A stretch of DNA of 64,000 nucleotides from Candidatus Levybacteria bacterium CG2_30_37_29. GTDB lineage: Bacteria > Patescibacteriota > Microgenomatia > Levybacterales > GWA1-39-11. Positions 1-64,000 of this stretch are shown here, piece after piece (position 1 is the stretch's first letter; every line of letters begins with the position of its first letter). A program made the position numbers and the translations under genes. The notes under the pieces were generated by a model. It was not told where the DNA came from. It did not search any database and saw only the letters and a program-made list of their open reading frames with translations. The stretch is from the NCBI GenBank assembly GCA_001873215.1, contig MNYS01000009.1:67654-131653 (forward strand), written 5' to 3'.

Positions 1-5
1 GGGCA

Positions 6-350
6 TTGGTCTCTCCTTCTGGTAATTATTTAGTGGTACAGACTGTTGAGAAAGAGCCTACGACAACGATGAAGATCGGCTACCTAGATATTGCCAATAA
101 GGCTTTTTATCCAACGCAAATAAGTGGGGATGTTAAAAAATCAGCGTGGGGAAAGAAGGAACAAGCGCTGTTTTTGTTTAACGAAAATACTATTACGAAG
201 ATTTCTTTCCCTGGCTTAAAAACTCAAGTCTTTTCCCTACCTAAAGAAATTTCTCTTTCTTCTATTGACGATGGTTCTTTGATGGTTGGAGACGACAACA
301 AAAGCTTCTTTTTTACCAACAACAACTCTCTTTATAGTATTTCTTTTTAA
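6..350 (+). CDS. hypothetical protein, possibly the C-terminal part of a gene that starts upstream of the window
   Basis: ORF track 114 aa. No recognisable motifs. The reading frame is open from the window edge. Confidence 0.25.
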   Translation: MVSPSGNYLVVQTVEKEPTTTMKIGYLDIANKAFYPTQISGDVKKSAWGKKEQALFLFNENTITKISFPGLKTQVFSLPKEISLSSIDDGSLMVGDDNKSFFFTNNNSLYSISF

Positions 351-352
351 TT

Positions 353-1453
353 TTATTCCTGAATCCTGACGGGCATTATGACATGAAGAAACCCTGCGTC
401 CTTTTCTGTTTTAAAAAGCGCCGGTTCAAGAGGGCTGTTGAGCTCCATAATTACGGTTTCTGCTTCAACGCTTCTTAATAAGTCTAATAAAAATTTTATA
501 TTAAACGCTATTTCGTTATCTTCGCCTTCCTGTGTAACCTCCATTTCTGCGCTTCCCTCTCCCAGCCCGTTGCTTTTTGAAAAAAGGAACATTGTCCCGT
601 TTTTTATTGAAATTTTTGTGATATTTGCGCTTTCCCTTGCAAAAACCGAGGAAAGTTTTAATTTTTGTAAAAAGTCTTCTTTGTCAACAATAGCCTTTGT
701 TTTGTAAGAAGTAGGTATGACTTTTTTATAATTAGGGAACTCTCCTCCTAAAAGCCTTCCCACAAGAGAAATGTTTTGGGTCTCAAAAAGAACTTGATTT
801 GCTTTTTTATGAACGTACATCTCTATTTCTTGATCTTCTTCTTTTATAGATAAAAGTTCCTGTATTAGCTTTGAGGAAAGAATAATTCCTTCTTCTCCGT
901 CAATACTTCCTTGTTTTGTTTGAAAAGAAAGGCGAAACCCGTCTGTTGCTACAAAATGTATCTCCCCCTCTTTTTCTACAAGAAGAATTCCTGTTAACTC
1001 CGGGCGTGATTCGTCGACTGCTACAGCAAACGTTAATTTTGAAAAAAGTCTTTTTACTTCTTTGCCTGTTAAAGAGAGTGTTTTTTTTCCTTTTTCTTCA
1101 AAAAGGTTGGGGAATTCATCTTTTCCTATTGTTTGGAAAATAAGCTTATTTCCTTGGGTTGTCAATATAATAGATTCTCCTTCTTGGATAATTTTTACCT
1201 TTCCTTTTCTAACAGTTGCAAGAGCTTCTAAAAATTGTTTTCCCGGAACAGCGACAGATCCCTCTTTTTCTATTTTTGCAGGAATAGAAACTCTTGTACC
1301 AAGTTCTAAATCTGTTGCAGAAAGAAAAAATCCTTTTGTATCGGCTTGTATTAATATACTTGAAAGAACAGGAACGGGAGAATGTATAGGTAAGGTTTTT
1401 ATAAGAAGAGGAATAAGATTCTCAATGTTCTCTGCCAAAAACTCCACGTCCAT
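353..1453 (-). CDS. dnaN: DNA polymerase III beta sliding clamp
   Basis: 366 aa. Three-domain clamp-like sequence (MDVEFLAENIENL..., ...GFRLS...). Sits directly downstream of dnaA on the same strand. Confidence 0.9.
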   Translation of the reverse strand: MDVEFLAENIENLIPLLIKTLPIHSPVPVLSSILIQADTKGFFLSATDLELGTRVSIPAKIEKEGSVAVPGKQFLEALATVRKGKVKIIQEGESIILTTQGNKLIFQTIGKDEFPNLFEEKGKKTLSLTGKEVKRLFSKLTFAVAVDESRPELTGILLVEKEGEIHFVATDGFRLSFQTKQGSIDGEEGIILSSKLIQELLSIKEEDQEIEMYVHKKANQVLFETQNISLVGRLLGGEFPNYKKVIPTSYKTKAIVDKEDFLQKLKLSSVFARESANITKISIKNGTMFLFSKSNGLGEGSAEMEVTQEGEDNEIAFNIKFLLDLLRSVEAETVIMELNSPLEPALFKTEKDAGFLHVIMPVRIQE

Positions 1454-1648
1454 ATATGTTTACTAATAGTAGTACTAGTAGTATATCTGGAAAAGTGTAA
1501 AAAAGCAAGAACACACGCGTGTTTTTTTGTGGAAAACTCATGGAAAACTTTGTGTAAACCTTGTGAATTAAGTTTATTTATATAAAAAACGGGGAGAAAA
1601 AAGGAAAAAAGAAAACCTATCCACAAAAATAACAATATTTATCCACAA
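1454..1648. promoter_or_regulatory. dnaA-dnaN intergenic oriC-like region with DnaA boxes
   Basis: AT-rich spacer. Perfect DnaA box TTATCCACA at 1639-1647. Variant CTATCCACA at 1617-1625. Weaker TGTGGAAAA-type match near 1528-1536. Confidence 0.6.
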
Positions 1649-3037
1649 CTACCCAACCTGCTTAATTTTTTCCTTCAACACAGAAAGCTCCCCTTTTATT
1701 TTTTCTGAATTTTGTAAAAGAACCCTTACTTTTTCAACGCCATGCATAACCGTTGTATGGTCGCGCCCGCCAAGCAAATTTCCTATTTCAGAAAGAGTAA
1801 CTTGAGCCTCTTCTTTTAAAAGAAACATACATAAATGTCTTGCCCGGACAAGAAAAGCATCTCTTTTTGCCCCTTTTAGTTGGGTGGGCTTAAGGTTGTA
1901 AAAACGGCATATTTCATCAATCACCATATCAGGGTGAAGAAAAGGGCTTGTTGGTTTTGTCTTGCCAAGAAGAGGGAGAACATCTTGCGGTAAAACCTCT
2001 TGGTTGCCGCGCCCATCCATGCTTGTTGCAAGCCTTAATAAAAAACCTTCAAGAGCGCGGGTATCGACAATTTTTTCAGCAACAAGCTTTGCAACATCAA
2101 TTGAAAAAACAAACCCGTATTTTCTACTTTTAATTAATAATATTGCCGTTCTTAATTCAAAGTCTGGGGGAGCGATATCAACAGAAAGACCTCCTTCAAA
2201 TCGGGATGCAAGCCTGGCCTCAATCTTTTTAATTTCAGAAGGGGGTCTGTCAGAAGAAAAAACAATTTGGCGCTGTTTATCAAGAAGGGTGTTAAAGGTA
2301 TGAAAAAGTTCTTCCTGAACCTTTTCTTTCCCGCTTAAAAACTGAATATCATCAAGAAGTAATAGGTCTACATTTCTAAACTTACGTCGAAGCTGAGTTG
2401 TTGTTTTATCTCTTATTGCCTCAACAACCTCGTTGGTAAATTCTTCGGTTGTCATATATAAAACCGCAACATTTTCGTTGTCCTCAAACGCTTTATTTGC
2501 AATAGAGTGCATAAGGTGTGTTTTTCCAACCCCAACAGTTCCGTACAAAAACAAAGGACTATATTTGGTGCCCGGACTTTGAGCAACCGCTAAAGCCGCT
2601 GTGTATGCAAGTTGGTTGCTGTCAGACACCGCAAGAGATTCAAAGGTAAAATCTTGTCGGATCCGGCCCGGACGCAACTTTTTATTTGAAGGTTGCTCGT
2701 GAGATGCAAAAAGAGGACCATGGCTTTGGTTTTTTGCCTTTGCTTTTTCACCACCTGAAACAAAAACAAGACTTGTATTCTCTCCGCTTTTTTTATCCAA
2801 AGTTTTTTTTATCAAAGCGTAATACCTTTTTTCCAAATACTCGGCTGTCATAAAAGCAGGAGTGGAAATTGTAGCAACGGAGCTTGAAAACGAAACCAAG
2901 CGGCAACTTTTAAAAAAAGTAATAAAAACAGGTTTTGAAACCTCTATTTCTATCTCGGCCAGAACAGCCTTCCACAGTTGGTCCATAATTTTTTTATTTA
3001 AGTATTTCTTTTGCGCAGAACCCTTGAGCAGGAGCAC
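1649..3037 (-). CDS. dnaA: chromosomal replication initiator DnaA
   Basis: 462 aa. Walker A GVGKTHL. AAA+ LLLDDIQFL motif. C-terminal DnaA-box binding domain (HTTVMHGVEKV). Confidence 0.92.
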   Translation of the reverse strand: MLLLKGSAQKKYLNKKIMDQLWKAVLAEIEIEVSKPVFITFFKSCRLVSFSSSVATISTPAFMTAEYLEKRYYALIKKTLDKKSGENTSLVFVSGGEKAKAKNQSHGPLFASHEQPSNKKLRPGRIRQDFTFESLAVSDSNQLAYTAALAVAQSPGTKYSPLFLYGTVGVGKTHLMHSIANKAFEDNENVAVLYMTTEEFTNEVVEAIRDKTTTQLRRKFRNVDLLLLDDIQFLSGKEKVQEELFHTFNTLLDKQRQIVFSSDRPPSEIKKIEARLASRFEGGLSVDIAPPDFELRTAILLIKSRKYGFVFSIDVAKLVAEKIVDTRALEGFLLRLATSMDGRGNQEVLPQDVLPLLGKTKPTSPFLHPDMVIDEICRFYNLKPTQLKGAKRDAFLVRARHLCMFLLKEEAQVTLSEIGNLLGGRDHTTVMHGVEKVRVLLQNSEKIKGELSVLKEKIKQVG

Positions 3038-3083
3038 CTTTTTTCATTTTAAGACACCTAAATTTGTAAAAGAAGTATATGTA

Positions 3084-3092
3084 TGTGGATAA
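3084..3092. promoter_or_regulatory. DnaA box (TGTGGATAA, reverse complement of TTATCCACA) upstream of dnaA
   Basis: Exact 9-mer consensus in the dnaA upstream region. Confidence 0.55.
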
Positions 3093-3137
3093 CTTCTTGT
3101 CAAGAGGTCAAATCGCATTCTTTGCTATAATAAAAAT

Positions 3138-5618
3138 ATGAAAATAGGATTTTTTACAGACGGATTTCTTCCCCAGCCAAATGGAGTCGCAACATCTGTT
3201 TTTTCAACCGCCAGAGAGCTTGAAAAAAAAGGCCACGAAGTTTTTGTTGTTGCGCCGAAATACCCCGGCTATAAAGACGAGTTGAATGTTTTTCGCCTGA
3301 CCTCAATAAAGGTTATGAAAAGACCGGAGTTCCGTCTGGCCCTCCATCTACCGGACAAGCCCTTTAGAAAGCTATTGCGCCTTGATTTTGATATAATCCA
3401 TGCCCATTCGCCCGGCCCTGTTGCTTTACTGGGATGGGAAATTGCAAAAGCCAAAGATGTTCCTTTTATTTCCACATATCATACTCTTTGGAACAAATAC
3501 ACGCACTATGTTTTAAAAGGGAAAGTTATTCGCCCTAAAATGGTAGAACAGGCAACCCGCCTTTTTGGAAATAGGTGTGATTATCTTATTGCGCCCACAG
3601 AAAAAGTTAAAAATGAGCTCGTAAGATATGGTATTAAGAGACCAGTAGAAATTGTTCCAACGGGCGTTGATGTGCAAAAATTTGGAGTGTCAAAAAAAGG
3701 GTATTTTTATGAAAAGTTTAAAACCTCCAAAAACGAAAGAATAGCGCTGTGTGTGGTAAGACTCGGAAAAGAAAAATCTGTTGATTTTGTTCTGCGCGCT
3801 TTTAAAAAAATTTTAAAAAAATCTCCAAACACCACGCTTTTTTTAGTTGGAGAAGGGGTTGAGAAAAAAAATCTTTTAAAGCTTGCAAAAAAAATAGGGA
3901 TAGGAAATAAAACGATTTTTACAGGGTTTATTGAGCATGATATTCTGCCTAGGGCTTATGCGGACGCAGATGTTTTTTTGTTTGCTTCGCAAACCGAGAC
4001 TCAAGGAATGGTTATCCTTGAAGCATTTGCATCAGGACTTCCTGTTGTTGCGGTAGATGATGATGCTCTACGCGGCGTGGTTCTGGATGGGGAAAACGGA
4101 TTTTTGGTTGCAAAAGACGAAGAACTTTTTGCGCAAAAGGCTCTTGACGTTTTAGAAAACCCCATGCTTCGCAAAAAACTATCTTTGTGCGCAAAACAAA
4201 CAGCAAAAGAACACTCTGTTTTTCATACAACAGGGATTCTCGAAGCTCTATATAAAGACGTTCTAACAGAAAGAAGCAGAAAAAGCATACAAAAACTTAT
4301 GAATACAAATACCGCCCGAGAGCAACTATATGTTGTGTTGCTTTCTTTTTGGGTTACGATATTTATTGTTAGAATTGCAACATTTTTATTGTATGCGCCA
4401 AAAGGCCCCTACCCCCTTATAGGACTTTTTAATAATTTTTTTACGCATGCCACAATTGGTTTTGTTCTTGTTGCTTTATCTCTTGTTACGTCTTTTAAAA
4501 AAAAGGAATTGCCTCTTTTTGCCCTTCTTTTATTTGGCGTAGGAATAGCCCTTATTTTTGACGAACTTTGGGTATTGGCAACGGGAGGAGCAGCTACGAT
4601 AGTAGATTATTGGGCCAGAGGAAACATGTTGGTAATTGTTTTGGCGGGAGCATTGCCTGCTCTTTTTGTAAAATATATCAAAAAAAACAGGCCCCAGTTT
4701 TTCTTTGGACATCAAAGCCTTGAGCACAGAAACCCCCAAGCCCCAAAAATATCGGTTGTTGTCCCCGCATATAATGAAGAGGAATTTATAGTAAGAACCA
4801 TAAAAAGTCTTGTAAACCAGACACGCAAAGATTTTGAACTAATTGTTGTTGATAACGCATCAACCGACAACACGGGGCTGGTCGCTGCGCAATATGGGGC
4901 AAGAGTTATAAGAGAAGAAAAAAAGGGGGTTGCAAACGCCAGACAGACTGGTTTTATGGCGGCAAAAGGAGAAATTATATTAACAACAGATGCGGACACT
5001 GTTGTTCCGCAGGATTGGATTGAAAAAATTATACCCCATTTTAAAGACGAAAATGTCGCGGCCTTCGGAGGAATTAATAGGCTTTATTCAGGCCCCGTTA
5101 CGGCCCGCGCCGGCTCACGCTATCTTTCAACCCTTTTTTGGGTGGTAGATAAATTTTTATCAGGAGGATGGAATCTTTTAGGGTCAAACCTTTCAGTAAG
5201 AAAATCCTCCTTTTTGGCAATTGGCGGATTTAATACTGCGCTGACCCTGGGTGAAGACGTAGACCTCTCCCAGCGTATTAAAAAAGTCGGAAAAGTTATT
5301 TTGGACCCAAATTTTCTTGTTTTTTCATCCGGAAGAAGATTTAGAAGCGGTCTTATTGTTGGGGTTTTAACATATGCTCCAAGCTGGTTTGCCAGGGTAG
5401 TTTTTAAAAAGGATAAGTTTTTAACTTTTCCCACAATTAGAGACGAGCATTCACTTATTGGAAGATTTACTTTTGTTCCTCTCCTTTTTTGTGTAGTTTT
5501 TCTTGCCACCCTTTTTTATGTGTCTAATCCTAGTGTTTTTCGCGCGCGGGAAATAAGATTTTTGCAAAAAAGCGCTGCTACTTTACAAGAATTTTTTGAT
5601 AAAACACAAAGCAAATAG
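3138..5618 (+). CDS. fusion glycosyltransferase: N-terminal GT1/GT4 domain, central multi-TM segment, C-terminal GT2 GtrB/Ppm-like polyprenyl-phosphate sugar synthase domain with C-terminal TM
   Basis: 826 aa. N-terminus MKIGFFTDGFLPQPNGVATS... (GT4 fold) with the EX7E-like region. Middle hydrophobic block around 4300-4720. C-terminus KISVVVPAYNEEEFI...VVDNASTDNTG is a GT2 DXD-type domain followed by TM helices as in GtrB/Dpm1. Confidence 0.65.
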   Translation: MKIGFFTDGFLPQPNGVATSVFSTARELEKKGHEVFVVAPKYPGYKDELNVFRLTSIKVMKRPEFRLALHLPDKPFRKLLRLDFDIIHAHSPGPVALLGWEIAKAKDVPFISTYHTLWNKYTHYVLKGKVIRPKMVEQATRLFGNRCDYLIAPTEKVKNELVRYGIKRPVEIVPTGVDVQKFGVSKKGYFYEKFKTSKNERIALCVVRLGKEKSVDFVLRAFKKILKKSPNTTLFLVGEGVEKKNLLKLAKKIGIGNKTIFTGFIEHDILPRAYADADVFLFASQTETQGMVILEAFASGLPVVAVDDDALRGVVLDGENGFLVAKDEELFAQKALDVLENPMLRKKLSLCAKQTAKEHSVFHTTGILEALYKDVLTERSRKSIQKLMNTNTAREQLYVVLLSFWVTIFIVRIATFLLYAPKGPYPLIGLFNNFFTHATIGFVLVALSLVTSFKKKELPLFALLLFGVGIALIFDELWVLATGGAATIVDYWARGNMLVIVLAGALPALFVKYIKKNRPQFFFGHQSLEHRNPQAPKISVVVPAYNEEEFIVRTIKSLVNQTRKDFELIVVDNASTDNTGLVAAQYGARVIREEKKGVANARQTGFMAAKGEIILTTDADTVVPQDWIEKIIPHFKDENVAAFGGINRLYSGPVTARAGSRYLSTLFWVVDKFLSGGWNLLGSNLSVRKSSFLAIGGFNTALTLGEDVDLSQRIKKVGKVILDPNFLVFSSGRRFRSGLIVGVLTYAPSWFARVVFKKDKFLTFPTIRDEHSLIGRFTFVPLLFCVVFLATLFYVSNPSVFRAREIRFLQKSAATLQEFFDKTQSK

Positions 5619-5623
5619 CGTTC

Positions 5624-5962
5624 CTAAAGTCCTATTTGGTCTAGAAATGTTAACCAAAGTTTTTTTGCAAAAGATGCATTTTGCATTTGGTAATACCTTT
5701 TTTTTTGTCTGAAATCGCGCGTCCCTGGATTCGGAGGATTGCACCATGCGGAAACAACAACACCCTCTCCTTTTTCGTTTTTTTTAACTACTGCTACAAT
5801 TGTTTGATTTTTTACAATCTTGTGGTATTCAGTTGACCCTTTTTTATTAACCAGTGTTTTGTCGGGCGCAAGAACAGCTTCTTCAACGATTTGCCGGGAA
5901 AGCTTTCTTGCGCGCAATCGTAAAAGAGCATGATTTGTCCAAACAATACTAGAAGACACCAT
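5624..5962 (-). CDS. DUF4258-family toxin-like small protein
   Basis: 112 aa. Pattern HALLRLRARKLS..VEEAV...G.TEYHKIV.N..IVAVVKK...VVVSAW matches the DUF4258 toxin-domain signature. No obvious partner antitoxin gene adjacent. Confidence 0.45.
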   Translation of the reverse strand: MVSSSIVWTNHALLRLRARKLSRQIVEEAVLAPDKTLVNKKGSTEYHKIVKNQTIVAVVKKNEKGEGVVVSAWCNPPNPGTRDFRQKKRYYQMQNASFAKKLWLTFLDQIGL

Positions 5963-5974
5963 AAGACAATTATA

Positions 5975-7486
5975 TCAGTTGGGAAGTGCTGTTTTTTTAA
6001 CCCTATACAAACTTAAATAATTATCGCTTGCTCCGCGTTTAAATCTTAAGACCGGTTCTACGGGCCAATCTCCAACATCCTGTGTTTGATTAAAGATAAT
6101 ATAGACTGGTTTTGTCTGGTTTTTCTCCAATAAGTAGTCGGGTAATTGTTTTGGCAGAATGTCAAAAGAGTGTTGTTTGACATTTGCGTTATTTACAAAA
6201 TAAATTTCAATAACTGTTGCGGGAAGACCACCATAGGTTCCTTCAGACGCTATAATTATTTGTTCTTTTATTGCCTGCTCTTTTAAATAGGCAACTATTT
6301 CACGAAGTCCTTCACCCATGGAAAAACCATTAGAATATTGTTCTATGTCTTCTTTGGGGATTGGAGCACGGGGCATATCGGCTAAAATTTTATAATCGCT
6401 AAAAATTAAAAAAGAAGCACAAGCAATAATAATAAAAAAGTATTTTAATTTACTTTTTAAAAAATAATATAATTCCCAAAACCCTACGGCGGCAAGAGGC
6501 AATAAAAAAATAGACAGCGGGAATATGTAGCGCGCAGTGAGAAGCCGGCCAAACAAGCCAATTCCAACAACCGGAATAATAAACCAAAAAAGCAAAAGAA
6601 GTTTTTCTTTCCTTTGGCCCTTTCCTATAAAAGAGAAAAAAACAACAAGAGCCAAAGGATAGGTAAGATAGATGGTTGTCCAATAAAGAAGTTTTAAAAT
6701 ATTTGGTGTCCAAGTCTGAAAAGCATGATATGGAATAAGCTCATAAAGACGATAGGTAAAAACAGAATCTTTTTCAGAAATCATGTGGTAGTTGTCGGAA
6801 AGAAGCAGAACAGAATAATACAATAAAGAGAGTCCGACAGCCACAGCTGTAAAAAAAACCCATTTAATAAGTTGTTTTGTGCGTTTTTCTTTTAAAGTCG
6901 ACAATATCAGCGTAGTCGGCAACATATAAATGGTAATAAATCCGCTTGATTTTGTAAGAATTCCTGCGCCTAATAAAAGCCCGAGCAAAAAAGAAGTTGC
7001 AAAATTGGCTTTTTTCACAAGAAGAATCGCCAGATACAAAATAAAAACACAAAACATTCCAACAAGGCTTTCGTAAATCGCCATCCTGTTTAAAAGAAGA
7101 GCCGCCGGATACAACACATATAGCAAAACAGAAATAATACTTATCCACCTATTTTTGAACAACTCAAAGCTTAACAAAAATAGTCCGACCATTGTTCCAA
7201 AACCCGCTGCAACAGAAACAAGCCTTCCGGCAATAGGAGGATTATAAACGTATTGCATTAAAAGACTAACAAGCCAAACATAAAGAGGTTGTTTGCCGTC
7301 CTCCAGAGACATCAGCCTAAGAGAAGGGTTATATTTTCCAAACTGCGCCCAGCGTGAATAAATTGCTTCGTCGACAAAAATTGGAAGAAGTTTTAAATGA
7401 TATAGGCGCAGAAAAAAGAACAAAAAAAAAGCAAAAAGGAGAATAAGTATTTCAAACCTATAACGGAGGAGCGTTTTTTTAATCAT
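5975..7486 (-). CDS. GT-C family membrane glycosyltransferase (ArnT/PMT-like, COG1807 type)
   Basis: 503 aa polytopic membrane protein. Conserved DE motif in first loop (FVDEAIYSRWAQ). Large C-terminal soluble domain. Confidence 0.6.
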   Translation of the reverse strand: MIKKTLLRYRFEILILLFAFFLFFFLRLYHLKLLPIFVDEAIYSRWAQFGKYNPSLRLMSLEDGKQPLYVWLVSLLMQYVYNPPIAGRLVSVAAGFGTMVGLFLLSFELFKNRWISIISVLLYVLYPAALLLNRMAIYESLVGMFCVFILYLAILLVKKANFATSFLLGLLLGAGILTKSSGFITIYMLPTTLILSTLKEKRTKQLIKWVFFTAVAVGLSLLYYSVLLLSDNYHMISEKDSVFTYRLYELIPYHAFQTWTPNILKLLYWTTIYLTYPLALVVFFSFIGKGQRKEKLLLLFWFIIPVVGIGLFGRLLTARYIFPLSIFLLPLAAVGFWELYYFLKSKLKYFFIIIACASFLIFSDYKILADMPRAPIPKEDIEQYSNGFSMGEGLREIVAYLKEQAIKEQIIIASEGTYGGLPATVIEIYFVNNANVKQHSFDILPKQLPDYLLEKNQTKPVYIIFNQTQDVGDWPVEPVLRFKRGASDNYLSLYRVKKTALPN

Positions 7487-7590
7487 ATCAAAGCGTATCT
7501 TATCATTTTATCAGATTTAAAGATTTTTGATTTCAAAAGCGCAAAGAAGTTTACGGCCTTAAAACCAAATAATCCCAAAACATCCTTGCT

Positions 7591-7619
7591 CTTGACATTA
7601 ATTTATAAATAAGTTAATC
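7591..7619 (+). promoter_or_regulatory. sigma70-like promoter for the metK leader
   Basis: TTGACA at 7591-7596. 17-nt spacer. TAATCT at 7614-7619. Confidence 0.4.
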
Positions 7620-7624
7620 TATCT

Positions 7625-7748
7625 TTTGCATCAAGAGCGCCCCGCTTTTAGCGGGACCGGCAACCGAAAACTACGGTGCCAGCTCCGGGAAGGAAGATGT
7701 GATCTGCAGAAATGCGGATAAAGTTATGGCTCCCGGATGGGAGTTTTT
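7625..7748 (+). promoter_or_regulatory. SAM-binding riboswitch (SAM-I clan, possibly the I/IV variant) with intrinsic terminator expression platform
   Basis: Leader contains AUCAAGAG, GGCAACC and GGUGCCAGCUCC, which match the conserved SAM-I core strings. P2 hairpin GCCCCGC-UUUUA-GCGGG. A terminator hairpin GCUCCCGGAUGGGAG followed by UUUUU sits at 7729-7748, just before the metK ATG. Confidence 0.55.
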
Positions 7749-7749
7749 A

Positions 7750-8856
7750 ATGGCAAAAAATCATACTTTTACTTCAGAATCAGTTTGTGCGGGTCACCCT
7801 GACAAAATATGCGACTCGGTAAGCGACGCTATTCTTGATGAGGTTTTAAAACAGGACAGGTTTGGCCGTGTGGCCGTTGAGACAATGGCAACCTTTAATA
7901 AATTAGTAATCGCGGGAGAAATTTCATCACACGCTAAAATAGATTTTAAAAAAATAGCACGAAAGAGAATAAAAGATTTAGGATATACAAATCCCCTGTT
8001 TAATTTTTCAGACAAGTCTACTATTCAGGTTTTAGTGCACAAACAATCGCCTGAAATCGCAAAAGGTGTAAAAGTAAAAGGGGCGGGAGATCAGGGAATG
8101 ATGTTTGGATTTGCTTGTCGGGAAACCGAAAGCCTTATGCCTCTTCCTATTTCTATTGCCCACGCTCTTGCCCGAAAAATAGACATGGTACGAGAAAAAA
8201 ACATTCTTTCATATCTTAGGCCTGATGGTAAAACACAAGCAACGGTGGAATATAAAAACGGCAAACCGTATAAAATTGCACAAATTGTTCTAGCTGTTCC
8301 ACATGAAGAAAAAGTAAAAATCGGTGAAGTGAAAAAAGGGCTTTATCGCGAAGTAGTTAAAAAAGTTCTTTCTGAATTCGGATTTAAAATTTCAGAAAAG
8401 GACGTGGTAGTTAATGGAACAGGTGTTTGGCATATGCCCGGACCGGCGTCAGATACAGGGCTCACGGGACGGAAAATAATAGTTGATACATACGGAGGAT
8501 TTGCAAAGGTCGGGGGTGGCGCTTTTTCCGGAAAAGACGCGACAAAAGTTGACCGTTCCGGGGCATACGCGGCAAGATTTATTGCAAAAAATATTGTTGC
8601 CGCCGGCTTGGCTGACAAAGCCGAAGTAAGACTTGCATATTTTATAGGAGCAAAAAAACCGGTTATGCAGGAAGTTGAAACATTTGGAACCCAGAAAAAA
8701 AGTCTGCGGGTAATAGAAAGTTTTATGTCAAAAATTTTGGACACTTCTGTTGAAGGAATTATTGAAGGTTTGAATTTGAGAAAACCGGTTTATTTACAAG
8801 CTTCAGCATACGGACATTTTGGAAGAGAAGAATTTTCCTGGGAACAAATCGCCTAA
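7750..8856 (+). CDS. metK: S-adenosylmethionine synthetase
   Basis: MAKNHTFTSESVCAGHPDKICDSVSDAILDEV... aligns to the bacterial MetK N-terminus. The start was moved to the internal ATG after the riboswitch terminator. Confidence 0.9.
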   Translation: MAKNHTFTSESVCAGHPDKICDSVSDAILDEVLKQDRFGRVAVETMATFNKLVIAGEISSHAKIDFKKIARKRIKDLGYTNPLFNFSDKSTIQVLVHKQSPEIAKGVKVKGAGDQGMMFGFACRETESLMPLPISIAHALARKIDMVREKNILSYLRPDGKTQATVEYKNGKPYKIAQIVLAVPHEEKVKIGEVKKGLYREVVKKVLSEFGFKISEKDVVVNGTGVWHMPGPASDTGLTGRKIIVDTYGGFAKVGGGAFSGKDATKVDRSGAYAARFIAKNIVAAGLADKAEVRLAYFIGAKKPVMQEVETFGTQKKSLRVIESFMSKILDTSVEGIIEGLNLRKPVYLQASAYGHFGREEFSWEQIA

Positions 8857-9193
8857 TCGTTTATATTTTTTTATTAACCTGATTATTCCCCTCCTAGACT
8901 TCTTGCCATAATTGTTATTTTTTTCTCCCCCCCATTTGTTTTATGAGCCTTTTTGATATGTTGTCCAAAAACCGAAGTTGTTTCAGCTCCTTGCGCAAAC
9001 AGCCTGCGAAAAATTCGTCATTAATTTAATCATGATTAAAGCCCTTAAGGCCTAGAGTGTGATTGTATAAATCGATAATTTATTTTTCATAAATTAAATG
9101 CCAAACATAACTATAGAGCCTTGATTTTGCTTATAAAAATTCCTACACTTATAGTAGCGCCTATAATAAGTTACTAAAATGTAACACTTTTTA

Positions 9194-11059
9194 ATGAGAA
9201 GAAAAACATTTCAGAAAATAAGAATAATTGCCGGCAATAAAAAGAAAACTAGATCTTTAGGTGCTTTTTCTTGTAATAAAAAAATCTATCTGTTTTTTCA
9301 GTTGTCTTCCGATTCACATTTTCAATTTCACGTTGCAACTAGTGTAGATGGCTTTTCTTTCGAGCTTGAAGAACATGATTGTTGCATAGAAAAAGGCGAA
9401 GTAACAAAAGAAGATATTACATTATGTTCCGACTTTAGCATTTTGGAACATGCAGGGCATTTTTTGCTGATGTATGTTCGAAAAGAAAATAAAAAATCGG
9501 TTATTGAAAAAGCTTGGTCCAAAGACTTATTTTCCTGGTCGTATGAAGGAAACATGATTTCTCTTAATCAGAAAGGGATTATTGTGCCAAGCTATGAATA
9601 TAAAAGAAAAAGCGTTCTGTATTCTTCAAATGTATCAATTTTTGCTTACTTTTCAAAGGATTTGATTCATTGGGAAAAAGAAGAAAAAAAACTATTGACC
9701 CCAAGAGATAATTTTTTTGATTCCGGAGAACTTATTGTAGAGCGTGTATTAAATTCCGAGAAAGGAATTTTACTTATATATAATTCAAAAGTTAAAGAAA
9801 CAGCCTTTACGGGGATGGCATTATTTGATAACGATGACCCTACTCGTCTTCTTTGGCAAAGCGCAGAGCCTATCTGGAGTCAGCCGCAAGAATGGAAAGG
9901 AAAAGAAGTACTCCTTGTTGGCTCAATCTTACATAATGGAAGCATTATCTCTTATTGGCAGGTGGAAAACGAAGGAATATATGCAGCAGCTTACGCGGTG
10001 TATAAAGTTTCTGACGGTCATACATCAAAAGATATTTCTTTGAGGCTTAAACGCGTAGGCAATAATCCGTTAATTTCTCCAAACAGTAAAAATGTATGGG
10101 AGTCCTTCAATACATTTAATCCTGCCGCAACATATGACGGCGATAAAGTACATATTTTATATAGGGCGCAAGGTTATGATTATGTTTCGGCGCTTGGATA
10201 TGCAATGAGCCGGGACGGAATTCATATAGATGAGCGTTTGGAGCAGCCTGTTTATATTCCTTCGCAGTCATTTGAGAACATTAACACCACAAAAGTATTT
10301 CAGGTTTCCGCCCAGTATGTTTCTGGAGGTGGATATGGGGGATGTGAAGATCCCCGAATTACACGTATTGATAACCGGTATTATTTGACATACGTTGCGT
10401 TTGATGGAATAAATCCTCCAAGAATTGCGCTTACCTCAATCTCAGCTTACGATTTTTTAAACAGGCGATGGTTATGGGAGCGGCCGGTTTTAATTTCTCC
10501 TCCGGGCATTGTAGATAAGAGTGCCGTTATTTTTCCTGAAAAAATAAACGGAAAATATGTAATTATGCATAGAATTTATCCCGATATTTTAATAGATTTT
10601 GTTGACAACCTAAATTTTGACGGAACGTTTTGGCTCAAAGGTGAATATAAAATCTCTCCTAGGCCCGACAAATGGGACAGTCGTAAAATCGGCGCCGGCG
10701 CCCCTCCTCTTAAAACAAAATATGGCTGGTTGCTTATTTATCAGTCGGTTGGAGAGCAAGATCCAGGGAGATACAAAATCGGAGCAATGTTATTAGACCT
10801 TTTAGATCCGACAAAAGTTCTTTATCGCAGTCAATCTCCTATTCTAGAACCAGAAGAGACTTATGAAAACGACGGTTTTAAATCCGGCGTTATTTATCCT
10901 TGTGGCGCGGTTATTATTGATGATACGCTCTATGTATATTATGGTGGAGCGGATTCATATGTGTGTGTTGCAACTGCAAAGCTTGAAGACTTTTTGACTG
11001 AACTTCGATACTCAGAAGTAGCAAGGCTTACAAAGCCTATTGTGGAAAAAATACTTTAA
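9194..11059 (+). CDS. tandem-domain GH130-family (DUF377) glycoside hydrolase/phosphorylase-like protein, with a divergent N-terminal domain
   Basis: 621 aa. The C-terminal domain has GCEDPRITRIDNRYYLTYVAFDG and FPEKINGKYVIMHRI motifs typical of GH130. The N-terminal domain is GH130-like but lacks the CEDPRI motif. Confidence 0.5.
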   Translation: MRRKTFQKIRIIAGNKKKTRSLGAFSCNKKIYLFFQLSSDSHFQFHVATSVDGFSFELEEHDCCIEKGEVTKEDITLCSDFSILEHAGHFLLMYVRKENKKSVIEKAWSKDLFSWSYEGNMISLNQKGIIVPSYEYKRKSVLYSSNVSIFAYFSKDLIHWEKEEKKLLTPRDNFFDSGELIVERVLNSEKGILLIYNSKVKETAFTGMALFDNDDPTRLLWQSAEPIWSQPQEWKGKEVLLVGSILHNGSIISYWQVENEGIYAAAYAVYKVSDGHTSKDISLRLKRVGNNPLISPNSKNVWESFNTFNPAATYDGDKVHILYRAQGYDYVSALGYAMSRDGIHIDERLEQPVYIPSQSFENINTTKVFQVSAQYVSGGGYGGCEDPRITRIDNRYYLTYVAFDGINPPRIALTSISAYDFLNRRWLWERPVLISPPGIVDKSAVIFPEKINGKYVIMHRIYPDILIDFVDNLNFDGTFWLKGEYKISPRPDKWDSRKIGAGAPPLKTKYGWLLIYQSVGEQDPGRYKIGAMLLDLLDPTKVLYRSQSPILEPEETYENDGFKSGVIYPCGAVIIDDTLYVYYGGADSYVCVATAKLEDFLTELRYSEVARLTKPIVEKIL

Positions 11060-11061
11060 CA

Positions 11062-13005
11062 ATGATTAATATTAAAAGAGATAGTCATAACCCAATTCTA
11101 AAACCTGATTCAAAAAGCCCCTGGGAGTCACAAGCAGTATTTAATGGAAGCGTTATAAAAGAAGACTTATACCATATGGTTTATAGAGCTCTCTCCGACA
11201 CGCAAAATTATGAAGGTAGGCAATTACAGCTTTCAACAATTGGATATGCCAAAAGCGCAGACGGTGTGATTTTTGACAACCGAAAGCAATTTATAAAACC
11301 GGAAATGGATTGGGAAAAATTCGGATGCGAAGATCCGCGAATCACAAAAATAGATGGAGAATATTTTGTTTTTTATACGGCATTATCCGATTATCCGTTT
11401 TATCCTGCGGCAATTAAAATCGGATTAGCGGTATTTTCTGATTTTACCAAACCTGTTGAAAAACATTTAGTGACACCATTTAACTCGAAGGCAATGACTC
11501 TTTTCCCTGAAAAAATAAACGGAAAGTACGCGGCTCTTATTACGGTTAATACTGATATTCCGCCCGCCCGTATATGCCTTGCTCTTTTTGACAAAAAAGA
11601 GGATATATGGTCTCAATCATATTGGAATAGATGGTATCAAAATCTGGCGGATCACATAATTCATTTACGGCGTATGAATTCCGATCAATTAGAGGTTGGC
11701 GCGACTCCTCTTCTTACGCAATATGGATGGCTTTTTATATATGCTCATATTCAACATTATAATAATTCTCAACATAAGATATTTGGAATAGAGGCGGTAT
11801 TGCTTGATTATGATAATCCGCAAAAAATTCTTGAAAGGATTGATTTTCCGATCATGATTCCTGAAAAGGAATATGAGGTAAAAGGTAACGTTCCAAATAT
11901 TGTTTTTCCTTCAGGGGCAACATTAGAAAATGATACCGTTTCACTCTATTACGGAGCTTCAGATTCGGTTTGTTGTCTTGCAACATTTTCGTTAAAAGAA
12001 CTTTTAAAAGAAATGCGGACAGATTCTTCTGTTGCAGTGAAAGCACAAAAACCTTTAGACACTCCGCTTTTTTTGCCTCTTCAATCTCATGAATGGGAAT
12101 CTAAAGCGGTATTAAATCCGGCAGCTTTCTACAATAAAGATACGATTTATTTGGTATATCGAGCTGTATCTTCAGACAACACCTCTGTTTTTGGATATGC
12201 TAGAAGCTTGGATGGAGTTTCGGTAGTTGGGCGGCGCGAAATGCCAATCTATGTTCCGCGAGCAGAATTTGAAATTAAAAAAAATCCCGGTGGAAATTCA
12301 GGGTGTGAAGATCCGCGAATTACGCAAATAGAAGACAGGCTTTATATGTGTTATACGGCCTATGACGGAGTCAATCCTCCCCGTGTAGCATTAACATCAA
12401 TTGCTGTTACGGATTTTCTCAACACTAATTTTAATTGGGTAGATCCTATTCTTATATCTCCACCCGGAATTGACGATAAAGACGCCGCTATTTTCCCCGA
12501 AAAAATAAAAGGGAAATATGTAATTATTCATAGAATACAAAATTCAATAGTGCTGGATTATGTTGAAAACCTAAATTTTACAGGGAAAAATTGGCTCAGA
12601 AGTATTTCGTATATTCCGCCACGCGGAGATTCATGGGACAGTGAAAAAATAGGCCTTTGTACTCCTCCTTTGAAAACAGCGGAAGGCTGGATACTTCTTT
12701 ACCACGGAGTTAGCAAGATAAGCCACGAATATCGTGTAGGAGCAATGCTTCTTGATTTAGAAGATCCGAGCAATGTTATTTCAAGAGCTCCATGGCCGAT
12801 TCTTGAGCCGGAATTACCGTTTGAGCGGGAAGGTATTGTTAAAAACGTTGTGTTTCCGTGCGGTGCGGTAGTAAAAGATGATACGCTTTTTATTTATTAC
12901 GGAGGGGCGGATAAGGTTGTATGTGTGGCAACAATTAAGCTTTCTTTATTATTAAATTATTTGCTTAGAGTGAAAAACAATAAGTTTTTATTGAGTTTAA
13001 AATAA
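11062..13005 (+). CDS. tandem-domain GH130-family glycoside hydrolase/phosphorylase-like protein (two GH130 domains)
   Basis: 647 aa. Two repeats each carry GCEDPRIT(K/Q)I... and FPEKI(N/K)GKY motifs. Paralog of the preceding gene. Confidence 0.55.
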   Translation: MINIKRDSHNPILKPDSKSPWESQAVFNGSVIKEDLYHMVYRALSDTQNYEGRQLQLSTIGYAKSADGVIFDNRKQFIKPEMDWEKFGCEDPRITKIDGEYFVFYTALSDYPFYPAAIKIGLAVFSDFTKPVEKHLVTPFNSKAMTLFPEKINGKYAALITVNTDIPPARICLALFDKKEDIWSQSYWNRWYQNLADHIIHLRRMNSDQLEVGATPLLTQYGWLFIYAHIQHYNNSQHKIFGIEAVLLDYDNPQKILERIDFPIMIPEKEYEVKGNVPNIVFPSGATLENDTVSLYYGASDSVCCLATFSLKELLKEMRTDSSVAVKAQKPLDTPLFLPLQSHEWESKAVLNPAAFYNKDTIYLVYRAVSSDNTSVFGYARSLDGVSVVGRREMPIYVPRAEFEIKKNPGGNSGCEDPRITQIEDRLYMCYTAYDGVNPPRVALTSIAVTDFLNTNFNWVDPILISPPGIDDKDAAIFPEKIKGKYVIIHRIQNSIVLDYVENLNFTGKNWLRSISYIPPRGDSWDSEKIGLCTPPLKTAEGWILLYHGVSKISHEYRVGAMLLDLEDPSNVISRAPWPILEPELPFEREGIVKNVVFPCGAVVKDDTLFIYYGGADKVVCVATIKLSLLLNYLLRVKNNKFLLSLK

Positions 13006-13170
13006 AAATTAAATCCCCAAAACAATCAAATATTGGCGCGGTTTGAGTAAATTCAGAAAAAGTGATATAGTTCCCCCGTAAAACACAAATGAAACAGAAA
13101 GGATTCATAAGAACGGGAAATTAATAGATGTTTCCTTTACAATTTCCTCTATTAAAACAAAGCGCGGTAA

Positions 13171-13436
13171 GCTTTTGGGTTTTCAACAATAACACGGGAT
13201 ATCACAAAGAAAAAAATAGTTGAAGTTTATTTTAGGGACGAAGGGGAAAGAATCCCAAAAGAAAAAAGGAAATCTATATTCAAAAGATTTTATCAGCTAA
13301 TAACCCATTCAGAGAAGGGTTTTGGGCTTGGGCTTTATATCTCAGAGGAAATAATTAAAAGCCATAAAGGAAAGATTTGGGTTGATTCTACGGTGGGCAA
13401 AGGGAGCACCTTTTATTTTACCCTCCATACTTGTTA
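13171..13436 (+). pseudogene. C-terminal fragment of a sensor histidine kinase (HATPase_c), no start codon
   Basis: Translates to ...IVEVYFRDEGERIPKEKRKSIFKRFYQL...GFGLGLYISEEIIKSHKGKIWVDSTVGKGSTFYFTL*, the G1/G2 boxes of a histidine kinase ATPase. The frame opens right after a stop and there is no Met or H-box. Confidence 0.5.
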
Positions 13437-13464
13437 AAAAATTTTTATTGCCGTAATAATGTTG

Positions 13465-13662
13465 TTAGGCAAGTTTTACATTTTTTGCGCTTGGGCCTTT
13501 TTCTCCATCCACAACGTCAAATGTAACTGCTGCTCCAACCTGAAGCTCATCAAAAGTCACGCCGACCAAATCTGTAGAGTGAAAGAAAAGATCTTTTGTT
13601 TCTCCGTCACGAGAAATAAATCCAAATCCTCTATCTGTTTTTGTCTTAATTGTTCCGTTCAT
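13465..13662 (-). CDS. csp: cold-shock protein (CspA family)
   Basis: 65 aa. MNGTIKTKTDRGFGFISRDGETKDLFFHSTD... includes the RNP1 motif GFGFI. Confidence 0.85.
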   Translation of the reverse strand: MNGTIKTKTDRGFGFISRDGETKDLFFHSTDLVGVTFDELQVGAAVTFDVVDGEKGPSAKNVKLA

Positions 13663-13777
13663 GTAAATCCACCTCCTTTCACTATTTATACTATAACATT
13701 TTATAGGAAAATTATCGAATTACGATAGAGTGTGTCGATATATTATTATGTTTGCGAGTTAAACACGAGGAATAGTT

Positions 13778-13900
13778 TTATTTGCGGTGTTTTTTTGCTT
13801 TTTTTGCGGCAAGCATTGCGTGTTTTATCGCAAGACGTTTTTTGGTCTTATGTGAATGAGTTCTCTGTTTTTTTCCAACTCCCGTAGCTCTTTTTGCCAT
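13778..13900 (-). CDS. small highly basic protein (40 aa), possibly a ribosomal or nucleic-acid-binding protein
   Basis: Hand translation MAKRATGVGKKQRTHSHKTKKRLAIKHAMLAAKKAKKHRK*. Absent from the ORF track because it is under 60 aa. Family not recognised. Confidence 0.3.
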   Translation of the reverse strand: MAKRATGVGKKQRTHSHKTKKRLAIKHAMLAAKKAKKHRK

Positions 13901-14052
13901 AAGCTTATTATATTCCTCTCGTGAAAGGAATACCAGAGTCTATTATGAAAATGTGATACATTTTAAGTAATGAAGAAAATCTAGATTATTAGTTTTGCCT
14001 CTACTTCGCAGAGATAAGAGACCAGCCCCACCAGTAACTAAGATTTTAATTG

Positions 14053-14298
14053 TTATTTTTTGATTTTTTTGAAGATTAGCATTATTAAATAAAATATTCC
14101 GTACCAAATGATTAAATCTAAAATTATTATTACGATTGGCTCTAACGGAGAAATACTATAATCCGAGGTTGTAAACCATATAGGAAATCCAGAATAATGT
14201 TCGCACCACATAGGATCTACGCAACTACTTCTCCTAAATAAAAATGTCAAAAACGTGACAACGACAGCTGGAATAATTAGATAAAGTTTTTGCTTCAT
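14053..14298 (-). CDS. small membrane protein, hypothetical
   Basis: 81 aa with two hydrophobic helices. Confidence 0.3.
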   Translation of the reverse strand: MKQKLYLIIPAVVVTFLTFLFRRSSCVDPMWCEHYSGFPIWFTTSDYSISPLEPIVIIILDLIIWYGIFYLIMLIFKKIKK

Positions 14299-14393
14299 AT
14301 TGTGATTATACCAAATGAGCTACTGTTTTATTTTTTTCCACCCTACAACTAAAGGAAGCGCGAAGGTCAAAGCAAGATGGCTTACAAAAGAAG

Positions 14394-14645
14394 ATGGGAA
14401 AGCTTCAGATTGCCGATGAGGAATACTATATAAGCTCAGAATACTTACTAAACCTTGCTAAAAGAGCGTCAGAATTATTTGAATGTTCTGAACCGATTGA
14501 AAAAAGGCAACTTTTGAAGTTTACACTTCAGAACTTACGGGTTGATGGCAGTTTAGTGCGATATGACGAGCTAAAACCATTTGACACTATCCGTCTTTAT
14601 GCTTCTCGTCAAGCTTGGCTCCCCCGTGAGGATTTCCGCCAGTAG
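14394..14645 (+). pseudogene. orphan 83-aa ORF, possibly a C-terminal remnant of a recombinase/integrase-like gene next to a tRNA
   Basis: MGKLQIADEEYYISSEYLLNLAKRASELFE... has no N-terminal catalytic region. It lies immediately upstream of tRNA-Asn, a typical integration locus. The domain assignment is weak. Confidence 0.2.
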
Positions 14646-14685
14646 GCGGATAAACTCCCCTAAAGTTTGCGCTTTAAAGACTAAG

Positions 14686-14757
14686 CTCCGCGGGTAGGAT
14701 TCGAACCTACGACCAGTCGCTTAACAGGCGAACGCTCTACCACTGAGCTACCGCGGA
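14686..14757 (-). tRNA. tRNA-Asn (GTT)
   Basis: Manual fold of the reverse complement: acceptor TCCGCGG/CCGCGGA, D arm GCTCAGTGGTAGAGC, anticodon loop CTGTTAA, T arm GGTTCGAATCC. Confidence 0.8.
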
Positions 14758-14869
14758 GTTTAGCCCTCAATAATATGTTTTCTTACAAACGCTATTCCCA
14801 ATTTGGAATTCAGAACTAGTGAGATATTTTAACTTTTTTGAGGCAAGTTTACAAGATGGGGCTGAAAAT

Positions 14870-15883
14870 TTAAGCTGTCAAAATCGTTCCCAAAGCATCT
14901 GATAGCTTTTGAGGATCATGCCTTACTATTTTATATCCGTTTTCTGCCTCAACAACTTTTGTAGCGCGATGTGTAATGATTCTAATTCCCTTATCTTGTG
15001 CTTTGTATAATTCTTGTGAATTCCAGCCTAAAAAATGAGAATGTTCTTGGTTGTACAATGCGGATACATCAGGATACTTTGACTCAAAACTTTCCCTGCT
15101 TATTTCCGGAACAATTAATCCGTCAGGTTTTTTTCCGGAATATTTTTCAACAATCTCAGCAAATTGTACTGGAGTTAAATTGTGGGTTTCATTTCTTGCA
15201 CTAACAAGATTTGTAACCAAAAAAAGTTTTGTTTTTGACCGCGCAAGCGCTTCTTTCATGCCGTTGGGTAAAAAATTAGAAAGCACGGATCCATGAAGAC
15301 TTCCACAGGAGAGAATAGTAACTTGAGCGTTTGCGATTGCGTCAGCAGCAGGAGTATAAGCGTCAACTGACGGATCAAGATACATATTAATTACAATGTC
15401 CTCTGACATCCTGTGCTCATCCAGTAAATGTTCTCCTAAAAAATTTCTTCCTGACGTCGTAGTAAAGGCGATGTTGGTTGGTTTTGTCGAGGAGGGAAAA
15501 ACATGTCCCTGAAGATCTATTCCAAGATTTTCAATTATTTCTTCAATTTGAGAAAAGCCTTTAATCGGATCAAAAAACCTGCTAAAAATATCTTGTCCCA
15601 AAACTCTATCTCGTGAGTCACGATGATTGAATAGCTCCAAAAGGGCTTGGTAATTTTTTGCAGCTCTCTTATCAGGCGAAACAAGAGAAAATAAATTGCG
15701 CATCGCATCGCTATAGGCAATTTCTCTTCCGAAAGAATCAAGTCTTCGTCTGCCCGTTGCTCCTCCGGAATCAAATACCGCCGCTACAGCATTAATTTTG
15801 TCAACTTTTTGTGTTAGCAGAAGTGCTTCGTTAATAACCGGGGACCCGTTTCCCCCACCGACAGTTACAATTTCTTTTGACAT
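14870..15883 (-). CDS. YvcK/CofD-family (UPF0052) gluconeogenesis-factor-like protein
   Basis: 337 aa. N-terminal GGGNG and FDSGGATGRRRLD motifs match the YvcK/CofD family. Confidence 0.55.
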   Translation of the reverse strand: MSKEIVTVGGGNGSPVINEALLLTQKVDKINAVAAVFDSGGATGRRRLDSFGREIAYSDAMRNLFSLVSPDKRAAKNYQALLELFNHRDSRDRVLGQDIFSRFFDPIKGFSQIEEIIENLGIDLQGHVFPSSTKPTNIAFTTTSGRNFLGEHLLDEHRMSEDIVINMYLDPSVDAYTPAADAIANAQVTILSCGSLHGSVLSNFLPNGMKEALARSKTKLFLVTNLVSARNETHNLTPVQFAEIVEKYSGKKPDGLIVPEISRESFESKYPDVSALYNQEHSHFLGWNSQELYKAQDKGIRIITHRATKVVEAENGYKIVRHDPQKLSDALGTILTA

Positions 15884-15937
15884 ATAAAGATAGGAAAGAA
15901 TTATAGCACTTAGAAGGATTAAACAACAGCGATTTTT

Positions 15938-17035
15938 CTATTCAAGATAATCCCTCAGCTTATTCCCGCGAGATGGGTGGCGGAGTTTTCTTAGAGCCTT
16001 TGCTTCGATTTGCCTTATTCGCTCACGGGTAACTGCGAACATTCTTCCAACCTCTTCAAGAGTCTTTGGTTTTCCATCTCTTAATCCAAATCTTTCTTCA
16101 AGCACTCTTCTTTCTCTATCAGATAAAGTTCCAAGTACTTGTCCCAGCTGTTCTTTGAGAAGTCCGCGGGACGCGGTATCAAAAAGAGTTGGCGCCGTAA
16201 TGTCATAAACAAAATCCCCAAGATAACTATCCTCTTCATCTCCAACGGGCGTATCAAGGCTTGCAGGCTGTTGTGAAATTTTTATAATTTCCCGCGCTTT
16301 ATCAGGGTCAATTTCTAAAATTTCCGCAATTTCTTCAGGTGTTGGTTGGCGTCCAAGTTCTTGCATAAGCTTTCTTTGAACTCTCATAAAGCGGTTAATA
16401 TTCTCAACCATATGTACGGGAATTCTAATTGTTCTTGCTTGGTCTGCGATTGCGCGTGTTATGGCTTGTCTTATCCACCAAGTTGCATAAGTTGAAAATT
16501 TAAACCCTTTTTTCCAGTCATACTTCTCAACTGCGCGGATCAAGCCCTGGTTTCCTTCCTGAATTAAATCAAGCAAAGTCATTCCTCTCCCGACATATTT
16601 TTTTGCAATTGAGACAACAAGACGGAGATTTGATTCAACAAGTTTTTTTCGTGCCGCAAGATCTCCTTTTTCTATTGCTTTTGCAAGGTTTACTTCTTCT
16701 TCAAAAGTTAAAAGAGGGATTCGTCCAATCTCCTTTAAATACATGCGAACAGGGTCAGTTACTGCTCCACCCTGAATAATATTTAACGCCTCAAGTTCTT
16801 TTTCAAGATCCTCAATTGATTTTTGGGAGTCTTTTTCTTCTTCAACTGTTTCGAAAATATCTATGTTTTTTTTAAGAAGCTGTGCGTAAAGAAAATCAAG
16901 TTCTGCTATATGTTCTTCGGGTTTTAAGAAAGTGTTGAGGATTTCTTCTTGGGAAATATATCCCCTTTTTTTTGCAATTGAGAGTAGTTCTTCAACCCTG
17001 TGTGTTTTGAGGTTTGCGTTTGCGCCGGCCTTCAT
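15938..17035 (-). CDS. rpoD: RNA polymerase sigma-70 factor RpoD/SigA
   Basis: 365 aa. Region 2.4/3/4 motifs ([29 protein letters not shown]). Sits in the dnaG-rpoD arrangement. Confidence 0.9.
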
Positions 17036-17095
17036 ACTTGTATATTGTACCGTATTTGAGGCTTGCTGGCAAGCCTATATAATAATTGCTAATAT

Positions 17096-18853
17096 TTATG
17101 ACGAAGATAATTTTTCAGCAAGCGACTTAAATTCCTCCCGAAGGCGTGATACGTTTTCCTCCTGACCGTTTTTTTCCTCGTTTTTTACTTCCTCTGTAAG
17201 GTTTTTCAGACGCGACTTAATAGCAAGACTTCGTACCTCAGAAAGCGTTTTATCAAACTCTATGCTTATTCCTGCATCTTCTGAAAATGACGGAATAGGC
17301 GCAAGAAAACATGTATCACTTGCAGGAACAAGTTCTGCAGGAAGAGTTTTTGTAAAAGCTTCAATGGAAAATTCGCTTGAGGAATCAGAACAGGAAACAA
17401 GATGGGAAAATAATTGTGAATAAGAAAGGGTTGTAAGAGGAATGTCCAAAAGCGCGATTTCTGCTTTTTTTATCAAATCTCGTGGATTTTTTGATTGAAG
17501 AATAATTGAAATAAGGTATCCTTCCAGTACTTCCTGCCGGGGTAATTTTTTTGCGGTTTCGTCTGCATCCTCTTTTTCTTGCGGTTTTTTGATCTTTTCA
17601 ACTTCTCTTAAAATTGCGTCAAGGGAAGCGTCAAGTACTCCTGCAAGCTTTTTAAGATAATGCTCTTTTAACACCTCATTTTCTATGCCCCACAAAAAAG
17701 GAAGTGTTTTTTCAAGAATTTTTTTCTTTCCCTCCGCGCTTTTTGAATCGAATTGCCCAAATGCCGAGTCAATAATAAAATCATAAATGTTAGTGTCATT
17801 CTTAACCGCCTTTTTAAAAGCAATAGGATTTTCCCGCAAAATTTCATCCGGGTCTTTTCCTTCAGGCGGAACAACAACCGTTGCCCCAACACCTTCTTTT
17901 TCAATTAATTCAATTGACCTTCTTTGCGCTTCTGTTCCGGCCGGGTCGGTGTCAAAACAAAATACGAGCTTTTGCGTAAATCTTTTTAAAAGTTTTATTT
18001 GGTTTTCGGTAAGGGATGTTCCTTTGACCGCAACGATATTTGAAATTCCCTCTTTGTGTGCGGTAATTACATCAAACTCTCCTTCAACAACAATAACTTT
18101 CCCCTCTTTTTTTATTGCATCACGCGCTTGTGGAAGACCAAACACAGTGTCGCCTTTTATGTAAACAAGTGTTTCGCGGGTATTAACGTATTTTGGGAGG
18201 GCGGCGTCAAGTACTCGTCCTGAAAACGCAATTATATTTGAGCGGGCATCTTGGATTGGAAAAATAATCCTCTCGTAAAAAAAATCAATAAGCCTCCCGC
18301 CTCTTCTGAAAGCAAGTCCTGCCTTTTCAATATCTTCTTCTTTGTATTTTTTCTTTTTTACCAAATATTCTGAAAGCGAACTTTTTGAAGGCGCGTACCC
18401 AATCATAAAAGTATTTATAAGGGCAAGGGGAATTTTTCTCTCTTGCGTAAGATATAAAAGAGCTTTTTTTCCGACAGGGTGTTTTGTGAGTAAAAAGTTA
18501 TAAAATTGGGCGGCAAGATTATTTGCCGAGTAAATAGTTTCTTTTACATTTTCGCGTTCTGTTCTGAATGCGCTTTGGGTAAGTTCTATTCCTGCTTTTT
18601 GGGCAAGAAGTTTTAGTGTCTGCCCAAACTCAAGGTGTTCATATTCTTGAACAAAAGTAAAAATATCCCCGCCCTTTGCGCATCCAAAACAATGCCAAAT
18701 TTGGCGCTCCGGTGAAACAGTGAAAGAAGGGGATTTTTCAGAATGGAAAGGACAAACTGCCTTGAAATTTCGTCCGCCCTTTTTTAGAGGAATAAATTCC
18801 CCGATAACATCAACAATATCAAGTTTTTGTTTGACTTTTTCAACATCATCCAT
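17096..18853 (-). CDS. dnaG: DNA primase
   Basis: 585 aa. Zinc ribbon CPFHSEKSPSFTV...CFGC. Toprim domain EGEFDVITAHKEG. Confidence 0.9.
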   Translation of the reverse strand: MDDVEKVKQKLDIVDVIGEFIPLKKGGRNFKAVCPFHSEKSPSFTVSPERQIWHCFGCAKGGDIFTFVQEYEHLEFGQTLKLLAQKAGIELTQSAFRTERENVKETIYSANNLAAQFYNFLLTKHPVGKKALLYLTQERKIPLALINTFMIGYAPSKSSLSEYLVKKKKYKEEDIEKAGLAFRRGGRLIDFFYERIIFPIQDARSNIIAFSGRVLDAALPKYVNTRETLVYIKGDTVFGLPQARDAIKKEGKVIVVEGEFDVITAHKEGISNIVAVKGTSLTENQIKLLKRFTQKLVFCFDTDPAGTEAQRRSIELIEKEGVGATVVVPPEGKDPDEILRENPIAFKKAVKNDTNIYDFIIDSAFGQFDSKSAEGKKKILEKTLPFLWGIENEVLKEHYLKKLAGVLDASLDAILREVEKIKKPQEKEDADETAKKLPRQEVLEGYLISIILQSKNPRDLIKKAEIALLDIPLTTLSYSQLFSHLVSCSDSSSEFSIEAFTKTLPAELVPASDTCFLAPIPSFSEDAGISIEFDKTLSEVRSLAIKSRLKNLTEEVKNEEKNGQEENVSRLREEFKSLAEKLSSS

Positions 18854-18968
18854 AAGTTAGGTAATAGGTATTAGTTAATAGGTAATAGTTTGATTCTTGA
18901 AGTATTATACATCACCCCACAAAACCTGAATACTTGATACTTTCTACATAATACTTAATACTAGAATA

Positions 18969-20489
18969 ATGTTTGCAAAAGTTTTATCTTGCGCGGTTGT
19001 GGGGCTTGAAGGAATACAGGTTGAAGTAGAAACAGATATTCTAAATGGTCTTCCGGCATTTACGGTTGTCGGGCTTCCTGACAAAGCGGTCGAGGAATCA
19101 AAAGAGCGTGTCAGATCAGCTCTTAAAAATATAGGCGCAGACATTCCTGCAAAAAGAATTACGGTAAATCTTGCGCCGGGAGATCTTCCAAAAGAAGGTC
19201 CTTCTTTTGACCTTCCGATTGCAGTTTCAATTCTTGTTGCAAGCGGACAACTTCCGGCGGTTACAAACACCGCACTTTTTTTAGGAGAACTTTCTCTTGA
19301 CGGATCTCTTCGTCATACAAAAGGTGTTCTTCCTATGGTTTTGCTTGCAAAAGAAAAAGGCATTGAAAACGTTTTTGTCCCCGAAGAAAATTCCATGGAA
19401 GCGCAAATTGTTGAGGGCGTTAGCGTATTTGCCGCAAAAAGCTTGAAAGACGTTTTTTTGCACATTGCAGGACAAAAGCAAATGGAAAAACTTCCACATA
19501 TTAATTATGAAGAGCTTGAAGAAGACGAGGAATATGAATTTGACATGAAAGACGTTAGGGGGCAGGAATTTGTAAAACGCGCGCTTGAAGTTGCTGTTGC
19601 CGGAGGCCACAACATTTTATTTAAAGGTCCGCCGGGCGCCGGAAAAACCTTACTTGCCAAAACCATTCCTTCAATTTTACCTCCTCTTACTTTTGAGGAG
19701 GCGCTTGAGGTAACAAAAATTTATTCAATTTCAGGCCTTTTAGGAAAAAAACCTCTTATAAAAAAACGCCCTTTTAGAAGCCCTCACCACACAACGTCCC
19801 ACATAGGATTAATAGGTGGGTCTGCTCTTCCTCGCCCCGGTGAGATTTCTCTTGCGCACAGAGGTGTTCTTTTTTTGGACGAATTTCCCGAATTTCCCAG
19901 ACAAGTTCTTGAAGCTTTGCGTCAGCCAATTGAAGACGGATTTGTTGTCGTGTCCCGCGCGCGCGAGCGGGTGACTTTTCCAAGCAGATTTATGCTGGTT
20001 GCAGCAGCCAATCCGTGTCCTTGCGGATTTTTCGGCGAAAAAAATAAGACTTGTTCTTGCATTCCTTCCCAGATTCTCCGATACCAAAAGCGCCTATCTG
20101 GCCCTATTTTGGACAGGATTGATATTCATGTTGAAGTGCCTTCTGTTGAAATTTCAAAAATTACAACTGATGGAAAAGACGCGGAAGATTCCAAAACTGT
20201 TAGAAAAAGAATTGATAAAGCGCGCCTTGCCCAATACAAAAGGCTTATTGGAAAAAAGGCCGTGGCAAATGCTGATATGGGAGCAAAAGACATAAAAGAA
20301 ATGGTAAATATTACAGATGCTGCAAAAGAAATTTTAAAACAAGCCGTCGCGCGCCTTTCTCTTTCTGCAAGATCGTATCACAAAACAATAAAAGTCGCCC
20401 AAACAATCGCGGACTTAGAAGGTTCAAAGACCGTAGAACGCGAGCACGTTTTGGAAGCGCTTCAATACAGAGTAAAAACTACGATATGA
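18969..20489 (+). CDS. comM: Mg-chelatase-like AAA+ ATPase YifB/ComM
   Basis: 506 aa. The N-terminus MFAKVLSCAVVGLEGIQVEVE... is typical of ComM. Walker A GPPGAGKT. Confidence 0.85.
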   Translation: MFAKVLSCAVVGLEGIQVEVETDILNGLPAFTVVGLPDKAVEESKERVRSALKNIGADIPAKRITVNLAPGDLPKEGPSFDLPIAVSILVASGQLPAVTNTALFLGELSLDGSLRHTKGVLPMVLLAKEKGIENVFVPEENSMEAQIVEGVSVFAAKSLKDVFLHIAGQKQMEKLPHINYEELEEDEEYEFDMKDVRGQEFVKRALEVAVAGGHNILFKGPPGAGKTLLAKTIPSILPPLTFEEALEVTKIYSISGLLGKKPLIKKRPFRSPHHTTSHIGLIGGSALPRPGEISLAHRGVLFLDEFPEFPRQVLEALRQPIEDGFVVVSRARERVTFPSRFMLVAAANPCPCGFFGEKNKTCSCIPSQILRYQKRLSGPILDRIDIHVEVPSVEISKITTDGKDAEDSKTVRKRIDKARLAQYKRLIGKKAVANADMGAKDIKEMVNITDAAKEILKQAVARLSLSARSYHKTIKVAQTIADLEGSKTVEREHVLEALQYRVKTTI

Positions 20490-22816
20490 TGAATGAAAAA
20501 AATAATCTATCAGGCTTAACAGAAAAAGAAGCAAAAGAATTATTAGAAAAGTATGGTGAAAACTCAATTAAGTATTCTAGAAAAACATCATTTCTTCAGC
20601 TTCTTTTTTCGCAATACAAAAACATAATAACCTTAGTTCTGGTTTTTGCTTCGCTTTTTTCATTTGCATCAGGCGAGTTAATAGACGGATTTTTTATACT
20701 TCTTGTTCTTTTAGTAAACGGGCTTTTTGGTTTTTTTCAGGAATTCAGGGCAGAAAAAACTATTGAAAAGCTTCAGGAATTTCTTTTGCCCAAAGCCATA
20801 GCTATCAGGGACGCAAAAGAAGTTGAAATTTGGGCACATGAAATTGTTCCCGGAGATATTATTGTTTTGAGGGAAGGAGATAGAATTCCTGCTGACGGAA
20901 AACTGCTGAGTAACGTAATGCTTGAAGTCGACGAAGCAGTCTTAACAGGAGAATCCCTCCCATCGGAGAAAATGAAAAACAGCTCTCTTTATTCAGGAAC
21001 TTTTGTTGTAAGAGGAAGAGGTTATTTTAAGGTTGAAGAAACAGGAATTTCTAGTAAAATTGGAAAAATTGCCGAAGAACTTGAAAAAATAAAAAAACCC
21101 AAAATTCCTTTGTCGGAAAACCTCTCAAATTTAGGAAAGAAAATAACACTTCTTGCAGTTAGTTTTGCGTTGATTCTTCTTGTTGTCGGAATAATTCAGG
21201 GAAGAGAGATCAAAGAAATTATTCTAACCGTAATAAGCCTTTCTGTTGCGCTAATTCCCGAAGGTCTTCCTCTTGTTGTCACAATAGCTCTTGCAGTTGG
21301 GGCTCACAGAATGGCAAGGAGAAAGGCAATAGTTAGAAAAATGGCAGCAATTGAAACTTTGGGTGCGACAACCGTTATTTTATCGGACAAAACAGGCACA
21401 ATTACCCAAAATAAAATGAAAGTTAAGAGGCACTGGATATACGACGAAAAGCTACCTCTTTTTTTAAGAGGGTGCGTTCTTGGAAATACAGCATCTCTTA
21501 TATTAAAAGAAGACAATGGAGAGCTTGAAATTGTTGGTGATAAAACAGACGGAGCTCTTCTTGTGTTTGCCAAAAATCAAGTTAATGACATCGAAGAATA
21601 TAGGAATGAAGGAAGAATAATTAATGAAAAACCTTTTAATCCCGAAACTAAAACGATCGAAGTTACGTGGGAAGCAAAAAACCAAAAACACGTTTTTGTG
21701 AGAGGTGCCCCTGAGAGTATTTTAAAAATTATCACGAACAAAAAAGAAAAAGAAGAGCTTGAAAAAGAAATTAATAGATTTGCAGAAGAAGGACTACGGG
21801 TCATCGGTTTTGCTCAAAAGAAAGACAGTTCCGAATTCTCCCTCCTTGGAATACTTGGGATTTATGATCCTCCAAGAAATGAAGCGAAAGAAGCAATTGA
21901 AAAGGCGCGGACAGCAGGAATAAGAGTTGTAATGGTGACAGGAGATAATCCGCTAACCGCAAAGAAAATTTCTGAAGAAATCGGCTTAATCTCAGAAGGT
22001 GAGTTGGTGGTTACATCTGATGAAATATCAAAGATGACAGACGAGGAATTTTTAAAAATTCTTCCAAGAGTTAGGGTTTTTGCAAGAATGCTTCCCGAAG
22101 ACAAGCTCCGTCTTTTAAGGATTTATAAAAGAAGCGGTGAAGTGGTTGCCGTTACCGGAGATGGAGTAAATGATGCGCTTGCGTTGTCGGAAGCACATAT
22201 CGGTGTTGCAATGGGCGAAACAGGCACCGATGTTGCAAAAGAAGCGGCGGATGTTGTGATTACGGACGATAACCTTTATACAATTGTTCATGCGGTCGAA
22301 GAAGGAAGAGGAATTTATGACAACCTTATTAAAGTTGTAGTTTTTCTTATTTCTTCAAATTTTACGGAATTTCTTATTGTTTTTGTGGGAATAATGATTG
22401 GGCTTCCAATCCCCCTTACGCCCACCCAAATCCTTTGGGTGAATTTAGTAGGTGACGGGCTTCCTGCTATGGTTCTTGCAATAGATACGAAAAGAAAAAA
22501 TCTTCTATTTAATAAACCAAGAGATATTAAAGAACAAATACTGAATAAACAAAGAGTTATTCGGGTTTTTCAAATTATAATACCCTTCTTATTGTTTTTA
22601 ATAATTCTATATATATTTGCACTTTCAAAATTTGACCATTCAACTTCAAGAATGATTCTTTTTAACGCACTTGTTTTTGGAGAAATGATAATTGTCTTTT
22701 TGATAAGAGGAGGGATAAGACCTCTAAATAAATTTCTTATTCTTGCTGTTTTTGCTTCACTTTTCCTTCAGGTCTTAATTAACGTGGTTCCCTTTTTAAG
22801 AGCCGTTTTTTCCTAA
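20486..22816 (+). CDS. cation-transporting P-type ATPase (type II, Ca2+/Mg2+-like)
   Basis: 776 aa. DKTGTIT phosphorylation motif. TGDN and GDGVNDA motifs. Confidence 0.85.
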   Translation: MMNEKNNLSGLTEKEAKELLEKYGENSIKYSRKTSFLQLLFSQYKNIITLVLVFASLFSFASGELIDGFFILLVLLVNGLFGFFQEFRAEKTIEKLQEFLLPKAIAIRDAKEVEIWAHEIVPGDIIVLREGDRIPADGKLLSNVMLEVDEAVLTGESLPSEKMKNSSLYSGTFVVRGRGYFKVEETGISSKIGKIAEELEKIKKPKIPLSENLSNLGKKITLLAVSFALILLVVGIIQGREIKEIILTVISLSVALIPEGLPLVVTIALAVGAHRMARRKAIVRKMAAIETLGATTVILSDKTGTITQNKMKVKRHWIYDEKLPLFLRGCVLGNTASLILKEDNGELEIVGDKTDGALLVFAKNQVNDIEEYRNEGRIINEKPFNPETKTIEVTWEAKNQKHVFVRGAPESILKIITNKKEKEELEKEINRFAEEGLRVIGFAQKKDSSEFSLLGILGIYDPPRNEAKEAIEKARTAGIRVVMVTGDNPLTAKKISEEIGLISEGELVVTSDEISKMTDEEFLKILPRVRVFARMLPEDKLRLLRIYKRSGEVVAVTGDGVNDALALSEAHIGVAMGETGTDVAKEAADVVITDDNLYTIVHAVEEGRGIYDNLIKVVVFLISSNFTEFLIVFVGIMIGLPIPLTPTQILWVNLVGDGLPAMVLAIDTKRKNLLFNKPRDIKEQILNKQRVIRVFQIIIPFLLFLIILYIFALSKFDHSTSRMILFNALVFGEMIIVFLIRGGIRPLNKFLILAVFASLFLQVLINVVPFLRAVFS

Positions 22817-23440
22817 AAGCCGGTTTAATTTTATAAAGTTTTCATAAGGATTTTCTGCGTTTAGGACATAGCTTGTCGCTACAAATCGCGTTGCTCCCGC
22901 ATCAAATGCGGGTTTTATAGTTTTATCATTAATTCCTCCGTCCACTTCGATTGGAATGTCTGATTTATTTCGCAGTTCTTTTATTTTTTCAAGCCTCTGA
23001 GGGTTTAGTTTTGGTCCGGAAAATCCTACGCGGTCTGAAGTATAAATAAGTACCGCATCCAAATTTTCAAGCTTTACCTTAATTTCTTCAATTCGTGTTG
23101 GTCCATCGATTGCAAGACTGGCATCACCAAATTGTTTCGCAGTTTGTATAAACTCTTCTTGGTTAGACATTTTTTCGATGTGCCCCAAAAAACGCTTAAA
23201 ACCTGCTTCGCCCCAAGGTTTTAAATAATTTATTGGTTCAGCAACCATCATATGAAGCTCAAAAAAGAAATCGTTTGAATATTTTTTAAAAGGTTGCGGA
23301 TCAAGAAATGTTTTGTTGTTTGCAAAAACCCCGTCAATTATATCAATGTGAACGGTTTTAGCAAAAGGTTTTATGAGCTCAAGTTTTCGCTCAATCTCTG
23401 GCCAAGTCTGTTCTAGGATTCCGGGAATAACTTCGTTCAT
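22796..23440 (-). CDS. rpe: ribulose-phosphate 3-epimerase-like (Rpe/AlsE family)
   Basis: 214 aa. HIDIIDGVF and VDGGIN motifs match a TIM-barrel epimerase. Confidence 0.55.
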   Translation of the reverse strand: MNEVIPGILEQTWPEIERKLELIKPFAKTVHIDIIDGVFANNKTFLDPQPFKKYSNDFFFELHMMVAEPINYLKPWGEAGFKRFLGHIEKMSNQEEFIQTAKQFGDASLAIDGPTRIEEIKVKLENLDAVLIYTSDRVGFSGPKLNPQRLEKIKELRNKSDIPIEVDGGINDKTIKPAFDAGATRFVATSYVLNAENPYENFIKLNRLLGKNGS

Positions 23441-23445
23441 ATTTA

Positions 23446-23655
23446 TTATTTCCTTTTTATAACTAATCCGATAATTCCGGCTGCTAAAAACATCAGTCCG
23501 CCAGCCAGATAAAGTATTCCAATACTTTCTTTATTAATAAAATAATCTCCATAACCAAAAATTATTAATGATATTCCAAGCATAAGATTTATCACAGAGA
23601 TAATTATTTGCGTGTTTGTTTTTTTCATAAATCTACCTCCTTTCTGTTTGTGCAT
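23446..23655 (-). CDS. small 2-TM membrane protein, hypothetical
   Basis: 69 aa, hydrophobic. Confidence 0.25.
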   Translation of the reverse strand: MHKQKGGRFMKKTNTQIIISVINLMLGISLIIFGYGDYFINKESIGILYLAGGLMFLAAGIIGLVIKRK

Positions 23656-23689
23656 TATCTCAAATATATACTCAATTATTAGTATGAGT

Positions 23690-23899
23690 TTATGAGTCCT
23701 GAATTTTTAAATACGACTCTAAGTACCCGCACGAACTACATGCATAAGTAAATGTGGGCCGGCTTTTGACCGTTAAGAAAATATCTCTTAAACCACTTGG
23801 AAGTTTTTGGGTCCAGGCTTGTTGTGTGGGAACCTTCATTGCTATTAAATCAATTAGTACTCCTTTTTCCATTTCTCCACTACATTTCGGACACTTCAT
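23690..23899 (-). CDS. small zinc-ribbon protein, hypothetical
   Basis: 69 aa with CPKC...CSSCG pairs. Confidence 0.3.
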   Translation of the reverse strand: MKCPKCSGEMEKGVLIDLIAMKVPTQQAWTQKLPSGLRDIFLTVKSRPTFTYACSSCGYLESYLKIQDS

Positions 23900-24348
23900 A
23901 AGCTCACCTCCTCTATTTCTTTTATCTTCTCAATTCTTCTGACATGTCTTTCTTCGCCTGAAAATGGAGTCTCTAAAAACAACTGAACTAGTTTAAAGAT
24001 ATCTCCCTCTGCTATTAATTCAGAACCGATAGACATAACATTTGCGTCATTATGTTGTCGAGCCAGTACAACATTTTTCTCATTTATTGCCAAAAATGCC
24101 CGTATGCCTTTAATCTTGTTTGCAGCCATTGCCTCTCCGGCGCCGGATTTTCCAAAGACGATACCAAACGAATCTAGGTTTTGGGCTACTTTTATAGCTG
24201 CAACTTTTATAAAATCTGGATAATCATCGTTTGGATTAAATTCGAATGCCCCGCAATCCTCAACTTCATGGCCTTGATCTTCAAGCATTTTTTTTACTTT
24301 TTCTTTTACTTCAAATCCTGCGTGATCTGATGCTAAAAATTCTTTCAT
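23896..24348 (-). CDS. rpiB: ribose-5-phosphate isomerase B / LacAB-family sugar-phosphate isomerase
   Basis: 150 aa. MKEFLASDHAGFEVKEKV... typical RpiB. Confidence 0.8.
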   Translation of the reverse strand: MKEFLASDHAGFEVKEKVKKMLEDQGHEVEDCGAFEFNPNDDYPDFIKVAAIKVAQNLDSFGIVFGKSGAGEAMAANKIKGIRAFLAINEKNVVLARQHNDANVMSIGSELIAEGDIFKLVQLFLETPFSGEERHVRRIEKIKEIEEVSL

Positions 24349-25295
24349 GTTTTTTTTGCTTCCATAAATATTTTATAAAATCTTTGATAATTATAGCTTA
24401 TTTTCTCAACTGCTTCCTCTTTTTTTATCTGTCCGCTGGTAAAATAAACCAATGGATCCCAAAAAACTGTTCTTCCAACTGCAAATCCTACAATTCCGTC
24501 AACGGAAGCTCCTGTTTTTAGCCAATGTAAGACTTGGGGTTCTTCTGCTCCACGTCCAAGAATAATAATTCCTACATTGTTTCTGTCGTTTTTTCGCGCT
24601 TGGTTAACAGCATTTTCATAATCTTTTTTTGTTTCCATTCCTTCAAGTTTCCAGATGTCCGGCTCTACCCCTCCGTTTTGAAGCTCCTCCATCATTTTTA
24701 AAGTAAGGCCGGGTCTTAAATTTTTATCAAACTCTTCCTGGCTTGAGTTTTTTAGTTCTTCTTCTGTCGGGATTACCAAGGGTTCAATTAAAAATTTAAA
24801 TCCATTTCCATGGCAAAAATCACTCAAAGCCCTAAGTTTTTCTATTTGTCTTATGTTTAAATTCTTATCTCCTTCAGGATTGTACCGGATTAAAGCCTTA
24901 GCAAATTCAGGATTGTATTTTTTAATGTGGTCAAATTCAGCCTCCCCATACTCAAAATCAAATTCGCTTTTTCCGCTTTTTTCTGTTGTTAAAATTGTTG
25001 TGAAACCTTCTTTCTTTGCGTCAAGCAAAATTTGGCTTCCGAATTCTTCATCAACTAAAATTGCAGCTTCTTCTTTTGGTACGCTTTCCATAACTGCTTT
25101 TTTAAAAGCTTCATAAATTATTTCCTTTTCTTCTTTAATCTTTTCTGTTTCTTGTGGAGTTGGAAGTCTATCGTGAATTCCAAGCATGTTTTTGGTAAAA
25201 GATGACCTGTGGTCAAAGGGAAGTATAAAAAGTAAATTTTTATAACCTAAATTATTCATGTAAAACTTCTGCTGTAATTTTAGGGTTTTCCTCAA
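24345..25295 (-). CDS. LacD/DUF2090-like class I aldolase family protein (tagatose/fructose-bisphosphate aldolase-like)
   Basis: 316 aa. LFILPFDHRSSF resembles the LacD ALAFDQRG region. Overlaps the adjacent PfkB kinase gene by 44 nt, which suggests an IolC/DUF2090-like pairing. Confidence 0.4.
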   Translation of the reverse strand: MRKTLKLQQKFYMNNLGYKNLLFILPFDHRSSFTKNMLGIHDRLPTPQETEKIKEEKEIIYEAFKKAVMESVPKEEAAILVDEEFGSQILLDAKKEGFTTILTTEKSGKSEFDFEYGEAEFDHIKKYNPEFAKALIRYNPEGDKNLNIRQIEKLRALSDFCHGNGFKFLIEPLVIPTEEELKNSSQEEFDKNLRPGLTLKMMEELQNGGVEPDIWKLEGMETKKDYENAVNQARKNDRNNVGIIILGRGAEEPQVLHWLKTGASVDGIVGFAVGRTVFWDPLVYFTSGQIKKEEAVEKISYNYQRFYKIFMEAKKT

Positions 25296-26235
25296 GATAT
25301 TTTAAAATTTCGCTGCCGGTAAAAAGACCGTCCTGCGCCCCGACTTTTTGCATAACAGAGTACGCGTTTGATGCCCCCCACGCCATTGCTTGGTCAATTT
25401 CCTTTTCTTGTAAAATTGCCGCCAAAAAACCTGTTGCATATGCGTCTCCTGCGCCTGTTCTATTGATTTCAGAGGAAGTGGGAATTGCAGAGATTCTATA
25501 GATTTGACCATTTGCTGCCACCGAATACGCGCCGTTTGCACCGTCAGTTATCGAAATAATTTTTGGTCCAAGAGAAGAAAGGTTTGAAAAAATATTTTTT
25601 ATGTTTCCTCCTGAAAGACCTGTTTGTTTTAAGATTACTTCCGCTTCTTGGCGGTTTACAAATAAATAGTTTGTTTTTTTCAGAGCAGAACTTACAATAT
25701 CTCCAAACTCTTCAATCTGTTTTGTCCCTGGTGAAAAAGCAAGGATTGAACCTTTTTCCAGGCAAAAGTCCAATACTTTTTTGTATGTTTCTTCCCAGCG
25801 GTCTCCGATAGACGTGAGGTAGACAACGTCAGGTTTTGTTTCTTCTTTATGGTCAAAATTATGGTCGCCGACTTCGTGATGGGACAAAATAATTCTATCT
25901 TTTCCAAAATTAAGAATAACAGAAAGTCCTGTTGTTTTCCCTCGCGCGCTATCTGTTAATAGTTTTACGTTTTCAGAAAGAATTGTATTTTCTATTTCTT
26001 TTGAAAGAGCGTCATCTCCAAGCCATGTAAAAAAAGAAGTATTTATTCCAAGTCTTGCTAGTCCTACCGAAACGTTTGCCCCGTTCCCCCCAAGGGTTAG
26101 TTTGTCAATTTGTGTCGGAATTTTGTCTCCAAGCTGAAGCTCTATGCTTTGTCCGGAAGTTTTTACGTGGCTTTCTTCAAGACGTAAAAAAAGATCAATA
26201 AGGCTTGCTCCTACAACTAGTATATTCATATCCAA
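25252..26235 (-). CDS. PfkB-family sugar kinase (ribokinase/tagatose-6-P kinase-like)
   Basis: 327 aa. PfkB signature TGAGDAYATGFLAAIL and N-terminal GG motif. Confidence 0.8.
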   Translation of the reverse strand: MDMNILVVGASLIDLFLRLEESHVKTSGQSIELQLGDKIPTQIDKLTLGGNGANVSVGLARLGINTSFFTWLGDDALSKEIENTILSENVKLLTDSARGKTTGLSVILNFGKDRIILSHHEVGDHNFDHKEETKPDVVYLTSIGDRWEETYKKVLDFCLEKGSILAFSPGTKQIEEFGDIVSSALKKTNYLFVNRQEAEVILKQTGLSGGNIKNIFSNLSSLGPKIISITDGANGAYSVAANGQIYRISAIPTSSEINRTGAGDAYATGFLAAILQEKEIDQAMAWGASNAYSVMQKVGAQDGLFTGSEILKYLEENPKITAEVLHE

Positions 26236-26362
26236 TTGGTATTATTGTAATATGATTTTTTGTGTATTAAAAGAGGAAGATTCAAGGTAGTAATACTTGC
26301 CTCTTTTCCTCACCGTTTTGTTTTGATATAATTCAACACTAAATCCCTGCCCTATAGTCTAT

Positions 26363-28762
26363 ATGATAGTTTTGCGATTTGTTCTATTTTTTTTTGTTTT
26401 TATACTTGTAAAAATTGGTGATGGAGTAATCCTTTTATTAAACATTGCCAAGAATACAGTCCTGTATTTTATTAAAAAAATATTTTCTTTAAGAAAATTT
26501 TTAAGAATTAAAAGCAAATCCGGAACTTTTGATTTAAGAAAAAAAGAAACCAGCAAGAAAATTATTTCACCTAAGATATTTTTAGAAAGCAGAATTTATA
26601 CTCTGAAAAGAGCTTTTCTTGGATTTTCAAATTCAACTTCTTCCATTATTTCCAAGATAGTTATTTCTATTATTTCTTTTATTGTAATTTGTTTCAGGCA
26701 AATTTTAGCTTTTTTTAAACGAATTGGAAAAATAACTTGGAAGATAATACCGCACAAAAAAGAAAAAAAAGAAGAGGATATCAAATCCAAAAAAAAATAT
26801 GCCCGCCCGTCATTTTCTTACAACATTAAGCTTATTTTTCTAGGATTTATTTTTTCAACTGTTTTTATTTTTCTCCCGCTTCTAACTCTTATTTTTCTTT
26901 CAGACCTTCCAAGTCCATCAAATTTGTCCGTAAATTTTATACCCAAAACTACAAAAATTTATGATAAGAACGGAAACCTTTTATATGAAATATACGCAAA
27001 TCAAAACAGAACAATTGTCGCACTTTCTGAAATTCCAAAGAACTTAAAAAACGCGACAATTGCAATTGAGGATAAAGATTTTTATACACATCCCGGATTT
27101 GACGTAAAGGGAATTGCCCGTGCTTTTATCTCAAACACGCGTAATAAAAATATTCAGGGAGGTTCGACGATTACCCAGCAGTTAATAAAATCTGCGTTTT
27201 TCTCATCAGAGCCAAGCATTGCTCGCAAAGTGAAAGAAATAGTTTTGGCTTTTTGGGCAGAGAGGCTTTACTCAAAAGATAAAATATTAGAATTGTATTT
27301 TAATTACGTCCCTTATGGAGGGACGGCATGGGGAATTGAATCTGCAAGCGAAATATATTTTGGAAAAAACGTAACAGATCTAAGTCTTGGAGAATCGGCA
27401 TTTCTTGCCGGTCTTCCCCGTGCCCCCAGCGCGTACTCTCCGTATTTTGGCAACGGAAAGTTGTGGAAAAAGAGGCAAAAGGAAGTTCTGGATGCAATGG
27501 TCCACCTTTCTTATATAAAGCCAGACGATGGAAAAAAAGCTCTTGAAGAAGACCTTCAATTTAAAACCCCAAATACACGAATAAAGGCTCCACACTTTGT
27601 CATGTATGTTCGCGACTGGCTTATCCAAAAGTATGGATTGTCTGAAGTTGAAAGAGGAGGTTTACAAGTAAAAACTACTCTCGATCTTCCTTTGCAGGAA
27701 AAAATAGAACAAATTGTCGCATCTGAAATTGACCAAGATGCTTATCTTAATATACATAATGGCGCGGCTTTAATAACCAATCCTTCAACAGGGGATATTC
27801 TATCTATGGTTGGAAGTAAAAATTATTTTGATACGGAAGCGGAAGGGAATGTAAATATTGTTACTGCAAGCCGTCAGCCGGGATCAACAATAAAACTTGT
27901 AACTTATGCGCTTGCACTTTCAACAGGTTTTACAGAAGCAACAATATTGGATGATACCCCTCTTACCATATATAGTCAGGGTGGGCCTTCTTATACGCCT
28001 GTTAATTACGACGGAGCTTTTCATGGACGAATTCCTCTTAGAACAGCTTTTGCAAACTCTTTTAATATACCGGCAGTTAGAACTGCGCAAAAAATGGGGG
28101 TTGATAATATAGTCAATTTCGGCAGAGATATGGGAATTTCTTCTTGGAAGGATTCTTCAAAGTATGGAATTTCAATAACGCTTGGTGGCGCGGAAGTGAC
28201 AATGAAAGAATTAGCAACAGCATACGGAACAATTGCAAATGAAGGAAAACGCGTAGATATTAATCCTATTCTTGAGGTGAAAGATGCTCTTGGTAAGATT
28301 CTTTATCAAAAATCTATTGTTGAAAAACAGGTTGTTGATCCGGGAGTTGCATTTATTATTTCAGACATACTTGCTGACAATAATGCGCGAAGCATTGAAT
28401 TCGGCTCAAATTCTCCGCTTTCTATTCCGGGAAAAAGAGTGTCCGTTAAAACAGGAACAACAGATTACAAGCGCGATAACTGGACAATTGGGTATACTAA
28501 AAATGTTTTGGTTGCAACATGGGTTGGGAATAATGACAACTCGCCGATGAGCCAAAGTCTTGTGTCGGGAATTACAGGTGCAGCTCCAATGTGGAATAAA
28601 ATAATATCTTCGCTTATGCCCGAAAACAATGAAAGCAATACTCCTCCGCCAAATATTGTAAAAAAGTATTGTCTTGGGCAAGACAGGTTTTTTATTAAGG
28701 GTTCTGAAAATACGGTTTTGTGTGTGATGCCAACGCCTATACCAAGCCCAACTCCGCAGTAA
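26363..28762 (+). CDS. mrcA: class A penicillin-binding protein (PBP1A; glycosyltransferase GT51 + transpeptidase)
   Basis: 799 aa. EDKDFYTHPGFD and GGSTITQQL (GT51). Transpeptidase SxxK-like region. C-terminal tail CVMPTPIPSPTPQ. The N-terminal 150 aa are low complexity, so the start is uncertain. Confidence 0.8.
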   Translation: MIVLRFVLFFFVFILVKIGDGVILLLNIAKNTVLYFIKKIFSLRKFLRIKSKSGTFDLRKKETSKKIISPKIFLESRIYTLKRAFLGFSNSTSSIISKIVISIISFIVICFRQILAFFKRIGKITWKIIPHKKEKKEEDIKSKKKYARPSFSYNIKLIFLGFIFSTVFIFLPLLTLIFLSDLPSPSNLSVNFIPKTTKIYDKNGNLLYEIYANQNRTIVALSEIPKNLKNATIAIEDKDFYTHPGFDVKGIARAFISNTRNKNIQGGSTITQQLIKSAFFSSEPSIARKVKEIVLAFWAERLYSKDKILELYFNYVPYGGTAWGIESASEIYFGKNVTDLSLGESAFLAGLPRAPSAYSPYFGNGKLWKKRQKEVLDAMVHLSYIKPDDGKKALEEDLQFKTPNTRIKAPHFVMYVRDWLIQKYGLSEVERGGLQVKTTLDLPLQEKIEQIVASEIDQDAYLNIHNGAALITNPSTGDILSMVGSKNYFDTEAEGNVNIVTASRQPGSTIKLVTYALALSTGFTEATILDDTPLTIYSQGGPSYTPVNYDGAFHGRIPLRTAFANSFNIPAVRTAQKMGVDNIVNFGRDMGISSWKDSSKYGISITLGGAEVTMKELATAYGTIANEGKRVDINPILEVKDALGKILYQKSIVEKQVVDPGVAFIISDILADNNARSIEFGSNSPLSIPGKRVSVKTGTTDYKRDNWTIGYTKNVLVATWVGNNDNSPMSQSLVSGITGAAPMWNKIISSLMPENNESNTPPPNIVKKYCLGQDRFFIKGSENTVLCVMPTPIPSPTPQ

Positions 28763-28815
28763 CTACATCATTCACTAAATTTGTAACAATCTTCTTTTTA
28801 TGCATAAATAGATGT

Positions 28816-29907
28816 ATGGGTAATAATTTACGCGGTGTTTTGCGAGCACATTCTGTGAAAAAAGGGAAAACTGTTCTTCTTAGAATTGATACAGACGTTG
28901 ATTTTGTAGGCGGAAAAATTCTTGATGATACAAGACTAACTGCTTGTGACAAAACACTCTCTTATCTTTTGAAAAAAGGTGCGGATGTTATTCTTTTGGG
29001 GCATCTTGGAAGACCAACTGAAAGTCAAAAATCAAAAATCAAAAGTCAAAAGTACGCAGAAGAGTTTAGTTTGGAGCCGGTTGCCAAGTGGTTTGCAAAA
29101 CACTACAAGGGAATTGTTGAAAAAAGAATGATAGGTGAATTTGAAGGATGGGAAATAACTCCGCATCTCCATTTGCTCGAAAATCTCCGTTTTTTTTCAG
29201 GCGAGGAAGCAAACGATAAAGAATTTAGCCGGTCGCTTTCCATTTTGGGAGACTTTTATGTAAATGATGCGTTCGCCGTTTCTCACAGATCCCACGCAAG
29301 CATAGTGGGAATTGCAGAGCTTCTTCCGTCTTATGCCGGATTTCATTTAGAAAAAGAAATTGAAACATTAGGGAACATTTTAAAAGACCCAAAAAGACCG
29401 CTTACGGTACTTATTGGAGGTGCAAAAATTGAAACAAAATTGCCTCTTGTTGAGAAGATGCATAGAATAGCAGACTATGTGTTGGTTGGTGGAGAAATAG
29501 CCGAGCAGGACGCAATGCTTATAAAAGTACAGCACGAAAAAATAAATCCGCCTGCCGGCGGAAAAAAATCTGCGGTTCTGGTTGCCGATAATATATCAAG
29601 CGGCTTGGATATTACCGATAAAGACGCAGAAAATTTTATTCAAATTCTGGACATTTCAAAAACAATTGTTTGGAATGGGCCGGTTGGGAAAATGGGAGTA
29701 ACTGAAACTGAAAGAAATACTTTAAGAATTGCAAAGGCGGTTGCAAGCTCAAAAGCATACACAGTGGTAGGAGGCGGTGATACTCTTGCGCTACTAAAAG
29801 AGCATAATCTTCTTAATAAATTTTCATTTGTTTCAACAGGCGGCGGAGCAATGCTTGAATTTTTATCAGGTAAAGAACTCCCCGGAATCGAAGCGCTGAA
29901 AAAGTAG
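28816..29907 (+). CDS. pgk: phosphoglycerate kinase
   Basis: VLLRIDTDV...LLGHLGRP N-terminal motifs. The start was set at the internal Met to avoid overlap with the PBP gene. Ends ...ELPGIEALKK*. Confidence 0.88.
   Translation: MGNNLRGVLRAHSVKKGKTVLLRIDTDVDFVGGKILDDTRLTACDKTLSYLLKKGADVILLGHLGRPTESQKSKIKSQKYAEEFSLEPVAKWFAKHYKGIVEKRMIGEFEGWEITPHLHLLENLRFFSGEEANDKEFSRSLSILGDFYVNDAFAVSHRSHASIVGIAELLPSYAGFHLEKEIETLGNILKDPKRPLTVLIGGAKIETKLPLVEKMHRIADYVLVGGEIAEQDAMLIKVQHEKINPPAGGKKSAVLVADNISSGLDITDKDAENFIQILDISKTIVWNGPVGKMGVTETERNTLRIAKAVASSKAYTVVGGGDTLALLKEHNLLNKFSFVSTGGGAMLEFLSGKELPGIEALKK
29877..29902. repeat. direct repeat copy A (pgk 3' end, CTCCCCGGAATCGAAGCGCTGAAAA)
   Basis: Same 25-mer recurs at 30984-31008. 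A degenerate copy sits at 31161-31186. Confidence 0.8.
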
Positions 29908-29946
29908 TTTACAATCGTCTAAAAATCGTCTATAATACGGCTATCT

Positions 29947-30981
29947 ATGTTCCTTCCGCAATACAAAATAACTGACAAACTTTTAGCCAATATTAAACGC
30001 ATTAACACGTTAGTTTCCGAGCTTAATAATAAAAGGTTTCCTAGTGTTGTACTTTTAGATCTTGAAAGAACAGCCTGCGAAGTGTCTTCGTATGCTTCAA
30101 CCAGTATAGAAGGTAATCCACTACCACTAACCGAAGTCAAAAAGATTTTAAAGACGACGCCAATAAGCATTCGGGATAGTGAAAAAGAGGTGTTAAATTA
30201 CAACAAAGCTTTAGAAGATTTAAACACAAAGCTTAAGAAAGGCAATGTAAAGCTTTCGCTTGAGCTTATTTTACAAATTCAAAAACATGTTACCAGAGGG
30301 CTTCTTCCCTTTTTTGAAGTTGGCAGTTTTAGAGAAAAGCCAGTAGTTGTAAACGACCCCAAAACACGAAAGGTTGTATATTTGCCTCCTGATGTAAAAG
30401 ACGTAAAATCGCTTATGGAAAATCTTATAACGTTTGTCAAAAACAATAAGGAAAATATCGACCCGCTTATACTTGCCGGGGTATTCCATAAACAAATGGT
30501 AATTATTCATCCTTTCATGGATGGAAACGGTAGGACGACAAGGCTTGCTACAAAGGTGTTACTTTTTGAAATGGGGCTTGATACATTTAATCTTTTTAGT
30601 TTTGAAAATTACTACAACAATAATGTTGCTAATTATTTTCAGACAGTTGGGGAATTTGGAAACTATTATGATTTAGTTGATAAAATTGATTTTACTGTTT
30701 TTCTTGAATATTTTACGGATGGCATAATAGATGAACTTTTAAGGGTTAAAAAAATGCTTCCCGAAGTTTTGGCAACTCCGCAAAGCACCTTAAAACCGTA
30801 TCACGAGAAAGCAATGGAGTTTATCCGAGAGAATGGATTTATTACCGACCGTGATTATTCAAAAATTGTTGACAGGGCAAAAGCAACAAGAGCTCTTGAT
30901 TTTCAAAAGTTAATATCTTTAGGTTTAATTGAGAGAAAAGGGAAAGGAAGAGCAACGTATTACATACTAAAAACAAAGTAA
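29947..30981 (+). CDS. Fic-family protein (AMPylase/Doc-like) with C-terminal winged HTH
   Basis: 344 aa. Canonical Fic motif HPFMDGNGRTTRL. C-terminal KGKGRATYYILK wHTH-like. Confidence 0.85.
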   Translation: MFLPQYKITDKLLANIKRINTLVSELNNKRFPSVVLLDLERTACEVSSYASTSIEGNPLPLTEVKKILKTTPISIRDSEKEVLNYNKALEDLNTKLKKGNVKLSLELILQIQKHVTRGLLPFFEVGSFREKPVVVNDPKTRKVVYLPPDVKDVKSLMENLITFVKNNKENIDPLILAGVFHKQMVIIHPFMDGNGRTTRLATKVLLFEMGLDTFNLFSFENYYNNNVANYFQTVGEFGNYYDLVDKIDFTVFLEYFTDGIIDELLRVKKMLPEVLATPQSTLKPYHEKAMEFIRENGFITDRDYSKIVDRAKATRALDFQKLISLGLIERKGKGRATYYILKTK

Positions 30982-30982
30982 T

Positions 30983-31050
30983 CCTCCCCGGAATCGAAGC
31001 GCTGAAAAGATAATCACTTTATTTTTAGTTTTTCAAGCATGATTTCAAGG
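30983..31050. repeat. direct repeat copy B: degenerate duplicate of the pgk-3'-end/cmk-3'-end convergent junction
   Basis: Carries the pgk-end 25-mer plus ATAATCACTTTATTTTTAGTTTTTCAAG, a degenerate copy of the cmk-like gene 3' end. That part reads in reverse as ...LEKLKIK*, against the genuine ...LEKLKVK*. Confidence 0.75.
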
Positions 31051-31160
31051 GTTTCGCGCGCGAAAACTTTTTGAGAACACTTTTAAAATCCATGCGTAAT
31101 TGAGGTGGCACCTCAAATAGATTCGATTTTCTCCAGCTGCATTGATTTGCCGAAGTGACT

Positions 31161-31214
31161 CTTCTCAGAATCGAAGCGCTGAAAAAATAATCACTTTACT
31201 TTTAGCTTCTCAAG
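31161..31214. repeat. direct repeat copy C: junction copy attached to the genuine cmk 3' end
   Basis: CTTCTCAGAATCGAAGCGCTGAAAAAATAATCACTTTACTTTTAGCTTCTCAAGG. The pgk-end part is degenerate and the cmk-end part is genuine. Confidence 0.75.
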
Positions 31215-31775
31215 GGCGATTTGGAGAGAGTCTTCTTTGTTGTGGTCAAAGGAGTTAATTACCAAATCGTAGTATTTTTTATCAAAATAAACCCAATTAG
31301 GATCGTTACTTGCATAAAGCTTTCTCCATTTTTCCAAATCATTTTTTTCCCGTGTCAGAACCTCTTCTTTTGCATCTGCAACGCTTAACCCCTCACGGTT
31401 TATAAGTCTGTCAATTCTTATATCGACATGATCTTCTCCGTTCTCTTCACATACAACAAGAATTTTAAAAATATTATCAATTCCTTGTGCGTTGAATCCC
31501 GCAAGTTTTGTTTCAAGCACGATTTGTTTGTCTTCTCTAAGCATCTTTTCAAGTTGCTTATCAAACAAAACATCTTCCTCATCCGGTCTTAGATTTGTAT
31601 CTTTTGGGTCAAGTCCAAGTTTTCCCCGAACCGCTTCCCAAAAAATTTCCCCGCCCTCTACGTGTTTCCAATTAAGTTTTTGGGCAAGTAATTTTGCCAG
31701 AGTTGTTGAGCCGGATGCAATGCGACCGGAAATGGTAATAATACGAATATTATCAATCTTTTGAGGAATATCCAT
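31191..31775 (-). CDS. cmk: archaeal-type cytidylate kinase-like P-loop kinase
   Basis: 194 aa. ITISGRIASGSTTLAKLLAQKL...GEIF and YDLVINS match the CMP kinase 2 family. Confidence 0.55.
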   Translation of the reverse strand: MDIPQKIDNIRIITISGRIASGSTTLAKLLAQKLNWKHVEGGEIFWEAVRGKLGLDPKDTNLRPDEEDVLFDKQLEKMLREDKQIVLETKLAGFNAQGIDNIFKILVVCEENGEDHVDIRIDRLINREGLSVADAKEEVLTREKNDLEKWRKLYASNDPNWVYFDKKYYDLVINSFDHNKEDSLQIALEKLKVK

Positions 31776-32854
31776 TACGCGGCAGGACTTAGCTGTTTTC
31801 CAAGAACTATTGTTTCTTCAACGAGTCTGTTTGCATATCCAAATTCATTGTCATACCAAGCAATTACTTTTACCATATCTCCTCCTACAACCTGCGTAAG
31901 AGAAAGGTCAGCAATTGATGAGTGAGGATTTCCGATAACATCTGAACTGACAAGCGGCTCTGTTGTTGTTTCAAGAATTCCTTTTAAATATGTTTGGGAA
32001 GCATCCGTAAGCGCTTTATTCACTTCGTCAACAGTTGTTTGCCGTTTTACAAGAAAAGTAAAATCTGAAAGAGACCCTACGGGAACAGGAACGCGAATTG
32101 CAAGACCGTTAAAAATACCTTTAAGAGATGGAATCGCTTGTGCCGCGGCTTTTGTTGCACCCGTTGATGTTGGGATAATATTCAAGCTTGCGGCGCGGGC
32201 TCTCCTATAATCTTTGTGTCCTCCGTCTTGAAGTCTTTGGTCTGATGTAAACCCGTGAATTGTTGTCATCATAGCTTTTGTTATGCCAAAAGTTTTTTCC
32301 ATGACGTGGGCAACCGGTGCAATACAATTTGTTGTACACGATGCGTTACTGATAATATTCGGAAGTCCTGTTTGATCATTTGTTAAATTTACCCCAAGAA
32401 CAAAAGTTCCCGATGCCGCCTCGTCCTTAAAAGGTGCAGACAAAACAACGGATTTTGCACCGGTTGTAATATGCGGCTGCATTTTTTCTTGGGTTGTAAA
32501 TGCGCCTGTTGATTCAATAACAACATCAACTGCTAAATCGCGCCATGGTAAATTCAGTGGGTCGCGGTCTGAAAAAATAGGAATATCTTTTTGGTCAACG
32601 GAGAGCATTCCTAAAAACTGGGCTTTTGTTTGAAAAGAAAGAGGAGAACTTTCAGGAGCTTTTATTGCTACTGTATGATTTTCCAGCGCGCCATAGACAG
32701 TGTCGTATTTTAAAAGATACATCCATCCTGCAAGGTCAGTGCTTAATCCCGCGTTAATCGCAACAACATCTACTTCGTTTGCAAATTTTTCAAGTATTAC
32801 GCGGTGCGCTACTCTTCCGATCCTGCCATATCCATTTATCGCAACTTTGATCAT
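31775..32854 (-). CDS. gap: glyceraldehyde-3-phosphate dehydrogenase
   Basis: 359 aa. NGYGRIGR Rossmann motif. Active-site ASCTTNC. Confidence 0.9.
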   Translation of the reverse strand: MIKVAINGYGRIGRVAHRVILEKFANEVDVVAINAGLSTDLAGWMYLLKYDTVYGALENHTVAIKAPESSPLSFQTKAQFLGMLSVDQKDIPIFSDRDPLNLPWRDLAVDVVIESTGAFTTQEKMQPHITTGAKSVVLSAPFKDEAASGTFVLGVNLTNDQTGLPNIISNASCTTNCIAPVAHVMEKTFGITKAMMTTIHGFTSDQRLQDGGHKDYRRARAASLNIIPTSTGATKAAAQAIPSLKGIFNGLAIRVPVPVGSLSDFTFLVKRQTTVDEVNKALTDASQTYLKGILETTTEPLVSSDVIGNPHSSIADLSLTQVVGGDMVKVIAWYDNEFGYANRLVEETIVLGKQLSPAA

Positions 32855-32945
32855 TAAGTATTAGGATACGTAAATTTTTGTAAAAATTCAAGAGGATAGA
32901 AATTTTGAGTTTGTCATTTGAATGTTTAATCCACAACCTTGAAGG

Positions 32946-32974
32946 TTGTCAAGATATCGCCAGTTTGGTACAAT
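32946..32974 (+). promoter_or_regulatory. sigma70-like promoter of the rpmH-rnpA-yidC-jag operon
   Basis: TTGTCA at 32946-32951. 17-nt spacer. TACAAT at 32969-32974. The predicted TSS is about 7 nt downstream at the rpmH ATG, so the mRNA may be leaderless. Confidence 0.45.
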
Positions 32975-32981
32975 ACTACCT

Positions 32982-33113
32982 ATGCCGGAAATATTAACCA
33001 AACATAAAAAATTAAAAGGAAAGAGAAAACACGGGTTTTTAGGCAGAAATAAAACCCATTCAGGAAGAAAAGTTATTGCAAGGCGCAGGCTTAAAGGCCG
33101 AGCGAAAATTTAG
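32982..33113 (+). CDS. rpmH: 50S ribosomal protein L34
   Basis: Hand translation MPEILTKHKKLKGKRKHGFLGRNKTHSGRKVIARRRLKGRAKI*, a clear L34. Under 60 aa, so not in the ORF track. Immediately precedes rnpA. Confidence 0.8.
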   Translation: MPEILTKHKKLKGKRKHGFLGRNKTHSGRKVIARRRLKGRAKI

Positions 33114-33425
33114 ATGTTTGAGAAAAAGGCAAGATACTCTTTTAAAAAAGGGTTGCCGAAGAATATAATTGGAAGCCCTTTTTTTGTTTTGCGCTATCAA
33201 GAAAACGGTCTTGCGCATTTTAGGTATGCGGTTGTCGTAAGCAAAAAAGTAGATGCGCGTGCGGTTGGACGAAATAGATTAAGAAGAAGAGTTACGGCTC
33301 TTCTTGAAAAAGAAAATCCTAAAAACCCACCACGGGATTTGGTTTTTTTCTTGAAAAAAGCAATAATTGAACTTAACAATAACCAGATAAAAACAGAAAT
33401 ACAAAAAATATTCTTAAAAATATAA
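33114..33425 (+). CDS. rnpA: ribonuclease P protein component
   Basis: 103 aa. AVGRNRLRRRV basic motif. Position after rpmH. Confidence 0.8.
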   Translation: MFEKKARYSFKKGLPKNIIGSPFFVLRYQENGLAHFRYAVVVSKKVDARAVGRNRLRRRVTALLEKENPKNPPRDLVFFLKKAIIELNNNQIKTEIQKIFLKI

Positions 33426-33427
33426 AT

Positions 33428-34237
33428 ATGGGAGAAATTTTTTCTTTATTGTTCACAAATCCGATAACCAATGTTTTGGTAGCCTTTTATAAATTGTTAA
33501 GCCTTATTGGTGTACCATATGCGCTTGGATTTTCAATAATTCTTTTAACCACTGTCATAAAATTGGTCCTTTGGCCTCTTGTTTCCCTACAAATTAAATC
33601 TGCTGCAAAAATGCAAAAAATGACTCCTCACATGAATGAAATAAAAGAAAAACACAAGGATGATAAGAAAAAACAACAGGAAGCTATAATGATGCTATAC
33701 AAAGAGCATGGCGTAAATCCTGCTGCAGGATGTCTGCCTCTTATTATTCAAATTCCTGTTATTTGGTCTTTATACGGAGTTCTGACAACTGTTGTTGCGG
33801 TAACTTCAATTTCCGCAATTAATAAAATAAATGCAGTGCTTTATTTTCCGTTTTTGCGTTTAACAAGCGTTTGGGATCCGACTTTTCTTGGTTTTTCTCT
33901 TGCTGCTTCACCTGCAACACTTTTATCAGTTGCGCCTATTGCATTATCTGTTCCTCTTATAACAGGGGTTCTTCAGTTTATCCTTTCAAAAATGATGCTT
34001 CCTGAAGAAATGCCAAAAACACAGAAAGACGATTTTCAATCAGCATTCCAAAAACAATCTCTTTTTATCTTCCCCATAATGATTGGATTTTTCTCTTATT
34101 CGCTGCCTATCGGTCTCTCGCTATACTGGAATACTTTTACGGTATTTGGTATACTCCAGCAATATTTGCTTATAGGTCCGGGAGGAACGAAAAATTGGAT
34201 TACAAAAGCAAAAACAATATATGGACGAAATAAATAA
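33428..34237 (+). CDS. yidC: membrane protein insertase YidC (short form)
   Basis: 269 aa. 5-TM 60 kDa-IMP core with conserved WPL...IQIPV...SLYW regions. Confidence 0.85.
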   Translation: MGEIFSLLFTNPITNVLVAFYKLLSLIGVPYALGFSIILLTTVIKLVLWPLVSLQIKSAAKMQKMTPHMNEIKEKHKDDKKKQQEAIMMLYKEHGVNPAAGCLPLIIQIPVIWSLYGVLTTVVAVTSISAINKINAVLYFPFLRLTSVWDPTFLGFSLAASPATLLSVAPIALSVPLITGVLQFILSKMMLPEEMPKTQKDDFQSAFQKQSLFIFPIMIGFFSYSLPIGLSLYWNTFTVFGILQQYLLIGPGGTKNWITKAKTIYGRNK

Positions 34238-34670
34238 AACAATACAAAAAGAAGCAGAGATTCTTTTGGAAAAAGCCGGAATTGAAGGAACAGTTAGAGT
34301 TGAGTCTGCAGAAGAAGGTTTTCAGCTTTTTGTTGATAGCCAGGAAAACGCTCTTCTTATAGGAAAACACGGAAATACTCTTTCTTCATTTGAATACGTT
34401 TTGGCGATGATAGTTACAAAAAAAACAGGTGAATACAAACGTCTTACTATTGAAGTTGGTGGATATAGAAAAGAAAGAGAAGAATACTTGCAGGATTTAG
34501 CAGGAAGGCTAAGAGATGAAGTGCTTGATACTGGAATTGAAAAAACAATAAGAGGTCTTAAGCCGTGGGAGCGAAGACTGGTTCATATGTATCTTTCGGA
34601 AGAACCTGAAATTACAACAGAGTCAACAGGTGAAGACCGCGATAGGGTTTTGGTAATTAAAAAGAAGTGA
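34221..34670 (+). CDS. jag: Jag/KhpB RNA-binding protein (KH + R3H)
   Basis: 149 aa. C-terminal R3H motif (KPWERRLVHMYL). Position after yidC. Confidence 0.75.
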   Translation: MDEINKTIQKEAEILLEKAGIEGTVRVESAEEGFQLFVDSQENALLIGKHGNTLSSFEYVLAMIVTKKTGEYKRLTIEVGGYRKEREEYLQDLAGRLRDEVLDTGIEKTIRGLKPWERRLVHMYLSEEPEITTESTGEDRDRVLVIKKK

Positions 34671-35986
34671 CCAAGAGACTTGAGAAGTTTTTATTCATTC
34701 TGCTTCTTATTTTTGTTCCGGTGCAGACCGGCAAACATTTCTGGCCCTATTTTTCATATATTTCCGGAATAAGAGTTGACTACCTTTCTCCCACTTTTTA
34801 TATAATAGACGGAATTGTTTTATTGCTTTTTTTAACCTTTATTTTCGGTCGTAAGTTTAAAGCAAAGAAAAATACTAATAGCGTCTTCCATTCTCTTAAA
34901 TTATTGCTTTCTCTTGTTTTTATTCTTGTTATTGTTTTGCAGATTTTTATTGCAAGACAAGTTTCAGCTCACGTCCTTTTTGCTCTTCGTATCTGCGAGT
35001 TTTTATTTTTAGGGTATTTTGCTTCAGTTTTTTTAACTCGAAAAAAGCTATCTTTATTGATTTACAGTCTTTCTTTTGGCGGAATTTTTTCGTCTCTTCT
35101 TGCCGTATGGCAATTTTTGAATCAGTCGTCAATTGGTGGAATATTTTATTTTTTTGGAGAAAGAACATTTTCGCAAACAACAATTGGAATAGCAAAAATT
35201 AATATTGGAACAGCGCAATTTTTGCGTCCTTATGCTACTTTTCCTCATCCCAATGTTCTTGCGCTTTTTTTACTCGTTGTGGCAATACTTATTTTGGTAA
35301 GGATTGAATTTGAAAAAAATGTTTTAAGAAAAACTTTTCTTATTGTTTCGGCAATTGCTTCTTCAGCAGGACTTTTTCTGACATTTAGCAGAAGTATAAT
35401 TATTTGCTTTCTTATAATTATTTGTGTGCTATTTTTTCAAAGATTTCATGGAAAAATACAACGCATGCTTTTTGCGTTAGCAATATTACCGGTTACTGTT
35501 CTCTACTTTTTTCTTTCTTTTCCCAGATTTTCAATAACACCATTTTTATTAAAAGATTTGAGTTTACGAAATGACCTTTTAAATATTGGTGTAAATATTT
35601 TTTCCAAGTACCCGGTTTTTGGAGTAGGCCTAAATAACTTTTTTTACTACGAGAACGCGTACCAAAAAATCATTTCTCCGGTTTTTCTTCAACCGATACA
35701 CAATATATATTTTTTGGCTCTTGTGCAGCTTGGCGTTGTAGGATTTATTCCTATTCTAGCCTTTCTTTTTTTCTCGGTTAAAATACTTTTCAAAAAAACT
35801 TTCAGGCAAAAAAACCGCGAAATACGTCAATTTTATTTAGGAGTTTTTTTGCTTTTAATCGCAAGTCTTGTAATCGGATTTTCTGATCATTTTCTTATTA
35901 CTCTTGAACAAGGCATGCTTCTTTTTGCGCTTCTTTTCGGCCTTGTATGGAGCAATATTGGTGGTACATCAAAAGAAAGTAATTAA
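34667..35986 (+). CDS. polytopic membrane protein, O-antigen ligase/polymerase (Wzy_C-like) family
   Basis: 439 aa, more than 10 TM helices with a periplasmic loop. Assigned by architecture rather than by strong motifs. Confidence 0.4.
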   Translation: MTKRLEKFLFILLLIFVPVQTGKHFWPYFSYISGIRVDYLSPTFYIIDGIVLLLFLTFIFGRKFKAKKNTNSVFHSLKLLLSLVFILVIVLQIFIARQVSAHVLFALRICEFLFLGYFASVFLTRKKLSLLIYSLSFGGIFSSLLAVWQFLNQSSIGGIFYFFGERTFSQTTIGIAKINIGTAQFLRPYATFPHPNVLALFLLVVAILILVRIEFEKNVLRKTFLIVSAIASSAGLFLTFSRSIIICFLIIICVLFFQRFHGKIQRMLFALAILPVTVLYFFLSFPRFSITPFLLKDLSLRNDLLNIGVNIFSKYPVFGVGLNNFFYYENAYQKIISPVFLQPIHNIYFLALVQLGVVGFIPILAFLFFSVKILFKKTFRQKNREIRQFYLGVFLLLIASLVIGFSDHFLITLEQGMLLFALLFGLVWSNIGGTSKESN

Positions 35987-35988
35987 TT

Positions 35989-38157
35989 TTAAGGTTTTGG
36001 GGTTGGGCTTGGATGCGGACAAGTAAAACAATACCTGTCTCCTGTCGGGTCTGTCACGATAACCTCACTTCTCTCTTCAAGATTGTCAGTTTTTCCTTTT
36101 GCAGGAAGATCATTTGTAGCTTTGTCTATGAAGACCTTTTGTCTTCCCGGGTCGATTTGTTTTGGCTCAGTACCTTTAATAAAATATTCATATCGGGTTG
36201 GGCAACGGTCTGCAGTTCCGTCAGGAGGAGGAAGAAGTCCTGAAGTCGCACATACAATTTTTCCTATCACGCTGTCAGGTTTTAAGGTTGATTCTGCAGG
36301 CGTTCCAATAATAAGGTGACTCATAATATCGTTCCAAATTGGTGCTGCTCCTGTAATTCCCGAAACAATCCCGCTCATTTGTGAGTTGTCATTATTTCCC
36401 ACCCAAACCGCAACAACGTAAGAGTGTGTATATCCTATTGTCCAATTATCACGAAAATCATTTGTCGTTCCTGTTTTGACAGATACTGGATAGTTTTTAA
36501 TTCTAAGAGGAGAATTTGTTCCAAATTCAAGGCTTCTTGCGTTGTTGTCAGAAAGAATATTGGAAATAATATAAGAAACTCCGTCAGGCAATACTTTTTT
36601 CCCAAAAATTGGACTTTCCGGAGGTTTGTATTCTGAAATAACTACTCCTTTGCTGTCTGTAACTTTAAGAATAGCAGTAAGAGGAATTCTATACCCGTTA
36701 TTTGCAAAGACACCGAAAGCCTCGGCCATTCCAAGCATTGTTACTTCTCCCCCTCCTAAAGTCAAAGAAAGACCATATCTGTCCGGAGTATCAAAGGTGT
36801 CAATTCCCATAGCAGAAGCCGTTGCAATCATATCCTCAACAGTATTGACCTTTAACATTTTTACTGCAGGGATGTTAAAAGAGTTTCCGAGTGAGTCTCT
36901 CATTTGCGGCGCCCCATGGAATTTTCCATCATAATTTACGGGACAATAGGCAGCCTGGTCGGCATTTGGAAAACAAGTCGGCTGGTCAACAAATGGAGTT
37001 GCCGCGGTGTATCCTTTAATAAGACCGACAGCATAATTAATCGGTTTTATTGAAGACCCCGGTTGTCTTTTTGCCAAAGTTACATTTACATTTCCGTCGT
37101 TCTCTTGGTCAAAATAGTCATGACTTCCAACCATAGCCAATATTTCTCCGGTTTTTGGGTTTGTGACTAGGGTTGCTCCGTTTGAAACATTTGATTCTTT
37201 TAAGTTATCAACCTCTGCCGAAACGCTTGCCTGCGCATAATTTTGTATATCAAGGTCAAGAGTAGTTGTTACGTTCAGTCCTCCTTGGTCTACCATTCTT
37301 TGACCATATTTTTTAACAAGCAAATCTTTTACGTAAAAGACAAAATGTGGTGCCAGAATTTTATTTTGGAATTTTGAGAATGTCAGTTGTTCTGCCAAAG
37401 CTTTTTCTTCTTGGCTTTTTGTAATATACTTTTGTTCACGCATTCTATGAAGAACTTCTATCTGACGTTTTTTTCCGAGTTCCGGATGGGAGCCAAAAGG
37501 AGAATAGATGCTCGGCGCCTCAGGAAGACCCGCTAGAAACGCGCTTTGCGCAAGACTTATTTTATCAACCGGTTTATCAAAATATGCGTAGCTTGCGGCC
37601 TGAACTCCCCACGTGGTTCCTCCGTATGAGACTTGATTAAGATACATTTCAAGTATTCCATTTTTTGAATGTGTTGCTTCAACAACAAAAGAGAGAATTA
37701 TTTCTTTTACCTTTCTTGTAATTGTCCTCTCAGGCGTCAAAAGAGAATTTTTTACTAACTGTTGCGTAATTGTCGAGCCACCTTGTACTTGACGTTTTAT
37801 TACTGTTGAAAAAATAGCCCGGGTAATTCCTCGGATGTCTATTGCTCCATGCTTGTAAAAATCTTTATCCTCAATTGCAATTGTTGCGTTTTTTAAATCT
37901 GTTCCTATTTTATTTATTGGTACAAAAGTTTGGTTTTTTGACGTGAAGACTGTGTATAGAAGTTTGCCTGTTCTGTCATAAATTTTTGTTGATTGAGGAT
38001 AAGAAGTTCGTCCAATCGTTGCGGTTGACGGTACGTCTTTTAATACAAAAAAATATGCCGGTATTAAAAAAAGAAAAATAAAAGAAAGAGTAAAAATGAC
38101 ACTCTTTTTTTTCAAAATGCCAAAAGATTTAAAAATAATAAATGTGGGATTAGGCAT
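35989..38157 (-). CDS. class A penicillin-binding protein (second PBP1A-type paralog)
   Basis: 722 aa. EDKDFYKHGAIDIRGITRA and GGSTITQQL (GT51) plus a transpeptidase domain. C-terminal tail CFTCPHPSPTPKP. Confidence 0.85.
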   Translation of the reverse strand: MPNPTFIIFKSFGILKKKSVIFTLSFIFLFLIPAYFFVLKDVPSTATIGRTSYPQSTKIYDRTGKLLYTVFTSKNQTFVPINKIGTDLKNATIAIEDKDFYKHGAIDIRGITRAIFSTVIKRQVQGGSTITQQLVKNSLLTPERTITRKVKEIILSFVVEATHSKNGILEMYLNQVSYGGTTWGVQAASYAYFDKPVDKISLAQSAFLAGLPEAPSIYSPFGSHPELGKKRQIEVLHRMREQKYITKSQEEKALAEQLTFSKFQNKILAPHFVFYVKDLLVKKYGQRMVDQGGLNVTTTLDLDIQNYAQASVSAEVDNLKESNVSNGATLVTNPKTGEILAMVGSHDYFDQENDGNVNVTLAKRQPGSSIKPINYAVGLIKGYTAATPFVDQPTCFPNADQAAYCPVNYDGKFHGAPQMRDSLGNSFNIPAVKMLKVNTVEDMIATASAMGIDTFDTPDRYGLSLTLGGGEVTMLGMAEAFGVFANNGYRIPLTAILKVTDSKGVVISEYKPPESPIFGKKVLPDGVSYIISNILSDNNARSLEFGTNSPLRIKNYPVSVKTGTTNDFRDNWTIGYTHSYVVAVWVGNNDNSQMSGIVSGITGAAPIWNDIMSHLIIGTPAESTLKPDSVIGKIVCATSGLLPPPDGTADRCPTRYEYFIKGTEPKQIDPGRQKVFIDKATNDLPAKGKTDNLEERSEVIVTDPTGDRYCFTCPHPSPTPKP

Positions 38158-38171
38158 AAATCTTAGAAGTA

Positions 38172-39221
38172 ATGCTTACATCGGAAGCAAAAATATTATA
38201 TCATATTGATATTATAATTTCTGAATATTTATCATTTCTAGCAAACATATTAAGTGCAATACCTTTGAGGATTGTTGATTATGTAGTGATTTTTACAGGA
38301 ATATTCTTTATTTTTGAAGAAGCTTCTCTTGGTTTTGTTTCATCTTTTTCTCAGCTTATTGCAACAATAGGAGCATTTTTTATTAGCCTTTTTGCTTATT
38401 CTTTTGTGTCCGGGATATTAATATCTAAATTATCTTTACCAAAGGGTTTTTCTGATGCTATAGCTTTCCTTTCCCTTGCTGTATTAATCTATGTGATTAT
38501 TACGACTTTAGCATTTGTTATCAACAAAAAAATCGGCAAAATACATCTCTTACCAAAAGTAAATATTATTGGTGGAATAATTTGTGGAAGCCTTTCTTAC
38601 TTTTTTATATCCGCATGCATTATTGCTATTCTTTTATCTTTCCCCGTAAGTCAAGTTGTAAAAGATTCTATCAGCAATTCATTAATCGGAGGATTTCTTG
38701 TTTCTCGTACGCAAACAATTGAAAGAAGTATAAAAGTTGTTTTTGGTGGCGCAATTGATGAGACAATTAACTTTTTAACAATAAAGCCCGGTTCAAGTGA
38801 TACGGTCAGCCTTAACTTTAAAACAAAAAATTTTAAAATAGACGTTTTTTCAGAAAACAAAATGCTTGAGATGTTAAATGAATTTAGAACAAAAAATGGC
38901 CTTGAATCGTTGAGTAAAGACGATACACTTACTAATGCGGCAACAGTTCATGCAAAAGACATGTTGATAAATGGGTATTTTTCTCACTACTCTCTTGAGG
39001 GATATTCACCTTTTGATAGGCTTGAAGCGCTTCGCATACAGTATTCTTCGGCAGGAGAAAATTTAGCATTTGCGCCGGACGTACAAATTGCAATGGATGG
39101 GCTTGAAAAAAGTCCGGGGCACCGCGAAAATATGCTTTCTTCCAAGTTTAAAAAAATAGGCATAGCAGTTTTGGATGCCGGGATGTTCGGAAAGATATTT
39201 GTCCAAGAATTTACCGATTAG
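38172..39221 (+). CDS. CvpA-family membrane domain fused to a CAP (SCP/PR-1/YkwD-like) domain
   Basis: 349 aa. N-terminal 4-TM CvpA-like block. C-terminal LNEFRTKNGL...GHYSH-like...AGENLAF...GHRENML CAP motifs. Confidence 0.55.
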   Translation: MLTSEAKILYHIDIIISEYLSFLANILSAIPLRIVDYVVIFTGIFFIFEEASLGFVSSFSQLIATIGAFFISLFAYSFVSGILISKLSLPKGFSDAIAFLSLAVLIYVIITTLAFVINKKIGKIHLLPKVNIIGGIICGSLSYFFISACIIAILLSFPVSQVVKDSISNSLIGGFLVSRTQTIERSIKVVFGGAIDETINFLTIKPGSSDTVSLNFKTKNFKIDVFSENKMLEMLNEFRTKNGLESLSKDDTLTNAATVHAKDMLINGYFSHYSLEGYSPFDRLEALRIQYSSAGENLAFAPDVQIAMDGLEKSPGHRENMLSSKFKKIGIAVLDAGMFGKIFVQEFTD

Positions 39222-41017
39222 TATCTGCTTGCGCGAAGAGCATTTATTATAACCGCTACATCAATTGTCTCTTGAAAAAAAGCGCCAAAAACCGGAGGAA
39301 TCATGCCGATTGATGCAAAAATCATTCCGCCAATACTTAAACCAATACCCCACCCTATGCTTTGAAGAGCAATGTGAATCGTTCGCTTGGAGATGTTAAT
39401 AGAATCAAGGACTAAAGAGAAATCGTTTCCCAGAAATACGATATCTGATGCTTCAGAGGCAGCTGTTTGTTCTTCGTTGCTAAAAACAATTCCAACATCA
39501 GACAAAGCCAAGGCCGGCGCATCGTTTATTCCGTCCCCCACCATTACAGTTATTTTGCCCTGTTTTCTTAATTCTTTTATTCCTTCCTGTTTGTCTTTTG
39601 GAGTACATTCTGCTTGAACAGTTACCTCTCCTCCCAAAACATCAGCTACTTTTTGTGCTGCCGCAATTTTGTCTCCTGTAAAAATATGGATACTTATTCC
39701 GAGCTTTTTTAGCTTATCAATTATTGTTTTTGATTCTTGTTTTATTTCATCCTCAAATTTAAATACCGCCAATTTATTTTTTCCTTCAGACAAGGCAATA
39801 GACATTCCTTCATCGCTATGTTCCTTTGCAAGCGTATATGTCTTGCCTTTTATTTTTCCGCTAATTCCTGATCCAACAACTTCTTTAATATTTGATGCCA
39901 TAAGAACATTCCCGTGTTTTTCTTTTGCAAAAATAACAATCGCTTTTGCAAGAGGATGAAGAGAATTTCTTTCTATTGCTTCTGAGATTCCAAGAATTTC
40001 TTTTTGGTCGTAGTCACTTGAATATGAAATATATTTTGTTAACTTAGGCTTACCAAGTGTAATTGTTCCTGTTTTATCAAAAATAAAAGTGTTTGCCCGC
40101 GATAAAATTTCAATACTCGCAAGTTTTTTTACAATAATTCTTCTTTTTGCTGCCGCGCTAACTCCTCCAAGAAGTGCTATGGGCGTTGCAAGAATAAGAG
40201 GACAAGGGGTTGCGATAACAAGAACTGCTAAAACATACTGCATGCTGTGTGAATTAAAATAAGCGAATACTGCAATAATAGCCGTAATCAGGGTAAAAAT
40301 CGTACTATACTTATCCGCAAGGCGCACAAGCGGGGCTTTTTCCTCCTGTGCCGACTTCACCAAATTTATAATTTTGTTATAAGTAGAGTTTTGTTGGGTT
40401 TTTGTAACTTTTATTACGATAGGATCTCCTATATTAATTGTTCCGCTTCTTATTTGGTCACCTTTTATTTTTTCCATCAAATAAGGTTCTCCTGTAAGTG
40501 AGGATTCGTCAGTTAATGCTGTTTCAGAAATCAATATTCCGTCAAGTCCAATTACTTCTCCTTTTCGGATAAATATTTCCTGTCCTATTTTTATATTTCC
40601 AATTTTCTCCTTTTTGTTGGCAATTCCTCCTTCCCATAAAACTATGTCGTTTGGAATTCTGTCAACAAGTTTTGTAAGACTTTTTTTTGCTTGTGCTACT
40701 CCATACTCTTCAAGGGTCCTTCCACTTGCAATCATTAATGCAATAATTGAAGCTACAAAATATTCATTGGTTACAACAGAGATAACTATCGCAAGAATAG
40801 CTATATAATCAAGGGCAAAGTGTTTTTTAAGAATTGAAATTGCTGTTTCTTGAAAAAGACGGTAACTTCCGAGAAATATTATAAATATAATTAATATATT
40901 TGAAATTATCTTCTCGCCTGCAAAATTTAGAACTAAAAAAACAATAATTCCAATAAAAACCAAAATTGGAATCCGGAAACTTTTAAAAAGATTATTGATA
41001 TTGTCGTTATTTTTCAT
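39218..41017 (-). CDS. P1B-type heavy-metal-translocating P-type ATPase (no N-terminal HMA domain)
   Basis: 599 aa. CPL (CPx) motif in a TM helix. DKTGTIT. GDGINDAPAL. Confidence 0.8.
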   Translation of the reverse strand: MKNNDNINNLFKSFRIPILVFIGIIVFLVLNFAGEKIISNILIIFIIFLGSYRLFQETAISILKKHFALDYIAILAIVISVVTNEYFVASIIALMIASGRTLEEYGVAQAKKSLTKLVDRIPNDIVLWEGGIANKKEKIGNIKIGQEIFIRKGEVIGLDGILISETALTDESSLTGEPYLMEKIKGDQIRSGTINIGDPIVIKVTKTQQNSTYNKIINLVKSAQEEKAPLVRLADKYSTIFTLITAIIAVFAYFNSHSMQYVLAVLVIATPCPLILATPIALLGGVSAAAKRRIIVKKLASIEILSRANTFIFDKTGTITLGKPKLTKYISYSSDYDQKEILGISEAIERNSLHPLAKAIVIFAKEKHGNVLMASNIKEVVGSGISGKIKGKTYTLAKEHSDEGMSIALSEGKNKLAVFKFEDEIKQESKTIIDKLKKLGISIHIFTGDKIAAAQKVADVLGGEVTVQAECTPKDKQEGIKELRKQGKITVMVGDGINDAPALALSDVGIVFSNEEQTAASEASDIVFLGNDFSLVLDSINISKRTIHIALQSIGWGIGLSIGGMIFASIGMIPPVFGAFFQETIDVAVIINALRASRY

Positions 41018-41022
41018 GATAA

Positions 41023-43734
41023 TTAACGTTTTATTAATTTTATTTTATATTCCTTATCTTGTATAAGAGTATCCTCTATGATAATCATATTTTCCGCAAG
41101 AGTTGCGTTTTCTACTTCTTGAGGAGCATATCCTTGAGGGTAATGAAACCTTAAAACGAATGGATAGTCTTCTGTGCCTGGCTGTTTCACAACAAGCAAG
41201 GAATATGTAAAAAGAGAAAGGTTTTTTGGCATTTCCGCACCATTTTTATAAGTTACATCTATCTTTTGGTCTGTTTGCTTTTTTGTTGTTGTAACAAAGC
41301 CAAATTTTTGCAGTCCGTCTCCTTCGCGATCTACCTCAAGTCCATCCGGAGGCTTGAAATTTTTTGATTCATAGATACGGAAATCCGTAATAGCTGGTGT
41401 AATCGTTTGTTTTTTTCCATCAAGAAAAATATCTTGTAGCCCGCTTTGCGGTGGAGAAATAAAACGTGCGTAAAAAAGATAATCTTTGGATGAAGGTTTT
41501 GAATTTAAAATTAAAAGCGTTGCTTTTGAATTTATTTTGTTGTCTGAAAAATAAACATCGTATTCTACTTTTCTACTTAAAGAAATGTTTGCTTTGTTAA
41601 CGCCGATATTTGCCTCGTTAACAGAAAATGTGTCATAAACAGTGTTATCATTTTTAATCCGTGGATCATAAAATCCTCCAGAAAAAGAATTTACTTGAAA
41701 TACTTTTTGTATAGAAGTTGTGTTAAATGCAAAAAGAATATGTTTTGTCGGAAGAAGTTCGGTAACCAGCTGACCTGTTTTATATATGTTATTTGGGTTT
41801 TCTTCAAGCCTCAAAGACAATTTATTAAATAAAGAAGTTAATAATTCTTTTTTCTTGCTTGTGCCAGGAAAAAAATCTTTATCAATTGTATCTTGAAGAA
41901 ATTCAAAAGTATTATTTTCATCAAGTTTTTTTTGGTAACCCGCGATGTCTATCGGTCCCAAAATTTTTATAAGTCTTCTGACTGCTTCAAAATCAATTGC
42001 TATAACTCCATCGACTTTTTTTCCTGTTTCAAGATTATATAAAAGTGCTGCGGTGCTCGCGCTATTCTCAAAGTCCAATGAAAAGTTACTATCGCGCAAA
42101 TACAAATGTTTTTGTAAATATCGTCTAACTATATATGGTGGTTCAACATGAGCTTTAAGTTGCCCATCACCCGTATATACATCTTCGATAGAAAACTTTG
42201 AAAGCTTGCCCTTGGAAAATGTAGCTTCTCCAATTGATCCGATAAATCCACCGTTAGGTCTTAGCTCTCCATTGTTTTGAAAAAGAAGAAGGTATGTTTT
42301 GTCACGGTCATATCCTAGGATTTGCAAAGCCTGTTCCCCAATGCTTATAAGGCGGGAATATTTTTCGTTAATATAATTATCAAATATTTTTGTGTTGATG
42401 ACTGTTCTTAATTTCTCAACTTCAAAATATAAAAAAGATATATTTGCTATGGTTTGTGAAAAGGTTTTGGCGTCAAGTCCTGAGCCAACCTTTTGAATTG
42501 TATTAAGATTATCAGATGCAAGAATAAGGAGGTCGGATGCATCAGTAATATTTTTAAACTTTGAATATTCTGCATCAATTATTGGAATAGTTCCTAATTT
42601 TCCGAGAAGCAAAATACCCGGTTTTATAATTGAAAGGAGTGTTCTTGCTGATGAAATTGATTTTTTTGCCGCAGAAAAATCATTTTTTTCAAAAGCGCTT
42701 GATGCATTTTTAAATTCAAATATTACAGCCGCCATTGCAATAATATGAATAATTATAAAAACAAAAAAAGAAAATATAAAAATGAAAAGCAATTTCTTTT
42801 TGGAGAAAATAGGAGTTTTGCGTGATGAATGTATTTTTTCATTTTTTGGTATGTCTGCATCGCTTGTTTCAAGAGGAATTGTTGTTTGACCTGCCTGCCG
42901 GTAGGCAAGGTTTTGATCTTTGGTGTTAATACTTTTTTCAAAACCCAAAAAATATTTATCAAGAAATTGAGGCTTTACAACAAGCTTTGAGCTTATCTCC
43001 TCATCTATTTCTGAAAATGATTTAGACGTATCTTTTTCTCCATTTCCTTCTTGAAAATCAATGGACAGATCACTTTCCACTCTTTTTAATAGGTGTGCGG
43101 CAGAAATAACTGTTTGTGGATGACTGTAGAAAAGATAGAAAAAGTTATTATTTTTTCGTGAACCGAATAATATATGATGAATTCCGGTTATTGCATCCGC
43201 AACGCTAATTGGGAAAACGGGAGTTAAGTCGTTTCCTGAGAAAATTATTTTTTTGTTTTTGGTTGCATTTCGAATAATTTTGGCAATATTGGAAGTGGAA
43301 AAAGAAGGACCTTCCCCAAATACATCTCCCAAAAACCCAAAAAACAAATTATGTTCTTTTTTCCATTCCAAAAGAATGTCATAAAATAATTCCCGCAAAC
43401 CGATATCAATAAGAATTAATATTTTAGCATTGTCCTTTTTTAGTTTTGAAAGTACATGTGCAATATATTTTCTATCTTTTTGGTCTTCCAGAAAAATCAA
43501 ACCGTATTCAATTTCATCTTCAAGATTATTTAAAAGATATGAGGAATCAGGAAGTATGCGGTAATAATTTTCCGAAGACGACGCGGCTTCTTGGGAACTC
43601 TCACATACATGGGCTATTTTGAAATCATCTCGTAGCCTTTCAAGCAACACTGGAATAAGAGGATTGGAATTACCGCAAAGTAGAAGAATCGGTTTTTTTT
43701 TAGTATGTTCTTCAATATTGAATGTTTCGGGCAT
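41023..43734 (-). CDS. large bitopic membrane protein: cytoplasmic Rossmann-like N-domain, single TM, large extracytoplasmic domain (possibly DUF4012-like)
   Basis: 903 aa. Single hydrophobic helix near residues 300-330. Extracytoplasmic region contains NGGFIGSIGEATF. No catalytic motifs recognised. Confidence 0.35.
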   Translation of the reverse strand: MPETFNIEEHTKKKPILLLCGNSNPLIPVLLERLRDDFKIAHVCESSQEAASSSENYYRILPDSSYLLNNLEDEIEYGLIFLEDQKDRKYIAHVLSKLKKDNAKILILIDIGLRELFYDILLEWKKEHNLFFGFLGDVFGEGPSFSTSNIAKIIRNATKNKKIIFSGNDLTPVFPISVADAITGIHHILFGSRKNNNFFYLFYSHPQTVISAAHLLKRVESDLSIDFQEGNGEKDTSKSFSEIDEEISSKLVVKPQFLDKYFLGFEKSINTKDQNLAYRQAGQTTIPLETSDADIPKNEKIHSSRKTPIFSKKKLLFIFIFSFFVFIIIHIIAMAAVIFEFKNASSAFEKNDFSAAKKSISSARTLLSIIKPGILLLGKLGTIPIIDAEYSKFKNITDASDLLILASDNLNTIQKVGSGLDAKTFSQTIANISFLYFEVEKLRTVINTKIFDNYINEKYSRLISIGEQALQILGYDRDKTYLLLFQNNGELRPNGGFIGSIGEATFSKGKLSKFSIEDVYTGDGQLKAHVEPPYIVRRYLQKHLYLRDSNFSLDFENSASTAALLYNLETGKKVDGVIAIDFEAVRRLIKILGPIDIAGYQKKLDENNTFEFLQDTIDKDFFPGTSKKKELLTSLFNKLSLRLEENPNNIYKTGQLVTELLPTKHILFAFNTTSIQKVFQVNSFSGGFYDPRIKNDNTVYDTFSVNEANIGVNKANISLSRKVEYDVYFSDNKINSKATLLILNSKPSSKDYLFYARFISPPQSGLQDIFLDGKKQTITPAITDFRIYESKNFKPPDGLEVDREGDGLQKFGFVTTTKKQTDQKIDVTYKNGAEMPKNLSLFTYSLLVVKQPGTEDYPFVLRFHYPQGYAPQEVENATLAENMIIIEDTLIQDKEYKIKLIKR

Positions 43735-43792
43735 GGTAATTTAATTCTAGTGAAAAGTGGACTAATTGTCTATATTAATTGAGGAAAGTGTG

Positions 43793-44224
43793 TTAAATTT
43801 TGTGGTCAAGAGCCAAGTTTACCATTCTGTCTGCTGCAAAATTTTTCTCTCGCGGAATGGCGTGATAAAAAATTTTTCCTTCTAATTTTTCCTCAAGACT
43901 TTTTATGGTAAAAAACAGACTTCTCAAATTCTCATTTTTTATTTTCCAAAGTCCACCCAATTGGGATGCGACAAGTTGTGAATCAAGAAAAAACTGTACG
44001 GTAATATTGTCTTTATCAACATTTTTTACAAGCCATTGGAGCGCAGCAACAACACCTGAATATTCCGCGACATTATTGGTATTTATTCCAATTCTTTTTC
44101 CTTCTTGGTAAATAATTTCGTTTTCCCCGTCTTGCACAACAAATCCATACGCCGCTTCTCCTGGGTTTCCCCGCGACCCGCCATCGGTAAATATAATAAA
44201 ATCCGGTTTGTTAGTTGAATTCAT
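43793..44224 (-). CDS. rnhA: ribonuclease HI
   Basis: 143 aa. FTDGGSRGNPGEAAYGFVV catalytic DxxG...E pattern. Confidence 0.85.
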   Translation of the reverse strand: MNSTNKPDFIIFTDGGSRGNPGEAAYGFVVQDGENEIIYQEGKRIGINTNNVAEYSGVVAALQWLVKNVDKDNITVQFFLDSQLVASQLGGLWKIKNENLRSLFFTIKSLEEKLEGKIFYHAIPREKNFAADRMVNLALDHKI

Positions 44225-45468
44225 ATATTTTTCGTCCTTTGTAATGCTAAATATACCACCATTCCGCTAAAAACAATTCCCTCACAAATAACTGTTATAA
44301 CAGATGCGGCAATATAAGAATAGTGGGGGATATAAAAAATGTTTAAGACAATATTTAAAAACAGTGAAAAAAGATAAAGAAAAATTAAAAACATTTTTTT
44401 GTTTTCTATAACAAGAACCCATTGTAAAATACTTGTTAAGAAAAAAAACGGAAGTGATAATGAAAGTATTCTAATTGGAAGAATTACATAAGAAAGCTCG
44501 GGTTTTAATACGGGTAGTAAGGGTGATAGAAAAAAAACAAAAAATATAAAAACAATCGAGATAAGAGTTAGTAGAAAAGAATAACGCTTAATATCCCGAT
44601 AGAAAAATGATGTAGATTTTTTTTCAAGAAGAAGAGGGTAAATGCTGTTTGCAAAAAAAGCAGGAATAGCAATAAGGAATTCAAAGATGCGATAGGAAAA
44701 TCCATAGATACCAATATCTCCTGTTGGTCTTAAAAATGACAAAATAACAGTGTCGGCTTTTGCATAAATCAAATTAAAAAGAAGAATTAATCCAAGAGGA
44801 GCAGAGGAAAAAAGAAGAGGTTTTGAAAATTTGAAAAAATTGTGTACCTTTTTTTTCACAGGAAATTTTTTCAAAACCGAAAAGAAAAGTAAAACACCGA
44901 ATAAAATTCCGGACATAACATAAGATAAAAGAATAATATAAATATTTTGTAAAAAGGTTCCGGCGAGGACAAAAGAAAGCAATGTTACAGATGTAATAAA
45001 TGAAGGAATAATTGATGTTTTGTAATTTTTTGTTTTCTGCTGAATTGCAGCAAATGAAATTGCAAGCCCTTGAGTAAAAAGAGTAAAAGAATAAATAAGT
45101 ATTCCAATTTTTTCAAACGGTGAAAATCCGATAGAAGATGCTGCGTTATAGGGAAGAACAATCGTTATAAGTCCTATGCAAATATATAAAATTAAAGAAA
45201 GCAAAAACCGTAACAAAATAAGATTTATAAAATTTTTTTCAATCTCCTCGCGTGTTTTTTGGATAAAAATTCCGTTAATTCCAAAATCAACCGCCAAGTA
45301 AAATAGTGATACAAAAGTTACAATTTTTGTAAAACTTCCAAAAAGTGAAATTCCAAGAAAATAGGAAATAAGAAGGGTTACGATTAAAGTTGAAAAACTT
45401 GATAAAAATCTCACGGTTAATTGAGAAATGGTGTTGGTAAAAATATTTCTTAGCCCGAGATTTTCCAT
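44221..45468 (-). CDS. Wzx-like (MOP superfamily) polysaccharide/oligosaccharide flippase
   Basis: 415 aa, about 12 TM helices. N-terminus MENLGLRNIFTNTISQ... typical of polysaccharide biosynthesis proteins. Confidence 0.5.
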   Translation of the reverse strand: MENLGLRNIFTNTISQLTVRFLSSFSTLIVTLLISYFLGISLFGSFTKIVTFVSLFYLAVDFGINGIFIQKTREEIEKNFINLILLRFLLSLILYICIGLITIVLPYNAASSIGFSPFEKIGILIYSFTLFTQGLAISFAAIQQKTKNYKTSIIPSFITSVTLLSFVLAGTFLQNIYIILLSYVMSGILFGVLLFFSVLKKFPVKKKVHNFFKFSKPLLFSSAPLGLILLFNLIYAKADTVILSFLRPTGDIGIYGFSYRIFEFLIAIPAFFANSIYPLLLEKKSTSFFYRDIKRYSFLLTLISIVFIFFVFFLSPLLPVLKPELSYVILPIRILSLSLPFFFLTSILQWVLVIENKKMFLIFLYLFSLFLNIVLNIFYIPHYSYIAASVITVICEGIVFSGMVVYLALQRTKNI

Positions 45469-45470
45469 AA
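45436..45470. repeat. direct repeat (flippase gene 5' end), copy 1
   Basis: GGTAAAAATATTTCTTAGCCCGAGATTTTCCATA. A near-identical copy (one mismatch) sits at 46234-46268. Confidence 0.8.
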
Positions 45471-45503
45471 TTTAGATAGTTATATAGATAAATTGGTGCA
45501 TAG

Positions 45504-45881
45504 TTATTTTCTGGTTTTTGTTATTTTATCATTAGAGATTAAAATCACTGAGTTTGCAATAACGCTTCTTTTAATTTTTGGAAGCTGTTTTTTACAAATG
45601 CTATTAATATGTTTAGGTGCGTTTGATCCTACCGTAATAACAACTATCCCTTTAGTTCCCTCTGCTCGCGCCGTAGTATAACCCAAAAAATCACGATCGA
45701 GAGTTATTAGTGTTTTGCCAAGTTTCTTTGCATGCTTTAAATGAGAAATGTCAGGTTTGTTTAAAAAATTATATTCCAAAGCATGTCTTATTGAATAGCC
45801 TAAAGATCGAAGATATAAAACGGTTGTAAAAGGGAAGCACTCATCAGCGTATATTTGTAGATCCGATTTCTTAGAGGGCAT
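45504..45881 (-). CDS. DUF5615-family PIN-like putative toxin
   Basis: 125 aa. LQIYADECFP...LITLDRDFLGY...GIVVI pattern of DUF5615. Overlaps the upstream DUF433 gene by 11 nt. Confidence 0.55.
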   Translation of the reverse strand: MPSKKSDLQIYADECFPFTTVLYLRSLGYSIRHALEYNFLNKPDISHLKHAKKLGKTLITLDRDFLGYTTARAEGTKGIVVITVGSNAPKHINSICKKQLPKIKRSVIANSVILISNDKITKTRK

Positions 45882-46062
45882 ACTGACCAGTGAATTCTCT
45901 GTTCTTTATTTCATCAAGTGCTTTTTTGATATTTTTTTCCTTGATCCAAGGATAAGAAGTAACAAAATCGGAAACGTTATATCCTTCTTTTAGATAATCA
46001 AGCAAGAAAGCTATTGGAATTTTACTTCCCGGAACCAGATTCTTTTTATTTACTGTTTTCAT
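45871..46062 (-). CDS. DUF433-family putative antitoxin
   Basis: 63 aa. VPGSKIPIAFLLDYLKEGYNVSDFVTSYPWI...KALDEI matches the DUF433 signature. Confidence 0.55.
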   Translation of the reverse strand: MKTVNKKNLVPGSKIPIAFLLDYLKEGYNVSDFVTSYPWIKEKNIKKALDEIKNREFTGQYAL

Positions 46063-46233
46063 ATGAAAATTATATCATATCTTGGATTATATTTCCTGTT
46101 TTGGCCGTGAATTGGGTAAAATTATCCCCTTGTAAGCTAGGTGAGTTGCCTCACGCAAGGCATGGAGCCTGCTTTCACTTATAAGGAGCCCATGTAATTA
46201 TATAATAAGCAATATAAAAAAACAAAGTCAAGG

Positions 46234-46268
46234 GGGTAAAAATATTTCTTAGCCCGAGATTCTCCATA
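46234..46268. repeat. direct repeat (flippase gene 5' end), copy 2 (relic)
   Basis: GGTAAAAATATTTCTTAGCCCGAGATTCTCCATA. Includes a relic ATGGAGAATCTCGGGCTAAG start identical to the flippase N-terminus. Confidence 0.8.
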
Positions 46269-46329
46269 TTGACGTAAATTGAATTATATCAGGAATTAGT
46301 TTGCGCGTTAAAGTTTTTTTCAACCAAAA

Positions 46330-46347
46330 TAGTATTTAAATCCCAGC
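46330..46347. repeat. 18-nt direct repeat flanking the GIY-YIG gene (left)
   Basis: TAGTATTTAAATCCCAGC. The right copy TAGTATTTAAATCCTAGC is at 46672-46689. Confidence 0.6.
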
Positions 46348-46357
46348 TGCAAAAAAA

Positions 46358-46633
46358 TTAATAGATTGCTCTGCAGTTTACAAGATCATCCTTTTGTTCA
46401 TGTGTCAATTTTTTCAATTCTTTTTCCCTAAGCATTGCAAAACTTCTTGTTTGGTATGGTTCAATATGGACAAATTTTACAGGTCTGCGAGTTTCAGTAT
46501 AGTTAGCACCGCGAAATTTACCAATACCGTTGTGTTCTTTTTCTCTCTCAACTATATTATCAGTTTGCCCGGTATAATAACTGCCATCTGAGCATTGGGC
46601 GAGATATACATAAAAGACAGGAGGACGAAGCAT
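46358..46633 (-). CDS. GIY-YIG nuclease family small protein (UPF0213/SLX1-like)
   Basis: 91 aa. VFYVYLAQCSDGSYYTGQTDNIVEREKEHN is a GIY-YIG motif with catalytic R/E/N. Confidence 0.75.
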   Translation of the reverse strand: MLRPPVFYVYLAQCSDGSYYTGQTDNIVEREKEHNGIGKFRGANYTETRRPVKFVHIEPYQTRSFAMLREKELKKLTHEQKDDLVNCRAIY

Positions 46634-46671
46634 AATAAAAGAGTAGCACAGAAAGTAGAGAAATGAAAATT

Positions 46672-46689
46672 AGTATTTAAATCCTAGCA
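46672..46689. repeat. 18-nt direct repeat flanking the GIY-YIG gene (right)
   Basis: 17/18 identical to 46330-46347. Confidence 0.6.
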
Positions 46690-46915
46690 GTGGTAAAATA
46701 ACACCAAATTTATATATGAAAATTCAGGATGATATTTTAAGTTATCGCGAGATGTGCGACGCGGAAAACGTACAGACGCTCCAGCGCGGTATGAATTATC
46801 GTTTAAACCCTCAGTATTCTGTGATTCTTATGTCTCAGAGATCAAATGCGCCCTGTTTTTTAATTTGACTTCTTGGCAACCTGTTTTCCCTAATTAGTAG
46901 TGATATACTGGAGCT

Positions 46916-47644
46916 ATGGAGAATATATTTTTTGAAAAGATTAACAATAAAAAGATTTTTTGTTATTTATCAGAACCCGAGCCATCTCTCAAAAAGATAG
47001 TAATCATGAGTCATGGATTTAGAGGAACCTCCGCTGGTCCTGCAAGGCAGTTTGTAGATTTCCAAAGAATTTTAAACAAAGAAGGTTTTTCTGTTTTACG
47101 TTTTGATCAACCTAATAGCGGCAATTCAGACGGAGACTTTTTGGATGTTTCTTATGCTGAGTGGGTAGATACAACCGTATATTTTGCCAAAAAATATTTA
47201 GATTCTGGCTATAAAGTTGCTTTGATGGGTCAGAGTATGGGAGCCGCTGTAAGCATAGTTGCGACTGAAAGACCAGAACTTAAAAACAAAATTCCTTGTA
47301 TTCTTCTTTGGGTACCGGGTGTAAATGATGGGGATTTTAAAGGAGAGGATGATGAAGTTTTTGAAGAGGCCGCTCAGAAATATAAGGGAATATTTTGGAA
47401 AGAAGCAAGGCAATTAGATACTTTTAAATGTTTGAAGGAATATACAGGTGGAATACATCTTGTTTACGGAGAGAAGGATGTATTTGTAAGTGCTGAGCTA
47501 CGTGCACGCGTGATAGAAATAGTTAAAGGGAAAAATCAACCCTATATGATTTTAAAAGGGCAAGATCATAGTCCTTGGGAATACGATTTAGTACAAGAAG
47601 TTTACAAACAAGAACTCGCAAAGTTAAAAGAATATCTACCCTAA
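46916..47644 (+). CDS. alpha/beta-fold hydrolase (serine hydrolase)
   Basis: 242 aa. Nucleophile elbow GQSMG. HG oxyanion motif (SHGFRG). Confidence 0.6.
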   Translation: MENIFFEKINNKKIFCYLSEPEPSLKKIVIMSHGFRGTSAGPARQFVDFQRILNKEGFSVLRFDQPNSGNSDGDFLDVSYAEWVDTTVYFAKKYLDSGYKVALMGQSMGAAVSIVATERPELKNKIPCILLWVPGVNDGDFKGEDDEVFEEAAQKYKGIFWKEARQLDTFKCLKEYTGGIHLVYGEKDVFVSAELRARVIEIVKGKNQPYMILKGQDHSPWEYDLVQEVYKQELAKLKEYLP

Positions 47645-49207
47645 ATCTTCTCTTTTTGAATGAAGGAAGAAAAACCACTGGTCAAAAAAGGACACAATTC
47701 CTTTGAATGGCGTTTCGATAACAAAATCAAGAATAAAAAGAAATATATTAATTTGAGAAATGCCTTCCGTAAGATATCTTCCGACACGGGCAATTGGCAT
47801 AAAGAAAAAATCGATGATTGGGGATAAAATGTTTTGTTTGTCTTCAACAGTATATAATTTTGCAGTTTGATTAATTCTGTATGCAAGAAAAGAAACAATT
47901 GCCAAAAAGAAAACAAAAATTATTTGAGAAACAAAAGTAAAATTAAGACGCGTCAGTACATAAATTACCAGACCAAAACTTAAAATAAATGTTGCAAACC
48001 AAGAAAAATTAAAAACGCTTGTCAGGAAAGGTTGATTGTTTTGGGGAGTTTTGCGAAGAATTATATTCCGCCCTATTTTTGGATTTGGGTCAAAAAGCAA
48101 TGTTTGAATACGCGAAAAAATTCTTTCCGAATTTTCCTTCCCCGGAGTCCGAATGAATAAACCAACAGCAACCATAAGAAAAGAAGGAATTATAATATTC
48201 AGAGATATACTGCCCCACATTATCCGTCCGTAAAAAAGATTTTCATATGTTCCTTCAATGGCAAATGCGACAAATACTTTTGAAAGCAGGACAAAAATAA
48301 AACTTCTTATTACTGCTCTTCTTACTTTTGCGGAAATACCGTTGTAGTGTTTTTGGCAAGTTTTAAAAATACTATTTTTAAATTCTTCATCATTTTTCAG
48401 GAGATCATAGATGTTTTCTTTTTGTATCCGAAGGATATCTTCAAAAATCAAAAAAGGTGGAATTTGCCTTTTGACATAAGTAAAAATTTTATGCCGCAAG
48501 GGGTAATTAAGTTGTGTTTCAATTTCCGTGTATCCTTGCCAAAAATTTTGGGTAACAGTTGGAAGTGACTCATCAGTCAGTTTTCCAAAATACTGTACAA
48601 AAAGTGAATACCTTAATAATGCAATATCGTTTTTTGCATAAGCCTTTTTTATTGAAATATATACTTGGGCGTCGCGGACAACTTGTGTGTCATCGGTAAT
48701 TGTAATATTATTTTTTATCAAATGGTATATATAATTTACCATTGTTTCTTTTCCCTGATTTAAATTAAGAATGTCTTCAAGATGGGAAGACATAAGCTGA
48801 AACATCCAGGTGGTCATAACAGCCTCTTTAATTTTATGTTGTTTTACAACTTGGTTTTTAAGACTAAGGTAAAGATTTATTGTTTTTGCAACATCAGTTA
48901 TTGTCTTTTCCTCAATTGATCCATCAGGGAAATACCTTGCCCATATTAGTTCTCGGATAAGGGGTGTGGCAACTTTCTCCCCATTCCCGCTTGAGATAAG
49001 TCTCCGTTTTAATATCCGCTCAATTGCGGCGCGCAAAATTACTTCTTCATCCCTATACTCTATTGCATTTCGAAGCTTTTCATACCACGCAGCAATTTCT
49101 GAAACAATTGTATTTACCGTCATTCCTTTTTCAGAATTAAAGACAGTTTTTTTGCAAAATTCCTTTACCAAAAATTCAGAATAATGATTTAATTTTTTCT
49201 CTTCCAT
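47636..49207 (-). CDS. hypothetical protein with C-terminal multi-TM region
   Basis: 523 aa. N-terminal soluble domain of about 300 aa, then 4-5 TM helices. No recognised motifs. Confidence 0.3.
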   Translation of the reverse strand: MEEKKLNHYSEFLVKEFCKKTVFNSEKGMTVNTIVSEIAAWYEKLRNAIEYRDEEVILRAAIERILKRRLISSGNGEKVATPLIRELIWARYFPDGSIEEKTITDVAKTINLYLSLKNQVVKQHKIKEAVMTTWMFQLMSSHLEDILNLNQGKETMVNYIYHLIKNNITITDDTQVVRDAQVYISIKKAYAKNDIALLRYSLFVQYFGKLTDESLPTVTQNFWQGYTEIETQLNYPLRHKIFTYVKRQIPPFLIFEDILRIQKENIYDLLKNDEEFKNSIFKTCQKHYNGISAKVRRAVIRSFIFVLLSKVFVAFAIEGTYENLFYGRIMWGSISLNIIIPSFLMVAVGLFIRTPGKENSERIFSRIQTLLFDPNPKIGRNIILRKTPQNNQPFLTSVFNFSWFATFILSFGLVIYVLTRLNFTFVSQIIFVFFLAIVSFLAYRINQTAKLYTVEDKQNILSPIIDFFFMPIARVGRYLTEGISQINIFLFILDFVIETPFKGIVSFFDQWFFFLHSKREDLG

Positions 49208-49292
49208 AATCTTGTATTATACCAGTTTGAACAAAGTTTGCTGGCAAGAGTATGTTTATAAATTGAATACATAAGCTTTGCTGTGTTAGAAT

Positions 49293-51419
49293 TTGCATGT
49301 GGACAAAGTTTACGAACATAAAAATGTTGAGGAGAAGATTTATAAAGATTGGGAAGAAAAAGGCTATTTTGCACCCGAAGTAAACCCGGGTGGTATTCCT
49401 TATTGCATAATTTTACCTCCGCCAAACGCCAATGCGCCGCTTCATTTCGGCCACGCAATGTATGTAGTTGAAGATATTTTGATTCGCTATCACAGGATGC
49501 AGGGTGACGCGGCACTTTGGCTTCCCGGAGCAGATCATGCTGGATTTGAAACGCAATTTGTTTTTGAAAAGCATCTGCAAAAAGACGGAAAATCAAGATT
49601 TGATTACGACCGAGAAACTCTCTATAAAATGATTTGGGATTTTGTACAGAGTAATCGCGGAGGAATGGAAGGACAGCTTAGAAAACTCGGTTTTTCTCTT
49701 GACTGGTCCCGCAAAAAATTTACACTGGATCCGGATATCGTTGCAATTGTTTATAAAACTTTTAAAAAACTTTATGACGATGGCCTTATTTATAGAGCCA
49801 ATAGACTTGTAAATTATTGTACGTTTGATGGAACCTCATTTTCAGATCTTGAAGTAGTTCACCAAGAAAGAAAAAGCCCTCTTTACTACATAAAATATGG
49901 TCCTTTGGTTTTAGCAACAACGCGCCCTGAAACAAAATTTGGAGATACGGCTGTTGCGGTCAATCCAAAAGATAGCCGTTACAAAGAATATGTCGGAAAA
50001 GATCTTGACATAGAAACTGTTTTGGGAAGCGCAAAAATAAAAGTAGTTGCTGACGAAATGGTGGATATGGAATTTGGAACAGGAGTTGTAAAAATTACTC
50101 CTGCTCATGATTTCAATGATTTTGAAGTAGCGGAGAGACATAATTTGTCCTTAAAACAAGTCATTGGTTTTGACGGGAAGATGAATGAGTATGCGGGGAA
50201 GTTTGCCGGACTTTATATAAAACAAGCAAGAGCAGCAGTTGTAGAAGAAATGCAAAAAAAAGGTTTGATTGAAAAAATTGACGAGAGTTACGTGAATAGA
50301 ATTGGGCTTTGTTATAAATGCAAAAATGTTTTGGAGCCGTTACCTTTAGAGCAATGGTTTGTAAAAGTGAAACCTTTGGCAGAGAATGCAATTAAAGTTG
50401 TTAAAAATAAGAAAATAAAAATTACCCCAAAGAATTTTGAAACAATTTATTTTCAATGGCTTGAAAATTTGCGGGATTGGAATATTTCCCGCCAGACTGT
50501 TTGGGGGATTCGCATTCCGGCTTTCAAGTGTGAAAAATGTACGAAATGGATAGTGACTGATGGAAAAGTCCCTGAAAAATGTGCGAATTGTAACTCAAAC
50601 AAACTTATCCAAGATACTGACACTTTTGATACTTGGTTTTCTTCCGGGCAGTGGCCTTTCGCTGCGCTCAGGGCAAGCCGTGTTTCGACAGATTTAAAAA
50701 CTTTTTATCCTACATCTGTTATGGAAACAGGGAGGGACATTTTATTTTTTTGGGTGGCAAGAATGGTTATGCTTGGATTTTATATTACTGATGAGGCGCC
50801 ATTCAAGGAAGTTTTATTTCATGGTTTGGTAAATGATCCGTATGGTAGAAAAATGAGCAAATCAAAAGGTAATGTTGTAAATCCTTTGGAGTTGGTTGAC
50901 CAATACGGAGCAGATGCTGTACGCTTTGCCTTAATTTACGGAAACGCTACGGGAAATGATCAAGCGCTTTCGTATACCAAGCTTGACGGCGCAAGAAAAT
51001 TTGCAAACAAGCTATGGAATATGGCGCGCTTCATTGAGATGAAGCGAGTTCAAAGTTCAAAGTTAAAAGTTAAAAGTTATGAGTTTGAAGAATTGCTGAA
51101 AGAAGCAAAGAATGAAACTGATAAAGAGTGGGTTAAGAAAACACAAGGCTTAGTTTCTGAAGTTTCAAAATATATTGATAATTACCAATTTAATCTTGCT
51201 GCAGAACGCCTTTATGAATTTATCTGGCATGAATTTGCAGACAAATACATTGAAGATGTAAAAAACCGAATTGATGAAAACTCATACCTAATACTTGCTG
51301 CTTTATACTTAATACTTCTCAAGCTTCTCCACCCCTTCATGCCGTTTATAACTGAAGAAATAAATAAACAATTAGGTTTTAGTCAAGATTTAATTATTTC
51401 TGCTTGGCCCCATGATTAA
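49293..51419 (+). CDS. valS: valyl-tRNA synthetase (short form lacking the C-terminal coiled-coil)
   Basis: 708 aa. HIGH region PLHFGHA. KMSKS. ValRS-specific ATTRPETKFGDTAVAVNP and LHPFMPFITEE. Confidence 0.85.
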   Translation: MHVDKVYEHKNVEEKIYKDWEEKGYFAPEVNPGGIPYCIILPPPNANAPLHFGHAMYVVEDILIRYHRMQGDAALWLPGADHAGFETQFVFEKHLQKDGKSRFDYDRETLYKMIWDFVQSNRGGMEGQLRKLGFSLDWSRKKFTLDPDIVAIVYKTFKKLYDDGLIYRANRLVNYCTFDGTSFSDLEVVHQERKSPLYYIKYGPLVLATTRPETKFGDTAVAVNPKDSRYKEYVGKDLDIETVLGSAKIKVVADEMVDMEFGTGVVKITPAHDFNDFEVAERHNLSLKQVIGFDGKMNEYAGKFAGLYIKQARAAVVEEMQKKGLIEKIDESYVNRIGLCYKCKNVLEPLPLEQWFVKVKPLAENAIKVVKNKKIKITPKNFETIYFQWLENLRDWNISRQTVWGIRIPAFKCEKCTKWIVTDGKVPEKCANCNSNKLIQDTDTFDTWFSSGQWPFAALRASRVSTDLKTFYPTSVMETGRDILFFWVARMVMLGFYITDEAPFKEVLFHGLVNDPYGRKMSKSKGNVVNPLELVDQYGADAVRFALIYGNATGNDQALSYTKLDGARKFANKLWNMARFIEMKRVQSSKLKVKSYEFEELLKEAKNETDKEWVKKTQGLVSEVSKYIDNYQFNLAAERLYEFIWHEFADKYIEDVKNRIDENSYLILAALYLILLKLLHPFMPFITEEINKQLGFSQDLIISAWPHD

Positions 51420-51783
51420 TAAAGAATATTACCGCAAGATTACCGAGGTATTTCCGCGCCTTTTGTCTTCTGTCAAAACGCCTCTTTTAGAACTTCTTTG
51501 TTTGTTTCTTTTTCTGTTGGTGTTGTTTTTTGTTTGGGAGATAAATTATCTTTGGAATATATATCAGTCTGTAAAAAGCCAGCGGGCATACGTTGTACAA
51601 AAAGAGAAATATTGGGAAGGTGTAATCACACAACATCCTAATTTTCCTGACGCTTATTATCAAGCGGCGAGTTATGTCCTGAAACTTTCAGACAGTAAAA
51701 AAGCAGAAAAATTTCTTAACAAAGCGCTAATGCTTGATCCGAATTTTAAAGAGGCAATTGAATTAAAAAAAAGCTTGAATTAG
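51412..51783 (+). CDS. small TPR-like protein with N-terminal TM, hypothetical
   Basis: 123 aa. One hydrophobic helix and a TPR-like C-terminus. Confidence 0.3.
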   Translation: MINKEYYRKITEVFPRLLSSVKTPLLELLCLFLFLLVLFFVWEINYLWNIYQSVKSQRAYVVQKEKYWEGVITQHPNFPDAYYQAASYVLKLSDSKKAEKFLNKALMLDPNFKEAIELKKSLN

Positions 51784-51895
51784 AAGAGTTACACGACGCT
51801 TCAAGAAAACCGTGGACTTTAGTTCGCGGATGAATTGAAGGAAGTGAACATCTTTCCTTAGGGACGAAGCCCTGGCGTTCATGCCAGGGAAGATG

Positions 51896-52630
51896 TTATT
51901 CTCCTTTAGACGGTTCTTCCTTTGGTTTTTCAGAAGTCTCTTCAGTTTTCTCACCCTCGTCTGGTTTTTCTTCTCCCTCTTTTGCTTCCCCGCCTTCGGC
52001 GCCTTCGCCTGCTGTTTCTGCTGCTGCGACTTCTGCTGCTGCTTCTTCTGCCGCCGCTTCTGCTTCTGCTTCTTTTGTGACAAGCTCACCAATTTTGAAC
52101 ACTGTTTGGTCACCGTCTGTAATCATGGTAACACCGGTAGGCAAAGAAATATTTGAAACAAGAATACTTTGGTCGACCTCAGAAAGACTTTCTACATTTA
52201 CTTCAATTTTTTCAGGAAGGTCTGTTGGAAGAGCTTCAATTTCAAGCTCGTTTATTAAGTGAAGAAGTAGCCCAATTTTATTGGTAACTGCTTGCGGTTC
52301 GCCAACTGCGACAACTGGAATTTTTGCCACAATTTTTTCTTTAAGATTTACTTTGAAGAAATCTGCATGAAGTGTGTCGCGGCTTTTTGGCTCAATTTGT
52401 ACATTGTGGATAAGAACAGGAATTGTTTGTCCGTCGAAAGCAAGATCAACAAGTCCTGTTTCGTGAACCTCGTTAAAAACTTTTTTAAATTCTTTTACAG
52501 GAAGTTGAACCATTTGGGATTTGATGTCTTTTCCATAGATATTTCCCGGTAGTATTCCATCTCTGCGCAGCTTGCGTACTTGTTTTCCGCTGATTGTCCT
52601 TTTTTCAACTTTTAGATTTTCCCGCTTCAT
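51896..52630 (-). CDS. rplY: 50S ribosomal protein L25 / general stress protein Ctc form with acidic low-complexity C-terminal tail
   Basis: 244 aa. MKRENLKVEKRTISGKQVRKLRRDGILPGNIYGK is a classic L25 N-terminus. The tail is E/A/K-rich. Confidence 0.85.
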   Translation of the reverse strand: MKRENLKVEKRTISGKQVRKLRRDGILPGNIYGKDIKSQMVQLPVKEFKKVFNEVHETGLVDLAFDGQTIPVLIHNVQIEPKSRDTLHADFFKVNLKEKIVAKIPVVAVGEPQAVTNKIGLLLHLINELEIEALPTDLPEKIEVNVESLSEVDQSILVSNISLPTGVTMITDGDQTVFKIGELVTKEAEAEAAAEEAAAEVAAAETAGEGAEGGEAKEGEEKPDEGEKTEETSEKPKEEPSKGE

Positions 52631-52672
52631 ACGTAAGAAGTTATTATACTAAAGATACCAGAAAAAAACAAA

Positions 52673-53488
52673 CTAAACAACATATTCACAGTTTGATTTT
52701 AATCCTTCTATACAGCCTTTCATAGTTAATAATCTACTTAAACTTTCCTTGACGTGTATTCTCAAAACGCCCTTGTAAGTGTTTTTATTAACATACTGTT
52801 TTTTTAATTGCGATTTTTGATAAAAAGTCTTTGTAAATTGAGCAAGGGGAATATTTGTGGTTTTTGACCAAAACTTTTTGATTAATGGCTCGCGCCCGAT
52901 ATGAGAAATATTCAAACTTAAACGTGGAGTTAGGTCTGATGTTTTAACTCCCAACATATAAAGCCAAGAAATATAAAATTTAACCATTTGCGGATCAGAA
53001 TTGCAAAATCCTAAGCGGTGTTCGTGCTTATTTTTAAAACCTTCTGCCCAATAAAGCGCTACGCCCGCAATGAATAGTTCCCTTTTAGTCAGTTTTCCAA
53101 TCTCGCTTTTTCCATGTTTTAGTAATTTTTGTTCTTTATGTGCTCTATTTTTCTTCTCTTTTGCCTGAGCGAACTTTCTTCCTTTTTGTAAAGCAAGCGC
53201 TGAACGCTTTTTCAGTTTATTTATGTTTTCTTCCGAAAGGGAAATATCTGTGATCCAACCTCTTAGCGTGGTTTTGGGAACAGTAAGCGCAACGACGATG
53301 TCATTAAGGGAAGCCCCGTTTATTCTTAACCTTCTTGCCTCATCCTTAATATGTGAATTATACTTCACAATTTTTAGTATAAATTTCTCTCCGCACCAAG
53401 TCAAGAAGATTTTATAGGTATCGCTGTGCGGTTGATAATTACATTTATTTTTGCTAATATAGGTATGCGGGGTAGTGTAAAGCTGCAC
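52673..53488 (-). CDS. putative homing-endonuclease-like protein (N-terminal HTH + LAGLIDADG-like motif), antisense to and overlapping an intron-containing tRNA gene
   Basis: 271 aa (GTG start in the ORF track; the true start may be an internal GTG/TTG). HTH region INGASLNDIVVALTVPKTTLRGWI. LAGLIDADG-like ELFIAGVALYWAEGF motif. The family assignment is tentative. Confidence 0.35.
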   Translation of the reverse strand: MQLYTTPHTYISKNKCNYQPHSDTYKIFLTWCGEKFILKIVKYNSHIKDEARRLRINGASLNDIVVALTVPKTTLRGWITDISLSEENINKLKKRSALALQKGRKFAQAKEKKNRAHKEQKLLKHGKSEIGKLTKRELFIAGVALYWAEGFKNKHEHRLGFCNSDPQMVKFYISWLYMLGVKTSDLTPRLSLNISHIGREPLIKKFWSKTTNIPLAQFTKTFYQKSQLKKQYVNKNTYKGVLRIHVKESLSRLLTMKGCIEGLKSNCEYVV

Positions 53489-53723
53489 ACGAGGCTCAAA
53501 ATGGGCTCCCTGATTTTATTTCAGGGTTAATTCAGCTATATCGGTGGAATCCTGCTAAGGGCTATACCGAGGTAACCACGTTTAGTTTATATAAATATGG
53601 ACACCGTAGAGACTATACGCTGAAGTCCGATAAAAATCGGGCAAGATATAGTCCGACACTCCAAGTAATTGGAGCAACAGTATGCATAATCTTGTAGACA
53701 AGGTGCGATTCCTTGCCCCGCAA
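53466..53723 (+). tRNA. tRNA(CAU) (Met or Ile2-type) interrupted by a group I intron; exons 53466-53496 and 53685-53723
   Basis: Joining the exons rebuilds the anticodon loop CUCAUAA (anticodon CAU). Acceptor 5' TGCGGGG pairs with 3' CCCCGCA plus discriminator A. T arm CAAGG-TGCGATT-CCTTG. Caveats: the D loop lacks GG and T-loop position 55 is G, so it may be atypical or partly degenerate. Confidence 0.45.
53497..53684 (+). mobile_element. group I intron (small, Azoarcus-like IC3-type core) in the anticodon loop of tRNA(CAU)
   Basis: P1 pairs exon GGCU|CA with IGS UGGGCU, including the conserved exon-U.G wobble at the 5' splice site. P2 CCCTGA-TTTTATT-TCAGGG. P3 TTCAGC/GCTGAA. The R element GUAGAGACUAUACGC and the S element AAGAUAUAGUCCGAC form P7 (GACUAU/AUAGUC). 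P8 UCCGAUAAAAAUCGGG. P9 CUCCAA-GUAA-UUGGAG with a GNRA loop. Terminal omega-G at 53684. A P10 CAU/AUG pairing is possible. Confidence 0.6.
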
Positions 53724-53821
53724 CACAGTAGGAATAGATACATATAACTTCCTACAGCTTCACTAGTCAGTTATACATTCTTCATTATTTTAAACATAAC
53801 TTTTTCTGGTATTATAAGGAT

Positions 53822-55216
53822 GTGGAAAAAATAAAACCTTTACTTCTCTCTATTGTTGCAAACACACGTATTATTCGAATTGGAATCATTGTTTGGGTTT
53901 TTGCTCTGATTATTTTGGCGCTTTTTGTCTTTACCAGAACTAAAGAGACAAAACCAACTTCTTTTGCTCCAAAGCCTACTCAGACAAAAACAAATTTTCA
54001 AACTATTCCGCCTATAACATATTCTCAGCCGGAGACAATTTCCCAAGCAAAAAAACAACAAATATTTACGCTTTCAGGGGCAGCTGATGATATCCCAACA
54101 CTTGATTCCGAAGAGCAAGCATTTCTTCCCCTAATCAACGCTTTTAGGGCTGAAATTGGAGCTCCCGCATTAAAAGTTTCGGTTAATCTTACAAAGGCTT
54201 CGCAATGGATGGCACGCGATCTTGCGCAAAGAGGTATCCTTTCACACACGGATTCTTTAGGACGCACTCCGCAAGAAAGGGTTGCTTTTTTTGGATACTC
54301 ATATGTGCCTCTAGGTGAAAATGCAGCATGGGCAGGAGGAAGCGCGCAGGCTGTTTTTGACGGATGGAAAACCGGGTGTGATGATTTTGGAAGCGGATGT
54401 ACATACACTCACCGAGAGCAAATGAAAAGTCCAGGAATGAGCGCCATAGGGATTGGCAGAGCTCAAGGTTCTACCGGCAACTGGTTTTGGGTGACTGATT
54501 TTGGCGCTGTTCTTGACCAAGAACTTCCGCAAGTCACCGCAACACCAACAACTACCCCTACAAGCCCTACTGCTACCCCGACTCCTACATCAGAACCAAC
54601 CCAAATGCCAACGCCTACAGTAACTCCCGGCGGTCCAACAGAGACTCCAACCCCGACCGGAAATCCGACAGCAACTCCCACTCTAACGCCTGGCGGAACA
54701 GGAATAAAGATTACAATAAGTCTTCCTGGAATTGGCGGTACTGGTCAAGGAATAAATTCTAATCCTGTTCATAAAACAAGAGATGCAAATCTAAAACTTA
54801 TAGATGTACAAAATAACGAAGTAAAAAGTGTGAGCGGAAAAGTTGATTGGGATTCTGTAAATTATAATTATTCAGGCGTAATGGATTTGGGCACTGGAGT
54901 TACAAGCGGAAAGTACATAGTTAAAATAAGAGTAGCAAATATGCTTTGGAAACAAATACCGGGAATTGCTACGGTAACTTCCGGAAGTACAGCAAATACA
55001 ACGCTACCTGTAGAGCTTGTCGGTGGAGATACTGATAATGATAATCAGCTTACGTTGCAAGATTACAATACATTTATATACGATATTTTAAATTGCTATC
55101 TTACCGGTGGTAAAATTTGCGACGTTTTAGCAGTTGACTTAAATGATGACGGAAAGCTTGACGAAATAGATCTAAGTCTTCTCTATTCAGGATTTGCAAA
55201 AAGAAAAGGAGATTAA
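53822..55216 (+). CDS. secreted/anchored CAP (SCP/PR-1) domain protein with Pro/Thr-rich linker, beta-sandwich module and C-terminal dockerin-like Ca-binding repeat
   Basis: 464 aa. N-terminal signal anchor. CAP motifs (GENAAW, CTYTHREQM). PT linker TPTTTPTSPTATPTPTSEPTQMPTPTVTPG. C-terminus DLNDDGKLDEIDLSLLYSGFAKRKGD. Confidence 0.55.
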   Translation: MEKIKPLLLSIVANTRIIRIGIIVWVFALIILALFVFTRTKETKPTSFAPKPTQTKTNFQTIPPITYSQPETISQAKKQQIFTLSGAADDIPTLDSEEQAFLPLINAFRAEIGAPALKVSVNLTKASQWMARDLAQRGILSHTDSLGRTPQERVAFFGYSYVPLGENAAWAGGSAQAVFDGWKTGCDDFGSGCTYTHREQMKSPGMSAIGIGRAQGSTGNWFWVTDFGAVLDQELPQVTATPTTTPTSPTATPTPTSEPTQMPTPTVTPGGPTETPTPTGNPTATPTLTPGGTGIKITISLPGIGGTGQGINSNPVHKTRDANLKLIDVQNNEVKSVSGKVDWDSVNYNYSGVMDLGTGVTSGKYIVKIRVANMLWKQIPGIATVTSGSTANTTLPVELVGGDTDNDNQLTLQDYNTFIYDILNCYLTGGKICDVLAVDLNDDGKLDEIDLSLLYSGFAKRKGD

Positions 55217-55263
55217 GGGTAAAGATTGTTGCAATAAATAATTTAGTCTAGAATAATAGTAAA

Positions 55264-57333
55264 GTGAATTTTAATAATAGTGTAAAAAATTTTCTACTAT
55301 CTTCTTCCAAAAAAAGGCTTGCAAGTATTTTTTTGGGACTTGTTTTGGTTCTTTCAATTCCAATCACTATTTTACTTCTTGGACAGCAACAGGATTTAAG
55401 GCAACGAGCAAGTTCAGGTGAAGGGGGTTTGGATAATAAGAATATTCCAAAAGCAACCGGTTGGAAGACATATTCAGATTTATATCAAGCCAAACAAATA
55501 AAACACTTCACGGATATTTTGGAGTTAAGTATAAATTACGACGATAAATTGACTCCACCGCTTTCTGTCGAAAAGATAATAAAAAAGAATGGTTATATAC
55601 CTACTACTTCTTTAGAAGATAAGGATTATAGTCTAGAGATAATTGATAAGAATAAAAATATTTTATATAAACTTCCTTTTTCGGTGCAAAAAGAAATACC
55701 GGCGGGTGAGCCTCTTCCAGGGCAAGAACATAATAATGCAGTACCGGTTTTATTTCATTCTGTAAAATTTATTATTGTCGTGCCATGGATAGATAAAGCT
55801 ACAGAAATAAAAATTACTGATTCTGCCGGAGCAGTAATTTTAGTAAATACTTTAAAAAACATAGAATCAGTCAATAATCAACCATCTTTTCATTCTTTGG
55901 ATTCGAATGAAAAAATACAAACTAATAAAAATAATCTCTTGAATTATTTCTACTTAGTAACACAGACTTCTTTTGCTCAGACACAAACAAAAAAATTAGA
56001 CATTGTATTTATCGGTGATAAATACGCCGATCTTTCAATTTTTCACTCTGATGTGAACCGTCTTTCAGCAAATCTTCTAACGTTTGAACCATATAAAAGT
56101 CGTTCTTCCAATGTGCAGTTTTCATATGTAGACAATACGACTGATTTGGGGTGTGCGTTTCAAAATAATGATCCGGCAACAAGATTAATTTTATGTGATA
56201 CAAGTAAAGCTACACAAATAGTAAATAACGCGGTAGTACCGTGGGATAAGATTTTTATCATTGTTAATACTCCCGTTTATGGAGGAAGCGGAGGAGATAT
56301 AGGTGTAGGATTTAATGGAGCAGGTGGAGATTATTATTCTTATGCCCCCAATCTTTTTGTGCATGAATTCGCACATTCATTCGCAATTCTTGCTGACGAG
56401 TATGTTAACAATTACAATTTTTCTGATCAAACAAATTGTTATTCCGGTATTCCTCCAAATCCCAATTGGCAAGGAGTTGTCGATGCCTCAAGCTACTTTA
56501 TAGGATGTGACATGTCCACCTGGTATAGATCAAGCGAGACAAGCATTATGAAAGATATCGGTATTTCTTATTTCAATCCCATTTCTCAAAAATATATCAA
56601 CGAAAAGATTGATTTTTATACGACGATTCCGCCTACTCCAACACCTACAAATACCCCTACGCCCACGAATACGCCTACATCTACTCCTCCTGCTACAACA
56701 GCTACGCCGACCGTTACCAGTACTCCAACACCGAGTTCTACGCCTGTGCCAACGGGTCAAACAACCCCGACTACTACACCTGTTCCATCTTCTACTGCTA
56801 CGCCCACTGTAAAACCTATAGAAACCGGAATTAAATTCACCGTCAGCCTTCCTGGAATTGTAGGTACGGGCAATGGAGGAAATCCTAATCCTGTTCATGC
56901 TTTCAGAAGTGCTGAAGTAAAAGTATTTAATGACCAAAATAATGAAGTAAAAACAGCAACAGGAATTTTAGATTTTGATTCCACAACATTTACTTTCAAG
57001 GGTGCAATTCTTATCGAGGGTCTTATAGCCGATTCATATATTGTAAAAATACGGGTTGAGAATTCATTGTGGAAAAGAATTCCGGGAATTGTAAATATTA
57101 CAAGCGGTGTTGTTGCCAATACTCCTGCTGTAGAATTGGTAACAGGAGATATTCCTGATCGCGATAATGAGCTCAATTTGGCAGACTACAATATCATCAT
57201 TGACTGTATTAACAGCCGTGGCAACTGCAATGAGAGCTTAAAGCGCTATGCTGATCTAAATGATGATGGAAAAGTTGACGAAGTTGATCTAAGCATTCTT
57301 TATGCAGGATTTTCGAATAGAAAAGGAGACTAG
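55264..57333 (+). CDS. secreted peptidase M64 (IgA-peptidase-like zinc metalloprotease) with Pro/Thr-rich linker, beta-sandwich module and C-terminal dockerin-like repeat
   Basis: 689 aa. Signal anchor. M64 signature HEFAHSFAILADEY (HExxH...DEY). PT linker PTPTPTNTPTPTNTPTSTPPATTATPTVTSTPTPSSTPVPTGQTTPTTTPVP. C-terminus DLNDDGKVDEVDLSILYAGFSNRKGD. Confidence 0.6.
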   Translation: MNFNNSVKNFLLSSSKKRLASIFLGLVLVLSIPITILLLGQQQDLRQRASSGEGGLDNKNIPKATGWKTYSDLYQAKQIKHFTDILELSINYDDKLTPPLSVEKIIKKNGYIPTTSLEDKDYSLEIIDKNKNILYKLPFSVQKEIPAGEPLPGQEHNNAVPVLFHSVKFIIVVPWIDKATEIKITDSAGAVILVNTLKNIESVNNQPSFHSLDSNEKIQTNKNNLLNYFYLVTQTSFAQTQTKKLDIVFIGDKYADLSIFHSDVNRLSANLLTFEPYKSRSSNVQFSYVDNTTDLGCAFQNNDPATRLILCDTSKATQIVNNAVVPWDKIFIIVNTPVYGGSGGDIGVGFNGAGGDYYSYAPNLFVHEFAHSFAILADEYVNNYNFSDQTNCYSGIPPNPNWQGVVDASSYFIGCDMSTWYRSSETSIMKDIGISYFNPISQKYINEKIDFYTTIPPTPTPTNTPTPTNTPTSTPPATTATPTVTSTPTPSSTPVPTGQTTPTTTPVPSSTATPTVKPIETGIKFTVSLPGIVGTGNGGNPNPVHAFRSAEVKVFNDQNNEVKTATGILDFDSTTFTFKGAILIEGLIADSYIVKIRVENSLWKRIPGIVNITSGVVANTPAVELVTGDIPDRDNELNLADYNIIIDCINSRGNCNESLKRYADLNDDGKVDEVDLSILYAGFSNRKGD

Positions 57334-57450
57334 CACTCGCTGTTTAAGAGGGATTCACTCTTTAATTATTGAGATATTTATTTGCCGGTCTATCGCATAA
57401 TTGGAGCGTGAAAATCTCTTTTCTTTAAGAATGCTTGGCCAGTTTTATTT

Positions 57451-59076
57451 TTATTCTGCGAAAACAATTGCTTCGCTTGCGTCAAAGTACCTGATTGTAT
57501 GAACTACTTTTCTGATTGGAGAGATTTTAGATTCATAAGGTCCAAGAATATACAGCGCATTTTTATTTTGCTTTTTTTTTGACCAGTCTATTTTTCCAAA
57601 CTCGAATTTATCAAATGCTTGTTTGTCTGAATTTTTTGTCCCACCAGCCGCAAGGTAAAGCTTTGGATCGTATCGTAGGTAAAAAAGAAAGAAGATATAT
57701 GGTTGTTCGAGTTGGTTTGAAACATAAACATTCTTATATTTTGATTTATTTTGCTCTACAAAATTTACGGCGTGTTCGTAACCAAACTGCCAGAATCGAG
57801 AAGATTCAAGATTCATATGGGTAAAATAAAGCTGATAGTATTGAATGAAAGAAAATATTACAACTGCAAGAAAAATTGTTATTACAACGACTTGTTTTAC
57901 CATGGAAAATCTTCTCAGAAAAACATAGGCTGTTTCTATTCCCAACGCAACCGCTATTTGTAATGATGGCAACCATATAAGAGTTCTTACTGCGTGGGGC
58001 ACTTCCGAGGTAAATGCTGCGGGAATAGGAGCAAGTAAAAACCAGAGGAAAAAAACTTGTCTTGCTTTTTTGCTTGAGAAGAAAATAGAAATAATACCAA
58101 GCAGCATAAATGATAATTCCCATATGTACAACAGTCCGGTTGAAGGGGCATGATGACGATCGTTATCTCCAGTTATAAACATCCATCTCAGAGAAAAGTG
58201 AGATAGGTATCCATGCGCTATTTCAATAAGCCCCGCTGGAATTGGGGAAGCAAAAAGAGAGTATTGCACGGAAGATTTTTTTATAATGCTTTCTTTTTGT
58301 GATTTTTCTTGTTGAATATTAAAAATATTGGTTGCAGAATATCGTGCCGTAATTTTTTGGCTTTGGCCCTGTGTAAAAAGGGCTAAAAATGGTATTAGAA
58401 AGAACATGCCAACAATAATTGAAATTAGAAGATATTTTTTCTGCTTAAACAAATTTTTATAAAAAACAATGCTTAATCCCAAAAGAAATAATGGTACAAA
58501 TAAACGGGGGCTATGGTATGCATTTATAGATAATCCATAAAATATAGCCGAGGCACTAAGAAAAATTGGCTTTCTTAGACCGAGCAAAAAGAAATAGAGA
58601 CCCCAAATGCAAAGAGTTAACGCAATATTTGCTTCGAATGCTACGCGGGAAAATTGAATATGCCACGGAGAAATTGCAAAAAGCCCTGTTGCCAACAAAC
58701 TTATATAGTTAATTCTCTTGGAAGTACTATTCTGTAAATTAAGCAATTGCCGGGTTAAAAAAAATGTTCCCATGACTGCCATTATTCCCATTAGGGCTGA
58801 GGGAAGACGCACCGAAAAAGCATTCAAGTCAAATATATAGATTGCTGGAATTGCAAGATATGCATACAGTGCGGGTTTATAATCGTCAAAAGACGTAAGT
58901 ATTACTGGTAAAAAATTTCCGTACTCATCCCGTTCTGTAAGTAATATAGAATATGCATTATACCCCAGTGCAGCTTCGTCCCAGTCGGGACTTATCGGCA
59001 CCCCGCCCAAATGATATAGACGAAGAAATGAGGCAATACCAACAATAATTACTAAAAGAAATATTATTCGTTTCAT
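57451..59076 (-). CDS. GT-C family membrane glycosyltransferase (PMT/ArnT-like)
   Basis: 541 aa. More than 10 TM helices. First-loop DE motif (ISPDWDEAALGYNAYS). C-terminal soluble domain. Confidence 0.55.
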   Translation of the reverse strand: MKRIIFLLVIIVGIASFLRLYHLGGVPISPDWDEAALGYNAYSILLTERDEYGNFLPVILTSFDDYKPALYAYLAIPAIYIFDLNAFSVRLPSALMGIMAVMGTFFLTRQLLNLQNSTSKRINYISLLATGLFAISPWHIQFSRVAFEANIALTLCIWGLYFFLLGLRKPIFLSASAIFYGLSINAYHSPRLFVPLFLLGLSIVFYKNLFKQKKYLLISIIVGMFFLIPFLALFTQGQSQKITARYSATNIFNIQQEKSQKESIIKKSSVQYSLFASPIPAGLIEIAHGYLSHFSLRWMFITGDNDRHHAPSTGLLYIWELSFMLLGIISIFFSSKKARQVFFLWFLLAPIPAAFTSEVPHAVRTLIWLPSLQIAVALGIETAYVFLRRFSMVKQVVVITIFLAVVIFSFIQYYQLYFTHMNLESSRFWQFGYEHAVNFVEQNKSKYKNVYVSNQLEQPYIFFLFYLRYDPKLYLAAGGTKNSDKQAFDKFEFGKIDWSKKKQNKNALYILGPYESKISPIRKVVHTIRYFDASEAIVFAE

Positions 59077-60698
59077 TCTTTAGGTGTCAGAAAAACGCTT
59101 ATTTGGAAATTTTTGTCAGGTGCGCTACTTAAAAATGCGGCAAGGAAATATTTAGGAACTGTTATAAGAGGTTGAATATAGACAGTTGAAAGTTTGTATT
59201 TTTTTGGAGGCTCATTTAAAAAAACATAACTGTCAAAAGTAGTTGTGTTGTTTTGGTCAATATACTTTTTAGCAAGATTTTCTCTTTTTGTGAGAAATAT
59301 CCAGTAAAGAGAAATGTCTTGGCCGTACGTTGCGTCTGTTACGATAATTTTTTGTTGCGGCTCCAATTTTTTATCAACAAACTCAAAAGCTTTTTGATAA
59401 TCGGTGTAATAATCTGGCACTGTGATCCCAGGATTAGTAAAAAAGAAGTAATTGAAACGCCCCATAAAATAAGCGGATACAATAATAACTCCTATTAAAA
59501 ATGCTTGTCTAAATCTATAGGGGAATCCTTCCCAGGCATAAAAAAATCCATAAGTTTCAATTGTTACAACTGGTACTAGTATCAATACTATGCGTATAGC
59601 ATCGGGTTGGCTATTTTGAATAGATTGAGGCACCACTATTGATGCGATAAAGATTATTAATAGACCTAAAATCTTTCTATTATTTTTAAATAAAAAAATA
59701 CTGCCTGCAATAAGAAATATCAATTCAAGCGGATTAAGGAGCCCAGCGTATTGAGAAATGTATCCAGTATTATAGCCCCATCTGATAAAAATGCTTTCAG
59801 GCTCAAGATAGTTGGTGATATTTTTAAGATAAAGTTTTGCATCTTCGATGGACGAATCGTTGAGTACTTTGGACTGTAGTGTATTACCGGCTTTTTCTAT
59901 CCTGTTACTTGCTTTTTGTATATTAAATGTGAAATTTTCAGAATTTACGCGATCGATTTGGATTTGATAAGTGTAAACGTGTGGAAGAATTGGAATGAGA
60001 AGAAAAGTTGATAAAAGCAGCGATGTTGTTAAACGTAAAGCGGAGTGTTTTAAGCGAGTAAAAAAAATAATTAATATGCAAATAACAACTGCTGTTGATG
60101 GAATGAAGAAAAGATAATCAGAGTAGATTGCCACTACAAATGGTAAGGGCCAGAAAAATACCAACCTTTTGTATTTTGTAATTTTTAGACTGATAAATAA
60201 CCCTAACAAAAAAAAGAAGAGTCCCAAATTTACACCTGTATCTATTCTTGATACCTGAATATACCAAGGAGAAAAAGCAAAAAAGAGTGTAGAGACAAGT
60301 GGAAAAAGATATCTTTTTTTTGAAGGTTTGGTATTTTTGTAGATTAGAGTATAAGCTTGCCTTACAACGAAATAAAACAATATGATCATTGCGGTTCCTG
60401 CAAGAACAGACGGAAACCTAACTCCAAAAGGAGTAAGACCAAATACTTTTATGAAGGGGGTGGTAAATAGTATTGACAGGGGGGCAATTAAGTGGGTATC
60501 TATAAAACCAAAGCTATGGGAAAAAAGTGAAAAAGTTTCATTTATTTTTGAGTCGTTAAGAACTTGTGATGCAAGTCCGATTTTTAACTCTTTTTGCAAC
60601 AATACTGGGGGTATTTGCGAAAGACTGGCGAGACGAAACCACAACGAAGAGAGGAGAACTAAAAGAAGTATCACAACACGCATTGTGGTAAAAAGCAT
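59073..60698 (-). CDS. GT-C family membrane glycosyltransferase paralog (divergent first-loop motif)
   Basis: 541 aa, the same length and architecture as the neighbour. The first loop has FGFIDTH instead of a canonical DE. Confidence 0.45.
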   Translation of the reverse strand: MLFTTMRVVILLLVLLSSLWFRLASLSQIPPVLLQKELKIGLASQVLNDSKINETFSLFSHSFGFIDTHLIAPLSILFTTPFIKVFGLTPFGVRFPSVLAGTAMIILFYFVVRQAYTLIYKNTKPSKKRYLFPLVSTLFFAFSPWYIQVSRIDTGVNLGLFFFLLGLFISLKITKYKRLVFFWPLPFVVAIYSDYLFFIPSTAVVICILIIFFTRLKHSALRLTTSLLLSTFLLIPILPHVYTYQIQIDRVNSENFTFNIQKASNRIEKAGNTLQSKVLNDSSIEDAKLYLKNITNYLEPESIFIRWGYNTGYISQYAGLLNPLELIFLIAGSIFLFKNNRKILGLLIIFIASIVVPQSIQNSQPDAIRIVLILVPVVTIETYGFFYAWEGFPYRFRQAFLIGVIIVSAYFMGRFNYFFFTNPGITVPDYYTDYQKAFEFVDKKLEPQQKIIVTDATYGQDISLYWIFLTKRENLAKKYIDQNNTTTFDSYVFLNEPPKKYKLSTVYIQPLITVPKYFLAAFLSSAPDKNFQISVFLTPKE

Positions 60699-60861
60699 AT
60701 TATAAATGGATTATAACATGTCACTAAGTAAGAACATGGAAAGTTTTTAGATCTTCTTTTGGATTCAAAATAACGCAAAAATTCTTAACACCATTAATAC
60801 TACGGATGGGTCTCCAGCTTTTAATGTCGTACAGCTTCAAAAAACTGAGTGAGCATGTTTA

Positions 60862-61239
60862 TTAGAAAAAAAGGTCCCACCATTTTTTCCAATTAGGACG
60901 CAAATCTTGTTTTATCACATGATTTGTAGTAGCAGGTTGTGAGGCAAAAATAATATGTTCTCCTGTTCTTACGAGTCCAAGCTTTCTGCGGGCTTGAGCC
61001 TCAATAAATTCATTTGTTTGGGCGTATTTAAGCTGTTCTTCAAGAAATATTTTTCTTTTTTGCTGTTCTTTTAATTGTGAGGTTAATTGTCCTGTAACGC
61101 TTTCTGTTGTTAGCTTTTTATATATTGAAAAAGTCAAGTTTTTTACAAAAATTAAAAGTATAAAAATTATAAGAATTAGTACCAGTTTTTTCATTAGTTG
61201 TTGACAAACCGCATCCAGCTTGATATTATAGGACGACAA
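60862..61239 (-). CDS. ftsB: septum formation initiator FtsB/DivIC-family protein
   Basis: 125 aa. N-terminal TM and coiled coil. EFIEAQARRKLGLVRTGEHII matches the DivIC/FtsB family. Confidence 0.55.
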   Translation of the reverse strand: MSSYNIKLDAVCQQLMKKLVLILIIFILLIFVKNLTFSIYKKLTTESVTGQLTSQLKEQQKRKIFLEEQLKYAQTNEFIEAQARRKLGLVRTGEHIIFASQPATTNHVIKQDLRPNWKKWWDLFF

Positions 61240-61241
61240 TT

Positions 61242-62108
61242 ATGCCAGACACATTACCCATTAAGGATGCCCACTTAAAATTTCAAGACTTTTTGAAATC
61301 AAAAAACAAAGCATCCGCTACAATTTTAGCATACGGAAAAGATATAAGCCAATTAATAACTTTTCTTGAGGAGCTTGAAAAAAAGCACGTCAGCGAAGTG
61401 ACAAGCGGAGATATACAGGCATTTATGGCTCAATTAAGCACAAAAGGGTATACTCCTAAATCTATTTCCAGAAAGCTTAATTCAACGCGTACTTTCTATC
61501 GTTATTTAAAGGTAAACGAGTATATTACTGATGACCCGTCGCTTGTTGTTCAGCACCCGAAGTATGAGCTTAATCCTCCGCGTATTCTTTCACCTCTTGA
61601 ATATAGAGCTCTTCGTGATTCAGCTTCGTCTGACCCGCGAATTTACGCTGTAATTGAAGTTTTGCTTCAAACAGGAATTAGAATCGGTGAGCTTGCAAAT
61701 TTAAGAATGGAAGAGGTAAAGGATAATTCTCTTTTTATTCGTGTTTATGAAGGACACGCAGCTCGGGAAGTGCCATTAAATAAAAGAGCAAAAGACGCGC
61801 TTAAGCGCTATTTTGATTCGCGTCCAAAAACAGAAAATGATCATGTATTTATTACAAAAACTGGAAAGCCTTTTCTTGTAAGAAACATAAGAGACGCAAT
61901 TGAACGTTACTTTAAAAAAGCAGGTGTTGAAAATGCAAAAATAAATGATCTCCGTCATACTTTTGTTGCCCATCATCTAAGGCAAGGAGTTTCAATTGTT
62001 TTTCTCTCAAAGATTCTGGGACACAAACGTCTTTCTTCAACAGAGCGATATCTACAGTACGTAAAAGACACCAAAAACGGCGAAAGCACAACTCTTCTGG
62101 AACTCTAA
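61242..62108 (+). CDS. xerC: tyrosine recombinase XerC/XerD family
   Basis: 288 aa. The catalytic R...H..R..Y tetrad context is present: GIRIGELANL, LRHTFVAHHLRQG, RLSSTERYL. Confidence 0.85.
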   Translation: MPDTLPIKDAHLKFQDFLKSKNKASATILAYGKDISQLITFLEELEKKHVSEVTSGDIQAFMAQLSTKGYTPKSISRKLNSTRTFYRYLKVNEYITDDPSLVVQHPKYELNPPRILSPLEYRALRDSASSDPRIYAVIEVLLQTGIRIGELANLRMEEVKDNSLFIRVYEGHAAREVPLNKRAKDALKRYFDSRPKTENDHVFITKTGKPFLVRNIRDAIERYFKKAGVENAKINDLRHTFVAHHLRQGVSIVFLSKILGHKRLSSTERYLQYVKDTKNGESTTLLEL

Positions 62109-62171
62109 ATATTCCCCTTGAAAAAAGGTATCCTTGATTTGTATGGTTATTCTGTGGCATGATAAAAATGT

Positions 62172-62705
62172 ATGGAAAAAGATGCGCAGAATTCCAACGT
62201 GGAAAACCAAACAAGAGACGTAAGAACTCTTCTTTCTTGGAGCGCTCCGGGAAGACCATATCGCGCGCGGGGAAAACAATTTTACCTTTCAATCCTTCTT
62301 ATTGTGCTTTTTGTTGAAGCAATACTTTTCCTTTTTTCAGAATACCAGCTTATGGTAGTTGTTTTGGCTCTTGCATTTCTTTCTGTAGTTTTATCTTCTG
62401 TCCCTCCAAAAAATTTCCACTATAAAATCACAACAGAAGGTGTAAAAGTGGAAGATTATTTTTATATTTGGTCAGAGCTTTATGATTTCTTTTTCAAAAG
62501 AATAGAGGGTACGGATGTTTTGATAATAAGAACAGAAGCATTTCTTCCTGGAGAATTAAAACTTTCACTCGGGGTTTTGACTCGCGACCACGTGCGCCAG
62601 ACTGTTGTAAATTATTTACCATATAGAGAATTTGTAAAACCGACTTTTATGGAAAATGCTGCTGATTGGCTTTCAAGAAATTTTCCTCTTGAAAATCTGC
62701 ATTAA
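62172..62705 (+). CDS. hypothetical membrane protein
   Basis: 177 aa with two TM helices. No recognised motifs. Confidence 0.3.
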   Translation: MEKDAQNSNVENQTRDVRTLLSWSAPGRPYRARGKQFYLSILLIVLFVEAILFLFSEYQLMVVVLALAFLSVVLSSVPPKNFHYKITTEGVKVEDYFYIWSELYDFFFKRIEGTDVLIIRTEAFLPGELKLSLGVLTRDHVRQTVVNYLPYREFVKPTFMENAADWLSRNFPLENLH

Positions 62706-62765
62706 ATTTGCTTAAGGCCCCTAAATCCTCTAAAATACGACTAGTTCGAAGAAAGTTCAAGTCTT

Positions 62766-62837
62766 GCTCTCGTAGTTCAACGGATAGAATGGGGGATTGC
62801 GGATCCCCTGATGCGGGTTCGATTCCCACCGGGAGCG
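62766..62837 (+). tRNA. tRNA-Arg (GCG)
   Basis: Manual fold: acceptor GCTCTCG/CGGGAGC (one G.U pair), anticodon loop TTGCGGA, T arm GCGGG-TTCGATT-CCCAC (one C.A mismatch). Paralog of the tRNA at 63258. Confidence 0.55.
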
Positions 62838-62895
62838 CAGCGTAAGAAATCAAAGATTTCAACGCTGCTGGAACGTAAAAATTTCAGAGGAAATT

Positions 62896-63162
62896 TTGTA
62901 CGTTCTGCCCATTATGTATTACGTATACATATTAAAAAGCGAAAAAGATAAAAGTTTATATACTGGTTATACAAAGGACTTAAAGAAAAGATACAAGGAG
63001 CATAATAACGGTTTGTCAAAAGCAACAAAATCAAGACGTCCATATCAATTAATATTTTATGAAGCATTTGTAAACATGAAAGATGCGAAGAAACGCGAAG
63101 AGTATTTAAAAAGCGGGTGGGGTTTAAGAAGTATTAAAAAGATGCTTGTTAATACCTTGTGA
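62896..63162 (+). CDS. GIY-YIG nuclease family small protein (second copy)
   Basis: 88 aa. YVYILKSEKDKSLYTGYTKDLKKRYKEHN GIY-YIG motif. Confidence 0.75.
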   Translation: MYVLPIMYYVYILKSEKDKSLYTGYTKDLKKRYKEHNNGLSKATKSRRPYQLIFYEAFVNMKDAKKREEYLKSGWGLRSIKKMLVNTL

Positions 63163-63167
63163 AATGT

Positions 63168-63252
63168 GGAGGGTTAGCCAAGTGGTTTACGGCGCAAGTT
63201 TCGAAAACTTGTTCCCTTTTGGGAAACACAGGTTCGAATCCTGTACCCTCCG
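63168..63252 (+). tRNA. tRNA-Ser (CGA)
   Basis: Acceptor GGAGGGT/ACCCTCC. Anticodon stem-loop CAAGT-TTCGAAA-ACTTG. Long variable arm TTCCCTTTTGGGAAAC. T arm ACAGG-TTCGAAT-CCTGT. Confidence 0.75.
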
Positions 63253-63257
63253 CAGAT

Positions 63258-63329
63258 GCCCTTGTAGTTCAATGGATAGAATGGGGGATTCCGGATCCCT
63301 TGATGTGGGTTCGATTCCCACCAAGGGCG
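63258..63329 (+). tRNA. tRNA-Arg (CCG)
   Basis: Acceptor GCCCTTG/CAAGGGC. Anticodon loop TTCCGGA. T arm GTGGG-TTCGATT-CCCAC. Confidence 0.75.
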
Positions 63330-63369
63330 CAGTATTGACACAGAGAATAAATCAACATAAAATGCTCCA

Positions 63370-63645
63370 ATGAAAATAGAATGCGGAGTAAGACATAGTC
63401 AAGCTGAAATAACAGACGACGGAGTGATGCCTGAAAGACTAATATACAAAAATTTCGGAGAAGATGTTTCAATAGGTCAAGTTTTTTCTACGGCAGAAGT
63501 TGTAATAGACTGCTCTAAGTGTCCTTTCTCAGAGACACTGAAAGCAACAGTTATCGGTATAAGCCCTGCTTTTCAAGCAATTAAAGCTGTTGAAAGTGAA
63601 GCAGAGCAAAAAGTTGAGACAATAAAAAAAGATTGCATGCTATGA
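63370..63645 (+). CDS. hypothetical protein
   Basis: 91 aa. No recognised motifs. Confidence 0.3.
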   Translation: MKIECGVRHSQAEITDDGVMPERLIYKNFGEDVSIGQVFSTAEVVIDCSKCPFSETLKATVIGISPAFQAIKAVESEAEQKVETIKKDCML

Positions 63646-64000
63646 AATTTGAATTTTCAGCAGGTGGAGTTGTTTACAGTAAGGATAATGGTGGCCTAAA
63701 AATTCTTGTCTGCCAACATTCTATGCATCATGGATGGGTTTTCCCGAAAGGAATAATTGGAGACAATGTAAAAGATGAGAAAAAAGAAGCAACAGCAGTA
63801 CGTGAAGTAGAAGAAGAAACAGGCGCAAAAGGAGAGATTGTGGTAGAGCTTGCACCGGTTATCTACTGGTATCAATTCAAAAACGAAAAAATAAAAAAGA
63901 CCGTTTATTATTTTGTTATGAAATATGCGGGAGGAGACATAACAAAGCACGACCATGAGATGGAAGCAGTAGAGTGGCTTCCAACAGATAAAGTCCTTGA
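63642..64000 (+). CDS. NUDIX hydrolase (partial; runs off the window end)
   Basis: Hand translation MKFEFSAGGVVYSKDNGGLKILV...GWVFPKGIIGDNVKDEKKEATAVREVEEETG contains the Nudix box. No stop before the window end. Confidence 0.7.
   Translation, partial: MKFEFSAGGVVYSKDNGGLKILVCQHSMHHGWVFPKGIIGDNVKDEKKEATAVREVEEETGAKGEIVVELAPVIYWYQFKNEKIKKTVYYFVMKYAGGDITKHDHEMEAVEWLPTDKVL

Follow-up and report, generated by a model that had tools for sequence, protein, structure and literature searches.

Two convergent gene pairs at the locus

We analysed a window of 64,000 nt from an ultra-small groundwater bacterium of the Microgenomates group of Patescibacteria, and studied the region at window positions 53822–60698. 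The four ORFs that a preliminary description had placed in this region are all present in the ORF listing, and they form two convergent gene pairs: 53822–57333 on the plus strand encodes a CAP-domain protein and an M64-like metallopeptidase, and 57451–60698 on the minus strand encodes two paralogous GT-C proteins, named A and B here. Because the two pairs are convergent, the CAP/M64 genes and the GT-C genes are not one operon. The same gene layout is found on contigs from many samples of this organism.

The first gene (53822–55216, plus strand) encodes a putative surface protein of 464 aa with a single N-terminal hydrophobic helix in the hydropathy profile (aa 6–42). Its CAP (SCP/YkwD-like) domain (aa 104–227, nt 54131–54502) matches positions 3–117 of the 117 in Pfam PF00188 at 55.3 bits (cut-off 21.1; E = 1.5e-14), which places it in the CAP/SCP superfamily as had been proposed, and it matches the NCBIfam YkwD-family domain at 7e-12, under the cut-off of that model. 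A Pro/Thr linker of 57 aa follows (aa 236–292, nt 54527–54697; 16 P, 22 T and 2 S, 70% P+T+S), and the protein ends with an X-module-like beta-sandwich (aa 293–400) and a dockerin (aa 401–464) with the C-terminus RKGD-COOH (nt 54698–55213). The second gene (55264–57333, plus strand) encodes an M64-like metallopeptidase of 689 aa, and in its N-terminal leader (aa 20–49, nt 55321–55410) a single hydrophobic helix (hydropathy segment aa 17–42) precedes a conserved IPIT...QQQDLRQRA motif that recurs in the family described below. The catalytic core (aa 241–390, nt 55984–56433) scores 51.6 bits with PF09471 (cut-off 26; E = 9.7e-14), a match that covers only positions 9–165 of the 302 in the model. 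This core also matches the M64-like structure PDB 3p1v at 5.9e-10, with HEFAHSFAILADEY (approximately aa 367–380, nt 56362–56403) on the zinc motif; in the HExxH...DEY motif, VHEFAHSFAILADEY lines up with VHEFGHSFGGLADEY of 3p1v. Thus score and zinc motif assign the protein, at the level of sequence, to peptidase family M64, as the preliminary description had it; the hint of host-directed activity that it drew from this protease is speculative. Downstream of the core are a Pro/Thr linker of 69 aa (aa 453–521, nt 56620–56826; 19 P, 29 T and 6 S, 78% P+T+S) and an X-module-like beta-sandwich (aa 522–627) with a two-repeat dockerin (aa 628–689), which has a Cys...Cys loop and the same RKGD-COOH end (nt 56827–57330). 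With one N-terminal hydrophobic helix each, both proteins are predicted to be exported or membrane-anchored, in line with the earlier claim.

The shared C-terminal module is an X-module–dockerin dyad

The C-terminal modules of the CAP and M64 proteins, already described as shared, have 54% identity across 184 aa (E = 2e-53), and their likeness is far beyond chance level. Pfam Dockerin_1 (PF00404) supports the dockerin assignment in the M64 protein (28.0 bits, cut-off 22.9) but not in the CAP copy taken alone (12.8 bits); the CAP-protein module scores 202.6 bits (E = 7.8e-62) with a profile of the whole module family (A5 HMM). Moreover, the PDB sequence matches of the module are the X-module and dockerin of CipA, and in Foldseek its AF2 model (pLDDT 91.4, pTM 0.85) found X-module–dockerin (XDoc) chains as all six best matches. 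In this model the Ig-like X-module is directly N-terminal to the dockerin and packs on it as a rigid unit, and both the fold and the inter-domain geometry agree with those of cohesin-binding XDoc dyads. The family alignment shows the two Ca-binding F-hand repeats of a dockerin, GD-x-[DN]-x-[DN]N...DYN and DLNDDGK-x-D-x-x-D, with invariant D/N positions, and it also shows an R-x-G-[DE] sequence at the extreme C-terminus and a Cys...Cys loop between the repeats, which are invariant or nearly so. Hence both proteins carry a genuine dockerin-containing end, which matches the cellulosomal X-module–type II dockerin dyad in sequence and structure.

The XDoc family comprises 1,861 cluster representatives, 1,358 of them with E <= 1e-10, and the profile match nearly always stops at the final residue of the protein. 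XDoc genes form tandem arrays in relatives, and 74 of 144 full-length members have the IPIT...QQQDLRQRA leader, as do many XDoc genes at related loci. In a Pfam scan of 86 members, Dockerin_1 was present in 47, and the cargo domains were Cohesin (the commonest, in 19), SdrD_B, VWA, CAP, M64, S8 and CarboxypepD_reg; no glycoside hydrolase was among these 86 proteins. The searchable literature yielded no description of this tag family. Its fold, domain identities, size and cargo range are established by the present analysis, and we consider it probable that XDoc is a widespread, standard C-terminal tag for surface display in this lineage.

The closest known counterpart is the type II XDoc of cellulosomes (C. 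thermocellum CipA and A. cellulolyticus ScaA; PDB 2b59, 3kcp, 5g5d, 4u3s and 4wi0), in which an Ig-like beta-sandwich likewise stands immediately before a two-repeat Ca-binding dockerin and packs together with it, and the dyad likewise follows a Pro/Thr linker at the extreme C-terminus; cohesin genes are co-located in relatives of the present organism as well. However, sequence identity to the cellulosomal dyads is only 18–22%, and the Cys...Cys loop and invariant R-x-G-[DE] end set this tag apart from them. The family also has neither the multi-cohesin scaffoldin nor the CAZyme cargo of a cellulosome, its cargo being non-cellulolytic (CAP, M64, S8, VWA, adhesin-like repeats and single cohesins), and in place of an SLH-anchored scaffoldin, a small protein anchored by an N-terminal TM segment is presumed to be the receptor. 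Non-cellulosomal cohesin and dockerin modules are reportedly scattered across bacteria and archaea, a survey attributed to Peer and colleagues in 2009. The present tag resembles such dockerins in that the organism lacks a cellulosome, the carriers are proteases and putative adhesins, and protein–protein docking at the cell surface is presumed; it differs in having a defined X+Doc dyad as a uniform C-terminal tag over at least 1,358 protein clusters, a shared N-terminal leader motif in many members, and cohesin genes beside tagged genes in relatives. A dockerin-domain protein of the envelope is essential in a Saccharibacterium (PMC10633639).

Candidate cohesin partners in relatives

The preliminary description had also implied a cohesin-like partner, and this holds in the XDoc family and beside XDoc genes in relatives but not in the sequence at hand: an HMM search found no cohesin in the window or in 10 kb on either side, approximately 84 kb in total and a small fraction of this genome. 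In relatives, 7 of 11 Patescibacteria-type loci have cohesin genes in close proximity to XDoc genes, with small TM-anchored cohesin ORFs directly downstream of the XDoc genes (L004, L005, L008, L009, L010, L014 and L015); four of six such small ORFs scored above the Pfam Cohesin cut-off. Moreover, a custom cohesin HMM matched 58 of the top 150 XDoc-module proteins. By analogy with the cellulosomal type II dyads, we infer that XDoc binds cohesin. Each exported cargo protein would then be closed by a Pro/Thr stretch and a rigid XDoc dyad, and the Ca2+-loaded dockerin would plug into a cohesin that, judging from relatives, may be supplied by the small N-terminally membrane-anchored proteins encoded right after XDoc arrays, or else by other XDoc-tagged proteins that contain a cohesin domain. 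In this way the cell surface would retain the cargo, either directly or as links of a chain, and the Pro/Thr stretch would serve as an extended spacer.

Alternatively, the tag might be a Ca2+-stabilised module for wall or glycan binding, for self-association or for sorting through R-x-G-[DE]-COOH, with no cohesin bound and the GT-C proteins unrelated to it. The lack of a cohesin in the approximately 84 kb would fit this explanation, as would the presence of cohesins on only a part of the family by either count (Pfam or custom HMM), and the (near-)invariant C-terminus and Cys...Cys loop are, to our knowledge, dispensable for canonical cohesin binding. Nevertheless, cohesin genes stand beside XDoc genes at most of the Patescibacteria-type loci, Cohesin is the commonest cargo domain, the fold and inter-domain geometry are those of cohesin-binding dyads, and the cohesin search covered little of the genome. 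We therefore regard this explanation as unlikely, and docking to cohesin as the reading to retain.

An intact and a degenerate GT-C paralog

Paralog A (57451–59076, minus strand, 541 aa) is a putative intact lipid-phosphate-sugar-dependent glycosyltransferase, as judged from its homologs, invariant residues and AF2 fold. Paralog B (59073–60698, minus strand, 541 aa) is the upstream gene of the pair and its stop codon overlaps the start of A by 4 nt; the two proteins are 23% identical (E = 8e-13). Paralog A carries a DE motif (D33-E34, nt 58975–58980), the sequence GDNDRHHAP at aa 303–311 and a C-terminal soluble alpha/beta domain, and W32-D33-E34 is invariant in 24 of its homologs. There are >3,000 homologs in Patescibacteria, which are annotated as GT39/PMT_2; the JGI annotations include ‘ArnT-like’, and some list PF02366. 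The AF2 model of A (pLDDT 82.9) matched the GT-C folds of STT3, AglB, PglB, ArnT, Pmt4 and ALG9/12 with probability 1.0, and this polytopic fold and the acidic motif in the first external loop place A in the GT-C superfamily; the scores are equal (TM ∼0.5) for protein-modifying (STT3, PglB, Pmt4) and for lipid- or glycan-modifying (ArnT, ALG9/12) enzymes. Paralog B has Lys at the position of the catalytic Asp (K36-E37, nt 60588–60593). Its orthologs are few (35–39% identity), and throughout the B clade the Asp position is occupied by K, R, H or N, and D33, E148, GDNDRHH and PHAxRT are absent in all members. The degeneration of B is thus plain from its sequence, and because B lacks the catalytic Asp and the other invariant motifs, it is probably a non-catalytic partner subunit of A. 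The pair had been described as tandem PMT-like GT-C transferases; two homologs of 541 aa are indeed present, but A falls below the Pfam cut-off for PMT_2 (23.7 versus 26.1 bits) and has no other match at E <= 1, and B has no Pfam match at that threshold and has lost the catalytic motifs.

Two paralogous GT-C proteins also stand together in the yeast Pmt1–Pmt2 heterodimer, and this analogy suggests that A and B may form a heteromeric complex. Both yeast subunits keep the DE motif, unlike the present pair, in which B has K/R/H/N for Asp and three further invariant motifs are missing. The DE motif of Pmt1 is D77/E78 (PMC8698208).

An ArnT-like function, in which A/B would decorate a lipid-linked component of the envelope (such as a lipoteichoic-acid-like or glycolipid anchor) with a sugar, cationic or neutral, rather than extend a polysaccharide, agrees with several properties of A. 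ArnT (5ezm) is its sole significant PDB profile match, at E = 0.0096 and covering TM2–TM6 alone, and gave the best size-normalised TM-score (0.55 under both normalisations). Like ArnT (GT83) and related lipid or glycan GT-C enzymes of the PMT_2 family, A has a PMT_2-type N-terminal region (23.7 bits, under the cut-off), a similar size and a C-terminal soluble, extracytoplasmic domain; homologs are called ‘ArnT-like’ by JGI, and at L024 the pair adjoins an alkaline-phosphatase/LtaS-like membrane protein, as read from the sequence by eye with no Pfam match. However, A remains under the Pfam cut-off, the fold scores do not separate GT-C subfamilies, and a Pfam scan of the window ORFs that reach at least 120 aa gave no arnA/B/C/D-like gene, so that the arn genomic company of ArnT is missing within the window. 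Patescibacteria are generally regarded as lacking lipid A, and its absence is expected here. We consider an ArnT-like function very unlikely.

Genomic company of the B–A pair

The genomic company of the homologs points elsewhere. The B–A pair with its 4-nt overlap is also present in L003, L023, L024 and the P0122 contig, and the two genes are adjacent with no such overlap in L001/L002, L022 and L027; hence the B–A pair is a separate conserved unit. More distant homologs of A belong to arrays in which GT-C-type genes number five to seven or more, and in L025, L026 and L027 these arrays contain PMT_2, PMT, YfhO, PTPS_related, GT87 and MptA_B genes together with a GT2 of ∼250 aa and a GT4 or flippase. 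Such arrays look like envelope-glycan machinery and resemble the mycobacterial LM/LAM and arabinogalactan loci (PimE/GT87, MptA/MptB, Emb, Aft) and YfhO-type teichoic-acid glycosylation. The window likewise encodes Wzy_C, a Polysacc_synt flippase, a GT4–GT2 fusion and two GH130 enzymes (Pfam), although such genes are scattered in this organism, the B–A pair alone remaining together. Because of this company of the homologs, the acceptor of A is most likely a cell-envelope glycopolymer. In the B–A pair, two GT-C membrane proteins would be translationally coupled, with the catalytic apparatus in A only, and the pair may move sugar from a polyprenyl-phosphate donor to an envelope glycopolymer outside the membrane, not specifically to the CAP and M64 proteins.

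Two independent units or one glycosylation system

Pro/Thr linkers are classic targets of O-glycosylation in actinobacteria and cellulosomes, and the preliminary description had proposed that the linkers of the neighbouring proteins are glycosylated by a system made up of the GT-C pair and of genes 50 kb distant. A/B would then be a Pmt-like O-glycosyltransferase that acts on Ser/Thr of these linkers during export, with a polyprenyl-phosphate sugar as its donor, supplied by the GT2 domain at 3138–5618. The adjacency and its constancy across many samples are consistent with this proposal, as are the 70–78% P/T/S content of the linkers, the GT-C fold and invariant first-loop DE motif of A, with which the enzyme could in principle modify proteins, and the GT39/PMT_2 annotation of its family. 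Actinobacterial Pmt (GT39), an O-mannosyltransferase that places mannose on Ser/Thr residues of exported proteins and acts with the dedicated donor synthase Ppm1 (PMC12331936, PMC8698208, PMC5882110), shares with A the GT-C fold and, in loop 1, the catalytic DE motif (PMC8698208), which B lacks; a polyprenyl-phosphate sugar donor is expected for A too, and secreted Pro/Thr-rich proteins are plausible acceptors. Bacterial Pmt is built of PMT (PF02366) and PMT_4TMC (PF16192), carries an Rx2Y motif in EL5 and binds proline-rich acceptors, which the mycobacterial enzyme favours, through a WW-like hairpin in EL4 (PMC12331936). In contrast, neither A nor B has the PF02366 and PF16192 architecture; A has the C-terminal soluble domain instead and a catalytically degenerate paralog as its mate, and no Ppm1 gene is adjacent.

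The donor synthase had been described as a GtrB/Ppm-like GT2. The GT2 domain is present, and it is the only one in the window, but the 3138–5618 gene is no plain GtrB/Ppm: it encodes an 826-aa GT4–4 TM–GT2–TM fusion. The C-terminal TM segment and the weaker matches of the GT2 domain to DPM synthase (4.8e-11) and ArnC (1e-8) agree with donor synthesis, but its closest structures are polysaccharide synthases (chondroitin synthase, 5e-20). The third GT-C enzyme, at 5975–7486, was recovered as described (PMT_2, 33.6 bits); both genes are ∼50 kb from the CAP/M64/GT-C region.

The adjacency itself is conserved in neither direction. No PMT-type GT-C gene was found near the XDoc genes at 14 XDoc loci with flanks of up to 10 kb, a count made with PMT and PMT_2 HMMs only, which YfhO- or GT87-type enzymes would escape; nor is there an XDoc gene near the B–A pair in the five relatives with readable DNA, the sixth B–A contig, P0122, being available as gene calls only. 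XDoc/GT-C adjacency is thus unique to this organism, and the XDoc unit and the GT-C unit lack a conserved linkage. These results, the convergent orientation, the architecture of A, the degeneration of B and the multi-GT-C arrays of distant relatives all weigh against a linker glycosylation system, which we consider distinctly unlikely. Of the earlier interpretation, export and the dockerin module therefore stand, and glycosylation of the linkers by the GT-C pair does not. The findings that the preliminary description had named as grounds for abandoning its proposal, arn genes and absent dockerin support, were both lacking, and thus the O-glycosylation idea is only weakened. In its strongest form, the idea is that A, in complex with the degenerate B, adds O-glycans to the Pro/Thr spacers while XDoc proteins emerge from the membrane; this is quite improbable, but if true it would be the first such system for proteins to be reported from the Candidate Phyla Radiation, and it would couple glycosylation to a minimal cohesin–dockerin display by which these ultra-small cells, which probably depend on a host, are armed with proteases and adhesins. 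It is rather likely that the region consists of two functionally independent units that are neighbours by chance in one organism.

Implications for surface display in Patescibacteria

The prevailing view is that Microgenomates-group Patescibacteria live in attachment to other cells, and the way in which they retain proteins at their surface is poorly understood. The interest of the present region is moderate and lies chiefly in the XDoc tag family; a glycosylation system would have been notable but is unsupported. A smaller point is that envelope glycan synthesis may involve a pseudo-enzyme partner, as the conserved pairing of an intact with a degenerate GT-C protein suggests. Cellulosome-style XDoc–cohesin docking appears to be a general means of surface display in Microgenomates-group Patescibacteria, for proteases and CAP proteins as well as for VWA or adhesin-like proteins and additional cohesins, and small membrane-anchored cohesins would be the receptors. 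As the tag is uniform and recognisable in sequence, it offers a direct listing of surface-exposed proteins in these bacteria and a docking interaction that can be tested.

The C-terminal module of the CAP and M64 proteins

All four open reading frames (ORFs) sit where the preliminary description placed them, and its reading of the first two holds: the product of 53822-55216 (+) matches Pfam CAP (1.5e-14), and that of 55264-57333 (+) matches Peptidase_M64 at 9.7e-14, with its zinc motif HEFAHSFAILADEY aligned with the zinc motif of the solved M64-like peptidase 3p1v. Each protein has a single N-terminal hydrophobic helix, and the Pro/Thr-rich linkers are present as P/T/S linkers of 57 and 69 aa (P+T+S 70% and 78%). 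The two proteins do end in the same module, their C-terminal 184 aa being 54% identical (E = 2e-53), and the dockerin call is borne out by Dockerin_1 above the Pfam cut-off, at 28 bits, in 55264-57333. A second CAP-domain protein (38172-39221, +) is fused at its N terminus to a CvpA (Colicin V production) membrane domain and lacks this C-terminal tag.

In a PDB sequence search, module residues 78-173, from the last part of the beta-sandwich through the dockerin, match the X-module plus type II dockerin of C. thermocellum CipA (E = 0.0016). The top matches in PDB sequences were designed pentatricopeptide-repeat (PPR) proteins, with E down to 1.5e-9, and these were rejected as artefacts because their scores add up many repeats that are individually below threshold (each E-value >60). 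The 178-aa module gave no matches in a word-indexed protein search; the family was gathered by an exhaustive profile HMM search, which returned 1,861 cluster representatives (1,358 with E <= 1e-10), and in which the match almost always reaches the last residue of the protein. The AlphaFold model of the two-domain unit, built with 21 family sequences, has a pLDDT of 91.4 and a pTM of 0.85, and its best six Foldseek matches are all XDoc (X-module plus dockerin) chains, from CipA and A. cellulolyticus ScaA. The CipA match, the extent of the family, the model and the Foldseek matches together show that the shared C-terminal module is an XDoc dyad of type II-like character. Reference genomes encode it at 14 loci, and we found no description of this tag family in the searchable literature.

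The family-invariant positions include the two Ca-loop repeats, the Cys...Cys pair that lies between them and a terminal R-x-G-[DE]-COOH. In the family alignment (A5), which includes the dockerins of the two window proteins (57145-57330 and 55022-55213), the Cys...Cys pair is nearly invariant, and the last residues are always R-x-G-[DE]. At the other end, 74 of 144 full-length XDoc-tagged proteins share a leader in which a hydrophobic helix ends in ...PIT... and is followed by QQQD[IL]RQRA at about residue 45. The M64 protein carries this leader (aa 20-49; 55321-55410) and the CAP protein does not; it also occurs in many XDoc genes of relatives (loci L006, L009, L010, L011 and L014). We know of no described equivalent, and the leader could serve as a signal-peptide or processing motif specific to the lineage.

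The GT-C gene pair

The minus-strand genes had been described as tandem GT-C paralogs of the PMT type. Both encode 541-aa membrane proteins, the upstream gene B (59073-60698) and the downstream gene A (57451-59076), and they are indeed homologous but distant (23% identity, E = 8e-13); as to the PMT assignment, A touches PMT_2 below cut-off and B has no Pfam match at all. The family of A is very large in Patescibacteria, with >3,000 matches labelled GT39 or ArnT-like by their sources, and 24 homologs share the invariant positions W32-D33-E34, E148, G303-D304-x-x-R307-H308-H309 and P360-H361-A362-x-R364. The AlphaFold model of A (pLDDT 82.9) has ~11 transmembrane (TM) helices and a C-terminal soluble alpha/beta domain. 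Its matches to STT3/AglB/PglB, ArnT, Pmt4 and ALG9/12 are of similar quality (TM-score ~0.5), and on fold a protein acceptor was not distinguishable from a lipid or glycan one. Neither A nor B gave a useful match in single-sequence PDB searches, and the only significant PDB profile match of A is ArnT (E = 0.0096). The about-equal fold matches and the lone ArnT match thus place A in the GT-C fold.

B has only a handful of orthologs (35-39% identity), all of which carry K, R, H or N at the position of the catalytic Asp and have lost the E148, GDNDRHH and PHAxRT motifs. The stop codon of B overlaps the start of A by 4 nt, and the same overlap occurs in relatives (L003, L023, L024 and the P0122 contig), while the two genes are adjacent without it in L001/L002, L022 and L027. 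Because a degenerate paralog is kept as an intact ORF and is tightly coupled to the active one, B is best read as a putative non-catalytic partner of A. Literature searches found no description of the A/B pair, and nothing relevant on GT-C enzymes or O-mannosyltransferases in Patescibacteria or on cohesins in Microgenomates; the pair adds to a known enzyme superfamily. An ORF at 47636-49207 (523 aa), suspected as a fourth GT-C, has no similarity to B and no Pfam match.

Are the two gene units linked?

The preliminary description joined the CAP and M64 genes, the B-A pair and two distal genes into one system that would O-glycosylate the Pro/Thr linkers. The two neighbouring units face each other in convergent transcription, with their stop codons separated by 117 nt. 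In a scan of 53400-61300 no terminator was found between the convergent genes, and counts of promoters and terminators were no higher than in shuffled sequence. An HMM that readily picks up varied family members in other sequences found no PMT/PMT_2-type GT-C in the 14 XDoc loci (~171 kb in total); conversely, no XDoc gene is present in the B-A loci with readable DNA. A conserved layout was considered in the closest relative (L024), where two genes are convergent to B-A, and was rejected, these neighbours having no XDoc module and being unrelated to CAP or M64.

Family-A genes of three more distant genomes are embedded in arrays of PMT_2, PMT, YfhO, PTPS_related, GT87 and MptA_B_family genes. 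The GT-C-type genes of these arrays number five to seven or more, and they are accompanied by a ~250-aa GT2 and by either a GT4 (L026) or a flippase (L027). Such a neighbourhood fits extracytoplasmic glycopolymer assembly and not a dedicated protein O-mannosyltransferase. The defining features of bacterial Pmt are the PMT and PMT_4TMC modules and a loop-1 DE motif (PMC12331936, PMC8698208); in comparison, A has the DE motif without the PMT plus PMT_4TMC architecture, and B has neither. The evidence therefore says that the two units are not linked, and the proposed glycosylation system is not supported, having been drawn from an adjacency that is conserved neither among XDoc loci nor among B-A loci. 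PT linkers are glycosylated in actinobacteria and cellulosomes. By analogy those studied here may well be glycosylated too; on the present evidence A/B is no likelier to be the enzyme responsible than any other GT-C in the genome.

As for the distal genes, the proposed GT2 donor synthase does contain a GT2 domain, but within an 826-aa fusion of GT4, four TM helices, GT2 and a further TM helix. This domain, ~50 kb from the flagged genes, best matches polysaccharide synthases (chondroitin synthase, 5e-20), with weaker matches to DPM synthase (4.8e-11) and ArnC (1e-8). The third GT-C was correctly called, 5975-7486 encoding a PMT_2 protein, and is followed by two GH130 (beta-mannoside phosphorylase family) proteins of 621 and 647 aa. 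The glycan-related cluster formed by the GT4-GT2 fusion, the PMT_2 GT-C, a SAM synthetase and the two large GH130 genes (3138-13005) adjoins the replication origin, and hints at mannose-containing envelope glycans.

Genomic setting

The window is ordinary chromosome of a low-GC (~36%) organism in the Microgenomates group of Patescibacteria (CPR). It opens with dnaN/dnaA, and its housekeeping and envelope genes include those for two class A PBPs, Wzy_C, a Polysacc_synt flippase and DUF4012. Homologs of the flagged genes were found in MAGs of Levybacteria/Levyibacteriota, Curtissbacteria, the 'Microgenomates group' and the 'Patescibacteria group', and many metagenome assemblies, at least one labelled groundwater, hold identical contigs. 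On the source contig a type IV secretion-like gene set (11104-21101 of the matching contigs L028/L029) directly flanks dnaN on the left, outside the window; it includes a VirB4/TraG-like ATPase, TraC-like and PrgI-like proteins, three T4SS_pilin genes and an M23 peptidase. After yidD, one 140-kb assembly has a 366-aa minus-strand ORF of the same length as dnaN (L031 17261-18361), and another has ftsH and then a TrwB-like gene (L030 17268-20276); the difference is either a strain-level rearrangement or a contig wrapping around a small replicon.

Upstream of the CAP gene, a tRNA gene (53466-53726, +) has its anticodon loop split by a ~188-nt group I intron (Rfam RF00028, 55.3 bits, 53487-53675), which is flanked by the acceptor-stem halves TGCGGGG and CCCCGCA. 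ARAGORN misses the unspliced gene and, once the intron is removed in silico, recognises a tRNA with anticodon CAU. A 271-aa ORF without Pfam match (52673-53488, -) overlaps the 5' exon on the opposite strand. Near the other end of the window, tRNA genes Arg-GCG, Ser-CGA and Arg-CCG are interleaved with small GIY-YIG endonuclease-like ORFs (62766-63330 and beyond, L018/L030), one at 62896-63162 and two annotated in L018.

Cargo and probable cohesin partners

Among 86 family members scanned with Pfam, the XDoc tag accompanies Cohesin (19), SdrD_B (11), VWA (5), CAP (4), M64 (2) and subtilase (1) domains, among others, and no glycoside hydrolases; a family-specific cohesin HMM matches 58 of the 150 top proteins. 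XDoc genes in Patescibacteria-type loci form tandem arrays of 2-3. Directly downstream of such arrays, in Levyibacteriota and other Patescibacteria MAGs, lies a small ORF of ~200-240 aa in which an N-terminal TM helix ('MSKKTL...') is followed by a short PT spacer and one cohesin domain (L004 1289-2011, L005 695-1354, L008 4361-4960, L009 10581-11240, L010 10526-11158, L014 1508-2131 and L015 1797-2504), and Pfam Cohesin scores above cut-off in four of the six tested. A minimal membrane-anchored docking receptor would be expected to look like this combination of TM helix, PT spacer and cohesin. In the present organism no cohesin was found in the window or within 10 kb past either edge, a search that took in all stop-to-stop window ORFs of at least 50 aa.

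In a Saccharibacterium, a dockerin-domain protein is among the essential envelope genes (PMC10633639). The earlier proposal of docking to a cohesin-like partner appears right, and is sharpened here to a type II-like XDoc tag whose probable partners, in relatives, are the cohesins encoded near XDoc genes. We rate the proposed XDoc display in this organism as a variant of non-cellulosomal cohesin-dockerin display.
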